A stretch of DNA of 64,000 nucleotides, from NCBI GenBank assembly GCA_964247055.1, contig OZ176052.1:7564001-7628000 (forward strand). Reading direction: 5' to 3'. The DNA comes from Paragordius varius. Lineage: Eukaryota; Animalia; Nematomorpha. A program made the position numbers and the translations under genes. Shown piece after piece: positions 1 to 64,000 of the stretch (within the stretch, counting starts at the first letter, position 1; each line of letters opens with the position of its first letter). A model generated the notes under the pieces. It did not search any database. It was not told the DNA's origin and was given only the letters and a program-made list of their open reading frames with translations.

Positions 1-245
1 TATACGTGATCAAAATACAAACGAAAAATTCTAAATTCTTATCACTTATAACAATTATTATAATTATCATTGTTATCTATTTATTTTCCAAGTTTATTCT
101 AGCTTTTATCAGTTTTTCTCATTCATTCAAAAAATGCACGAAATTACCTTAGTAAAATATTCCAATTCGAAATTCTTAGGATTCGTATCTTATTTTATTT
201 CATTTTTATTAATTGATATATATTTATATATTTTTTTTTCTTTAA

Positions 246-1046
246 TTATTATTATATTTTTGGTTAAAATTTTTGATTCTTTTTTAGATTATTATTATCT
301 ATATATTTATAAAAATGGAAAATGCTGGCTTTGTGATCTGGTACAGGAAACCGGTAGACCCAATCAAATCCAAATATCAAAAAAATATAATCATTAATAA
401 ATGTCCCGACAAAAGCTTCGCCTTTTTTTGAATTCCCCAGTTCGGGCCCACTTCGTGTGAAAAACGGGTTTTTTTGAAAACAAAAGTCCACAAAAATCGT
501 GTTTTTGAGCCAATATCCCGGGTGTTGGACCATTCAATTTCAAATATGATTTTTGTTTACTTATTTTCGATTGCGCCGAACATAGTCGAGTCACTTTTTT
601 GATTTAGGTCCTCTTTTTACCCGCTCCCCCCGTAAAATGCCATTTTTTTCAAAAAAAAAGTCCACAAAAATATTTTTTTGATTGTATTTTTTTGTCCAAG
701 GTATGAGACTGTAAAAATTCGAGAAGGATTTTTCGTAATGCCTGTTAAAAGGCAAAAATTTTAGTCAGGCGTTTCTTTGATGATAGCTGCTGAGTAAGGA
801 GTATCTATCATATGTATAGCATGTTAAAAGATATATGGATATTAAAACATTATTTATGGTAATCTATATATTTATAAAAATGGAAAATGCTGGCTTTGTG
901 ATCTACAGGAAAAACGGTAGACCCATTCAAATCCAAACTTCGAATTTCCCCCAGAAGTCCGAAGAACTTCCTCGGGCTGCGTAGCAGCACGAGATTCACG
1001 CTAGTTATTATTATATTTTTGGTTAAAATTTTTGATTCTTTTTTAG
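246..1046 (+). repeat. Two direct duplications in swapped order (A-B...B'-A') in the RTE 5' region
   Basis: A (42 bp, TTATTATTATATTTTTGGTTAAAATTTTTGATTCTTTTTTAG) at 246-287 and 1005-1046. B (~75 bp, ...AAAATGGAAAATGCTGGCTTTGTGATCT...) at ~297-373 and ~863-937. Confidence 0.85.
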
Positions 1047-1117
1047 TTGCTTTACATATTAGTTACTATATATCTTAGTGTTTATTTTCATCTATATTAT
1101 TCTTCTTTATTGTATTT

Positions 1118-4000
1118 TTGTTTTTTATGAGTGTTTTTTGTAAGGCGTGCAGGCCAGACCCGGCCAGTCGCTGCACGGAGGTAGGGGCCAATAGGGATAA
1201 GGAAGGTTGTAGAATGTGTTTTGCCAGTATAAATGTTGGTTCGTTAAAAAGTAAGTTATATGATTTAGTTGAAACTATGAGGGTAAAAAAAGTAAATTTT
1301 TTGTGCATTCAGGAGACCAGATACCGTGGAAATGGTACTAAGACGTTAGAGGGTAATTAAAAAATGTTTTATTCAGGTTCTACGGATGGTTACTGTGGGG
1401 TTGCCATAATAGTGTGCCCAAGATTTTCCAATCAAGTAATTGAGGTTAGACGTGCTGACAGTAGAATCATAAGTGTCGACCTATTGTTAAATAAGAGGGT
1501 TTTTACTATATTTAGCGTTTATGCCCCCCAGATAGGTTTAACCAAACCGGAGAAAGATAAATTTTATGATTTGTTAGACGCAGAAATGACTTCATTAACG
1601 AAAGACAGAGAAATTATATTTTGTGGTGATTTCAACGGGCACGTGGGACAAAATAGGAGAGGTTTTGAGCCTTGGCACGGCGGAAAAGGTTACGGGGTTA
1701 TAAATGAAGAAGGGGCTAGTTTATTAAGATTTGCCCAATCTTATAACTTTGCTATAACAAATACTTTTTTTACGAAAAGGGATAGCCACTTAATTACCTA
1801 CGAAAGTGGAAATAAGAAGTCACAAATTGATTATATTCTAGTGCCACGAAAGTCTTTAAAGTTTGTTTTGGACTGCAAAGTGATACCTAACTTGCAGATT
1901 AGCACACAACACAATTTAATTATGTGTAAATATATGACAGATATACAATGCCAAAAAGCCTAAGCTTATAGCGCCGAAGGTAATTAAATGGGATTCTCTA
2001 AGAAACAGTAAAGAAAAATTCGTAGAAACGGTAAGCATACTAGACAGGAACAGTGATCCAGAAAGTTGGTCTCAGGTGGCAAAAAAAGGAGAGGCGGGAG
2101 TTAAGGTGTGCGGAACGAAAGATGGCAGAAACCAGGTTTATAGAGAAGCATGGCTGAAAGACGAAAAAATAATTCTGAAATCGCGAGAGAAAAATCAAGC
2201 TTTTAAAATGTGGAGGTTTACCCACCAAGCAGAAGACAAGGAAAAATATAAAAGGATTAATAAGGAACTTAAAAGGCTAGTAAGATTGGTCAAAAAAGAA
2301 AAGATGGCATCATTATATGAAGAGTTAAACAGTAGGCAAGGTTTAAACAAAGTTTTTAAAATTGCTCGACAAAGACACAGAAGAAAGCTGGACTTGCCCC
2401 CTTACGCGACAGCTATTAAAGATAAAAACGGCCAATTACTCGTTGAGGAAGCGAAAATATTGAAAAGGTGGAAAGAATATTTCCAGGACCTTGAATTGGG
2501 CGTCAGTGAAACAAGTTTACCCGAAACACCAGATTATAAATCTGCGCATATTGAAAGTATAACAAAAGAAGAAGTCCAGGCTGGTTTAGAAGAGATGTCA
2601 ATAAATAAGGCTGCAGGTCCAGACGATATTAACATAAACTGTTGGAAAATATTGTCAGAGAAAGGTATTGAATTTTTAGTGGATATTTTTAATAATGTAG
2701 TTACTACAGGTATGATACCAACCGAATGGAAGGAGAGTTTCACTGTTCCCATTTTCAAGGGTAAAGGAGATATTAATGATTGTAATAATTACAGAAGGAT
2801 AAGATTGATGTCGCATACAATGAAGTTATTTGAGAAAGTACTAGAGAAAAGAATAAGAAAAATGCTTAGTATAGAGGGTAATCAATTTGGTTTTATTCCA
2901 GGAAAATCCACCATTGATCCAATTCACGCAGTAAGAAGGCTAATCGAGAAGCATATAGAAATGAAAAAGGAGTTGCATGGTATTTGTATTGATATTGAAA
3001 AGGCATTTGACAGAATACCTCGGAGCACAATATGATGGAGCTTAAGACGGAAAAAGGTCCCTGAAAGTTACATAAAGATCTTAAAAAGCATGTACGAATC
3101 ACACCAAACCAAAATTAAAACACACCAGGGAATATCAGGTCCTATTAAAATAAACGAAGGGGTCTATCAGGGGTCTGCAATCAGCCCGTTATTATTTATA
3201 ATATGCATGGACGAAATTTCAAAAGAAGTAGGGCAACATGATGGCTGGTATTTTCTTTATGCAGACGACCTAATAGTGCTGTCCGACGAGTTGCATGAAT
3301 AAAAGAATTGGTGAGTAAATGGATTGATGTGTTACGACGATGCGGATTAAAAGTTAATAAAAAGAAAACGGAACTGATAAATTTTGGCGGGAAAAAACGA
3401 GAAATAGAATTAGAAGAAGGGTGGGTATTAAAAGGTCAGGAAGAATGCAAATATTTAGGAGCGATATTAGCAGCTGATGGTTCTTTAACACTTGATATTA
3501 ATTTAAGAATTCGAAATAGTTGGGCAAATTATAAAAAGATCTCAAGTGTTTTGTACGACAAAAATATTGACCTAAAAGTAAAGGGTAAGATTTACAGTGC
3601 TGTTGTACAACCAACAATGATGTACAACTCAGAGACATGGGCAATAAAGAAATCAGAAGAGAGGCACTTTGAGGTTACTGAAATGAGAATGCTTAGATTG
3701 ATGTGCAGTGTAACGAGGAATGACAAGGTGAAGAATGTCTACATAAGAGGAAGTACGGAAATCAAATCGGTAACGCAAAAGATGATGGTAAATCGTTTAA
3801 GATGGTTTGGACATGTTGAAAGAAGAGATAAAAATTACATTGGTAAAAAGATTGATGATTATATTGTAAAAGGCAAGATGGGAAAAGGGCGCTCTAAAAC
3901 GCGATGGATAGATACAGTTAAGAGGGACATGGCACAACTGAACCTAAAACGCGAAGACGCTTTAGACAGGGTTCTATGGCGAAATAGTTTACGGATATGA
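1118..4000 (+). pseudogene. RTE polyprotein (APE endonuclease + reverse transcriptase), disrupted
   Basis: Endonuclease motifs ASINVGSL, LCIQET, GDFNGHVG, SQIDYILV. RT motifs NYRRIRLMSH, QFGFIPG, DIEKAFD, QGSAISP, YADD. RTE C-terminal RWFGHVERR. In-frame stops at 1358-1360 and 3033-3035; frameshifts near 1963-2076 and ~3300. Confidence 0.92.
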
Positions 4001-5075
4001 CCGCTCGAAAGAGTGATATCATATAATGTAATTATTATTATTATTATACGTGATCAAAATAAAACCTATATATGATATAAATGATGATTTATATATTTGC
4101 AAATTTTGGCTCAAAAGAAATGGATAGATATAAAATTCAATTTAGTTAATTTAAATTTAGCTCTTTATATTAACAACATTGTTCGACCATTTGCCACAAA
4201 CTATCCTGCTTTGGACATATGAAATCGATCCCATTGGAAAAGTCCTTGATGTTGGGAAGGTGCTTTTTGCAAAAACATTGTTATTAAATAATAATATAAA
4301 ATACCTTGAGTCGGAAATACGATTAACTTCTGATTAAAATAGCTGATCGTTTTTAATAATTTTAAATATTTTAAGGCGAAGGTTCTCAACAAAAAATGTT
4401 AAGGCGCCGCAAAAATATATTGTCTCAAGAACCGTGCAATTTAACTATAAAATTTGCAAATGTATTATAAAATTTAATCAATAATTCAGGGCCATAAAAA
4501 CGCAAGGGCAACAGTCTTAGTAACACTGAAAAATTTGTTAATTGTTTCCTTAGCCATAAACTGTGACTTTAAAAATTATTTTAAAAAAAATAGGGGAGTA
4601 TTCTGAAGGCTTTTATAATTTCACATTTCTTAATTTGAGGAATGCAGCTAAAAATCCATTAAAACATTGTAATAAACATTTTTACAGTATGGTTCGTATT
4701 AAATGCAAAACATTGCAGAACATAATCAATTTTTTGCATATTTTCATTGGGTATGATTGCTTATTCTTTATGTATTGTATTCTTGTTTTCCTAATAATGT
4801 AAATTACTCAATATTTCAGAAATTTTACAACCTTGTGCACCCCGTAAGGGTGGGAGTAATTAAAAGTGGGTAGCAATATATATCTTGTTTTCAGTATCAT
4901 GCTTCACCTAAAAATACAATAAATTATATTACTATGGGTGAAACAACTTTAATCTAAATTCACAGTTTCATTCTGCAAAAGGCTCCGAAATCCGCTTCAG
5001 TATCTCACTGAGCTCTTCATATAAAATTTATACACTACAACTAATACAAAATTAATTTAAAAAATTTGAATTTAA

Positions 5076-5657
5076 CACTTAGATACAACACATTCATTTT
5101 AGTCCTTCGATTCAAATTGGGGTAGTTGGATACCCCAGGTCTGCTTAAAATCAAATACTTTAAAAAGTATGGAAGGAATCGAATCCATGGCAAAATTTTG
5201 CACTTATATAACATTAATAAACCTAAATATATAAAAAATTTTATTCAAAAATATTTGATATTAAATATTTTATGTTAAAACCGAAAGGTAAAAATTTCGT
5301 CAACGTGACATGTGTCAAATGGTAAAACTAAAAAATAATACATAATAAACCGCTTTTTTTATTTCTATCAATGTTAGATGTAATTTATATTAAAATTTAG
5401 CTTTAGTTCTACCCTTGAAATTAAATTAAGACGATATTTTGCGAAAATTTTGTAAAATAAAAATGGCGTCGAATTAGTTTGAGATGGAACTTTTTTTTCA
5501 AAACAAAATTTGATCAAGATATTTTGGCATATTTATATAATTTTTATCAGGATAAAAGCATAAATTTAAATTGGGACCGTTTCCTTCAGTAGCTTTTTAA
5601 AAATCCTAATTTAAATTTAGCCTGGGGTATTTGGATACCCCAATTTGAATCGAAGTG
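5076..5657 (+). mobile_element. piggyBac-type MITE, copy 1
   Basis: TTAA on both sides (5072-75, 5658-61). Termini CACTT...AAGTG. Subterminal inverted repeat TTCGATTCAAATTGGGGTA is offset by a ~27-bp spacer at one end only, the asymmetry typical of piggyBac ends. Confidence 0.85.
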
Positions 5658-6749
5658 TTAAATAATATAAAAAATCTTAAACATAAATAATTTAAAAATA
5701 AATATTTATTACCCCATAAACTTAGATTTTAACAAATAAAGTAAAACTAAAATTTTGGCGCAGTTTATTTTAATTTTCAGAGTATTTTCTTGTCAATAAA
5801 GGGTTAATTGAGGTTTTTTAAATCTATCTATTCATATAGATTGAGCCAAAATTTGCAAATAATCAATAATTTTTATATCATATGCAAGTTTTATAATTTT
5901 TGATCACGTATTGTGCAAATAAATTGATTTTTTCCGATTATAACCATATATAGAGAGTAAAAAATTTTTATATTGTCACTTTTTATGCTTTCATGTCTTT
6001 TAGATTGTAGATATCACAACGGTCATATTAAGCTGGGTGTGACTTGAGAAATTTGTTGTAATTTCTTTTATACCCGTTCAGTACCTGAGATGAAGACATA
6101 ATAATGAGCCATTTGAGAAATGAAAAATATTATTAACATTTTAATGTATATATAAACTTTAGAAATTTAATTGACATATTAAACATATATTATTTCTCCA
6201 TATTAGGCACTTTAGGGTTTATCATATCTTTTAAGTTAAAAAGTTAGGGAGCCTTTTTTTAGATACTAATAGTTTAAACAAATTACTTTAGATAATTCAC
6301 ATTAAATGCCACAAGATTATTTTTAAGAAATTTTATCTCAAAAATCTTATTCTTTAGTTTTAATTGTAAATCTTGACCACTTCATTACATTTTGGGATAT
6401 TTTTTCCATAAGCGATTTCTAATATTACATAGACTTTTAGTTCATTATACATTGAAAAGGAGAAAAAAATGCTGAAAAATCCCATCCAAACTTTTAATAT
6501 TTTTAACAAATATTAAACCATATCATACCCATAATATATTTTGCGGTTGTTGACGAAGACTTCTTACTAATTATTAATATAAAATGCACTTTTTCTTAAA
6601 AGTAGATTTTTAAGACATTTAGGTATCATATTAAATAAAAATCAAATAAAATGACTTGGTATTATATTCTAGTATTAATTTAAAGAAAAATCTCAACAGT
6701 ATTAAATGAGTGCATGAAATTAAAAATCTAGTTGTCCCATTTTTTCTCA

Positions 6750-7260
6750 ACATTATTCACAATTCCTTACCCTTTCACATTTTTGTCTTTTTATATCCCA
6801 GAGCTCATTTTTGTAAGTAAACTACAGTTCTGAAAGTTGTTTTTGTTAAATTTCAATTATCAAACACAAATCTTTGTATAAAAAAGATTATATTTTTTAG
6901 AGGTTTTCCAGAATCTAAAATTGAAGCAGCTCCAAAACCCGATTGAAATGAACAGCAGATAAAATTAAAATATATCAATTTAATGGTAAATGGTAGCCTG
7001 AAAGCTTTTTAAGTTAATTATTTATATTTCCTAACCTATCCCTTTTGCCTGTTGCAATAGCGATAAAAAAAATATATAAATAAAATAGGCGGTTAAAAAG
7101 TTTGAAAAAGGGATTTTTCATAATCTTACATTTTTTAAAAAAAAATTGCATAAAGAGAGCATATTCGATTCGCATTAATAGATCAAATACTGATTACTGG
7201 GACTAATACTACCTTAAAAGGTGATGAAGTAATAATTTATCTTAATTTAGCAGTTCCAAA
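6750..7260. repeat. Old dispersed repeat family (related pieces in opposite orientation at ~35820-36230 and ~34490-34636)
   Basis: Shared diverged blocks, e.g. CAGCTCCAAAA...GAACAGC and GGCGG..AAAAGTTTGA..AGGATTTT. Boundaries approximate. Confidence 0.5.
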
Positions 7261-7516
7261 CAGAATAATGTTTAAAATGCATATAAAATATCAATTAGGG
7301 TTAGTTTATATTTTTTTTCAAAATGAGTCAAAATAAAAAATGAAATTTTTTTGATGATAACTGACTGCTATATATCTAAGTTCATTTCCCTTTTATGCAA
7401 AGTGATCCCCATTTAAACTCTAAAAGATCTGATTTTATACAAAAATTTAATATCAGAAAATATGGCATTCAAAACATCTATATAAATTATATTAAAATGT
7501 ATTTATTTTATATTAA

Positions 7517-8090
7517 CACTTAGATACAACACATTCACATTAATCCTTCGATTCAAATTGGGGTAGTTAAATACCCCAGGCCTGTCTAAAATTAAATTAT
7601 TTTAAAAATATGGAAGGAATCCAAACCATGGCAAAATTTTGGATTTAAATAACATTAATAAACCGAAATATATAAAAAATTTTAGTGAAAAAAAATAGAT
7701 ATTACTTATTTTAAGATAAAACCGAAAGGTAATAATTTAGTCAAGACATGTGTGCAATGGTAATAAAAAATAATACAAAATATACCGTTCTTTCTATTTT
7801 TATCAATGCTAGATGTAATTTAAATATAAAATTAGCTTTAATTTTACCCTTATTATCAAATAAAGACGATATTTTGCAAAAAATTTGTAATATAATAATG
7901 GCGTCGAAGTAGTTTGACATGGAACTTTCATTCAAAACAAAATTATTTTTAGATATTTTATATTTATATATATATATATATATTAATATAGAAGCATTAA
8001 TTTAGATAGGCACCGTTCCATCCGGTAGTTTTTTAAAAATCCTAACTTAAATTTAGTTCGGGGCATTTAACCCCAATTTGAATCGAAGTG
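7517..8090 (+). mobile_element. piggyBac-type MITE, copy 2
   Basis: TTAA at 7513-16 and 8091-94; same termini and internal sequence as copy 1. Confidence 0.85.
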
Positions 8091-8133
8091 TTAATTAAAA
8101 AATAACATCCGACCACATTTTTATATTTGTATC

Positions 8134-11100
8134 ATGCCTCAATCAAAAATTTCTCCCTTTTTGACAAGTAACAACAAGCGAAAAATATTAGGTAAAAACA
8201 TATTTAATTTAGAAACAATTGAAACGAATATTGAAAAAAATAAAATTAGAGCGGAAAATATTAGGGCTTCTAATATGGGAATGCGATTGTCTTGGTTTAA
8301 AGCTTTAAAAAGCCAATTTACACAGGAATATTTTTTAAAAGTAATGTTTTTGATCATATTTAGCTTGAGATGTTTTTAGAAAAGGAAAGACAAAATTTTA
8401 CAATATATCCTCCAAAAAACTCTGTTTTTTCATGGGCTAATATATGTGAATTGGATGAAGTTAAAGTTGTGATAATTGGTCAAGATCCATATCATAATCC
8501 GAAACAGGCACACGGTAATTTAAAAATTTTCAATAATGATAGTTATATTTTTTATTTATAATAATTAAATTATAATAACATCTAGCATATTATATGTCAT
8601 TTCTGATAAGGCTTTAGTTGGCTAAAATATTAAGTCCATAAATACTAGTTGAACAAATATTTATCCAGGTATCCAGCAAAGGGTGTGGCAGGCATGGTTC
8701 CAACCGCCACTGTCCGCACAGGACGACCCTTACCGCCTTCATGCGCTTTTACACGCTTCAGGGCAGGGGGGCGCCACTTATAGAGTAAACATGTAGTATC
8801 ACAGATAAATTTAGAATGATAAATTAAGAGCGATAACAATAGTAATTTTAAATTATATGTAATTTACCCCCTAATTAAGTATTTAAGGTCACAGACAAGA
8901 CTGTCCCCCACCGGGTCCGCCCTTTTCGCAGATAGTTTCTGAAGCCGGCGTTCGCGTCGACGTTGCCGTTTAGCGTAGTGTATCATCTCCTCTTCCTTTA
9001 ACAACTCTCTCTTAGTCTGGGCACATTTTTCTTCCAACCTCCGTTCAGCACTAGTGTTACAAAGTCCGACTCCGCAAGGCCCACACGTTGCAGGAAAACA
9101 CACATGCGCCCAAGCCACGTTTTTTTATACTTCCAATAAATTGGGCGGCCATTCAGTTTCCATTCCAGTGCCGCCTTAAGAGGGACTCATTTCGTTATGG
9201 CGTAGTTGGTGGGCTACCACATTCAGACTTGACAATGGTATTTCCAGCACCAAAGGCAAAGTATCGGTTTTTAGATGAAGCTTACAAGTGGCTAGTTGGT
9301 ACCGTGTTTTCCTGAAGTAAATGTCGCCTGTGATGACTCTTAGCGATTTATTTACAAATACCTGAGCCTTGCCTAAGCCTTGCGGGTATGTTTGACAGAA
9401 TTTGGCCACACCGACAAACCATATAGAATTCTAGGGAGGATTAGACTTTTAAATATTTTCAACTTCAGCCTTTGACCAACCTCCTTCGAACGCCATAAAC
9501 AATGTAATCCGTCGAAGATAAGCTTTGCGGAATGAAGTCTGAGTAGAGGTAAGTTAAGAGCGCATCCGTTTTTGTCCACCATAACTTCCAGGTATCGAAA
9601 GGACTCCACAACCTTCAGCTCCCCTCCCAGTTTTGAACATCCTCGCATCAGACTCACCTATTATCATCACTTTTGACTTTTCATAATTAATATTTAGGCC
9701 AATATAGGCGTCAATTCAGATTCCAGCTGATCTAGGGCCTGCACCAGGCTCTGCTCCATATCCGTTAAGATGCAAAGGTCGTCTGCATAGCAGAGCACCT
9801 GAAAAAAGACGTTGGGAAAGCTCGTGTATAACTTCCGTACTATTGAGTCCATAGCTAAGTTAAAGAGTTTTGGGGACAGAGAACATCCTTGTTTCAGGCC
9901 TCGTTCTGAATAGATGTAGTCCGAACGGGTCGTTTCAACTGCCACCCGACTGCGCGTACGGATTATCAAGTGAAGTATAAAGTTCTTGAAGTTTTCCCCC
10001 ATATCAACCCTCTTCAGCAAGCGCCATGCTTCCTATCCAGTTTATCGAATGCCTTGGCTATATCCACAAATCCCAAGTATAGCGGGTCCTTATGCCGCCT
10101 GCTTTTCTCGATGAAAATTACCAAAGAACAGAATAAATCCATCGTTCCCCTTCCCCGCCTAAAACCACAGATTGCGTGATGGAGTTCATTATCAAAAGAC
10201 TGCAGTCTAGACAGGGCAATGTTGGCCAAAACCTTGTACACTGTATTCACTAGGGCTATACCCCTGTAATCATTAGGAGTGCCTGGATTATCTTGTTTTG
10301 CAATGTTAATTATCTCGCATGTGCCGCCTTAAGCGGACTCATTTCGTTATGGCGTAGCTGGTGGGCTACCACATTCAGACTTGACAATGGTATTCCCAGC
10401 ACTAAAGACACTTTATCTTAATGTTAACGATGATATTAGCCTATCCCACCCATTGATGCTGTGACATTTAGCGCTGAGAACCTGTAAATTTATCACTTCA
10501 AGATGGACGGACGTCTTATATCTATAGGAAATTTAAAAGATTCTATTTTACTACAGTTATTGTCGCCTAAATTTATAAAGAGTATATTCATGGTAATGCT
10601 ATAAATCAACGCTCGCTTACCTCATTACTCGCTAGATAATTGGCAACTCATCGTGACGTTTCAAGGATTTTATAAAAGCAATTTGCAACGCTATAGATAA
10701 ATGTAGCATGGATGTGGAAAGCGCATTTGCCAAACCTATAAATCAAAATTGAATGCCTGTAATTTTGCAACTCAGCGTGAACTAACGCGAAATAGGGATT
10801 TACTGTTGATAAGGTTATATGTTGATGCGGGAAGAAATGATCAAAGTTTTTATTACCCGGCTGTTATCAGATCCAGATATATTTCATTTATTGTACAATT
10901 TAATTTTATTATCTCGTTTATATATCCATATGTCTACCCCGCATCTTTTAAAATTTGGCTCTTGGAACGTCCCTGGAATTCAGAACAAATTGGCGGAGGT
11001 GAGGACGATTTGCACAAATAACTCCCTCCAGCTTCTTTGTCTTCAGGAAGCCCGTTGCGCCTTCAATGGTCGCCAAAAATTTGGCCAACGCTTCACCCTT

Positions 11101-14100
11101 TTCAGCAGCAAGGCAGAAGGTATATCTGGAGGTGTTGGATTCTTGGTAAGGCGCAATATTCTGAGGCGGGTTTCCAACTTTGTGCCGCATCCCCATAGAT
11201 TGGCCGAACTTCAAATAAAAATCAGCACCAAATGTTACACGCTTATTAGCGCTTACGGCCCTCATGACATCTCAGAATATCCTGAGTTTTTGAATGATCT
11301 GGGAACTATTCTGGATTCGGTGCCGGCACGGAATCGCTTTCTGATTTTTGGTGATATGAACTGCAGGGTGGGAAGAAACATATCTTCGTGGGCTATTGGA
11401 AGACACACTCTTACCACTTCCACCAAGGCAGGTAGACTTCTTGCAACCTTTTGTGATAATCGTCGTGATTGGTAACACCTTTTCCCAGATAGCCAACATG
11501 GTCCGTACACAAGAATTGCAAGGAATGTGTGCCCTTCCCACATTGATTTCGTCATTATACGATATAAAGATCTGTCAATGGTGAAGAAAGTTGGCTGCGC
11601 GTTAAACGACCTTATCAACGATCACCTTTTGATCTGCCCTGAGTTACAGGTGGCCTGGGCCCCTCCGCGTCCATTCATAGGTCCGAAATCGGAGTGGGCC
11701 ACTGTGCTTGGTGAGCTCTCTTTTAGAACCAGGCGAAGACATGTTGTCTACGAGGACTGGCTATCTGCTGGGACTAAACGATTTTTCCATGCAATACGAA
11801 ATAAATGTTACACGAGTCGTCGCAGAGCATTGATTAGAGCCAATGCAGATCGCTTGAAACGCAAGGACAGGTAGGCGTTTGTTTCCCTATATTTCACTAA
11901 ACTGGCGGCTAATGAGAAACACTCAAGAGAGCACTATTCAATGATTCGTTTCCTGCTTCGACGGCCCAGACCCTGTACTAGTGTACATTCTCATGGCAGG
12001 CTCATAATAGATAGCCAGAAGAATGTGATCTCTTTGCACCGACATTACACTGATCTGTTGGGGGATAATAAAATGATCCAGGATGACGTTGTCAATGATC
12101 ATCCATTCTCATTGAAATTGGATGAAGGAAAATTTCGCCTAGGTATTGAATTTTTACGAAATTATAAGTGCCCAGGGCCAGACCGCAGCGTGGCAGATGC
12201 TTGGAAGAAGGAAATAGATTGGTGCACTGACAACATCTTATCTATCATCAATAGTTGGCTAGAACGTGGCACACTGATGGAGGAATGGGTGGAATGCGAG
12301 ATAATTAACATTGCAAAACAAGATAATCCAGGCACTCCTAATGATTACAGGGGTATAGCCCTAGTGAATACAGTGTACAAGGTTTTGGCCAACATTGCCC
12401 TGTCTAGACTGCAGTCTTTTGATAATGAACTCCATCACGCAATCTGTGGTTTTAGGCGGGGAAGGGGAACGATGGATTTATTCTGTTCTTTGGTAATTTT
12501 CATCGAGAAAAGCAGGCGGCATAAGGACCCGCTATACTTGGGATTTGTGGATATAGCCAAGGCATTCGATAAACTGGATAGGAAGCATGGCGCTTGCTGA
12601 AGAGGGTTGATATGGGGGAAAACTTCAAGAACTTTATACTTCACTTGATAATCCGTACGCGCAGTCGGGTGGCAGTTGAAACGACCCGTTCGGACTACAT
12701 CTATTCAGAACGAGGCCTGAAACAAGGATGTTCTCTGTCCCCAAAACTCTTTAACTTAGCTATGGACTCAATAGTACGGAAGTTATACACGAGCTTTCCC
12801 AACGTCTTTTTTCAGGTGCTCTGCTATGCAGACGACCTTTGCATCTTAACGGATATGGAGCAGAGCCTGGTGCAGGCCCTAGATCAGCTGGAATCTGAAT
12901 TGACGCCTATATTGGCCTAAATATTAATTATGAAAAGTCAAAAGTGATGATAATAGGTGAGTCTGATGCGAGGATGTTCAAAACTGGGAGGGGAGCTGAA
13001 GGTTGTGGAGTCCTTTCGATACCTGGAAGTTATGGTGGACAAAAACGGATGCGCTCTTAACTTACCTCTACTCAGACTTCATTCCGCAAAGCTTATCTTC
13101 GACGGATTACATTGTTTATGGCGTTCGAAGGAGGTTGGTCAAAGGCTGAAGTTGAAAATATTTAAAAGTCTAATCCTCCCTAGAATTCTATATGGTTTGT
13201 CGGTGTGGCCAAATTCTGTCAAACATACCCGCAAGGCTTAGGCAAGGCTCAGGTATTTGTAAATAAATCGCTAAGAGTCATCACAGGCGACATTTACTTC
13301 AGGAAAACACGGTACCAACTAGCCACTTGTAAGCTTCATCTAAAAACCGATACTTTGCCTTTGGTGCTGGAAATACCATTGTCAAGTCTGAATGTGGTAG
13401 CCCACCAACTACGCCATAACGAAATGAGTCCCTCTTAAGGCGGCACTGGAATGGAAACTGAATGGCCGCCCAATTTATTGGAAGTATAAAAAAACGTGGC
13501 TTGGGCGCATGTGTGTTTTCCTGCAACGTGTGGGCCTTGCGGAGTCGGACTTTGTAACACTAGTGCTGAACGGAGGTTGGAAGAAAAATGTGCCCAGACT
13601 AAGAGAGAGTTGTTAAAGGAAGAGGAGATGATACACTACGCTAAACGGCAACGTCGACGCGAACGCCGGCTTCAGAAACTATCTGCGAAAAGGGCGGACC
13701 CGGTGGGGGACAGTCTTGTCTGTGACCTTAAATACTTAATTAGGGGGTAAATTACATATAATTTAAAATTACTATTATTATCGCTCTTAATTTATCATTC
13801 TAAATTTATCTGTGATACTACATGTTTACTCTATAAGTGGCGCCCCCTGCCCTGAAGCGTGCAAAAGCGCAGGAAGGAGGTAAGGGTCGTCCTGTGCGGA
13901 CAGTGGCGGTTGGAACCATGCCTGCCACACCCTTTGCTGGATACCTGGATAATAATATTGCGCAAGCTATGTATAACCAAACCGTATTACAAATCAAATT
14001 ATTAAATGAAATTTAATAAAACCTATATTTTAAATCAGAATATTTGTTTATTGTTTGTATTTGAAGTAATTTATTTAAAAACTCTAATAAATAAAAAATT

Positions 14101-17100
14101 GGGCAATAGAGCTTAAAAGGACTTCATGTTTAAAGGTTTCCATTTACAATCTTATTCCAAAGGTCCTTATCTAGACATTTGGTAATGTCGAGGTTTAGTA
14201 TTTTTATGTCATTTTTAATGTTGTCGTTCCAGGAATGTGTTGGACGCCCTTTGCGGTTGTTTCCAAAGGGTTGTATGTGATTAATGGTTTGGAGTGGATG
14301 GTCGGTTTTTCTTCTTTCAATGTGACCCAAGTATTTAAGCCTGCTTCTTGTATTAACTTTTCTACTGTGTCATTTCTATGTTTAAGATGAATATTGTAGT
14401 CAGAACAACAAGCTTTAATTATTTTATTTTCCGTATTTATCATTGATTTGTTTTATTTAGGGGCCATGTTTCGGTGGCGTAGGTAAGAGCTGGCCTGACT
14501 CCTGCTTTGTATATTAGCCATTTATTATTGTTAGATACATTTTTATTTTTAAGAACAAATTTTAGAGAGTTAATTTTACCCCATGCATGTTGAAATCGTT
14601 TCCTTATTGCTCCAGTTATATGGCCTTTAGAGTCTATGACGTCTCCTAGGTATGTAAACTTGTCTATTTTTCTATTGAGTTTTCGTCGATTGTCATATAT
14701 GTCGAGCGTGTTTGAGTTGGATTATTGTTTTTACAGTTGTTACATTTAAAGATTATTTGTTCGTTTAGTTTGCCGGTGATTTTGGAGCATTTTTTGTGAA
14801 CCCAGAATTTGCATTTGTTGCATTTTATTGAATTTGTTTTGACTTCTTTGTCGCAGATAGCGCATGTATATTTGGGGCGCTGCGTACGATCTCCTGATAT
14901 CATTATTTTTGTTTTATTAATATTTATTTTCAGCCCATGGTTCTCTTAACAGATTTTCCATGTTCTGAATTTGTTTGAGATGTTTTCCATTGAAGTATCT
15001 GTTAAAACGATATCATCCGCGAAGATTAACTCCCAGGGCGGTTGAGTAGATATGTTTTTTGTGATAAAGTCTAATATTATAATGAATAGAAATGGACTAA
15101 GTACAGACCCTTGGTGTAGGCCAGTGTTTGTCTTGAAAAGTTCCGTGTATCCTATTTGCGTGCGTACCATTGTAGTTGTATTTTTATAAAGAAGTAATAT
15201 TATTTCTATTAAATATTCTTCGATGTAATTTTGTCTTAGGGCCCATTTGATTGTTGCCCTAGGGATATTATCAAAAGCTTTCTCCAGGTCTAGAAATGTG
15301 TGAAAATTTAATTTTTTAAAGGTATTTTTCCTGTAGTTGCCTGATAATGAAGATGGCATCTGTAGTGCTGTGTTATTTACGAAATGCAAACTGATTATTT
15401 GTTATTGTAATGGTTTGTTTAAGGCGGTTGTCAATGATGCTTTCAAATATTTTGAAAGTGTGTTCCAAAAGTTTTATGGGGCGGTATGAGGAGCAGACGA
15501 GACGATATTTCTTATTTATAGGGATCGTTATACTTTTATTCCAGTCATGGGGAATTTCACGTTTGGTAATAATTTCATTTAAAAAAGTTGTAAGGAAGGA
15601 TGTTAAGCATGGTATTGGTTTAAGCAGATCAATTGATAATTCGCTTGCACCTGACGACTTGTTTGGCTTCATTTTTTGTATTGCTTTTCTTCGTTTTTCT
15701 GTGATTTGGTTTTAGTGTTATAGGGATTTTTAAATTGTTGGTTTGGTTCATTGATTCTTCCAAGCTTTCTTTCCATATCTTAATTACACTTTCTGGGTTA
15801 GAGATTATCTCATTCATATTGTTTTTTATACATTTGGTTTTGATATCTTGTTTGTTTGAGTTTATATTCTTTATGTATTTAAAGATTTTTTTATTTTTAA
15901 CCTGGTCCTCTAGTTTAGTGGCCAGTTTTAGGCAATTTTCATTTATAGTTTTTCTAATTTCTTTCTGCGCTTTGTGTTTTGCGATCAGATATGTTTGTCT
16001 GTTTTTATCATTGCTATCCCTTTTCCATGCTTTGAAGGCGTCGTTTTTTTCTTTAGTAACCTCTTTTAATTCCTTTTTCCACCACCAATTTTTCTTTTTT
16101 TTATTTTATGATTTGCATCTCCCACAAATATTATCTGCTGTTTTAACTATTGTTTTTAGGTTATCCCATCTTGAACCAATGGATTCACTGTTTTGCTGGA
16201 GCTTTTCGGATGCCTGGTTGATGTATTTGTTCCTGATTGTTTGATTTTGTAATTTATTGTGGTTAATTTTGACTGGTCTTTGGTATAAGGGTTTATTTTT
16301 TAGTTTTTTCAAGACTGCAATCACTATTTTGCGTTGTGTGAAGCTTGTTTGGTGAGTTTTAATGTTAATTGATTGTGACCGTTTTTTTTAGACAAAAGGA
16401 TATAATCTATCATGGTAGATGAGTTTGCTGTTTGAAAAGTGGTAAGTTGATTGTGGTTTTTGTGAAGTGGGTGTTGGCTATGATTAGTTGGTTTGCTTGG
16501 CAATATTCTAACATCTGTTCACCCATCTTGTCAGTACTGCCATAGCCGTTTCCGCCATGGACTTCCCTGAAATCGTGTTCATTATTACTATTGTGACTGT
16601 TAAAATCACCTCCTAAGAAGATGGATTCCCTGCCTGGTATTGTATTTGTTAGACCTTGGAGTTCCGTCCAAAATTGTTGTTTAATTTCGTCTTCTGGTTG
16701 GGGCGCGTATATCAATATTATATTTAGGATGTAGTTATCGTGCACAACTTTAAGCTGTATAATTCTTTCATTGTGTCTCGTTACTTAGATAACGTTTTCG
16801 CGAAGACAATTTTTAATCGCTATTGCTACACCAGCATGACCATTTTCTTGTCCTTGATAGTAAAGTGTGTAATTGTTCGTGGTAATTAAATTATCTCCTT
16901 CAATCTGGTTTCTTGTAGGCAGCAGATGTCAACATTTTTAGATTCGAGAAAGTCAATTATCATGTGTATTTCCATTTAATGTACCGAAGTTCCAGGTAGC
17001 AAATTTAAATGTGTTGAGATTATTCATAATTCAGGTGTCGTGTTTTTATAATTGTTATATCAGTTTATTATTATAATTATTCGGTATTGGAATCGTTATG

Positions 17101-17796
17101 ATAAAGTAAGAAGTATTAAATTAATTGTTAGGAGGGTTTTGTAATGATTAGTATATAATATTAGTAGTAAGAAAAATAAATAAGATTAAATATATTATTG
17201 TTATGATAGTAGGTAGAAGTTATTAAAAATGTAATATCAATTATTAATATCGTTTCGTTAGAGAGTTAGCAGTTTTTTGAATAAGACGTGTTCATGGTGT
17301 ATAGGTTGAGGCGAGGTTTTTATTTTTCACATGCCCTTGTGAAAAAACTCCTTACGGAGTAGATGTTTTTGCATAACATCCAAAACTGGCCTCTGCTGTT
17401 CGTTCACCAAAGGTGATCCGACCAACACCGCGGGGAGGTAGCAGTAGGACTTTGTTGGTCCTTAAAAGTTTTATGAGAATTTTATTTTTATTTATAATGT
17501 TATGATTTTAATGCTAAATTATTTTTTATATGATATTAAGATATCCCTTTTACTATTATTGGTTGTTATAGAAAAAATTATTATAACAATTGAATATATT
17601 TTTTTTTAATTAATAGATTTATTTTTCCAACAATGTTTTTTTATACCAATATTGTAAGGAATAACCCATTTTATTATTAATATGTATGGATTAATTCAAA
17701 GTTTTTTGGTTATTTAGTATTACGGCTTCTTTTAGAAAGTTATAAATATTAAAAAAAATATAAAAAAATTTTCGGTTTTTATATAAAAAGCTTATT

Positions 17797-17831
<35 letters not shown>

Positions 17832-20307
17832 TACATTATATAAATGCAGGATGAGACTTGTCCTTATAATTTGTTGGATATGTTTTGATTATATAATATT
17901 TTTATTTTAATATCACTTCATATAGGGTTGTGTTTTAGTGTTCTTCCTGATATACCACCACCCCCAAGGTAATGAAAATAACTTTACGTTTAGTTTGATC
18001 AACATTTACAAAGAATTACAGGATGATATCGAAGGATTTATCATACCAAAACATGGCTACTTACATGGATGGGCTAAGCAAGGTAAGTATACTAATGAGA
18101 AATTGCATTTTAATATGAAGTAAATATTTATCAAGAGTTTTACAAATAAAGCAGTAAAAGTATATTGTGTAAAACTCTACTAACTATATAATTGAAATAT
18201 ATAAAAAAAAATTAAATACTACAACATTTTTATTTCTAAAAGCTTTAGTGGCAAAACCAACACAAAAGCTCATAAATGGTTAAGATTTTTTCTTTTAATT
18301 TTGTGATCTTTCCCTTTTATTATTTCAAATTCGTTTTTTCATTATTTGAGAAAAAAAAGGGGTATACTATATTTTTTTGCAGCTTATGTTAACATTTTCA
18401 TCACACTTTATTGTAAACATTTAAATTTGTAAAAAAGAATGACTTTACTGGAACTAATCCGGTTTTGAATCCCTTATATTTTTATTGAATAAATTAGCAA
18501 TTACTATTATATTACATAAAAAATTACAAAAGAACAAAATATATTATTTTTGTTCAATAATTGCTATATTATAGGTGTTCTTTTATTAAACTCTGTTTTA
18601 ACTGTCCGTCAAAACGAAGCAAATTCACACAAAGATAAAGGTTGGGAAACTTTCACTGACTACGTAATTTCTTATTTGAATAAGAACCAAACTAACCTTG
18701 TGTTTATGTTATGGGGGGCTTATGCTCAAAAGAAAGGCCAAGCCATTGACAAGGTAAAATATTTTTGTAGCAAAATTATTAAATAAATAGCCATACTTTA
18801 CTTAGGGAGAAATAAAAAATTAATCTGGTTATAAACTATTGCATTGTTCAAAATTAATTGAAAATCTACAATTACAGTGTGATACAACTTTTTCTGGATC
18901 TTAAATTTTTACAATTTTCTGATTCCTTATGGTATTAGGATCAGATCTGTGAAAAAATTTAGCTATCGAGGTCGTTTTCGAATGGGACTTTTTCCAAATT
19001 TGGCTATTTTCAATATTTTCTTATTTGTAAATATTTTTATTTAGTTAAACAAATAATACTTGGCTTCTAAAGATTTTTTTTATAAAAACTCAACACACTA
19101 TCTCTAAAAACATCCAATACTTTTTGTTTCATCGGTGAACAACCCCAAAAAATTGGGTAAGTTACATTTTTTGCGACAAATATTTATCATTATGTTATAT
19201 AACAAATTTTTTTTATTTTTTTGGATGTTTGTAATATTAGTTTAAATATAAATATCATCGTGTTGTAGCTTTTTAGACTTTTATTATTGGAAATAGATAT
19301 CTTTTTTACACGTTTTTTGATAAAAAACGCTAAAATTTACTCAACTGGAATTACTAGACTCTTTATTTCATCTGATATTTTTGAATATTTCCCATATATA
19401 TGTTCCACCATACTAAATATTTTGCCTATAGAAATATCATCCTAAGTAAATTTTCCTCATAAATTTCGGATGTTCGACGGGTAAAAATATTGTACACCAA
19501 AAAATCTAAGAGAATAAACTATTAGGACGGTAAGGATGTCGTTTGTGGACTGTTGTGATAGAAAGCATTCATATTCGAACTCGGTGAAGATACAAAAGAA
19601 CGCTTAATATATTTTTTCTTTGTTTCATAGATTATTATAAAATCAACAATATATCGATTTGCAGCTAAAATTTATATTTAATGCCACGGACCATCAAGAA
19701 AAATTATATATGCTATCGTAATATTCTAAACATCAAATGGATTGATAAAGTCTCTAATCAACTGAGAAAAGAAAACCAGCTATTACACTCGACAACATAA
19801 CATATAAAAATCAACTAGGTGTCCTAGGCCATATTTTAAGCAGGGGACCTTTCGGTTTATCGATATTAGTGGGAATGGTTGGCAGTAGATGAACTCGTGG
19901 TTGATCTCCAATATTTTACCATGACCAAGTACCTATTTGCAACAATTTGGATCTAAAATCACTGTGGGTGTCAGCTAATAGATTAGCTTGGGAAAATCTC
20001 TAGGTACTATGGTCGCATACGACTGCGCAGAATAAATAAATATGGAGAATATGCCACACATATAATACCATCAATTTATTTCGGTTCTTTAATTATTTTA
20101 ACTTAGCCTTTTGAAGTTTTTTATATATCAAAAATAAGAATCAATTTATGGAATTATACTATTAATTAACAAATCCATATTAAAGTTGGATTAGAGTGAA
20201 TATTAATTAAAGTGTAGATTTTGGTCAGGAGATCTAAGGCACGGATTTTGGAATATAAGTAAATTAGGTGTAATACATAAAGAACAAATAAAATAAATAA
20301 TTTAATA

Positions 20308-20377
<70 letters not shown>

Positions 20378-23300
20378 CACTGTGTGCAAAAAAGAGGGTT
20401 AGATGAGATAGCTTATGACCAGCTTCTTCATTTGCCGAAAATTTTTTTATATGTTGACAACCTAGTTTTTGAAATATTGAGAGAAAATCGAAATCGGGCA
20501 AAAAGTGAAAATTAAGAATAACACTAAACAACAAATTTTAATTTTTTTTAACTGCCATTCTTGTAAATTTAAAATTTATTTCATTAAAGTATTGTTTATC
20601 TGAAAAGAAAATTGGTCTAGCATGCAAGAATTTTTTTATATTAGAGAAAGTTATTTGGATTTAAATGGTCGAAATTATCAATCCTTAAATAACTCAAGAT
20701 TCACAGCAAATTAATTTTGAAAATCATATAAATTATTTTAATATAATTATTAGGGTTATATTAGTATTTAATTTAAAAAATGTTTGAAAAAGCTTTTGGT
20801 TTGCTTTTTTAATAAAAATTATTATTATCATAAATATTTTACCTAGTGGATACTAAAATGCATAATTATAATTGTAAATTTATTACATAATAGCTATAAA
20901 AGATAAAATGCCTTAAACTTTGCTTTTATCTTTAAAATTTCGAAATTATCAGCCTCGTAAAGAAAATAAATTAATATTGATGAAATGGTAATTTTTTAAA
21001 AACAAAAAACTTAAAAATGGCTGTTTTGAGTGGCATAAAAGCAATAAAAAATGTTTTAATCAAAAAAACTTTTTTTATCTTTTTTGGACATTCATTACCA
21101 TCTAAACAAAGTTTAAGCTATTTTCATCCATTAGTTTTAAAAATATAATAATTAAAAAAAATGCTCTCGCTTCCCGCGTTTGTCGCTCTTTGTGTCCAAT
21201 ATTAACTGTCGATGTAATACATATTAGTATGCATTTTATAGAGTTTTTATTACTCTTTCGAATGATATTACAAAGCATTACTTGTATATTTTCGAAGAAA
21301 AACATTTTTTAGTAAAATTTTGATAAAGAGGGCGCATAATCAAAAAAATCAAATTATACAAAATTCTTCCATCGAGTTATAATTTTTATTTCAGATTTAC
21401 TGTTAAAATGATACTAAATATCAGGAAATGCAAAAAACTCGAGTGGCAGAAAAATTTGTTGTCCAGTGTAATTAAATTTGAGATATTATGGTTTATTATC
21501 ATTTTAGGATATATTTTCAATATATAAATAGCCTAAAATCATATAGTTAGGGTTTCTATAAAATTTCAGCTCAAAAGATGGCGTTTTTCTGTTAACACAC
21601 TTAAAACACAATTTTTTTTAATGAAACTATATTAAAATAATTTTCTTAAATATTTACTACCTAAGTGTTGGTTTATATTCCACTACTTTTAAATCCTATT
21701 TTGTATAAATTATATAATCAATAACTCCTACTTATGTAGGATTCCAAAATAAAACAGTATAAATTTTTTATATACTCATAAACCAGATGACAAAAAATGC
21801 AAAAATAAAAAACAATATTTTTGGTTTTATTAGTTTTTTTACTGAAAAATATGTTAAGATTTTAATAAGGAGTTTAGGTAAACTAATTTAAAAAAATAAT
21901 TTTAATATAGTTTCATTAAAAATTTTTGTCTTTTAAGTGTGTTTAAAGAAAAACGCCATCTTTTGAGTTGAAATTATATAGAAACCCTAACTATATGATT
22001 TTAGGCTATTTATATATTGAAAATATACCCTAAATAAACCATAATATCTCAAATTTTATCATTATTTTTGAATTACAGTAAAATATGTAATTATCCGGAC
22101 GAATTTTTTAACTAACGGACATAATTTTTTTATAAGAGACAGAGTGTTAAAATCAAAAGATCATAATTTTTAATTGGCGGACAAATTTTTTTTTATACGG
22201 ACAAATTTTTTTTCAACGGACAAATTTTTTTTTATACGGACAAATTTTCGATTATACGGACAAATTTTTTTTTATACGGACATAAATCCGAAATATAATA
22301 GGGTAAGAGGAGCACTTATCTATAACCCTGGACAACATTTCTGCTACTCGAGTTTTTGCATTTTTTGATATTTAGTATCATTCTAACATAAGTCTAAAAT
22401 AAAAATTATAACTCCTTCTAAGAATTTTGTATAATTTGATAGTTTTGATTATGCGCCCTCTTTATCAAAATTTTACTAAAAAATGTTTTTATTTGAAAAT
22501 ATACAAGTAATGCCCATTTGTAATATAAAAAAGTAATAAAAACTTAAAATGTATACTAATATGTATTACATCGACAGTTATTATTGGACACAGATAGCTA
22601 CAAACGCGCGAAGCGAGAGCATTTTTTTAAATATTATATTTTTAAAACTAATGGATGAAAATAGCTCAAACTTTGTTTAGTTGGTGATGAATGTCCATAA
22701 AAGATAAGACAAGAAGGTTTTTTTGATTAAAACATTTTTTATTGCTTTTATGTCACTCAAAATAGCTATTTTAAAGTTTTTTGTATTTTAAAAATTACCA
22801 TCTCATCAATATTAATTTATTTTCTTTACGAGGCTGATTATTTCGAAATTTTAAAGATAAAAACAAAGTTTAAGGTATTTTTGATCTTTTATAGCCATTT
22901 ACAGTTATAACTATGCATTTAATATCCACTAGGTAAAATATTATGATAATAGTAATTTTTATTAAAAAGACAAACCAAAAGCTTTTTCAAACATTTTTTT
23001 TAAATTAAATTCTTATATAACGCTAATAATTATATTAAAATAATTTATATGATTTTCAAATTAGTTTGTCTGTGAAAATTTTTGATTTATATAACGATTG
23101 AAAATTTCGACCATCTAAATCCAAATAACTTTTATATCCGATTGATATAAATGACTTACCACCAATAAGATGCAGTTTTTTGCGCTCTTTCGAGTTTAAT
23201 GTTAAATCGGGGCCAAAAATTATCGATAAACCTAATATTAAAAAAATCTTGAATGCTAAACCAAATCTCTTTTCAGATATACTAATTATGTACTTTAATG

Positions 23301-26300
23301 AAATAAATTTTAAATTTACAAGAATGGCAGTTAAATAAAGTTAAATTTGTTATCTAGTGTAATATTGATAAATAATAACTTTTTGAATTCTAGTCGACTA
23401 AATGTTTACTTTGTATTTTATAAGAAGCTTTAAAAATATAACATTGCATTTCATAATGACCGACTTAAGAATAAACCATTTATGATTTAATTTTAACTAA
23501 TATATTAAATGAATAGGATTTATAAAATCTCACATTTAACTAAAGGCAAAATATTATTTCATTTGCATTATTAACACCAATCATACCGTCATCTATTTGT
23601 AAAATTAAAAAAAAAACCTTATCATAACTATATTCATTTCAAAGATATTTTACTACTGAAAAACAATAATAATCCAATTTTTCATTTTATTAATCTTATT
23701 TTAACAATGTTTCCAATCTTATAATAAGGTTTAATCGAAAACAATAGTCTAATGGGCTTCTACACTGACTGTATTTTTATGTAACATATCAACTCTCTTT
23801 ATTATATTGTTAAATGGGACAACTTTCAATTAACGACATGATGGGACTCTTCTTAATATTAAACATCTACCGTAAAAGCTCAATAAGCAGACGATTAAAT
23901 ATTAATCGTCTGCCTTTGGTATCAAATATAACTGCAATATAATGTAATAGAGACAATAATTTATTAAAATAATATTTATATGAAAATAACATCAATATAA
24001 ATAAATAGTAAAAAAATAAATAATGGTGAAAAAAATAAAAACACTAATAAATGCCTTAAAAAATTTTTATGTCCGAAAACAGTTACTGATTAACCCTATG
24101 GATCGCAATAAATTAGAACGGGAACAAGTTTTACAGTTTTTTTACAGTAATGAAGAGATTTCCAACTATTAAATATATGCCTGCGGTTGAAATATAAAAT
24201 ATTTGATGATGATTTATAAAATAATATTTTAATCATCCCATACATCATAAATAATGTCTATACACCGTATTATCTAAATAAGAAAATGATATTAGCTATA
24301 AAAAAATAGATCCAACTTAAATGATTCACAACAAAAATCATATGAATTTTCAGGTAATAAATTTAATTTTTTTAAACAAACATTATTTAATATTTTATCT
24401 ACATGTTCATAATATTTACTTAAATCCTTATTATAAAATATTTTAGAAACTTCTTTTATATTTTTATCCATATTTAAATCTTTCTTATTTAGGGCTCGTA
24501 ATTTGTGTTTAAATTCATGGAAAATACACTCAATAGGATTTAATTGAGGTGAATATGGTGGCAAAAAAATTAAATTTTCGAATTCTTTATTTCGAGAATA
24601 ACGATGAGGGGCATTATCCAAAATTATATAGGATGTTGAAGGTATTATTTTAAAACATTCCTGTAAAAAATGGTATATATCATCCCCATTGTATGGGTCA
24701 GATTTATATTCATATTTTATCATTCCATTTATTCCAATCATAGCCAAATAGTTTATATTTTTACCTCTTGGCTTACGTTTAATCGTAGGAAATTCTCCCT
24801 TTTTACACCAACAATATAAATAAAGACTGTAATCATTGATTCCAGTCTCATCCATATAATATATGTCGCTGTGCAAAAACTGTAAAACTTCCCACGCATA
24901 AGTATACCTATGCTCTATTATTTCTATTTTATTGCGATTTATAGGCTCAATCTGAGCCTGTTTTCTTACAAAAGAATTTTTTTAAGCATTTATATAATGT
25001 AGTTTTTGATATTTTTAATGAATAAGGAATAGAATCTAAAATTTTATCAATTGTGATATTATTATTTTCATTTAAAATATTTTCTATGGCTTCCTTTAAT
25101 TTACAATCATCATATTTTGGCTTGCGGCCACTTTTTTTAGGTGGGATGTGAAGGCCGACGTTCAATCGCCTGCGATATTTATAAATTGTTGATCTGGACA
25201 TTTTTAAAATGTTCATATTGTCCGTCATAATATTATTCGAAGTGGACGGATTACTGAAAAGGCTCTTAGCAATTTCATTCTTTTCATTTGTCCAACTTCC
25301 TCTGCCTTAACCAAATATTCACAAAGAATTTATTATTTTAGATAGTTGAATAAACAATTCTTATATTTAACAGGTAATTAATTATATTATTTTATTAAAT
25401 TTTTTAAAAGTTATTGATTTAATCGGTATAATGCAACTAGAATAACTTTTTTAAAATAAAGAGGAAGACATATCAATTAACTTATGTAAATATATTAAAA
25501 TTTGCAAGATTTTCATATATATATGTGAAATATAATATCTAGACTATTCCCACTTGAAATAATTATTTTAAATAACGTCGATCTTAAACCTTGAAAAAAT
25601 ATATGCAAAAATATTTAAAGGAAATTATGTCGCATAAAACACAAAAAGTTACTAGAGCTAGCACAATGGTATTATTGAATATAATATAATTTGAAATGTA
25701 TATACGTTTTCTTTGACGAATCGTATCATCTTCGTTGTTTTCTGAACATATAGATGAAGATGGCGATGACGGTGAGAATGATGGTGAGCGTATAATTGAA
25801 CGATTTTCTGTACAATCATCATAGAAATCTAAAGGTGAAATTAAATTTTACCATAGGTGTGATCCATTAATAATTACTATAGGCCGAATAAAGAGTATTA
25901 AATATAAATATTGTTAACGTATATTAAAAGTGATTAAATTAAGATGAAAAGACTATGGGTACACGTAAAAAAATAATAATTAGTTAATAAATTATTATAA
26001 ATTAAAATTGATTAAATTTAAGATAAAAAGATTATGGGTACAAAAAAGAACAAAATAATTAATTAATAAAATTAAAAAATTTCGAAATTTGATATGTGTA
26101 CTAGGTTTTTTGACAGGGGGGTTCATTTAAATGAACTCATATTCGGTACCTAATTCCATTTTTATATTTGACTTATGATAATACACTAGTTTATAATATA
26201 AAATAAATTTGGCCGTATTTAAATATTTTATGGTTGTAAGATAAAAAAATATGTAAATTTAACTATTTGATGTTTTAATCAATACGCTACTATCACCAAA

Positions 26301-29300
26301 CGGGAGCAAAAAATAAAGTAAATTGACTACCAATAATATGCATACGGTAAATATATGTATAAATCTGTTGCTCGCCTGTCAAAAAACCTAGTACACATAT
26401 CAAATTTCGAAATTTTTTAATTTTATTAATTAATTATTTTGTTCTTTTTTGTACCCATAATCTTTTCATCTTTAATCAATTTTAATTTATAATAATTTAT
26501 TAACTAATTATTATTTTTTTACGTGTACCCATAGTCTTTTCATCTTAATTTAATCACTTTTAATATACGTTAACAATATTTATATTTAATACTCTTTATT
26601 CGGCCTATAGTAATTATTAATGGATCACACCTATGGTAAAATTTAATTTCACCTTTAGATTTCTATGATGATTGTACAGAAAATCGTTCAATTATACGCT
26701 CACCATCATTCTCACCGTCATCGCCATCTTCATCTATATGTTCAGAAAACAACGAAGATGATACGATTCGTCAAAGAAAACGTATATACATTTCAAATTA
26801 TATTATATTCAATAATACCATTGTGCTAGCTCTAGTAACTTTTTGTGTTTTATGCGACATAATTTCCTTTAAATATTTTTGCATATATTTTTTCAAGGTT
26901 TAAGATCGACGTTATTTAAAATAATTATTTCAAGTGGGAATAGTCTAGATATTATATTTCACATATATATATGAAAATCTTGCAAATTTTAATATATTTA
27001 CATAAGTTAATTGATATGTCTTCCTCTTTATTTTAAAAAAGTTATTCTAGTTGCATTATACCGATTAAATCAATAACTTTTAAAAAATTTAATAAAATAA
27101 TATAATTAATTACCTGTTAAATATAAGAATTGTTTATTCAACTATCTAAAATAATAAATTCTTTGTGAATATTTGGTTAAGGCAGAGGAAGTTGGACAAA
27201 TGAAAAGAATGAAATTGCTAAGAGCCTTTTCAGTAATCCGTCCACTTCGAATAATATTATGACGGACAATATGAACATTTTAAAAATGTCCAGATCAACA
27301 ATTTATAAATATCGCAGGCGATTGAACGTCGGCCTTCACATCCCACCTAAAAAAAGTGGCCGCAAGCCAAAATATGATGATTGTAAATTAAAGGAAGCCA
27401 TAGAAAATATTTTAAATGAAAATAATAATATCACAATTGATAAAATTTTAGATTCTATTCCTTATTCATTAAAAATATCAAAAACTACATTATATAAATG
27501 CTTAAAAAAATTCTTTTGTAAGAAAACAGGCTCAGATTGAGCCTATAAATCGCAATAAAATAGAAATAATAGAGCATAGGTATACTTATGCGTGGGAAGT
27601 TTTACAGTTTTTGCACAGCGACATATATTATATGGATGAGACTGGAATCAATGATTACAGTCTTTATTTATATTGTTGGTGTAAAAAGGGAGAATTTCCT
27701 ACGATTAAACGTAAGCCAAGAGGTAAAAATATAAACTATTTGGCTATGATTGGAATAAATGGAATGATAAAATATGAATATAAATCTGACCCATACAATG
27801 GGGATGATATATACCATTTTTTACAGGAATGTTTTAAAATAATACCTTCAACATCCTATATAATTTTGGATAATGCCCCTCATCGTTATTCTCGAAATAA
27901 AGAATTCGAAAATTTAATTTTTTTGCCACCATATTCACCTCAATTAAATCCTATTGAGTGTATTTTCCATGAATTTAAACACAAATTACGAGCCCTAAAT
28001 AAGAAAGATTTAAATATGGATAAAAATATAAAAGAAGTTTCTAAAATATTTTATAATAAGGATTTAAGTAAATATTATGAACATGTAGATAAAATATTAA
28101 ATAATGTTTGTTTAAAAAATTAAATTTATTACCTGAAAATTCATATGATTTTTGTTGTGAATCATTTAAGTTGGATCTATTTTTTCATAGCTAATATCAT
28201 TTTCTTATTTAGATAATACGGTGTATAGACATTATTTATGATGTATGGGATGATTAAAATATTATTTTATAAATCATCATCAAATATTTTATATTTCAAC
28301 CGCAGGCATATATTTAATAGTTGGAAATCTCTTCATTACTGTAAAAAAACTGTAAAACTTGTTCCCGTTCTAATTTATTGCGATCCATAGGGTTAATCAG
28401 TAACTGTTTTCGGACATAAAAATTTTTTAAGGCATTTATTAGTGTTTTTATTTTTTTCACCATTATTTATTTTTTTACTATTTATTTATATTGATGTTAT
28501 TTTCATATAAATATTATTTTAATAAATTATTGTCTCTATTACATTATATTGCAGTTATATTTGATACCAAAGGCAGACGATTAATATTTAATCGTCTGCT
28601 TATTGAGCTTTTACGGTAGATGTTTAATATTAAGAAGAGTCCCATCATGTCGTTAATTGAAAGTTGTCCCATTTAACAATATAATAAAGAGAGTTGATAT
28701 GTTACATAAAAATACAGTCAGTGTAGAAGCCCATTAGACTATTGTTTTCGATTAAACCTTATTATAAGATTGGAAACATTGTTAAAATAAGATTAATAAA
28801 ATGAAAAATTGGATTATTATTGTTTTTCAGTAGTAAAATATCTTTGAAATGAATATAGTTATGATAAGGTTTTTTTTTTAATTTTACAAATAGATGACGG
28901 TATGATTGGTGTTAATAATGCAAATGAAATAATATTTTGCCTTTAGTTAAATGTGAGATTTTATAAATCCTATTCATTTAATATATTAGTTAAAATTAAA
29001 TCATAAATGGTTTATTCTTAAGTCGGTCATTATGAAATGCAATGTTATATTTTTAAAGCTTCTTATAAAATACAAAGTAAACATTTAGTCGACTAGAATT
29101 CAAAAAGTTATTATTTATCAATATTACACTAGATAACAAATTTAACTTTATTTAACTGCCATTCTTGTAAATTTAAAATTTATTTCATTAAAGTACATAA
29201 TTAGTATATCTGAAAAGAGATTTGGTTTGGCATTCAAGATTTTTTTAATATTAGGTTTATCGATAATTTTTGGCCCCGATTTAACATTAAACTCGAAAGA

Positions 29301-32300
29301 GCGCAAAAAACTGCATCTTATTGGTGGTAAGTCATTTATATCAATCGGATATAAAAGTTATTTGGATTTAGATGGTCGAAATTTTCAATCGTTATATAAA
29401 TCAAAAATTTTCACAGACAAACTAATTTGAAAATCATATAAATTATTTTAATATAATTATTAGCGTTATATAAGAATTTAATTTAAAAAAAATGTTTGAA
29501 AAAGCTTTTGGTTTGTCTTTTTAATAAAAATTACTATTATCATAATATTTTACCTAGTGGATATTAAATGCATAGTTATAACTGTAAATGGCTATAAAAG
29601 ATCAAAAATACCTTAAACTTTGTTTTTATCTTTAAAATTTCGAAATAATCAGCCTCGTAAAGAAAATAAATTAATATTGATGAGATGGTAATTTTTAAAA
29701 TACAAAAAACTTTAAAATAGCTATTTTGAGTGACATAAAAGCAATAAAAAATGTTTTAATCAAAAAAACCTTCTTGTCTTATCTTTTATGGACATTCATC
29801 ACCAACTAAACAAAGTTTGAGCTATTTTCATCCATTAGTTTTAAAAATATAATATTTAAAAAAATGCTCTCGCTTCGCGCGTTTGTAGCTATCTGTGTCC
29901 AATAATAACTGTCGATGTAATACATATTAGTATACATTTTAAGTTTTTATTACTTTTTTATATTACAAATGGGCATTACTTGTATATTTTCAAATAAAAA
30001 CATTTTTTAGTAAAATTTTGATAAAGAGGGCGCATAATCAAAACTATCAAATTATACAAAATTCTTAGAAGGAGTTATAATTTTTATTTTAGACTTATGT
30101 TAGAATGATACTAAATATCAAAAAATGCAAAAACTCGAGTAGCAGAAATGTTGTCCAGGGTTATAGATAAGTGCTCCTCTTACCCTATTATATTTCGGAT
30201 TTATGTCCGTATAAAAAAAAATTTGTCCGTATAATCGAAAATTTGTCCGTATAAAAAAAAATTTGTCCGCCAATTAAAAATTATAATCTTTTGATTTTAA
30301 CACTCTGTCTCTTATAAAAAAATTATGTCCGTTAGTTAAAAAATTCGTCCGGATAATTACATATTTTACTGTATTAATCTCAATATTTCGAAATCTAGGT
30401 TGTCAACAAATAAAAAATTTTTTGAAAAATGAATACGCTGGTCATAAGCTATCTCACGAAAAAAATATTTTTTCACACAGTATATATATATATATATATA
30501 TATATATGATCACAAATTAAATTTATATATATATATATATATAATCACAAATTAAATTTATATTATTTCGATAGGTTTTTTCGAAGAGTTTTTAAAGTTG
30601 ATGTCCCTTTTCGCCTCTTTGATCTGTGATAGCGTCTTTGGGAAATACATACAGATGGGAAGCCAACCACCATATGAAGCTTCAACTCATGCGGTATCCT
30701 ATATTTTTGGTAAAAAAGAATATAAATGTTTAAATAGCATGTGTATTATTTTATACATATCCATCCTATAGAAAGAGTCGATTAAACAATTGCCTAATTC
30801 CAGGTAATTGTTATTTTTTAAATTTCCCTAAAAATCTTGGAAAAAAGTTCGCAATGCAACCCATTCCGCTCTTTCTTTGGATTGCATTTTAGATTCAAAC
30901 GCCACATCGTTCTAAAGATTCGTAACCTAAAATTAAATGTATAATACCTGCGGCCCTATCAAAACTGCGGCGTTAATTTTTGGGGAGCGTCATCCTAAAC
31001 TTCCGAAGTAATGGGCCCAAGCTTCGCCATTTTTATCAAGATTACACAAAAATGTTTTGGCCCATCCAAGCAACGTGTGCAATGATGGCAAAACAAATGA
31101 GGAAATCTTGTACCCAACTTCATATTCTCTTGAAGGCCAATTTTTTTTGTGTTGTGTTTTTCGGTGTCACGCGAAAATACTAACCCAAAGAGCGGCATGG
31201 GTTGCATTGAGAACCTTTTTCCAAAATTTATTGGGAAATACAAAAATGACAATTACCTGGAATTAGTCAATTGCTTAATCAATTCTTTATATGGGATGGG
31301 TATGTAGGTTATAATAGACGTGTTATCATTTATAATATTTTTTTTATCCAAATTTATAGGATGCCGCATGAGTCTTAAATTTTATGTGGGTTCCCATCTG
31401 TGTCTGTTTTTTAAAGACGCTATTACAGTCAAAGAGGCGAAAAGGGACATTTATTATTATAAAACCCTTTGAAAAAATTACCGAAATAATAAAAATTTAA
31501 TTTGTGATTATAATATGAATAAATAAATTAGTTATTTATTTGTTCTCCATGTTTTACATTTAATTTACTTCCATTCCAAAATCAAGTAAATTATCCTTGT
31601 CGTTATTAATATTCACTCTAATCCAACTTAAATTTGGATTTGTTAATTAACCGTGTAATTCTATAAATTAGTTCTTATTTTTTGATATATAAAAAAACTT
31701 CAAAAGGCTAAGTCAAAATAATTAACGAACCGATTATTGATGGTATTATATGTTGTATAAAACTGTTTTAAACATTTTTTATAAGATATATGGCATATTC
31801 TCCATATTTATATTTATGCTACGCAGTCGTATGCGACCATAGTACCGAGAGATTTTTCCAAGCTAATCTATTAGTTGACACCCACAGTAATTTTAATTCC
31901 AAATTGTTGCAAATAAGTACTTGGTCATGGGAAAATGTTGGAGGTCCATCACGAATTCCTTTACCGCCAACCCTTACCACTAATATCGATAAATCGAAAG
32001 TTTCACTCCTTAAAATATGGCCTAGGAAACCGATTTGATTTTATGTATTATGTTGTGGAGTGTTATAGCTGGTTTTCTTTTCTTTTCTCAGTTCATTTGA
32101 TGTTAGAATATTGCGATACCATATATAATTTTTCTTGATGGCCCATGGCATTTAAATATAAATTTTAGCTGCAAATCGATATATTGTTGATTTTATAAGA
32201 ATCTATGAAACACAGAAAAAATATATAAAAGCGTTTTTTTGTATCTCACCTTGTTCGAATATGAGTGATTGCTACCACAACGGTCCACAAACGACACCCT

Positions 32301-33772
32301 TACCGTAATAGTTTATTCTCATATTTTTTGGTGCAATATTTTTACCCGTCGGACATCCTAAATTTATTAAGAAAAATTTACTTTGGATAATATTTTTTAT
32401 ATTTTAGGCATAAAATTTAGTATTGTTGCATTATGGGAAATATTCAAAAATACAAATATCAAATATAAAGAGTAATTCCTGTTGAGTAAATTTTAGCTTT
32501 TTTTAATTAACACTTGGATACAACACATTCATTTCAGTCCTTCAATTCAAATTGGGGTAGTTGGATACCCCAACCTAATTAAATTAAATAATTCAAAAAA
32601 TATGGAATGAATTGAAATCATGGCAAAAGTTTGCACATTTACATTAGTGAACCGAAATATAAAAGTTTTTTTCAAAAATACTTGATATTACTTATTTTTA
32701 GGTAAAGCCTCAAGTAAAAATTTAATCAACATGACGTGTGTGCATTAGCTAAATTTAAAAGTAATACAAAATACACCACTTTTTCTGTTTCTATCAATGT
32801 TTAATATGATTTAAATAAAAAACTAGCTTGAGTCTTAACTTTAAAATTAAACAAACACGATATTTTGCAAAAATGTTTTAAAATAAAAATGGCGTTTAAG
32901 TAGTTTGATATGGAACTTTTTTATCAAAACAGTTTTATTTAGATCTTTCGGCCTTTTTATATAATTTTTATTAGGATAAAAACATAAACTTAAATTGTAC
33001 AGTTTCTTTCAGTAGTTTTTAAAAAATTTTATCTTAAATATAGTCTGGGGTATTTAGATACCCCACTTTGAATCCAAGTGTTAAAATAAAATTATTTTTT
33101 AAAATAAAAAAAGCTATAATACAATGATATTTATGATTAAATAAATATTATAAACATCTAAAAACATAAAATAAAATTTGTTTTAATATAATATGATGTT
33201 AAAAATATTTAGACAAAAATATTAACTTACCCAACTTTTGAGGGTTTTTGCGTGCTGGAACAAAAAGTGTTGGATGTTTTAAGTTATTTTTTTTTATTTT
33301 GAAGATAATTGTTGGCCTTTTTAAAAATGTCTTTATAAGCCACATATTATTTGTTTAACAGAAAAGATTTACAAGCGATATATTTTTGCAAAAAGTCCCA
33401 TATCTTGAAAACGACCTCGATAACTAAATTTTTCCACAGATCTTATCCCAACACCATAAGGAATATAAAAATTGTAAAGATTCAGATCCAGAAAATTGAC
33501 CGCAAATTTTATTACAGTAGTGTTATCTTTATCTATCCTATATTTATCTAACATGTGTGATTACTTATATTACTTCATGGATTAAAAATATTTTTTGGCA
33601 TGTGTAGAAAAAACATCTCATACTAAAAGCATCGCATCCATCACCCCTTTCTGCACATAGGGGTTGGTTTGGATGTAAACATTTTTCGCAAACAAACGCC
33701 TATCTCAAACAAAACAATATTAAAGAAATCGATTGGTCACATTTACCTTTGGGAGAAAACAAATCGCTATAA
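8134..33772 (+). CDS. UNG: Uracil-DNA glycosylase (family 1, UNG2-like), 6 exons, 277 aa
   Basis: Exons 8134-8340, 8364-8514, 17926-17968, 17994-18082, 18575-18753, 33608-33772 sum to 834 nt, all GT-AG and in frame. Motifs [54 protein letters not shown]-box-like N-terminus ([10 protein letters not shown]). Confidence 0.97.
8341..8363 (+). other. 23-nt spliceosomal mini-intron (UNG intron 1)
   Basis: GTAATGTTTTTGATCATATTTAG. Removal gives YFLK|LEMFLEKER, gap-free against the UNG family consensus (human YFIKLMGFVAEER). Retention shifts the frame. Confidence 0.92.
8661..10320 (-). mobile_element. Inverted, near-identical duplicate of the 3' 1.66 kb of the LINE at 10408-13952
   Basis: Reverse complement of 12294-13952. 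ORF-track peptides are identical (e.g. 9694-10020 vs 12594-12920). I found about four substitutions, all in the outer ~200 bp. Confidence 0.95.
10321..10407 (-). repeat. Short diverged third copy of LINE sequence at the inner palindrome junction
   Basis: Matches 9168-9255 (GTGCCGCCTTAAG...CAGCAC) with a few substitutions and one small indel. Confidence 0.85.
10408..13952 (+). mobile_element. Decayed RTE/RTEX-like non-LTR retrotransposon (EN-RT-Cys finger) in UNG intron 2
   Basis: Endonuclease [23 protein letters not shown] from 10930. [40 protein letters not shown]. Cys-rich C-terminal stretch. Many stops and frameshifts. 5' boundary approximate. Confidence 0.88.
14120..17460 (-). mobile_element. 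Full-length decayed RTE retrotransposon with PHD-like finger insert and 5' HDV-like ribozyme
   Basis: Endonuclease start ([10 protein letters not shown]) near 17030; GGDFNSH; [33 protein letters not shown]; CAIC..C..C..WVHKKC..C..C; C-terminal GHIERR. 8-bp direct repeat CTTAAAAG at 14112-14119 and 17461-17468. Confidence 0.88.
17393..17460 (-). ncRNA. HDV-like (nested double pseudoknot) self-cleaving ribozyme
   Basis: Minus-strand RNA reads P1 GACCAAC, J1/2 AAAGUCCUA, P2 CUGCU, P3 ACC, L3 UCCCCGC, P3' GGU, P1' GUUGGUC, GG (P1.1 with CC of L3), P4 UCACC-UUU-GGUGA, J4/2 ACGAAC with the catalytic-C position, P2' AGCAG. All core helices are Watson-Crick paired. Confidence 0.9.
17969..17993 (+). 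other. 25-nt spliceosomal mini-intron (UNG intron 3)
   Basis: GTAATGAAAATAACTTTACGTTTAG. Removal restores the conserved PPPPS|LINIYKEL. Confidence 0.95.
20312..20376. repeat. (TA)n microsatellite; partner tract at 30481-30545
   Basis: Pure TA runs. Other TA runs occur at ~17797-17826, 39506-39528, 48944-48966 and 57178-57208. Confidence 0.95.
20522..21468 (+). mobile_element. Non-autonomous CMC (Chapaev3/CACTA-like) element, copy 1
   Basis: TIR CACT(A/G)(A/G)ACAACAAATTT, 3-bp TSD TAA/TAA. Internal sequence is shared with copies at 22327, 29127 and 61263. Confidence 0.8.
21471..22059. mobile_element. Foldback element with ~190-bp imperfect TIRs
   Basis: 21471-21663 is inverted relative to 21873-22059 (e.g. 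AAAAGATGGCGTTTTTCT / AGAAAAACGCCATCTTTT). Confidence 0.8.
22327..23359 (-). mobile_element. Non-autonomous CMC element, copy 2 (in left arm)
   Basis: Mirror image of 29127-30160. Confidence 0.8.
24292..25228 (-). pseudogene. Tc1/IS630-like transposase, left-arm copy (HTH ORF + DDE ORF, split by a frameshift)
   Basis: HTH ORF 24947-25228; DDE ORF 24292-24876 with [21 protein letters not shown]. Confidence 0.88.
26620..26781 (+). CDS. Putative spliced 5' exons of the transposase or a second element gene (mirror copy on - strand starting at 25867)
   Basis: ATG at 26620, 23-nt GT-AG intron 26636-26658, then an open Ser/Asp-rich stretch ([41 protein letters not shown]). A join to 27182 would be in frame with the HTH ORF, but that acceptor is a weak AAG. 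Confidence 0.45.
27259..28123 (+). pseudogene. Tc1/IS630-like transposase, right-arm copy
   Basis: HTH ORF 27259-27540; DDE ORF 27611-28123. Same A7 frameshift as the left copy. One homopolymer difference shortens the C-terminus relative to the left copy. Confidence 0.88.
29127..30160 (+). mobile_element. Non-autonomous CMC element, copy 3 (in right arm)
   Basis: CACTAGATAACAAATTT...GTTGTCCAGGG; TSD TTA/TTA. Confidence 0.8.
30541..31511. mobile_element. Foldback element with ~330-bp imperfect TIRs
   Basis: 30541-30875 is inverted relative to 31180-31511 (e.g. TGTCCCTTTTCGCCTCTTTGA / TCAAAGAGGCGAAAAGGGACA). Confidence 0.85.
32511..33080 (+). mobile_element. piggyBac-type MITE, copy 3
   Basis: TTAA at 32507-10 and 33081-84; it interrupts the right arm of the outer foldback. 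Confidence 0.85.
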
Positions 33773-33882
33773 CTTTTTATGCTTTATTGCATTGCATTTA
33801 TGTATATATTATAATTATCAAAGATCTCATAATTTTTGTCCATAAAAATATTGTATATAAATTATTTATAATTATATATAAT

Positions 33883-34407
33883 TTAGGCGTTTGGTTGATA
33901 ATTGTTATTAAATATTGCAGCAGACGGAATAAATGTAGACGAAAAAATAGGTTGCATATTTGCTTTTCTAGTTTCTATCTGGGAATTTTGTGTGGTAGTC
34001 TAAATAAACATTAAAGTAGCATATAGATAATTTAATAGATATACGATAGATATACCTCAATGTATTGTGTTGGTTTGCATTGTAGCAGATTTACGGCAAT
34101 AGAACAATCTTTTTTGAATTGTTCCTAAAAATATATTAAATAATACATTTTGTGCGGTTAATTCTGTGATAGCAGTGGTTAATTTGAGTATTTGATTAGT
34201 AAGCACCTCTATTTGTTTCATATAATCATTGGTATCATTATCATATTTTGTTACGTAATATAAAAGTTTGTCTTCTAGTTTGGAATTAGTGTCTTGCAAA
34301 ATTTTATAGTTTTCTAACAATCTATAAATAAAATAATAAAGTTAAAACCTATTATATTTATCTTGCAAAACTATATTTTCTTGGGCGTGATCTACGTTGT
34401 CAGGCAT
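33883..34407 (-). CDS. TJAP1/BEGAIN-family coiled-coil protein (5' end uncertain)
   Basis: Exons 34349-34407, 34147-34321, 34056-34124, 33883-33999 give ...QDKYNRLLENYKILQDTNSKLEDKL...NEQFKKDCSIAVNLLQCKP. This matches the QELEDKL...NELYxKDCNLAxQLLQC signature I recall for the family. Further 5' exons are possible. Confidence 0.75.
34125..34146 (-). other. 22-nt spliceosomal mini-intron (TJAP1/BEGAIN-like gene)
   Basis: GTATTATTTAATATATTTTTAG. Removal switches into the frame encoding the conserved KDC.IAV.LLQC motif. Confidence 0.88.
34322..34348 (-). other. 27-nt spliceosomal mini-intron (TJAP1/BEGAIN-like gene)
   Basis: GTTTTAACTTTATTATTTTATTTATAG. It contains an in-frame TAA; removal gives QDKYNR|LLENY. 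Confidence 0.82.
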
Positions 34408-34640
34408 CAAAAGAGTAACCCATGTGTAATATTTTCAATGGAGCATCTCTTGTGTTTTGACATTTATCACTTCTATTAGGGGGTAGTCTTATATTTTAAA
34501 GCACTATGAAATTTAAATATCTTAAAAACTATTTATGGTATTAGACTTAGGGTCATAATACAAAAATCTTTTTTAAAACAAATCCTCATCTGGATTCGCC
34601 ATTTTTTTATATCAACAAATAAAATGCAACAGGCTATTAA

Positions 34641-35218
34641 AACTTGGATACAACACACTAATTTTAGTCTTTAGATTCAAATTGGGGTAGTTGAATACCT
34701 AGGCCTGTTTAAAATAAAATATTTTATAAAGTATGATAGGAATCAAAAACATGGCAAAATTTTGCACTAACAGTAATAAACCAATATATGTAAAAAATTT
34801 TATTCAAAAATACTTGATATTACTTATTAAGCTAAAACCAAAAGGTAAAAATTCCGTCAATGTGAAATGTGTAAATTGGTATAATCAAAAAATTATCCAA
34901 AATAAAGCGCTTTTTCTATTTCTATCAATGTTAGATGCAATTTAAATAAAAAATTAGCTTTCACACTTCGATTCAAATTGGGGTATTTAAATACACCAGA
35001 CAAAATATAAATTAATATTTTCCAAAAACAACTGAAGGAAACGGTACCAATTTAAATTTATGCTTCTATCCTAATAAAAATTATATAAATATGCCAAAAA
35101 ATCTTAATGAAATCTTGTTTTGAAAAAAAGTTCAATGTCAAACTACTTCAACGCCATTTTTATTTTACAAAATTTTTGCAAATATCGTCTTCATTTTGTT
35201 TAAGGGGTAAAATTAAGG
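34641..35218 (+). mobile_element. piggyBac-type MITE, copy 4, with its right half inverted
   Basis: Left half is normal to 34961. 34964-35218 is the reverse complement of the usual right half, beginning with the right terminus CACTTCGATTC. Confidence 0.8.
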
Positions 35219-35233
35219 GCATTTTTCATTTAA

Positions 35234-35796
35234 CTTTTGGATACCTCACATTCATTTTAGTCCTTCAATTCAAATTGGGGTAGTTAAATACCCCAGGCCG
35301 ATTTAAAATTAAATTCTTTAAAAAAAATGAAAGGAATCGAAACCATGACAAAATTTTGCACTTATATAGCTTTTATAAACCGAAATATATACAAAAAATT
35401 TCAAAAATACTTGATATTGCTTATTTTAAGGTAAAACCGAAAGGTAAAAATTTAGTGAATGTGATATGTGTGCAATATAAAAATAAAAAATAATACAAAA
35501 ACCGCTTTTTCTATTTCTATCAATGTTAAATGTAATTTAAATAAAAAAATAGCTTTAATTTACCCTTACAATTAAATGAAAACGATATTTTGCAAAAGTT
35601 TTATAAAATAAAAATGGCGTCGAAGTAGTTTGACATGGAACTTTTTTTTTCAAAACAAAATTTTGGCATATATATATAATTTTTATTAGGATAGAAGCAT
35701 AAATCTAAATTGGGACCGTTTTCTTCGATAGTCTTTTTAAAATACTAACTCATATTTAGTCTGAGGTATTTAGATACCCCAATTTGAATCAAAGTC
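35234..35796 (+). mobile_element. piggyBac-type MITE, copy 5
   Basis: TTAA at 35230-33 and 35797-800; slightly degenerate termini. Confidence 0.8.
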
Positions 35797-36230
35797 TTAA
35801 CAAAATGTTCGCAACTCTCGCCATTTTCTAACATGGGGCCCTTACATAAAAGTGTAAATAACTTTCTTAACAGTCCATTACCTTTTAGGGTAGCTTTATA
35901 TCCCAGAGCAATTTAAAATTTGAATATATTAAAAAGTATATTAGGTATAAAGCCGAATTTAAAAATATGCTTTCTTTAGCCTTTTAGTCGGATTATAGAA
36001 AAAAATTTTTTCAAAAAAATAAATTGCAAAAAATCCTCATCTCAAACTTTTTCCGCCATTTTTTCCTTTAAGTCTTTTAAAAAATGCTACGGGCAAATAA
36101 ATGTATATTATGGTTGCAAAATGTTAATAATTAACTTTAAGAAGCTTTTAGATGACATTTTACCCTTAAAATCTTGATATATTTTTGTTTTAACAGCTGT
36201 TCGATTCAACGTTTTTTGGAGCTGTCCTAT

Positions 36231-36765
36231 TTTAATTGGATACAACACATTAATTTAAGTCCGTCGGTCAAATGGAATGGTTGAATACCCCAGGCATGTT
36301 TAAAATTAAAAACTTTAAATAATATAAAATGTAAAACCATAACGATACACTTATAAAACATTAATGAACCGAAATATAAAAAAAATTCTATAAAAATACT
36401 CATTACTTCATTTAATGTAAAACCCTAAATTAAAAACTCAGTTAACATGACATGTTTAATTTAAAAATACAAAATAAACCACTTTTTTGTTTCTCTCGTT
36501 AGATGAGATTTATATAAAAAGCCTTAATTTTAGCTTTATAATTAAATAATCACAATATTTTGCAAAAAGTTTGTAAAACAAAAATAGCATCTACGATATG
36601 AAACTCTTTTTTCAAAACTAAACTGTATTTACATATACACTTATTTATATAATATTTATAGGATAGAAGCATAAATTAATATCGGGCCGTTTCTTTCAGT
36701 AATTTTTTAACAATATCAACTTAAATATAGTCGGGTATTTATATACTCCATTTTAAATCGAAGTG
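36231..36765 (+). mobile_element. piggyBac-type MITE, copy 6 (degenerate)
   Basis: GGATACAACACATT...ATACCCCAGG at the left, ...AATCGAAGTG at the right. Confidence 0.7.
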
Positions 36766-37944
36766 TTATGACTCTAGTCACAAGATTGTAATTTTTTATC
36801 TAATGCATCAAAACAATGTTTGATAATTAAACTTTAATATAAAACCATCCCAAAAGGTAAACTAGGACAAAAAGTAAAAAGGTAAGGAAGCGTTAAATCA
36901 CTCGTAACGGCAGAAAAGCGCCATTAGAATCCTAATAGATTTATCTATTAGAATATTCAGGATATTTTCTATATTCCCTATTTTCTGCACACAGTACATA
37001 TTATGAATACTTTTTCTATATATTTTGATGCAGAAAAAAGATTTATATTATCACAAGGTTATACACGAAAATATTAAACACCATTCTTGGATTTGATACC
37101 AGTTTTGAATAAAAATTACCTATGTGAAAAAACTGAGGCGATATTTTTTTCATTTAATTATAAGGAAAAATTATTCATAACATATATTGAATATTTTGGA
37201 TAATACGCGATTCTTATGATCAAAAATTTTTTTCTTTTATATATGGCTTAGATCATTTTTTATGCGCGATATACATTTTACAAATATAGTAAATATATAA
37301 TAGTTATATTAATTTTTACTGCATAATCGCAAAAGTTTGTGGTTCGAATTTGGCGCCTAAGTGGAATTTTTAAATTGATTATCGTAAGTCTTTTGAGGAG
37401 TTTTTAATAAAATGTATAAGTATAATTTGATAATATTTTGTTTAAGATTATTCTTAAACATATTGAAATAATGTTTCGTTGACACGTTCTCTGATTCGGC
37501 TTAATTTGCGATATTAAAATAATAAAAATAATCTTTTTAGTATTAAAAGAACTCATTTCTTCATTATCGTGTAGCTTTTAGCTATAGAATGATATATAAT
37601 TAGGACATTTTTTTGTGCGTACCGTGTTATTTAGAATGGCTTTAGTGTTTGCAGTTTCCTAATTTCTAAAAGTTGTAATAATACTCAAATTTATAAATTG
37701 ATTATTTTGATAATAAAAAAATCAAGAGCATTAGAAATTTATAAATTTTATTTTACCAAAATTTATATTTAATTTCAGTTATTAAAAAAAATCACTAAAA
37801 AGATGGGGGATTTTATATAATAATAAAAAGATTTATACATGCATTCCCTACAAAAAAGATCCTGGTGAAAAATGTATATTCTATTCGATAAAGGTACCAG
37901 GTTTTTATAGGTTTTTGGTTATGGGCTGCATTAGTCAGTTAAGA

Positions 37945-38875
37945 AAAATATTTAAACTTTTGTCATGGTTGCTCCATATCGAAAATCGCAAAATTAGCGC
38001 ACATTATGCTAAATAAATTTTTTTGTTGTTAAAATAAATTATATATCTCAAATATAAAAAGCACTTTTTAATTTTAGATGTCGCCTCTTAAAATCTCGAA
38101 TTTCGGCACGCCTCAAAATGTGCTTGTTTTTTTAAAGATAACGCAAAAATGCGTGTATTGCGCGATAAAAATTTCAATATTTACTATATGACTCCAAAAA
38201 AGTTTTCGAAACATGCATACTTTGCTTAAAATTAATTATTAGTAATTTGTTGAAGCGCATTGTATGGTATTTTAAAGCAAGAAAATGGTATAAAATACTT
38301 TTTATATAAAAAAAATACAAATATTTCTATTACCTCAGATTTTTCAATTGGAAATTTGTTCTTCTATAAATTTAAGTAATAAATAAATAGCTTTTAGTAA
38401 AATACTTATGTAAATTTGAAGCGAAACATATCCGTAAATCAAAAATCTGAAGCTATGGAAATAATCGAATTATATAGAAAAAGTGGTTTAATATAATATT
38501 TTGAACTGTTTATCTACCGTTACCAACATGCCTTAAAATACTATCAAATAACTTAAACAAAATTTTGCTAAAAATTAAATTTTTTTAAAAAAAAAATACA
38601 TTTGCTCAAAAATATATTAATTGATCTCATAATTAAATTAAAAATTGTTGTGCGCAACTTCGTCCCTTTTAAAAATTTAACACTTTCTGAGCTCAAATCC
38701 AACAATCAAATTTTAACATAAATATATCTTTTCTTCTATGTACTTTATAATATATTTATGATATTTTATGAAGTGACGCATGTAGCTTTCCCAAAATAAA
38801 ATTGATTAACCATAATATGTGCGAATTTTGCGATTTTCATATGCTGAAATCAACACAAAAAATAAATATTTATAT
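37945..38875. repeat. Diverged ~80-bp inverted repeat pair (probable old foldback element)
   Basis: GAAAATCGCAAAATTAGCGCACATTATG (~37980) vs CATAATATGTGCGAATTTTGCGATTTTC (~38810). Confidence 0.55.
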
Positions 38876-40718
38876 AACTCATAAGACATTAAACTAAAAG
38901 GAGCATAAAAATGATGAAGCTTTTTTCTATCAGTATATATATTTAAATATTTTAGCCCTTTTGATTTTGCCCATTGTGTTATGTCCCTAAAAAGCCATGA
39001 ATAGATAATTTTGATTTTGGTCCAATATGGATTTTTTTAATGTATATATAGAAAACTACACCTGAAAATAAAGTGTAAAAAATTGTTTAAACATCAAATA
39101 AGATTGATATAATCATCTTCTGAATTATGTTTTAATATTTTTATAATTATAAAGCATGGTAAATTTTTAGCTGGACATTCTGCTTTTACCACTTTACCTT
39201 TTAAATTAATTATAAAGAATACAATTTCAGGTAAATTCAATCCTAGCGCCTAAAATTTCAAAATAATATATTACTAATAAAAAATGTGTCTAAAATAGTT
39301 TTTAAAATTTATATAGATATAGCTTTTACTTTTTAAATTTTTTTAATTTTTGAGTTAATTAGCAAGGACTCAAATTCACTTGCAACAAATAGGTGATTTC
39401 GAATTTAAAAATCAAAAATGTGTTAATTTATAATTATTATATGTTGAATGAATACATCTATTCGCCTGTTATATGCAGTATATACAAAATAATATCATGA
39501 TATAAATACATATATATATATATATATATTCCGATAGGAAACTGTATCAGGAACCCTTTTGGTTTTAGGGCTTATGAGTGATTAAAAAAGCTATTTAACA
39601 CTTTAAAGTGCTTCATATCAGAAAATGGCAAATTTTTAGCACATTGTTTGTAAAATAAATTTTTGTAGCCTCATTCCAAAAAATATCACTTAAATAAACT
39701 ACTTAAAAAAATCAAAACAATTTATTATATTATTACAATTTTTAGATGTTGGCTCCAAAAATCCCAAATTTTTTCGCTCCTCCAAAACGGACTAGTTCTT
39801 TTAAAATAAACCCAAAAATGCCGGGATTGCGGGATAAAATTTTTAAATACATGTTTTATTTTGACATAAAAACAGTTGTTTGTAAAAATTGCTTATTTTT
39901 TACATAAAATTTAAATTATAGCAAATTTTTGTTGAAGCTAACTCAACAAAGTTTGAAAGTAAACGAACCTTTAAATTAAATTCAAAAGCCATAGAGTTCA
40001 GATTTCACAAAAATAAATTTATTTGAAATAATCTGCTCAAATTCTGCCATTAAATTTTCAAATAAAAGCCAAAACCAAAAGTACCATGATAATCTTGAGA
40101 CAATTTCCTATCCGAATATGCTTTCATATTTTTTATACCCCCCCCCCCCATTTAGGAGTGTAATACTAATTTTTTAGACTATGAAAAAACTTTATTTACT
40201 CAATAATTTGATTTTCGAAGTTTTTCTTAAAATTTGGTATCAATCAAATTAATCCCTGTTTTCGGATATTTTTAAAATAAATACTGAGAGGATAAATTTA
40301 TTTCCACCCTTTTTTGAAGGTCTTAAAATATATAAACGGTGGATTATATTTCACTGCATTCCAGATGCGTTATATTATGGAGTATTTAATATTTAAGCTA
40401 TATATAGGGGGTTCATCTAGTGATATAGTTTAAATAAATATGCAATGTTATTATAATTTTTTTAGGCATATTTTCTGCATTTAATTATTTACTAATATTT
40501 TAACTTTTAGCAAATGTTAATTCTGCTGATAGTTTTAGTAATCACATAGTTAAATAGTAAATACATTTTTTTATTGCACCGTCATATCTCATATATTACA
40601 ATAGTAAATTGGTTAATTTCTTAATTTTAATACAATTACAGAGTTATAATAATACTGCTACGTAAAACTGATTTATCATTTGGTATATTGATAAATAATC
40701 ATACTTAATTAATCCTTA

Positions 40719-42026
40719 ATGGTTAATAAATATTTAATTACTTGGGAATATTTGTTTGTCATAATATACAATATGTCTCTATTTTTAATACTTCCCGAAT
40801 CAAAACTTTTTGTGGACAATGATACAATAAAATCATTATTGGATATTAAATTAAGCAATCAATCTTTAAAGCCATGTTCTGATATAGTTATACAGGTTTC
40901 TATATCCAAACAAATATTCTATGGCTTACTTATCAGATTATTGTTATTACTTACGGTTGTAGTCAATTCCGCAACATTGTATTTCTTAATAGTTACGAAA
41001 ATTAAATCGGGGCCAGCTAAATGGTGTTACCTGGAATATAAACTAATATCGATAATCAATATAGCAATTAGCTTAATTTATTCCATCAGATTTTGGAAAA
41101 AGAATGTTCCCATATATTTTTATGCACACTCAAACAGTGACAAATCTTGGTTGACCTCCTTTAAGTTCATTGATATAACCATCAAGGGTCTTTATTGTGC
41201 TTTCATATATTCACTCCTTATCATTATGGTTGAGCGGTGGATTCTTCTTTATAAACCTATTTTTTATCGGAATTCAATGCGTTTGCTCGCTTCGATTCCC
41301 TACTTGCCCATATTGATCTTGTTCATTGTCATTGTATATTATTATGCTCTCATTGGAGACTCTTACATTATGTCAATGTGTGTGAAATCTTGGAAACCCT
41401 TATATATCCACTATTATTTTAAAGCTGTGACATACCGACACATTATTGCATATGAAATTTTGGGGCTTATACTCTTTAAGGTAATACCTGCCATGACCAT
41501 TATAGTTTTGGGATGGTTTATTGTTCGTAAACTTAGTGCTTGGAAAAAATCTCATATGAGAATAGCGCCAGCCTTTTCTGCCTTAACCCACAATGTGATG
41601 AATTTAACTAGTTACAATACAACGTGGCACAGTACTCAAATTAACTTAAATCATAACATACAATCATCTTTAGATCATAATAATCCATCTTTGACTAATT
41701 TTTCATCTCTTTATCATAGAAAAGACTTTGAAAACATAACGCTTATTAAAAACGTTTCCATAATCCACATAGTAGCTATGATAGGGTTTACAATTATCCC
41801 TAGCAGTATATCTGCCGTTATGTTTATGATGTATGAAAGTGACCCAACTCATTTTAATTACAGAATCATGTCAATAATATATGATATTTCAGATCTCTTA
41901 AATTTTATATATTTCGCTTTCAGTGGATATGTGACTATATGTTTTGATTCCAATTTTAAACAATACAATTTGATACCATTCAAAGAATTCTTAATAAAAA
42001 AATTAAAAACCTTGATAATTAAATAG
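40719..42026 (+). CDS. Intronless, divergent class-A (rhodopsin-like) GPCR, resembling FMRFamide-receptor-like families
   Basis: 435-aa open frame in ~75% AT DNA with seven hydrophobic segments. DRY-equivalent MVERW..LYKP..YR, TM5 F..IP, TM6 proline, helix-8-like FDSNFK. True start could be a downstream ATG (e.g. 40773). Confidence 0.8.
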   Translation: MVNKYLITWEYLFVIIYNMSLFLILPESKLFVDNDTIKSLLDIKLSNQSLKPCSDIVIQVSISKQIFYGLLIRLLLLLTVVVNSATLYFLIVTKIKSGPAKWCYLEYKLISIINIAISLIYSIRFWKKNVPIYFYAHSNSDKSWLTSFKFIDITIKGLYCAFIYSLLIIMVERWILLYKPIFYRNSMRLLASIPYLPILILFIVIVYYYALIGDSYIMSMCVKSWKPLYIHYYFKAVTYRHIIAYEILGLILFKVIPAMTIIVLGWFIVRKLSAWKKSHMRIAPAFSALTHNVMNLTSYNTTWHSTQINLNHNIQSSLDHNNPSLTNFSSLYHRKDFENITLIKNVSIIHIVAMIGFTIIPSSISAVMFMMYESDPTHFNYRIMSIIYDISDLLNFIYFAFSGYVTICFDSNFKQYNLIPFKEFLIKKLKTLIIK

Positions 42027-43820
42027 CCCCAATATAGCTTAATAATCCTGGAATATCATTTACAACTTCCTAACATATATTTTTTATTGTACTATATTGG
42101 CAAAATATCATGTATACCACCCTGTAGAAATAAAATTACATTATGATATATTGTACTTAGTTATATTTTGTAATTAGTTATATTATTTCATTTACTGATA
42201 TTACATAATGGGTGCAAATATCAAGGTCGTCAACGGTGAAGTTGAAAGTTATTTAAATGATTTCTTTTATTCAAATATTTTTGTTAATCATTTTACAAAA
42301 ACTTTGAGGAGCCAATTATTATGATAAAACCAATAAGATTATGTAAATAGTTTGGATTATATTCCTTTTATTAATAATTTAGGAATAAATATAATCCTAT
42401 TTTTTGTAAAATAAAAATTAAAGGATCACACCACGCATTGATTTTTGGCTAAAAATACGAATATTCTGTTGATAATATGGATCATATTAGGGTAATTAGC
42501 CTTGAGACAGGTATTTCGTAAATAACCCGGCAAGAAGAATGGCTATAATGACATATATCTCAAAAGTTAATATATGATAAAATTACCCCCATATTTTGTG
42601 GCTTAAGAAAATTTATTAACCCTATAACTCAAAAAATTGGATGTAAAATAAATTTTTTTAAACATAATGGCTTAAGCTTAATTTTAAGTAACATCGAATG
42701 ATAAGTCCTTTAACAACAAGGCAATTTTTAGTTATTAACGATAAATGGTAACATTCATTTCACTAGCATAATAAATATTATATATAACATCCACCCTTTT
42801 TTGACTAAATCAAGGTTTTTGCGGACATTAAATGCGCCACTCCCTTTAGATCTTCGCATCCTATATTACAATTAAACAATGAGAAAACTTTATTACTGTG
42901 ATACAAAAATTTCTAGATTATAATTAAAAACTTAAATGGGAAAAAACAAATAGGGTAACGGGTATATCAATAATGTATGAACTTTAAAACATTTCTTTCC
43001 TAAATAGATTGATGAATGAACGGAAATTCATTCACATAAAGTGAGAACGTATTAAATTATATCGAGATTGGACCATTATGGTCATTTATATTATATATAT
43101 AGTAGCCCAGGGCGTCAAAGCACGTTTTTGGTTTCTGAATGCAACAGGTTTATTATTTTTAAATTTAGTTCATTTCAAAATTGATTTATAATTAATAATG
43201 TCACCCATTTATGCGAAAAACAAATATTTGGCCCAAATGATGATAAATTAAAAGTATAACTAAGTTAACCAAATATTATATTATGTATGAACCTGGCGGT
43301 GACGATCCATATAAGGAAAATTAACTCAAAAAACTGTTTCAGGCATTTAGCTGTTTTAATATTTTCATTATAAAATTTTTGCCGATTGTATATCAATATA
43401 AATAAAAAACATAATTTATATGCTGTTTCAATAAACTTCAACATTTATTAAGTAAAGCGTCGTGTTAAAATAATTTTTTGAAATCAAATCAAAAGATCAT
43501 AAAATTTTGTATTTTGTATTTGTAAAAAGCTTTTGAAGGAGCTTATGAATTACGTATTTCATAACTTAAAAAAAGAGCTAACTGCTGTAGTATTTTAGTT
43601 AATTTTACTTATATGGAACTGACCCCAGGTTTATTTTGGATTTGAAACCTGGTAAGTTTCTCTATCTAAAACAAAATTAGGATATTATTTTTACCCTAAA
43701 TTCGGCACATTATGATATATAAATACTAACACCATTTTACGAAGATAGATTGTTTTAAATTTAATAATGGATTTTTTAATTTATAAAAGATCATAGTTAA
43801 GCCACATTCATGATCGACAC

Positions 43821-44093
43821 CAGGAGTGTCCAACAAGCGGTCCTCCGGAATATATTTGCAGAGCGCCAGAAATTCAAATACAAAATTAAAAAAATCTAAT
43901 TAAAATTTATTGTACAAACGTTCTAAATAAGTCCTTCCGAATTTCGGTAAGGAACTAGAATCGTTAAATATTAGTATATAGTTTCATATTTGAAATCTAA
44001 TAAATTTGTTAATTCTCATGTATAATGCGAATGCCTGTCGCATTTTTTTAGCCAAAAATGCGGCCCGCAAGGTCATTTGTATTTGACACCCTG
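43821..44093. mobile_element. hAT-type MITE
   Basis: Termini CAGGAGTGTCCAAC / ATTTGACACCCTG; subterminal GCGGCCCGC. The 8-bp TSD is only partly conserved. Confidence 0.65.
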
Positions 44094-45313
44094 AACTACA
44101 GACTGACTTATTAAAAAATCGACTATGTGACAATGATCCAAATAAATTGAATTATAAGCAATTAGGTTTACTAGTTGCAAATTTAATACCGACGAATAAA
44201 AAGAGGTTGATCGCTGAGAATATTTTGATCATTTTTTATTTGTACCGGTTTTTTGATATTCACTTTATCTCTGAAAATATTTTTATTAACCAATCTCATT
44301 ATCATGCATTGACAAGGTTATAGCAACGCGTGACATGGCACATCAATATAGATAAAACATATTTTAGGTTAATGGCATAAATACACTTTACCAATAATAT
44401 CCTTGTACAATAGTAAAATTAAAATAATATAATAAAAATAATTAGCTTAGTATTTATCGTTTATGTGATTACTGAGGTCTTATATACAGAGTGGAAAATA
44501 GAGCTACCCGGACAATAAATAATTTCCATGCAAAAATATGTAAGGATTTTTATGGTGCTTTTGGTTTTTTGGTTACGAGCAGTGGCCTAATAATATAAGA
44601 TTCGCCGAATCGGAATTTGATCCGAATTAGGTATTTTTGATCCATCAAATAATATGATAAAAAATTTAAATCTTGTAAGTATATATATTGAAACAATATA
44701 CCGTTATGGTTACAGTTTTGGCACAAAATGTTAGCTTAGAAAAAGTAATTAAAAATATCAGAATTTTTTGGAAAAAGTATTCTAGAAAGTACTACTTTAT
44801 TATTATCATATCTTTGTCTGTCATAATTGAAACTTAACTTTCTGGGTAATTATGCCAAAAAATTATAAACAATCTCCTTAACATATCTCTAGACACCAGC
44901 TTAATTCAAATCAATAATTGAAACATTGAGGCTGAAAATTATTCAAAATTATTTAAAAGTTAATTACACTTCATTACTTTTTGGGGTAATTTTCTACACA
45001 AGGACGATTTCAAATATGAATATTAAAAAAATTTCCATGATATTAAATCAAATTTAAAAATATTCATTCTATGGCCTTCTACACTCATTGTTAAATAATT
45101 TTTTCATAAAATGAAAAATATCCTCAACTCAAACTTTTAATTGCGATTATTATAAATTTTTAAATGAACACACTGGATTTATTTAGCAAAAAAATAAAAA
45201 ATTAATTCCGAAAGTTTGATAATTATTTTAAAAACTTTTAAAATACAATTTGCCAGCAAATTTTGATAATTATACATTTTTATAGTAGCTATTCAGTTAA
45301 ATGGATTTTTTAA

Positions 45314-45863
45314 CACTTGGATACAACACATTCATTTCAGTCCTTTGATTCAAATTGGGGTAGTTTGATATAACAGGCCTGTTTAAAATTAAATTCGTTA
45401 AAAAAATATGAAAGAAATCCAAACCATGGCAAAATTTTGCACTTATATAACATTAATAATCGAAATAGAATATTTTATTCAAAAATACTTGATATTATTT
45501 ATTATAAGCTAAAACCGAAAGGTAAAAATTTAGTCAACGTGACATGTGTGCAATGGTAAAATTGAAATATAATACAAAATAAACCGCTCTTTCTATTTCC
45601 AATGTTAAATGTAATTTAAATAAAAAATAAGCCAAATACCCTTATAAATGAACACGATATTTTGCAAAAATTTTGTAAAATAATGGCGTCGAAGTAGTTT
45701 GAAATAGAACATTTTTTTCATAAAATTTTATCTATAGATATTTTGCTATATTTATATAATTTTTATTAGGATGGAAGGATAGTAAATTGGTTCGTTTTCT
45801 TTAGTAATTTTTAAAAATCCTAACTTAAATTTTGTTTATTATACCCCAATTTGAATCGAAGTG
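45314..45863 (+). mobile_element. piggyBac-type MITE, copy 7
   Basis: TTAA at 45310-13 and 45864-67. Confidence 0.85.
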
Positions 45864-46121
45864 TTAAGCTACCTGGATTCAGGACTCTAAAAGTCAAAAA
45901 ACTGTAAATAATAAGTTTTTTATATATATGAGAGGAAAATATAATTTTAACCAAAACATCAATAACAGTGTTTTTGAGTACTGGGTCAAAAACTACCACA
46001 GAATGTTATCACGAACAAAATTAAAATACAATAAAATTTTAAAATATAAAAAAAACATGTGTGTCGTTTCATAATTTAGAGACACCCAGTAACAATTTAT
46101 ATATATACTCATAAAATATTC

Positions 46122-48940
46122 ATGCAAAACCCAGTGGTTAATTTTACCTAATTTTTTAGCCTAAATTATACAAAAGTATAATTGATGATGTGGTATCAAA
46201 CAGCAAAGATATTTTTTTGGATGATGGTTTGGATGAACATATTTTATTGGACCTAAAGCAAGTTTGCCAAAATTTATAAAATGTGTTTTTCGAACTCCTT
46301 TGAAAATATATCCTATTTTTATGCGCCAAATTATTATATAGGTAGCCATAATTTTATCATATAAGCAATTTAATATTGTTTATATTTGGCTTTCGTTTTA
46401 CGCTTTTCCATTTACATAATTGCCCCATTTACTAATAAAAATTTAAAATTAGCTATTTAAAAACTTTGATTGGCTTAACACGATGAGCAATTGGTATTGA
46501 TTGCTCTTGATTTATTTGCTCTTGATTTTATTAAAATCAAATAATTGAATGGAATTTTTGAGTATTTATATATTTGATTATTATGTATTTATCTAAATGA
46601 TTCTATGTTGATTTTTTTTTTCTAACATCCTTAAACAATTTTCTTTGTAAAAATTAGTTTTATGGTTTATATAAAATCAAAATAAACATGATTTTTTTTT
46701 CTAAGCTTAAATATTTTCCAAATGATACAATTCCTTGATCCCGAATTTTGAACTAAGAAAATCATAATTTATTTGAAACTGAAAGTTTATCTTTGAATCG
46801 TGCCTACCACACCCGTATACATTAAAATATTATTTTTTAAAACGTCATTTAGAAAGCTAACGCATACTTTTAAAGTATTAACTCAAAAGTATCAACTTTT
46901 TCATATAACTCGATATAAAACATAATTGTTAACAATGTATTTTGATTTTTATCCTATTAAAAAATTAACATTTGCATAATTAGTGACCTGTTTATAATTA
47001 GTAAATTATATATCTTTATAAATCACTTGATCCGTATTTTATCAAAAAATACTTAAATATTAAAACTTTTTTTTTATTTTATACTCACGATTTATTAATA
47101 CTATCATCCTTGCATTCGATTCCTTATTCCATTTTATATTCAGTTTATAAAATAATTGAAATCTTTATCCAAATTAAACATATTTTATTTGTTTGCAAAA
47201 TGTTTATAGCATAATTTATTTTATTATAGTCAAAAAAACTAAATTTTATAGTTATGGTTGAATAAACTAAATGCATCGAAAGCGGTTGATTTTATGAACA
47301 CCGAATCCGAACATGTAATATCAACCCAGCTAGCTATCCAACAACATTTTGCTCAACAACAAGGTACAATTTTAATTTTCCTATTTTAAACTAGGGTTAA
47401 GATTTTGGGCCGTTCAAAAATAATATCGGGTCTGACCGCTTATTTCGGTTTCTAATCCAATTATGTTAAAAGTTTAATTTCTGTTTTGCAATAACCAATT
47501 ATATTGGTTTGATGTTTTTATTTATCAACCAATTATTCAAAATTGGTTATTCTAAAATTTCTTACAATAAATTTAATTTATATACCATTGTTTTTCATTT
47601 ATTGTATATAATGTTAATGTATTTTATATTACTTTATTGGTTATTTTAAATGGTCACAATCATGGTCATGAAAGCATTGATAATATAAAACAAGTTTTTT
47701 CATTTAAAAAGTGGTTTTCAACCTATAAATGTCGAGCATTTAAATCAATTTTAATTTGTTTTAAACTTTTTAGCTAATATAGCCGCAGCGATGGCTATGC
47801 AAAATAATACGTTGTACCAACAAGCTTATCTAAATCAAACCTTGGGATTCAACAAAGATGTTTGCTATCTTTATTTAATATATTATAGTGTTTTTATAAA
47901 TATTTAAAAAAATGATTTTTTGCTCATTAATACGGTGTTATGCAATTAAATTTATCATAAATATTTAGATTTGAACTCTAAAATAAAATTAATAATGTTA
48001 TTGTTTTATTTATTATTAGTGTTTATTTTTGAAGCAAGTTCACGTATGAAATTAGTTATTTTACTCTTAAATTAGAAAACTTTTTTTATATATAAATATT
48101 TCTGTAAACTTTTTATAAGAAATTGACCTCTAAAAAAATTTAGATATTTTACTTATAAATAAATGAGCGAGTTTATACTATATAATTAAATGTATACAGT
48201 ATTAAAAGTATTAAAGCGCTAAAAAACTAAGACAAATATTTTTTCAAAAATAGACAACTATATTATTTAAACCTTAATTTTTTTTAAACATAACTTATCG
48301 TTTTGGCATCCAAAATTAGGACTTTAATATGATACTTTTAAAGGGTATATAGAAGATAACGAGATTTAAAGTATGGTTGTTGTTATAAAAAATATTTGCC
48401 TTTTAAGTTTTTACATTTTCACATTGTATTAAACCAATTACACCCACAATTAATTTAGTCGACATCATCAAGTGCGGCCGCAGCTTTTGCGGCTATTCCC
48501 CCTCATTTGTATCAACACTTTCAAAGCGTAATCACTAATCATCCCAATTTCAAGCAAACACGTAAGAAAAATCAAAAATTTAACACACAATATTATCAAA
48601 TTATATATTCATTATGGAATACTAAGTATTTTCTTAAAAATTATAAAATTTGTGAAATAATGATTAACTAAACAAGAATCAATTTAAAAAAGATGCAACT
48701 TGAACACTATTCGCATCTTAGTTTCGTGGTTGTTAGAATTTATATTACGACACAACTATTTAACATCAAATTAGTTCAATATGTCCAACAATGCAATTTT
48801 GTGTATAAAAGTCGGTAGGGAAACTAACCCAAATTTACCATAATTAAACTGAATATTTTATATAAACATTAGATGTATAACCTTAAAATAATGATATTCT
48901 TATTTTTACCTTATATTTTTTGTAATTTAGATATCAAATT

Positions 48941-48971
<31 letters not shown>

Positions 48972-51900
48972 AATTTTTGAAATCTTATCAATATGTTTAT
49001 ATAATTTTTATCATAGAGAATACATTAAAGCCTCTTGTTTTGCCTCCGGCTACAAATCAATCCATGATGATGGGTTCGACGACATCTAAAATTCATTCTT
49101 TCTTGACAATGAATAACAATATGAATAATAATAATAAGAATGCTACTGCAAATTCCCATAATGTTTTGCCGCTTCAACAAAACAACAATGCTTCCCTGCA
49201 GCTCAGTAATAAAGTTAAAAGTGGCGATAATAATGATTTGACGGAACCTATCATACAAATTGATGGACAATTTGATAAGGGTTTACTTTAGATATTTTAT
49301 ATTAATTGTACATCTTATAACCTTAATTTTTAGATAGATACATTACATATAAGAGGAGAGAGAATGGTTAAATATTAATAGTGATATTTTTATTGTTTTT
49401 AAAATACCACAAATATTATTTACCGATTATATTTAAAATAGTTTGGTGTTTTTAGTAAAATCCATACCGATTTCGATTTAATTTTACAGATCATATGAAA
49501 AACGATATGATTTTTAATAAACCAAAAATGTTTTTATCTTTTTTTTATATATAAATCGATTTTATGCTAAATTTATAGATAATTAATATAATAATATCAC
49601 ATACCGTTTTGATAAGATTTCAAATTTATAAAGTTTGTAATAATATGAATGTATTTTTGTATAATTAAATAAAATCTCTATAACAAGATGGTAAACGACT
49701 ATTTTATATCTTTACTTATATCGATAATTATTTGTTGGGCTATTTTATTTTTTAGGTATCACTATTTATTTAATTTCCAATTAAATGATTCAGCTTTCTG
49801 TTCGGACCATTAGAAAAATAAACTACTAGTATTGAATATAAATAATGATGTTTAATATTGTTTTCTAAAAAAATGGAAAAGTTTGTTTAAAACATATAAA
49901 AGAGATCATAGGTAACACATATATCAAGTACCATATTAGATCATAAAGTTATACTCATCGATGTGTATGTTTTAAAAAAGACAGAAGTTAGAGCCTCGAA
50001 ATTAAAAAGGCGTCAGTCATAACAAAATGTTTTTTTTTCATGTCTTATAATAATGCATGAATTTTAGGCAATAAAGAGGGCAAAAATAATAGACAGATTT
50101 TTCAGCTTGATGGGAAATACGATGATGAAGAGGATGATAATGTTAATACTCCTGCATCAGACTTTCGACGACATCACAACAATAAGTATGGGGATAACGA
50201 GAGTATGGAACCGACAAAAATGCAAAAAAACAAAAGTAATATGTTTATTGCGCAGCTCTAATGACTTTTTTTTACAGTTTTACTAGTTTTATTTTAAATT
50301 ATTGTGCCAGATGGCATATAAACATTAAAGAGTAAATCTATTGTCTAAAACAAAAAAGCGAAAAAATACCTTTTTTCTATGTGCACTAAATTTACACCAT
50401 TTGTACACAAGTGTTTACTGGAAATGCTATCTGGCAATATACTACCTAGCAATGTATATTTATTGAATAATATCAAAATTCACTTTTCTTAATTTTTTTT
50501 ACTAAATAAAGTCCTAGTTTTTGGGATACACCCTTTTAAGTTGGATGCTGGGTATTCATAAGCCATTACATATATTGAACCAACAACAAAACACAAATTT
50601 ATGTTTTTAAAGATTAATTTTTTTCCCATATTATTAATACGATTTAATTTATATTAAAAAGGTTTATTATAACAAAAATTTCTAGATGCCCTATTCAGAA
50701 ATTGGTTATAGAATGGGATCTCTGTATATTATTTTTTAGATTTGTATTTTTATCAAAATAATTTCCGAATTGGATGTCGCTAGATTTTTTCATCGCTTAT
50801 TTTTGTAACTTTTTTAAAGATATGGATGTAATGTTATTAATACAAAAACTAAAATTCCAATTAATATACCATTTACAATATTCACCCTCAAATAAATTTT
50901 AAGACCCTAAATTACCTATATTTTTAAAAATTAAAATTTCGTTTAAATTAAAATAATACTGAAAAAATAATAAATAATGCCGTAAGGACATATTTCATAT
51001 TCATAATGAGTTATAAGTTCGAAAACACATAATTTTTAGGATGAATTTGAATTGTTCAAGGGTGAATTTGAGTTCCAGGGTAAATTTGTATTGTTAAACG
51101 GTGAATTTGAACTGTAATTGGTATATATAGATATTTTATATGGTTTACCAAATTTTAATCAAAGATGAACGAGACATATGTAATTTTAATTTTATAAAAT
51201 CTGCCATTAAAATAAAAACTTGCCTATTCTAAGATGGGATTCTCTCTGTATCCACGCTTAACCATAGGATTAAAAAATAAGTGCTGTTTTTACTGCCTTA
51301 AAACCTTATGTGTAATCTTAGATTATAATAATTTTAGTTTAAAAAATTTATGATCAATATTCCAGCATACAATACAATTATTAGTATTTGAGCGATTAAA
51401 GATAGCTCATATATTTCTTAATCTCATAAATTATTTTATCCCTCTAAAATTTGTTTTAGAAACCAAAACCCAAACAAACAATAATAAAGATACCACAAAT
51501 AATTTTGATTTGGAACAAAACGCAAACACGGTTAAGGGTGGAGGGGGTAGTGTGATTGTTCATAACCCACAAAGCAAAAGTAATAAAATGCAAACCAAAG
51601 TAACAACTTTACCGGATAATTCCAAACAAGATAACGAAAAGAAAGGTAATCAAATAAAAAAAATAAGTTTATGAAATAATATAATTTGATATATTTTGGG
51701 GGGGGGGGGACTTTTTTATTTAAGGATTATAAAACGAAAAAAGATTGGTTAAAATTGATATTTAAGGATAAAAAATTAAAATTGTTTTGCATTATTAATT
51801 AAAACACAACCAATGATTAAAAATATAAGATTTTTAGAAGCCAACTATTCGTCAATTATTAATGCTTTTAGGCAAAAAGCGGAAAAATGTTAATCACACC

Positions 51901-54900
51901 AAGTACAATGACCAAGTTCAAGAAGGCGATATTGATGGTATTTTATAAAAAAAACATTTTTTATTACCCTGGATTTTTTGATATTTATAAGGAACAAAGT
52001 TGTAAATAAATAACACAATCATCCCCAAACGTAATAACTTAGGTTGTATATGATAAACATCAAGAATTTAAAAACATGGTGCATATTTTAATATAATACT
52101 AATCTTTTTTTTACTAATTATGATTTGTCTGTATAATATTCCTTTTTATATTTATTTTTAAAAAAGTTTTTTATTTTTTGCTCTTAGCACATAATATTTT
52201 TATGTTCCAGATGAGTTGGAAAGTTCCACTTTTGATGACACTAATCCGGTCAATTCTATGGGCCTTTCCTCCGTATCGAATACTGATACACCCGGTTTTT
52301 TTGAACCGGTCGACGATGAATATGATGATGATGACGATTTGATTGACAAAGTTTGATTTTCTTTTCTTTCATAAATATTTTTACATCAAGGGCAGGCCGC
52401 TGCATTTGCAAAAATATAGGGGGATTAGTAAATATTTTATTAGATATATATATATATATATGTATGTATGTAAAAAAATTGAGAAAAAGCTTAATTAATA
52501 TTTATTTCATCAATTTTTTTAGTTCGATGCCAATCGGAAAGAATTACTATAAAATTTTGTTTGAAAATATCAATTAACAAATATTTTCTAAGCACATTTT
52601 TTAAAATGGTATTTGTTTTTTTTATTTGGTAATTTTCCAAATTTTTCGTAGGCCTCACATAAAATCTCGGAGATCCGCATGTTAGACACTTTTTTTACAT
52701 TACTATATTTGATAATTAGTATTTTGGATTTTTGATCGGTCAAAAATAAAAACTAGTCTGACCGCTTATAATGCATTCCATGGTCATGTATGTATAACCA
52801 CAAATGTATATAAAATATTGCCATTTATAAACCGTTCAAATTGGTATTAATAAATCAAATATATTAAAATCAATCAAACTAATATTAATGAAATTTAACA
52901 TTTTCACTATCTTTTGTTATATATTAATTCTACTCAGGTCATCACATAGGTTTAAAAGTTTGACTTATTATTTTATTGGCGGTTACGGTCATGAATGTAT
53001 ATATTTTATAAGATTCATGGGCCTGCTGAATAAAAACAATGCTTGATAGTATGTACCATTTTTTGAAAAAACATTGAATAAAAATAGGTACTTACTATCA
53101 TGTACGTACTTAAGTTTTTAGTATGTGTAAAATGTTTATTTTCATTTTGTTTTATTGTTTGTTTTCGATTTCATTCATAATATGCGTTTGAAAAATTCAT
53201 TATGTAAATTAGAAAGTCTATTTTGGAAAATAAATATCGATTATTAACCCATTATTTTAAAAAATGCAATTATTAATACACATTTATTTATAAATACACA
53301 AAAAATAAATTTGAATAATGTTTGAACAATCGAATCTCGTTTCATTTTGCCAGCCTTGAGTATTTGGGTTAGATCAAAATTTGTTTCACAATCCTCCACA
53401 TATTCAATATCAAAATATGAATTGCTTTCGAAATCTGTTAAGGGTTCGTTAAGATATTTGGATACATTATGTAATATGGAACATGTTAAAATAAGTTTTG
53501 GTATTCGTTTTAGACTTATACGAATTTTGTTACCGAGTATGGGAAATCGGGCCTGCATCTGACCGAAAACCCGCTCGATAATACTACTTTCAGAACAATG
53601 AAATTTATCGATTTTTTTCTCGTTATCGATAATCGTATTTTTGAGGGTTAGAAGCCAGGGTGATAGTGGATATCCATTATCACCTAACATTTTTGTTTGC
53701 ACATATAAATATCTATACGAATAATATTATATTAGTTCATTACACTGCTCAACAAGGTTTTGCACCACCCCATTATTTTTGCATTTTCTGATACCTAATG
53801 GCATGGAAAGGCCAAAACAAAAAAGAAAATTGAGGCCATTAATAGGATTTTTCCAAAATTTAATTTTTAAATTTGTATTTAATTCAAAAATAACTATTAT
53901 TCCTTGTGTACATATGTTTGGATGGATGGGATGGATCTCTGTTGTCAAGGGGTCCCTTGCCCGTCATGTTTAAATATTCAAACAAGCAAGTCGATAGAAG
54001 TAATATTCCATGCATGGATAACAAATTCTAGGCATTAAATAAGATACTAAACTAGCTAAGAGCCAAAGTATTAAAAGTCTAAAAGGGGCTTATGTATAGT
54101 GTGATAGATATGGGCGGCTGCACAAGCTCTGCATATCCCCCAAGCGATCCTATAATTATGCCAGTGGCAAAGATAACAATAAGTAATCGTAAAGTCCGAT
54201 AAGAGAGACTTGCAAGCAAAATCGTGGCAAATTGACATGTCAAATTAACCAATTTACAGAATAAAGTTAGATAAATTCTACAATTAAATTGAATATAAAT
54301 TAGGTAAATACAAATGGTTCAACCCCATAACAGTAAATTCTACTAAAAGTGGCTACACAACATTCATCTGAAATTCAAAATACAAAACAACCAATAATTT
54401 TTAAAAAATAAGGTATATCTACTAGGTATAAATAGAAGGATTTTTTATAAAAACTAACTCAAGAGAAAAAGTCTAATAAGTACTCGAAAGAACGAAATCT
54501 AACAAAAAAAATATAGCCTATCTGAAAGCCGAAGGTTTAAACCATAGAATGCCTATTTTAGTATTTTTTTAAAAAATTTTTATATGTGTTAAAAATTCAC
54601 TTGAAAAAAAAAGACTAAATTTTGACGTTTAAGTCCGTACTATTTTTTTCTCTCTGATATTTAAATGACATATTTATATTCAAAAGATAGAGTTTAAAAC
54701 GCTTTATTAAATGATATTAAGTTTATAATATAATAACATTTTATTATAAAGTTATACTTAATTTTCTCTCGATTTTCTCTTGTTTTTGAAAAATTAAAAA
54801 ACCTATAAAATTTCAAAATTCTGATTGGCGGGATCAAAAATTTTTTCAAATTCGGTTTTAAAACACTGAAATTAGTCATAATTTAAAAAGTTTGAGTGGT

Positions 54901-57060
54901 GGTGCTTAAAAATGTCCAAATTTGTCGACTAGTGTTATGAATGATATAAATCCTCCAAAAAGATTCTGAATTAAAGATATATATAATTTTTAACCTATAC
55001 AAAATATGAAAAGGTCATTTTATCCTAGTCATAAATCGAATTTGAATAAATCAGTGGTTAATATAGAAAATAGCCGCATTCAAAAATATTCATACAAATA
55101 TATATATATGTATAATATATAAAATTTAAATGTTTATAATATAAAGTTAAGGTCATTATAAAGTATATAAACTCAAATTTTTTACACAAAAAAGAATTGA
55201 CGGAAGAAAATGATATAATTGTGGACATTCTCGAAAAAATCCAATATTTTTTAAAACGTAATACTATCTCAATAAAAAAACAAAGAAATGAAGTATACAA
55301 AAAAATACAAGTAGAAATTAAAAATATGAATGACAAATATATGAACAAATCCCAAATCAGAAAAAAAATCAACAACATGAAATCACAAATCAAATTAAAG
55401 TTCGATAATTCGAAATCTGGAATGAAAACAATTTTAAAAACCTGGGAAATTAAATGCAATCATTAATTTTTGATACAGAAAAACCTATCGAAAAAATACA
55501 GGGCGCGGTATATTCAGACGGGGAAATATTGATTGATGTAGATGATGACATAGAAAATCCGAGTATAATTATTATTTAAAAATAGAAATCAAATCAGACA
55601 CGAAGGAATCAAAACCGAGTATTTGTTTATATAATGGAAAGGTAAAAAAGAATCCATCTACAAGGAACTGATATCACTGCAAATTGAGCTCACAAAGCTC
55701 AAAATAGACAAAGAAAAAAAATTCTTATTAATAATATAACAAATGATATTTAATAAATATATTGATATGTTTATATTTATTTAAAAATACATATATCTTA
55801 ATATTTTTATGAAAATATAACCGATATTATTTTAAGTGAAAAAATAATAGTTTAAAATGTTGCCATTTACCAGCTTAAAAAAAACCAGTAGGTACTTGGA
55901 ATTTGTAAAAAGACAATTTTTATTCAATGATATTTGTCAGTATATACTGGTAAACATAGTACGTACTGGATAGTAAAAGCAATATATTTTTTTATTCAAT
56001 ACATAGCTAGTATATACTGGAAAAAACCTAGTTTTTAGTATATACTAGCTTTTATTCAGCAGGCCCCATATGAACGATAAAATAGGAAATAAAAAATAAA
56101 TTTATTAAAAAATCAAATTTTCGCCCAATGGCATCATTAGAAGTTGTTTAATATTAAATTTGAAATAATGTTATACAAAAATAAAATAAATTGAAATTAA
56201 ATAATCAATAATTATTTTTATATATAAATAACCGGTGTGATTCAAGCCTAATAACGGATTAATTTTAATGTATATGACAGTTATTTACAAATTTTAGAAT
56301 ATTTTTATTAAATTTTATATACGGTTGTTATAGGGCCTTGACGAAGCAGATTTTGAAGATTATGAAAATGATCTCAAAAATGAATCATCCTCTCCTACAA
56401 ATTTGGAGGTTATAAGCTTAAAATATAATCTAAAATTTGCCTACGTTTTTATTTTAAGCCTAATTTTTGTCAAATAAATGCCTTTGTGATTGATCATGTC
56501 AATAAAAATTTTTGCATTAAAGATGAAAAAGATATGTTTTAACCAGAATTTCATTTTTTCAAAAAATTACCCTCTTTAAATTATATGGGTTAATCTTTAT
56601 TATAAAAAGTAAAACTGCCATAAAATTTCAACAAAATAAACACAAATTTTTATATAAATAAATCGATTCAATGAACTTTAGGAGCCACTTAACTCAGGCG
56701 ATGATGTTAGCGAAGATCAGGATGCGGCTGAGCTCTTTGATACCGATAATATAGTCGTTTGTCAATATGAAAAGGTATATTTAGTTATAATTTTTTTTAA
56801 AAAAAACTCGCATCTGGACCATTTAAATCTTTTTCCAGTAAATGAAAACGTTCTCTTCTCTTCTAGATTGACTAGGAAAAGGTTTTTATAAATTAGAAAT
56901 AAAAAATGATTGATTGGGAAATCCAAATTTATGCATATTATATCACATATAGATTACAAGAAGTCGAAATAAGTGGAAATTTTATTTCAAAGATGGCATT
57001 ATGAATTTAAACGGAAAAGATTATGTCTTTCAACGGGCTTTAGGTGAGGCTGAATGGTAG
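46122..57060 (+). CDS. GTF2A1: General transcription factor IIA alpha/beta (large) subunit, 13 exons, 505 aa
   Basis: Exons 46122-46136, 46160-46261, 47252-47363, 47774-47859, 48459-48561, 49017-49280, 50068-50235, 51460-51645, 51872-51937, 52211-52350, 56334-56408, 56682-56774, 56953-57060 sum to 1518 nt in frame. N-terminal PKLYKSIIDDVV..SKDIFLDDG; C-terminal EPLNSGDDVS..LFDTDNIVVCQYEKITRSRNKWKF..GEAEW. Middle low-complexity exons are less certain. Confidence 0.93.
46137..46159 (+). other. 23-nt spliceosomal mini-intron (GTF2A1 intron 1)
   Basis: GTTAATTTTACCTAATTTTTTAG; joins MQNPV|PKLYKS and supplies the nearest plausible start codon. Confidence 0.85.
53244..54330 (-). pseudogene. Harbinger (HARBI1-like) DDE transposase remnant
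   Basis: LGDNGYPLSPWLLT, IERVFGQMQARF, CSILHN. Degenerate N-terminal part at ~54050-54250. Confidence 0.85.
55197..55580 (+). pseudogene. Harbinger Myb/SANT-like DNA-binding partner gene remnant
   Basis: Trihelix-like QIRKKINNMKSQIKLK, followed by KIQGAVYSDG; lies opposite the transposase inside the same TIRs. Confidence 0.7.
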
Positions 57061-57175
57061 TATAATTATATACCATGATTGCTAACAAATAACTGCACTA
57101 GCTTGTCTGCTTTTTTGGAATTTATTGATGTGCTCTATATATATATGATGATCAACAAATTTTTACTACATGTTA

Positions 57176-57207
<32 letters not shown>

Positions 57208-57433
57208 CAATATTTTATTAATAATTATATTTGTTTGTCATATTTTATCGCTCTCATCATATTATCCTTTTGATAGTCATCACATTATATGCTCATACAT
57301 TTTTTGCAGACATATCAAATCATCCCTATCATATATAATTCCAAATAAATTATTAATTTTGAAATATACAAAGGAATAAATTATGATTCCAACATTTATT
57401 AGATATTTACAAAGAAATAGGTATTTATAATTT

Positions 57434-60400
57434 TTATCTATAATCTTTCCGTTCGTTTTTTGCGGGCGATTTCAATGATATCATAATTTTTTTCTTTGGA
57501 GCAATTAGGGTAGGATTCAAAGACATAGACGACGAACCTATAAGGTAAAATGTATTAAAATAAAAATTTTAAGGATTCCATACGTGAATGAAATTACAAG
57601 AATTAATTTAGCAAACGTATAAATATAATTTGTGAACTTAATGGTTACTCAAAAGATCTTTTTGATAAAATACATAATAAAAGAACACGTAATAATAACA
57701 CATTTGTGGCGACAGCCATTTTACCTTACATTCAAAATGTCACCCCAAAAATTGGCAAAATCTTAAATAAATTTAATATTCGGTCAGTATACACACCTTT
57801 CAAAAAACTAATAAATTTTACAAAAGTTAAAGATCCAATTTCTCGAGATAAATTACCCGGGATATATAAGGCTACTTGCAATGAAGTTTACGTAGGCGAG
57901 ACAAGCAGATTCATTAATATTAGATTACAGAACACGTCTGCAACGAAGGCCACCAAATAATTAAAACCAAGGTACTACACAACATTAACAACCCCTTTAA
58001 ACGATTAATATTAGAAGCTATTGAAATTAAAAAGAATAATGCTTTACTTAACAGAGCGGATGGATATAATCTATCATCAATATGGACTTATGTTTTACGG
58101 TAACAACAACACAAATAATCACTCTTTATTATATAATATAATATTTACAACCAAGAACAATCCATTACACCCACTTAATTTCATGTATTAATTTTTTCCA
58201 GAATCTTTTAATCCTATAATTGTTTTTTACTGGTATATGTAGTAGTTCATTTTCATTCAAGATCATGGTAACATGATCGAAACATAAGTTTTATTAATAA
58301 ATTTTTTATTTGTTAATAATATATTCATACGTTTGCTAAATTAATTCTTGTAGTAAAATAAGTTTTAAAAAGAATTTTATAAATACCGGCGTTTGCTTTG
58401 GGTCGCGATTTTTCGACGTTTTCTGTGCCATGTAATTTTCTTTTACTTTTATCAGTTAGTTGTGATTCTAAATGCAATAAATATTTTTATATATTTAATA
58501 TTAATTTAATATAAAAAGCAGAAAATTATGGAAATATACTTGGGGAACTCCCACGAGTTTTTGGGTCATGTTTGGATTTAGCTAATTTATTCCGGTCATG
58601 ACTTGAATCCCGGTTTTTGTGGTGCATTTTAGGAACATCTAAATTAATAAAGAAAAAATAATTAAAAATTATCATTAATAACCAGATTTTTATGCTAAAT
58701 AATTTGAATATAATTATCTAACATAAAACCGAATTCAAATATCTTTTGGATAACGGTTTCAAAAAATAATTATTTATATTTATAATACAACAAGAGATTT
58801 ATTAACATTCCATTAAAATAGGAAACACTGATATTAAATAATTTGACCGAACAACAATTGATATTAAACGTGCGAATTTTTTTCAACCGGAACCGTTTGG
58901 TCTAAAACTCATTTTTTTACAAATATTCTTTGGAACCAAAACTAAAAACGGTTCCGGTTCTAATCTCTAAAAAATCTAATCAACCAAAAAAAATATATTT
59001 TTGTACAAATAATGCATAAACAAAATATCATTTGAAAACCTCGATTCCGTCGAAATGCTGGAGGGGGTGAGGGTGAATGAGAAACCATGGGTCTTTTTTG
59101 TTTTTCTTTATCTCTTTCTTGGATGGAATATAGCAGAGATTGCCTTTGTTGAGCCAATAATAAGTCTTCCACATTTTCATCTTGATTACGTGTCGGGTTA
59201 GTTGTTTTGCTATTAAAATATAAATAAATTCAGAGATTTAGTTTTTTCATATCATATATTGGAATCATAAAGTAGAATGAATAAGCATCATTAATTGTTA
59301 TTATTTATATAATTTAAATGATGGTCGTCTATATATATATACGATTATTCTTTTTTAAACCATTACAAAAAATAAATTTATTTTTTCCAGTTTGTTATGA
59401 GATGAGAAACCCAAGTACGCTATACGCTTAAAAATATGATTTATTTTAAATTTTACAAATGTCTACAAACATTTTTTTCCCAAAAACTATAAACATTATT
59501 TTATATTTTTTTTACCATAAATGATTTGTTTTGCAACTATTTTAAGTTAATATTTTTTAACATAGATATTGAAATTCGTTTAAATATAGATGAACATCTT
59601 CAATTTTTTATTTATTTATTTAAACAAAACTTTCGAATACTATAATTTTTTAAAAAAACTTTTCTTTTTCAGTATTTTTTCCATCGCCCAATATAAGATT
59701 TTGTAGCGTTGATTTCGTAAGAACCTGTTCTATACGTGTTTTGGCGGTCAAAATCTTTTCTTGCATTTGAGTTGCGGAATTCAAATCGTTTCCCGCACCC
59801 TTGTCCACCATGTTATCTTCGGGGTTTGTTGTAATTCTTATGGTCGATGTACTTGTAACATTGGTATTTACTAATAAAATATAAATCAATTATTTGGCAA
59901 GATTAAAACTTTGTTTATTTATTTTAGCATAAAGTTCTCAAAGATACCGTAAATTTTAATAAATGAAGAGCATATATGTCAAGTCAAAGTCATCGTTTTT
60001 CAATATAGAGTCCAAACTTAAAAACCAAGAGTTAGAAAGCTAATACTGTTTTAGACCTCCTAATATAATTAAGGCGTTGTTAAATACAGCATTATGGAAT
60101 ATAAAGTGGTTCCGCAACTCCATTTTAAACAATACACATCATATTGGTTACATAAAAAAATATTGAAAAATATAAATAAAATGCAATTTATAACGTTTGA
60201 TAGCTCTTTATTGAAAGTAAATAATTCATATCCATGTAATAAAAAGTTCCTACTTAGGATAGGTGAATCTTTGCTTTCATTTGATAAAATGCCCAAGGCT
60301 CTTTCCTCTTCTAAAGCTTTGCGAGCAATTGTTAGCGAATTATCCAAAAACTTTAGGGACATCTATACATAATATTTTGTTAATATTTTTCATTTTCAAT

Positions 60401-63400
60401 ATTGGATATGCCTTAAAAGCTAATAACCGAATACATTTACGAAATATATAAGAACGGATCTTTAAAAAACTTTTATAATTGAAAAATTTAGGTCATTTGT
60501 ATAGCAATAATAATAATATTTACGGGATTCCTAGTGTATAATTGGTAAAGTTGCAAAATAATTTCGTTAATGTCAGTTTCGGTAACATTGAATATTAAAA
60601 ACCAGTCGGGATCACTAGGTAATGGTATCTAAATATATGTAATTATATGACTAAAATTTAAATACGGTATTTTTTGTTTTTTTTTACTTTGCATATCGCA
60701 ATCGTTAATATTTTTAGAAATAATTTATATAAAAGTATGTTCTATTGTTTAAAAAGCTTTATTTGATTGTCTGAGTATTTGAACAAGCGATACAAGTTTA
60801 TTAAAAATTATATAACCTCCTTATACTTAAAAGATAAAGCATAATTATACAATTTTGGCCTTTTGAATTTTATTTCAATTGCAATATTTATTAGCTTCAA
60901 AATATTTAAATTGTCGTCGTCCATCACATCAATTTTCAGCCACATCAAAAGGTTTAATCAAACATTCGAATTTTTGCAAAATCTGTTGTCAATTTAACCA
61001 AAAATATTATTATAAACGGCAAAATTCAAAAAGGGTTGATAAATATTGTACAAAAAACTGAAAATGTGTGTGCGATACATTTATTATTGTATATTTTTAT
61101 AGATAAAAAACGGTTTAAAAATGTACGAAAAATACAAGTTTTAGGCTAATAGATATCGATTATATATTTTGTAAACAAGCGTTTTCTAAAAATTAGTGTT
61201 TTAAAATTTCGATCGGAAATTCGTTAAAATAAATATAGTTCAAAAAAATATTCGGATAACTACACTAGACAACAAATTTTAACTTTTTTTAACTGCCATT
61301 CTTGTAAATTTTAAATTTATTTCATTAAAGTACATAATTAATATATCTGAAAAGAAAATTGGTCTTACATGGAAGAATTTTTTTATATTAGAGTTTATCG
61401 ATAATTTTTGGCCCCGATTTAACATTAAAATCGAAATTTCGAAAATATAAAGTTTTAGATATGAAGCCATGTATTTAATATCATTCGAAAGAGCGCAAAA
61501 AACTGCATCTTTTAAATGGTAGTTAGTCATTTAAATCCATCGGATGTAAAAGTTATTTGGATTTAAATGGTCAAAATTTTCAATCCTTAAATAAGTCAAG
61601 AATTTTCACAGACAAACTAATTTGAAAATCATATAAATTATTTAAATATAATTATTAGGGTTATATCAGTATTTAATTTAAAAAATGTTTGGAAAAGCTT
61701 TTGGTTTGCTTTTTTAATAAAAATTATTATTATCATAAATATTTTACCTAGTGGATACTAAAATGCATAGTTATAACTGTAAATTTATTACATAATGGCT
61801 ATATAAGATCAAAAATACCTTAAACTTTGTTTTTATCTTTAAATTTTCGAAATTATCAGCCTTGTAAAGAAAATAAATTAATATTGATGAGATGGTAATT
61901 TTTAAAAAACAAAAAACTTATAAATGGCTGTTTTGAGTGACATAAAAGCAATAAAAAATGTTTTAATCAAAAAAAACTTTCTTGTGTTATCTTTTTTTGA
62001 CATTCATCTCCATCTAAACAAAGTTTGAGCTGTTTTCATCCATTAGTTTTAAAAATATAATAATTAAAAAAAATGCTCTCGCTTCGCGCGTTTGTCGCTC
62101 TTTGTGTCCAATATTAATTGTCGTTGTAATACATATTAGTATACATTTTATAGAGTTTTTAATACTCTTTCGAATGATATATTACAAATGGGCATTACTT
62201 GTATATTTTCAAAGAAAAACATTTTTTAGTAAAATTTTGATAAAGAGGGCGCATAATCAAAAAAATCAAATTATACAAAATTCTTCCAACGAGTTATAAT
62301 TTTTATTTCAGATTTACTGTTAAAATGATATTAAATATCAAAAAATGCAAAAAACTCGAGTGGCAGAAAAATTTGTTGTCTAGTGCTATCCTTCATTGAC
62401 TTTAATTAAATTTATAATTTACAACCTGTAATTGAACGGCAGCCAAATAAATACAGGCACAAGCTATACTCGGTGGTTGAAAACGAACATAAACATTTGT
62501 TTTGTAACTGTCATTTAGATAATTCCTACAAACGGAAAAAAATTGATGTCATTTAACAATTATATTATAAAATTGTTAAAAAATAAATATTACCAAGCGA
62601 TTTGGACAAATTTTTGATTTTTTTCACACTCCAGCGTTTGTAAATAAATTATGAGTAATTTGTGCGGATGTTGTGAGTGAACAGCAAAACCTAGCTCTTT
62701 CAAGATTCTGCGTTCGGCTTTTATTACTTGATTTTTGACATTAACGTAATACTGATCCAGTATCAAAGGAGATACTTTTCTAATTGGTAATTAAGAAAAT
62801 TGATGGTTAAGTTTATAATGTTTTTACATTAAATCAGACTGATTCTAATGATAATCCTTATAATACCGGCTGTTTAACTATTTGTAGTCATATTTAAAAA
62901 TAACTGGTCAAAAACATTTATGTTCATTAAATGATATAAAATATAAAGTATAAAATATTTTTAATTTTAAAAAATTGTAAAATATTTTGTAAAAATATCT
63001 ATTGGAATTCTTAACTGGCTGTGAACGTGATTAATGCATTTATGGTCAAATAGTTTATTATTTAAGAGTTTAAAACTAACGCCTTTAACTGAGATAGTTG
63101 GCTACCCTAAAGAGTGCGATTTCTATTTTGACTATGAAATGGTTAAATCATATGCATTTAATAACTTTTTCTAGGTTTTGGCAGAAAATTTTATAAGTGT
63201 AAATTGGCAAACATTACATTTTTCCCGTTAAATTTTTTTGGTAAAAGATGTCGCTCATATACAACAAAATAAAATGATATCCAAAGATCTATTTTTTCAT
63301 TTAAACTATTTCAAATCATATCAGTGGTTCGTTTTAACAAAATATTCGGAGGAACATATTTATATTCCCAAAATATTTTAAAAATATTTAACAAAAAACT

Positions 63401-63909
63401 AAAGTAATAAGCCAAAATCTATCTTTTTATAATATAATTAAATGTCAATTAATTTACTCCTTATTTTCCAATTGTCTTATATGATGAAATACATTGATCA
63501 CATCCCTTGGACGCCTTGGACTTTCATCAATTTTAGAGGCTAAAAATGTGGCTGCCATAGCAACAACCTACATAAAAATAATTAATAGATTTGAAATTAT
63601 GAAAATACGCAAAAAATGTACGTGTTCGAATTACCTCAAAATTGTATTTGACAAAGGATTTTATGAAAAAATATCTTTGATATAATAGTTGAGCAGTAGC
63701 GATTGAAACCTAAACATTATGCATGATAGTGTATACTTGTGGTAATCTCAATAGAACACCTGCTTCTTGAATCAATTCACATCCTCGTACTCGCAATTCA
63801 AAATCAATATCTTTGGTTAAATGATCCAATAACGAAGGTGGATTCAATACAAGATCAATAGGAATCAGAATGTTACTTAAACTAAATAGGGCCTGACAAC
63901 CTGAGTCAT
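57434..63909 (-). CDS. CCNL1: Cyclin L (CDK11 partner), at least 11 exons; start uncertain
   Basis: Exons ~63909-63737, 63709-63635, 63567-63458, 62779-62594, 62525-62426, 60628-60524, 60362-60254, 59870-59660, 59209-59040, 58467-58387, 57537-57434. Motifs [78 protein letters not shown]. The last four exons are inferred from phase and splice signals only. CCNL1 vs CCNL2 orthology cannot be assigned. Confidence 0.92.
57595..58352 (+). mobile_element. 5'-truncated Penelope-like element (GIY-YIG region) with an inverted terminal copy
   Basis: LPYI..V...IGKIL....I...[18 protein letters not shown]. 26-bp inverted repeat at 57595-57620 / 58327-58352. Hammerhead-like stem II + GAAAC remnant at 58261-58283. 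Confidence 0.85.
61263..62385 (+). mobile_element. Non-autonomous CMC element, copy 4 (in cyclin L intron)
   Basis: Perfect 17-bp TIR CACTAGACAACAAATTT / AAATTTGTTGTCTAGTG; TSD CTA/CTA. Confidence 0.85.
63710..63736 (-). other. 27-nt spliceosomal mini-intron (cyclin L)
   Basis: GTATACACTATCATGCATAATGTTTAG; ends in an in-frame TAG. Removal gives LRLPQ|VSIATAQ, gap-free against the family (human LPQVAMATGQ). Confidence 0.93.
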
Positions 63910-64000
63910 ATGAATTTTTATTCCATGTGCAAAACAATGAATGAAACGGACGATCAAAACTTTTTGGGCACTTTTATTTTTTTCACTTCACATCTATTTT

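Follow-up and report, generated by a model that had tools for sequence, protein, structure and literature searches.

Intron 5 of UNG, a uracil-DNA glycosylase gene, in Paragordius varius raises the question whether the mirror symmetry of a giant intron is maintained to assist splicing, or is brought along by the transposons that fill it. Self-comparison of the window, by which we mean the whole 64-kb stretch of DNA analysed here, showed that inverted repeats occupy nearly all of this intron, and an earlier note on the same DNA had read them as able to fold into one giant hairpin. Judged by sequence comparison, the symmetry stems from transposons and gives no sign of having been kept to help splicing.

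UNG intron 5 and its outer element

As read from the sequence, the intron (14,854 nt, forward strand) opens with GT at 18754-55 and closes with AG at 33606-07 (Table 1). The flanking exons are in frame across the junction and encode successive parts of the UDG domain (Pfam positions 49-97, then 112-141). All repeat pairs listed in the earlier note, TA tracts and TIRs included, were recovered to within a few bases, and its estimate that pairing starts ~120 nt past the donor and ends ~90 nt before the acceptor agrees with the 121 and 85 nt measured here for the edges of one outer element. With its nested inserts this element accounts for 98.6% of the intron length, which is why the repeats bridge the intron ends, and the distances of its edges from donor and acceptor imply an ancestral intron of ~203 nt.

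Table 1. Features of UNG introns 2 and 5 and of their surroundings (positions in the window).
Feature	Position	Strand	Remarks
UNG intron 2	8515-17925	+	9,411 nt; internal counter-example, ends unbridged
UNG exon 5	18575-18753	+	open frame to QAIDK at the exon end; weak Pfam UDG match (E=0.0012); donor GT 18754-55
UNG intron 5	18754-33607	+	GT..AG; UDG domain resumes beyond
Putative ancestral intron 5' remnant and left TTA duplication	18754-18874	+	remnant 118 nt; duplication 18872-18874; from the 16-end alignment
Outer foldback-type non-autonomous DNA transposon with nested inserts	18875-33522		14,648 bp, ~3.97 kb own sequence
Left arm, segments A and C	18875-20304		pairs with 31509-32505 and 33108-33495, 73-80% identity
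Left half of the (TA)n microsatellite that element 2 splits	20305-20377		partner tract 30482-30545
Element 2	20378-30481		TIR pair 20378-20520 and 30374-30481 with CACTGTGTG tips
1.13-kb repeat family copy	20521-21472		155-bp internal deletion; short ACACT.. TIRs
~0.6-kb MITE	21473-22073		~190-bp TIRs 21471-21664/21874-22059
8.3-kb palindromic Tc1/IS630-like transposon	22076-30371		arms 22076-26117 and 26375-30371, loop 26118-26374
Left-arm transposase remnant	24292-25228	-	HTH ORF 24947-25228 and DDE_3 ORF 24292-24876 in different frames
Right-arm transposase remnant	27259-28123	+	mirror image; ORFs as in the left arm except for the C-terminus
Native centre of outer element	30520-31529		B/B' inverted pair 30520-30874/31187-31529, 79% identity
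Right arm, segment C'	31509-32505		
573-bp MITE in right arm	32506-33078		TTAA-flanked, ~70-nt TIRs
Right arm, segment A'	33079-33522		
Right TTA duplication and putative ancestral intron 3' remnant	33523-33607	+	duplication 33523-33525; remnant 82 nt, closes with the acceptor AG
UNG last coding exon	33608-33772	+	includes the stop codon; Pfam UDG positions 112-141

The outer element has the tips CAGTGTG...CAGTAGTG and is flanked on both sides by a TTA target duplication. Alignment of 16 element ends placed the start of conservation at CACTGTG, directly preceded by TWA, and matching TWA duplications were found for the window copy and seven of eight other copies of the family. At least 52 matches occur in the genome, many of them as inverted pairs 1-6 kb apart, and the dispersed copies carry the conserved tips together with target duplications. 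One intact copy (L008) is collinear with the outer element of the window but free of its 10.1-kb and 573-bp inserts, and the layout of arm, centre and arm is common to the window copy, L008 and the short copies L012-L016. The segment 30520-31529 had been counted in the earlier note among four side inserts; it occupies the same place between the two arms of L008 and of L012-L015 and is the native centre, whereas the other three (starting at 20521, 21473 and 32506) are indeed separate TIR elements from abundant families. The inverted arms, which pair as 18890-19274 with 33108-33495 (73% identity) and as 19321-20319 with 31509-32505 (80% identity), make up most of the outer element and leave a short centre. 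By this structure and its dispersal, it is best described as a further member of the already known foldback-type transposons. The 3-bp TWA duplication is a target type that we take to indicate PIF/Harbinger, and the CACTG-type tips presumably fit CMC (CACTA/Chapaev) too; for the outer element as for element 2 (see below), both superfamilies are candidates that would fit. A Harbinger-type DDE_Tnp_4 remnant lies at 53244-53702, with no CACTGTG tip linked to it within the 64-kb window, and no autonomous partner for the outer element emerged from the analysis.

Nested inserts and the palindromic Tc1/IS630-like element

The left arm of the outer element hosts a 10.1-kb composite, and the right arm a 573-bp MITE, whose family yielded 3,924 first-look candidates with 82-87% identity. 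The composite is formed by a TIR pair (element 2) and, inside it, a 1.1-kb element, a MITE of 0.6 kb and a palindromic Tc1/IS630-like element of 8.3 kb. The TIRs of element 2 (79 nt alignable, 89% identity) belong to a family with 1,138 first-look candidates, in which inverted partners normally lie ~1.0-1.1 kb apart; here the distance is 10.1 kb, owing to the three elements situated in between. The copy at 20521-21472 is collinear with the full one at 61261-62389, as well as with those contained in the two palindrome arms. Each layer of the intron is a member of a repeat family whose copies elsewhere show the same mirrored layout. As the 10.1-kb block is located in the left arm, off the centre of the outer element, the layers do not form the single concentric hairpin proposed earlier, and the predicted RNA would be branched.

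Immediately beyond its CAGT...ACTG tips, the palindromic element is flanked by TA duplications (22074-75 and 30372-73). Its 4-kb arms, correctly described before as near-perfect, match in 99.9% of the aligned columns and show 45 gap columns, being two indels and four substitutions apart. The left-arm transposase remnant matched the Pfam families DDE_3 (E=2.6e-20) and HTH_7 (E=3.2e-5), and the split between the HTH and DDE_3 frames suggests that the gene is probably broken. A TA duplication and a DDE_3 transposase with N-terminal HTH are features of Tc1/mariner, but instead of one transposase gene between short or moderate TIRs the element has two mirror-image copies within its 4-kb arms, leaving only 257 nt of unique sequence. 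It is a structural variant of the Tc1/mariner superfamily. The same architecture and termini were found in two further copies (L001 and L002) on two other contigs, and L003-L007 are shorter deletion derivatives, of which L004 adjoins a VPS41 exon and L007 a 170-aa open frame that resembles the tail of a LINE reverse transcriptase and gave no Pfam match. Within copies, the two arms are between 100% and 87% identical. The three full copies, which differ from each other by ~4%, carry 75, 71 and 58 copy-specific substitutions common to both arms, compared to 0-9 single-arm variants per copy. Because the arms of each copy share its own substitutions, the near-perfect arms are a trait of the family, and are maintained by arm-to-arm copying, be it gene conversion or the regeneration of an arm from its partner. 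With two transposase copies and arms kept identical within each copy, this family is of some wider interest.

Palindromic chimeras are a known artefact of long-read sequencing, and arms with 99.9% identity, like the 1.7-kb LINE arms in UNG intron 2 (99.8%), could in principle reflect the assembly of fold-back chimeric reads. We regard this as extremely unlikely, since TA duplications and CAGT tips bound the palindrome on both sides, its arms differ by the indels and substitutions given above, the 8.3-kb layout is found again on two further contigs and in five shorter derivatives of graded arm identity (100% to 87%), and the LINE family forms inverted head-to-head pairs at no fewer than three other loci. 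A different question is whether a perfect 4-kb inverted repeat inside the transcribed intron of a housekeeping gene serves as a constitutive source of dsRNA and small RNAs for silencing the Tc1-like family, several copies of which are young. Read-through dsRNA from transposons triggers RNAi in nematodes, and such a side function would be compatible with a neutral origin of the intron. It appears unlikely nonetheless, as the transposase frames are already split and the sequence gives nothing to tell such a hairpin from an inert insertion.

In ordinary nesting, transposons insert into earlier insertions, the youngest lies innermost, and every insertion belongs to a family and carries a duplication of its own. 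Following this scheme, a ~4-kb non-autonomous foldback-type transposon would have inserted at TTA, 118 nt past the donor of a ~203-nt intron, and would then have acted as a harmless landing pad on which five more elements were collected. The TTAA-flanked MITE would have entered the right arm and element 2, a short TIR element, the (TA)n tract in the left arm, with the 1.1-kb element and the 0.6-kb MITE ending up between its TIRs, and the 8.3-kb element, inserted at TA, may have been the most recent arrival; this order is deduced from the divergence of arms and copies. The self-complementarity of the intron would then be the sum of the inverted repeats with which cut-and-paste transposons are built. 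Neutral nesting of this kind, raised in the earlier note as the alternative to a role in splicing, is very probably correct and is the reading best supported by the TTA duplications and by the mirror architectures at unrelated loci. UNG intron 5 would thus be a well-resolved case of the ~70-fold growth of a small intron by one insertion and subsequent nesting.

Pairing of the intron ends and the tolerance of giant introns

The complementarity of the intron ends noted earlier was confirmed in silico. Their dimer has a predicted MFE of -353 kcal/mol, compared to -168 kcal/mol for the separate folds and -179 to -198 kcal/mol for shuffles, with 332 intermolecular pairs, and complementary segments near the donor and near the branch point or acceptor are what is expected of stems that assist splicing. 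In a genome whose spliceosome prefers very short introns, an intronic transposon might persist only when the folding of its RNA leaves donor and acceptor no more than ~200 nt apart, and long introns should then be enriched in end-bridging foldback cargo. The predicted pairs and the closeness of the element edges to both splice sites (121 and 85 nt) are consistent with such a filter, as are the 23- and 25-nt introns of UNG, the presence of another palindromic copy within a VPS41 intron, the lack of introns >3 kb among ~45 myosin introns and the distance-shortening intron stems established in yeast (PMC7404189). If true, it would tie transposon architecture to intron size limits in animals with ultra-short introns. 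However, a single TIR element in a ~203-nt intron bridges the ends trivially, so that end-bridging does not discriminate between the readings; it is what a TIR element can be expected to leave behind, and not evidence of function. Moreover, the outer arms, the sole layer that the filter would need, are the most decayed (73-80% identity, 157 gap columns), and their 161 mismatches (40 G:U-compatible versus 33 A:C, p=0.48) lacked the wobble bias on the sense strand that would be expected if pairing had been maintained in evolution. For the centre pair B/B', wobble-compatible mismatches numbered 21 versus 8, a nominal excess that speaks the other way (p=0.024, uncorrected over five comparisons). 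The same architectures also occur outside coding introns, as in foldback copy L015, ~200 nt downstream of whose end the first coding exon of a P5-ATPase gene begins.

Other introns point in the same direction. UNG intron 4 has 492 nt, and ordinary introns of ~300-2,900 nt are common in UNG and eight myosin genes, indicating that the spliceosome is not confined to mini-introns. UNG intron 2 contains ~8 kb of LINE cargo, namely a head-to-head pair (8656-13959) and a second LINE (~14130-16900, reverse strand), and no complementarity >13 nt was detected between its ends; ~4.1 kb remain unbridged beyond the LINE hairpin, including 2.8 kb of non-palindromic LINE. Selective persistence of end-bridging transposons therefore seems quite improbable to us, and the earlier adaptive idea, in which looping-out makes giant introns tolerable to a mini-intron spliceosome, finds no support here.

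In this micro-intron genome, self-complementarity might also act as a survival filter for intronic transposons, with foldback RNA looping itself out to re-create a short effective intron and almost only hairpin cargo left in giant introns, LINEs integrated by chance as head-to-head pairs included. Long inverted repeats within the 64-kb window concentrate in the two giant UNG introns, both of which carry near-perfect long hairpins, and since the ~45 myosin introns include none >3 kb, giant introns appear to be rare and the few existing ones could be a filtered set. We consider this highly unlikely all the same; the claim that only self-complementary cargo survives is at odds with the LINE cargo of intron 2 in the very same gene. 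Under neutral nesting, the RNA hairpin of intron 5 would be a by-product rather than a selected feature.

Comparison with known systems

Like Drosophila FB, Galileo/Kepler/Newton and Tetris, the outer element consists mostly of long inverted arms and is largely non-coding, multicopy and flanked by target duplications, but it differs from them in its CACTGTG tips and its 3-bp TWA duplication. For Galileo, PMC4168063 describes long TIRs like those of Foldback elements, yet a standard transposase superfamily (see also PMC4079207). The 8.3-kb element shares the TA duplication, CAGT tips, DDE_3 domain and HTH with Tc1/mariner elements, including the long-TIR variants known from Bari (PMC4877112); it differs from these elements in its arms of 4 kb, in each of which a complete mirror-image transposase gene lies together with a nested element of 1.1 kb.

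With regard to RNA structure, the closest parallel may be the yeast intron 'zipper' stems that join the 5' splice site and the branch point (Howe and Ares 1997, as summarised in PMC7404189). UNG intron 5 is likewise complementary near its ends and could, according to the in-silico folds, shorten the effective distance; the yeast stems, however, are described in that summary as tens of nucleotides long, with their importance shown by mutation, whereas those of intron 5 are predicted stems of kilobase transposon arms. In the non-conventional introns of euglenids and the symmetrical (stw)introns of Hypoxylaceae, RNA structure joins the ends or terminal inverted repeats could render the intron double-stranded (PMC3935182, PMC4770533, PMC8469720). 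In those cases it is the repeats that delimit the intron, and its borders are non-canonical or target duplications are absent, while UNG intron 5 is a pre-existing canonical GT..AG intron whose repeats belong to transposons with duplications. Reverse-complementary, transposon-derived repeats also fold pre-mRNA in circRNA back-splicing (PMC8516420), but there the repeats come from different introns and it is exons that are looped out, whereas both arms considered here lie in one intron. Compared with ordinary nesting of transposons in introns, UNG intron 5 is essentially the same, and what is unusual is that all six layers are of the TIR or foldback type.

Structure of UNG and of its fifth intron

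The uracil-DNA glycosylase gene UNG lies in a genome of 110.6 Mb (44 contigs, G+C content about 25%), and its exon map was built from exons that were read and searched singly against Pfam (see table). As the interval 18754-33607 has GT/AG borders and the UDG domain runs on across it (Pfam positions 49-97, then 112-141 in the flanking exons), it was assigned as an intron. Removal of the 23- and 25-nt introns restored the conserved UNG frame (...EYFLK/ and ...PPPPS/LINIYKEL...). Searching the genome for the UDG family gave no match and missed this UNG itself, as its exons are too short; the result is therefore silent on paralogues. The end of a copy of a 573-bp, TTAA-flanked MITE family was found at ~8050-8096, 38 nt 5' of the UNG start codon, with more copies in the window at ~5.0-5.7, 7.5-7.9, 34.6-35.8 and 45.3-45.8 kb. 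On the plus strand, 40719-42026 holds a single-exon ORF of 435 aa with many hydrophobic segments, resembling a multi-pass membrane protein, with neither a Pfam match nor a record in the public gene look-up.

A repeat scan and self-BLAST of 18754-33607 confirmed that the inverted repeats described in the earlier note are real and far beyond chance. Their arrangement as one concentric hairpin did not hold, as comparison with an intact copy of the outer family elsewhere in the genome (L008) places the large insert in the left arm. RNA of intron 5 would thus branch, with an outer stem around two large side-by-side hairpins.

Features of UNG and of its intron 5 (window positions)
Feature	Position	Remark
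UNG exon 1	8134-8340	
UNG intron 1	8341-8363	23 nt, GT..AG
UNG exon 2	8364-8514	
UNG intron 2	8515-17925	9,411 nt
UNG exon 3	17926-17968	
UNG intron 3	17969-17993	25 nt, GT..AG
UNG exon 4	17994-18082	
UNG intron 4	18083-18574	492 nt
UNG exon 5	18575-18753	
UNG intron 5	18754-33607	14,854 nt; GT 18754-55, AG 33606-07
UNG last exon	33608-33772	
1.13-kb family copy in element 2	20521-21472	collinear with 61261-62389; 155-bp deletion
0.6-kb MITE in element 2	21473-22073	
8.3-kb palindromic element in element 2	22076-30371	CAGT tips, TA duplications
Transposase ORFs, left arm	24292-25228 (-)	
Transposase ORFs, right arm	27259-28123 (+)	
573-bp MITE in right outer arm	32506-33078	TTAA-flanked
Inverted pair	18890-19274 / 33108-33495	73% identity
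Inverted pair	19321-20319 / 31509-32505	80% identity
Inverted pair	20286-20482 / 30378-30568	81% identity
Inverted pair	21471-21664 / 21874-22059	88% identity
Inverted pair	22074-26117 / 26375-30373	98.8% identity counting gaps, 99.9% in aligned columns
Inverted pair	30520-30874 / 31187-31529	79% identity

The outer foldback element and its inserts

The left outer arm gave at least 52 genome matches at 70-80% identity, many of them inverted pairs 1-6 kb apart, and ten such loci were taken for comparison. Alignment of 16 element ends showed that conservation starts exactly at CACTGTG; the bases -3 to -1 are TTA or TAA, with matching direct duplications in seven of the eight other copies. The copy in intron 5 occupies 18875-33522 between two TTA triplets (18872-74 and 33523-25); without the element and one of these triplets, the intron measures 118 + 3 + 82 = 203 nt. 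Therefore, the pairing that had been noted from ~120 nt after the donor to ~90 nt before the acceptor matches the ends of this element, and its position reflects the footprint of one TIR element that landed in an intron of about 200 nt.

The collinear copy L008 and five short copies of the family (L012-L016) revealed a foldback-like build, in which the arms lead into a short centre. From the same copies, 30520-31529, which had been taken for a TIR-bounded side insert, is the native centre of the outer element. In L008 the equivalent of 20291 joins the equivalent of 30523 directly, and hence everything between these positions was inserted in the left arm and not in the centre. The outer element's own sequence amounts to ~3.97 kb here (18875-20377, 30482-32505 and 33079-33522). 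The TA tracts lie on either side of a second element (element 2), whose CACTGTGTG tips are at 20378 and 30481, so that the paired tracts represent one microsatellite split by its insertion. First-look candidates numbered 1,138 for the TIR family of element 2, with a usual partner spacing of ~1.0-1.1 kb compared to 10.1 kb here, and 3,924 for the 573-bp MITE family. A search of the window with the outer-element tip patterns yielded no elements beyond the two already known. A remnant of a PIF/Harbinger-type transposase was observed at 53244-53702 on the minus strand (DDE_Tnp_4, E=4e-11); it is possibly a relative of the enzyme that moves this TWA-duplicating foldback family.

The palindromic Tc1/IS630-like family

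Each 4-kb arm of the innermost element carries an HTH ORF and a DDE_3 ORF (DDE_3 E=2.6e-20) in different frames. At their C-termini the DDE ORFs of the two arms diverge (194 vs 170 aa), owing to an indel of ~16 nt near 24375/28111, and the transposase gene of this copy is probably inactive. The 8.3-kb architecture and its termini are repeated on two other contigs (L001 501-8891, L002 528-8829), and deletion derivatives were detected at five more loci. Near-perfect arms of this length might be explained as an assembly artefact; such an origin is disfavoured by the TA duplications and by the gradient of within-copy arm identity (100%, 99.9%, 98.3%, 98.7%, 96.7%, 89.5% and 87%). The near-perfect arms are instead a trait of the family. 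Alignment of the six arms of the three full copies showed these copies to be ~4% apart, with 75, 71 and 58 copy-specific substitutions common to both arms and only 0-9 single-arm variants per copy; similarly, six copies had a nested 1.13-kb element in both arms and two had it in neither. Together, the shared substitutions and the both-or-neither pattern indicate that the arms are copied onto each other, which is part of the biology of this family regardless of where a copy is located.

Pairing of the intron ends and splicing

The earlier note had proposed that pairing of the intron ends loops out the cargo and thereby aids splicing. When the 5'-terminal 547 nt of intron 5 were co-folded in silico with its 3'-terminal 529 nt, 332 intermolecular pairs formed and the dimer MFE was -353 kcal/mol; the two ends folded separately gave -168, and shuffled partners gave values between -179 and -198. 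Pairing of the ends is thus possible by this model. However, the outer arms are the sole layer that a splicing aid requires, yet they are the most decayed one, and their 161 mismatches include 40 G:U-compatible vs 33 A:C (p=0.48). The centre pair showed a nominal wobble excess (21 vs 8; p=0.024 without correction for the five comparisons made), to which we gave no weight because a transcription-linked mutation bias yields the same signal. The foldback or palindromic architecture also occurs in other settings. At L015 (4218-4499) a foldback copy ends ~200 nt 5' of the exon in which the coding region of a P5-ATPase begins (Pfam P5-ATPase 5-74), likely in a promoter or 5' UTR position; palindromic copy L004 starts ~150 nt past a VPS41 exon; and L007, another palindromic derivative, adjoins an open frame of 170 aa that resembles the tail of a LINE reverse transcriptase and gave no Pfam hit. 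These contexts show an architecture that is not confined to coding introns.

The further suggestion that only self-complementary cargo survives in introns is contradicted by intron 2. It contains a full-length, G+C-rich LINE at ~10411-13959 (+) with endonuclease and RT domains, a 5'-truncated inverted copy (8656-10410) head-to-head with it (arms 99.8% identical), and a second, non-palindromic LINE at ~14130-16900. Neither complementarity of more than 13 nt between the 5' flank of intron 2 and its last 4 kb nor internal inverted repeats in these last 4 kb were detected, so an unbridged length of 4.1 kb or more is tolerated in this intron. Most copies of the LINE family are plain, but inverted head-to-head pairs of it recur at no fewer than three other loci; hence the palindrome in intron 2 looks like an integration product, and the pairs suggest snap-back or twin priming at integration. 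Nor was the premise of a spliceosome limited to mini-introns borne out. A Myosin_head search of the own genome gave ~70 exon matches in eight genes, in which introns between adjoining exons measured ~100-2,900 nt (usually ~300-2,900 nt) and none exceeded 3 kb; together with the length of intron 4 this shows no such limit. Counting end-bridging repeats would not discriminate between the two explanations, since any single TIR insertion in a short intron bridges its ends.

Therefore, from the decayed outer arms, the copies elsewhere, the counter-example of intron 2 and the introns of ordinary length, an adaptive looping-out is unsupported, and neutral nested insertion of TIR elements, which the earlier note had offered as its alternative, is favoured with high confidence. 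The parts of intron 5 are of ordinary kinds, namely foldback-like non-autonomous DNA transposons, MITEs and a Tc1/IS630-like element, of which the last is unusual in its palindromic build; the outer element is comparable to the foldback-like DNA transposon Galileo (PMC4168063). In yeast, stems formed by the ends of an intron are an established aid to splicing (PMC7404189), and structures joining intron ends have been described for euglenid non-conventional introns and symmetrical stwintrons, but none of these is built, as intron 5 is, on kilobase-long transposon arms.
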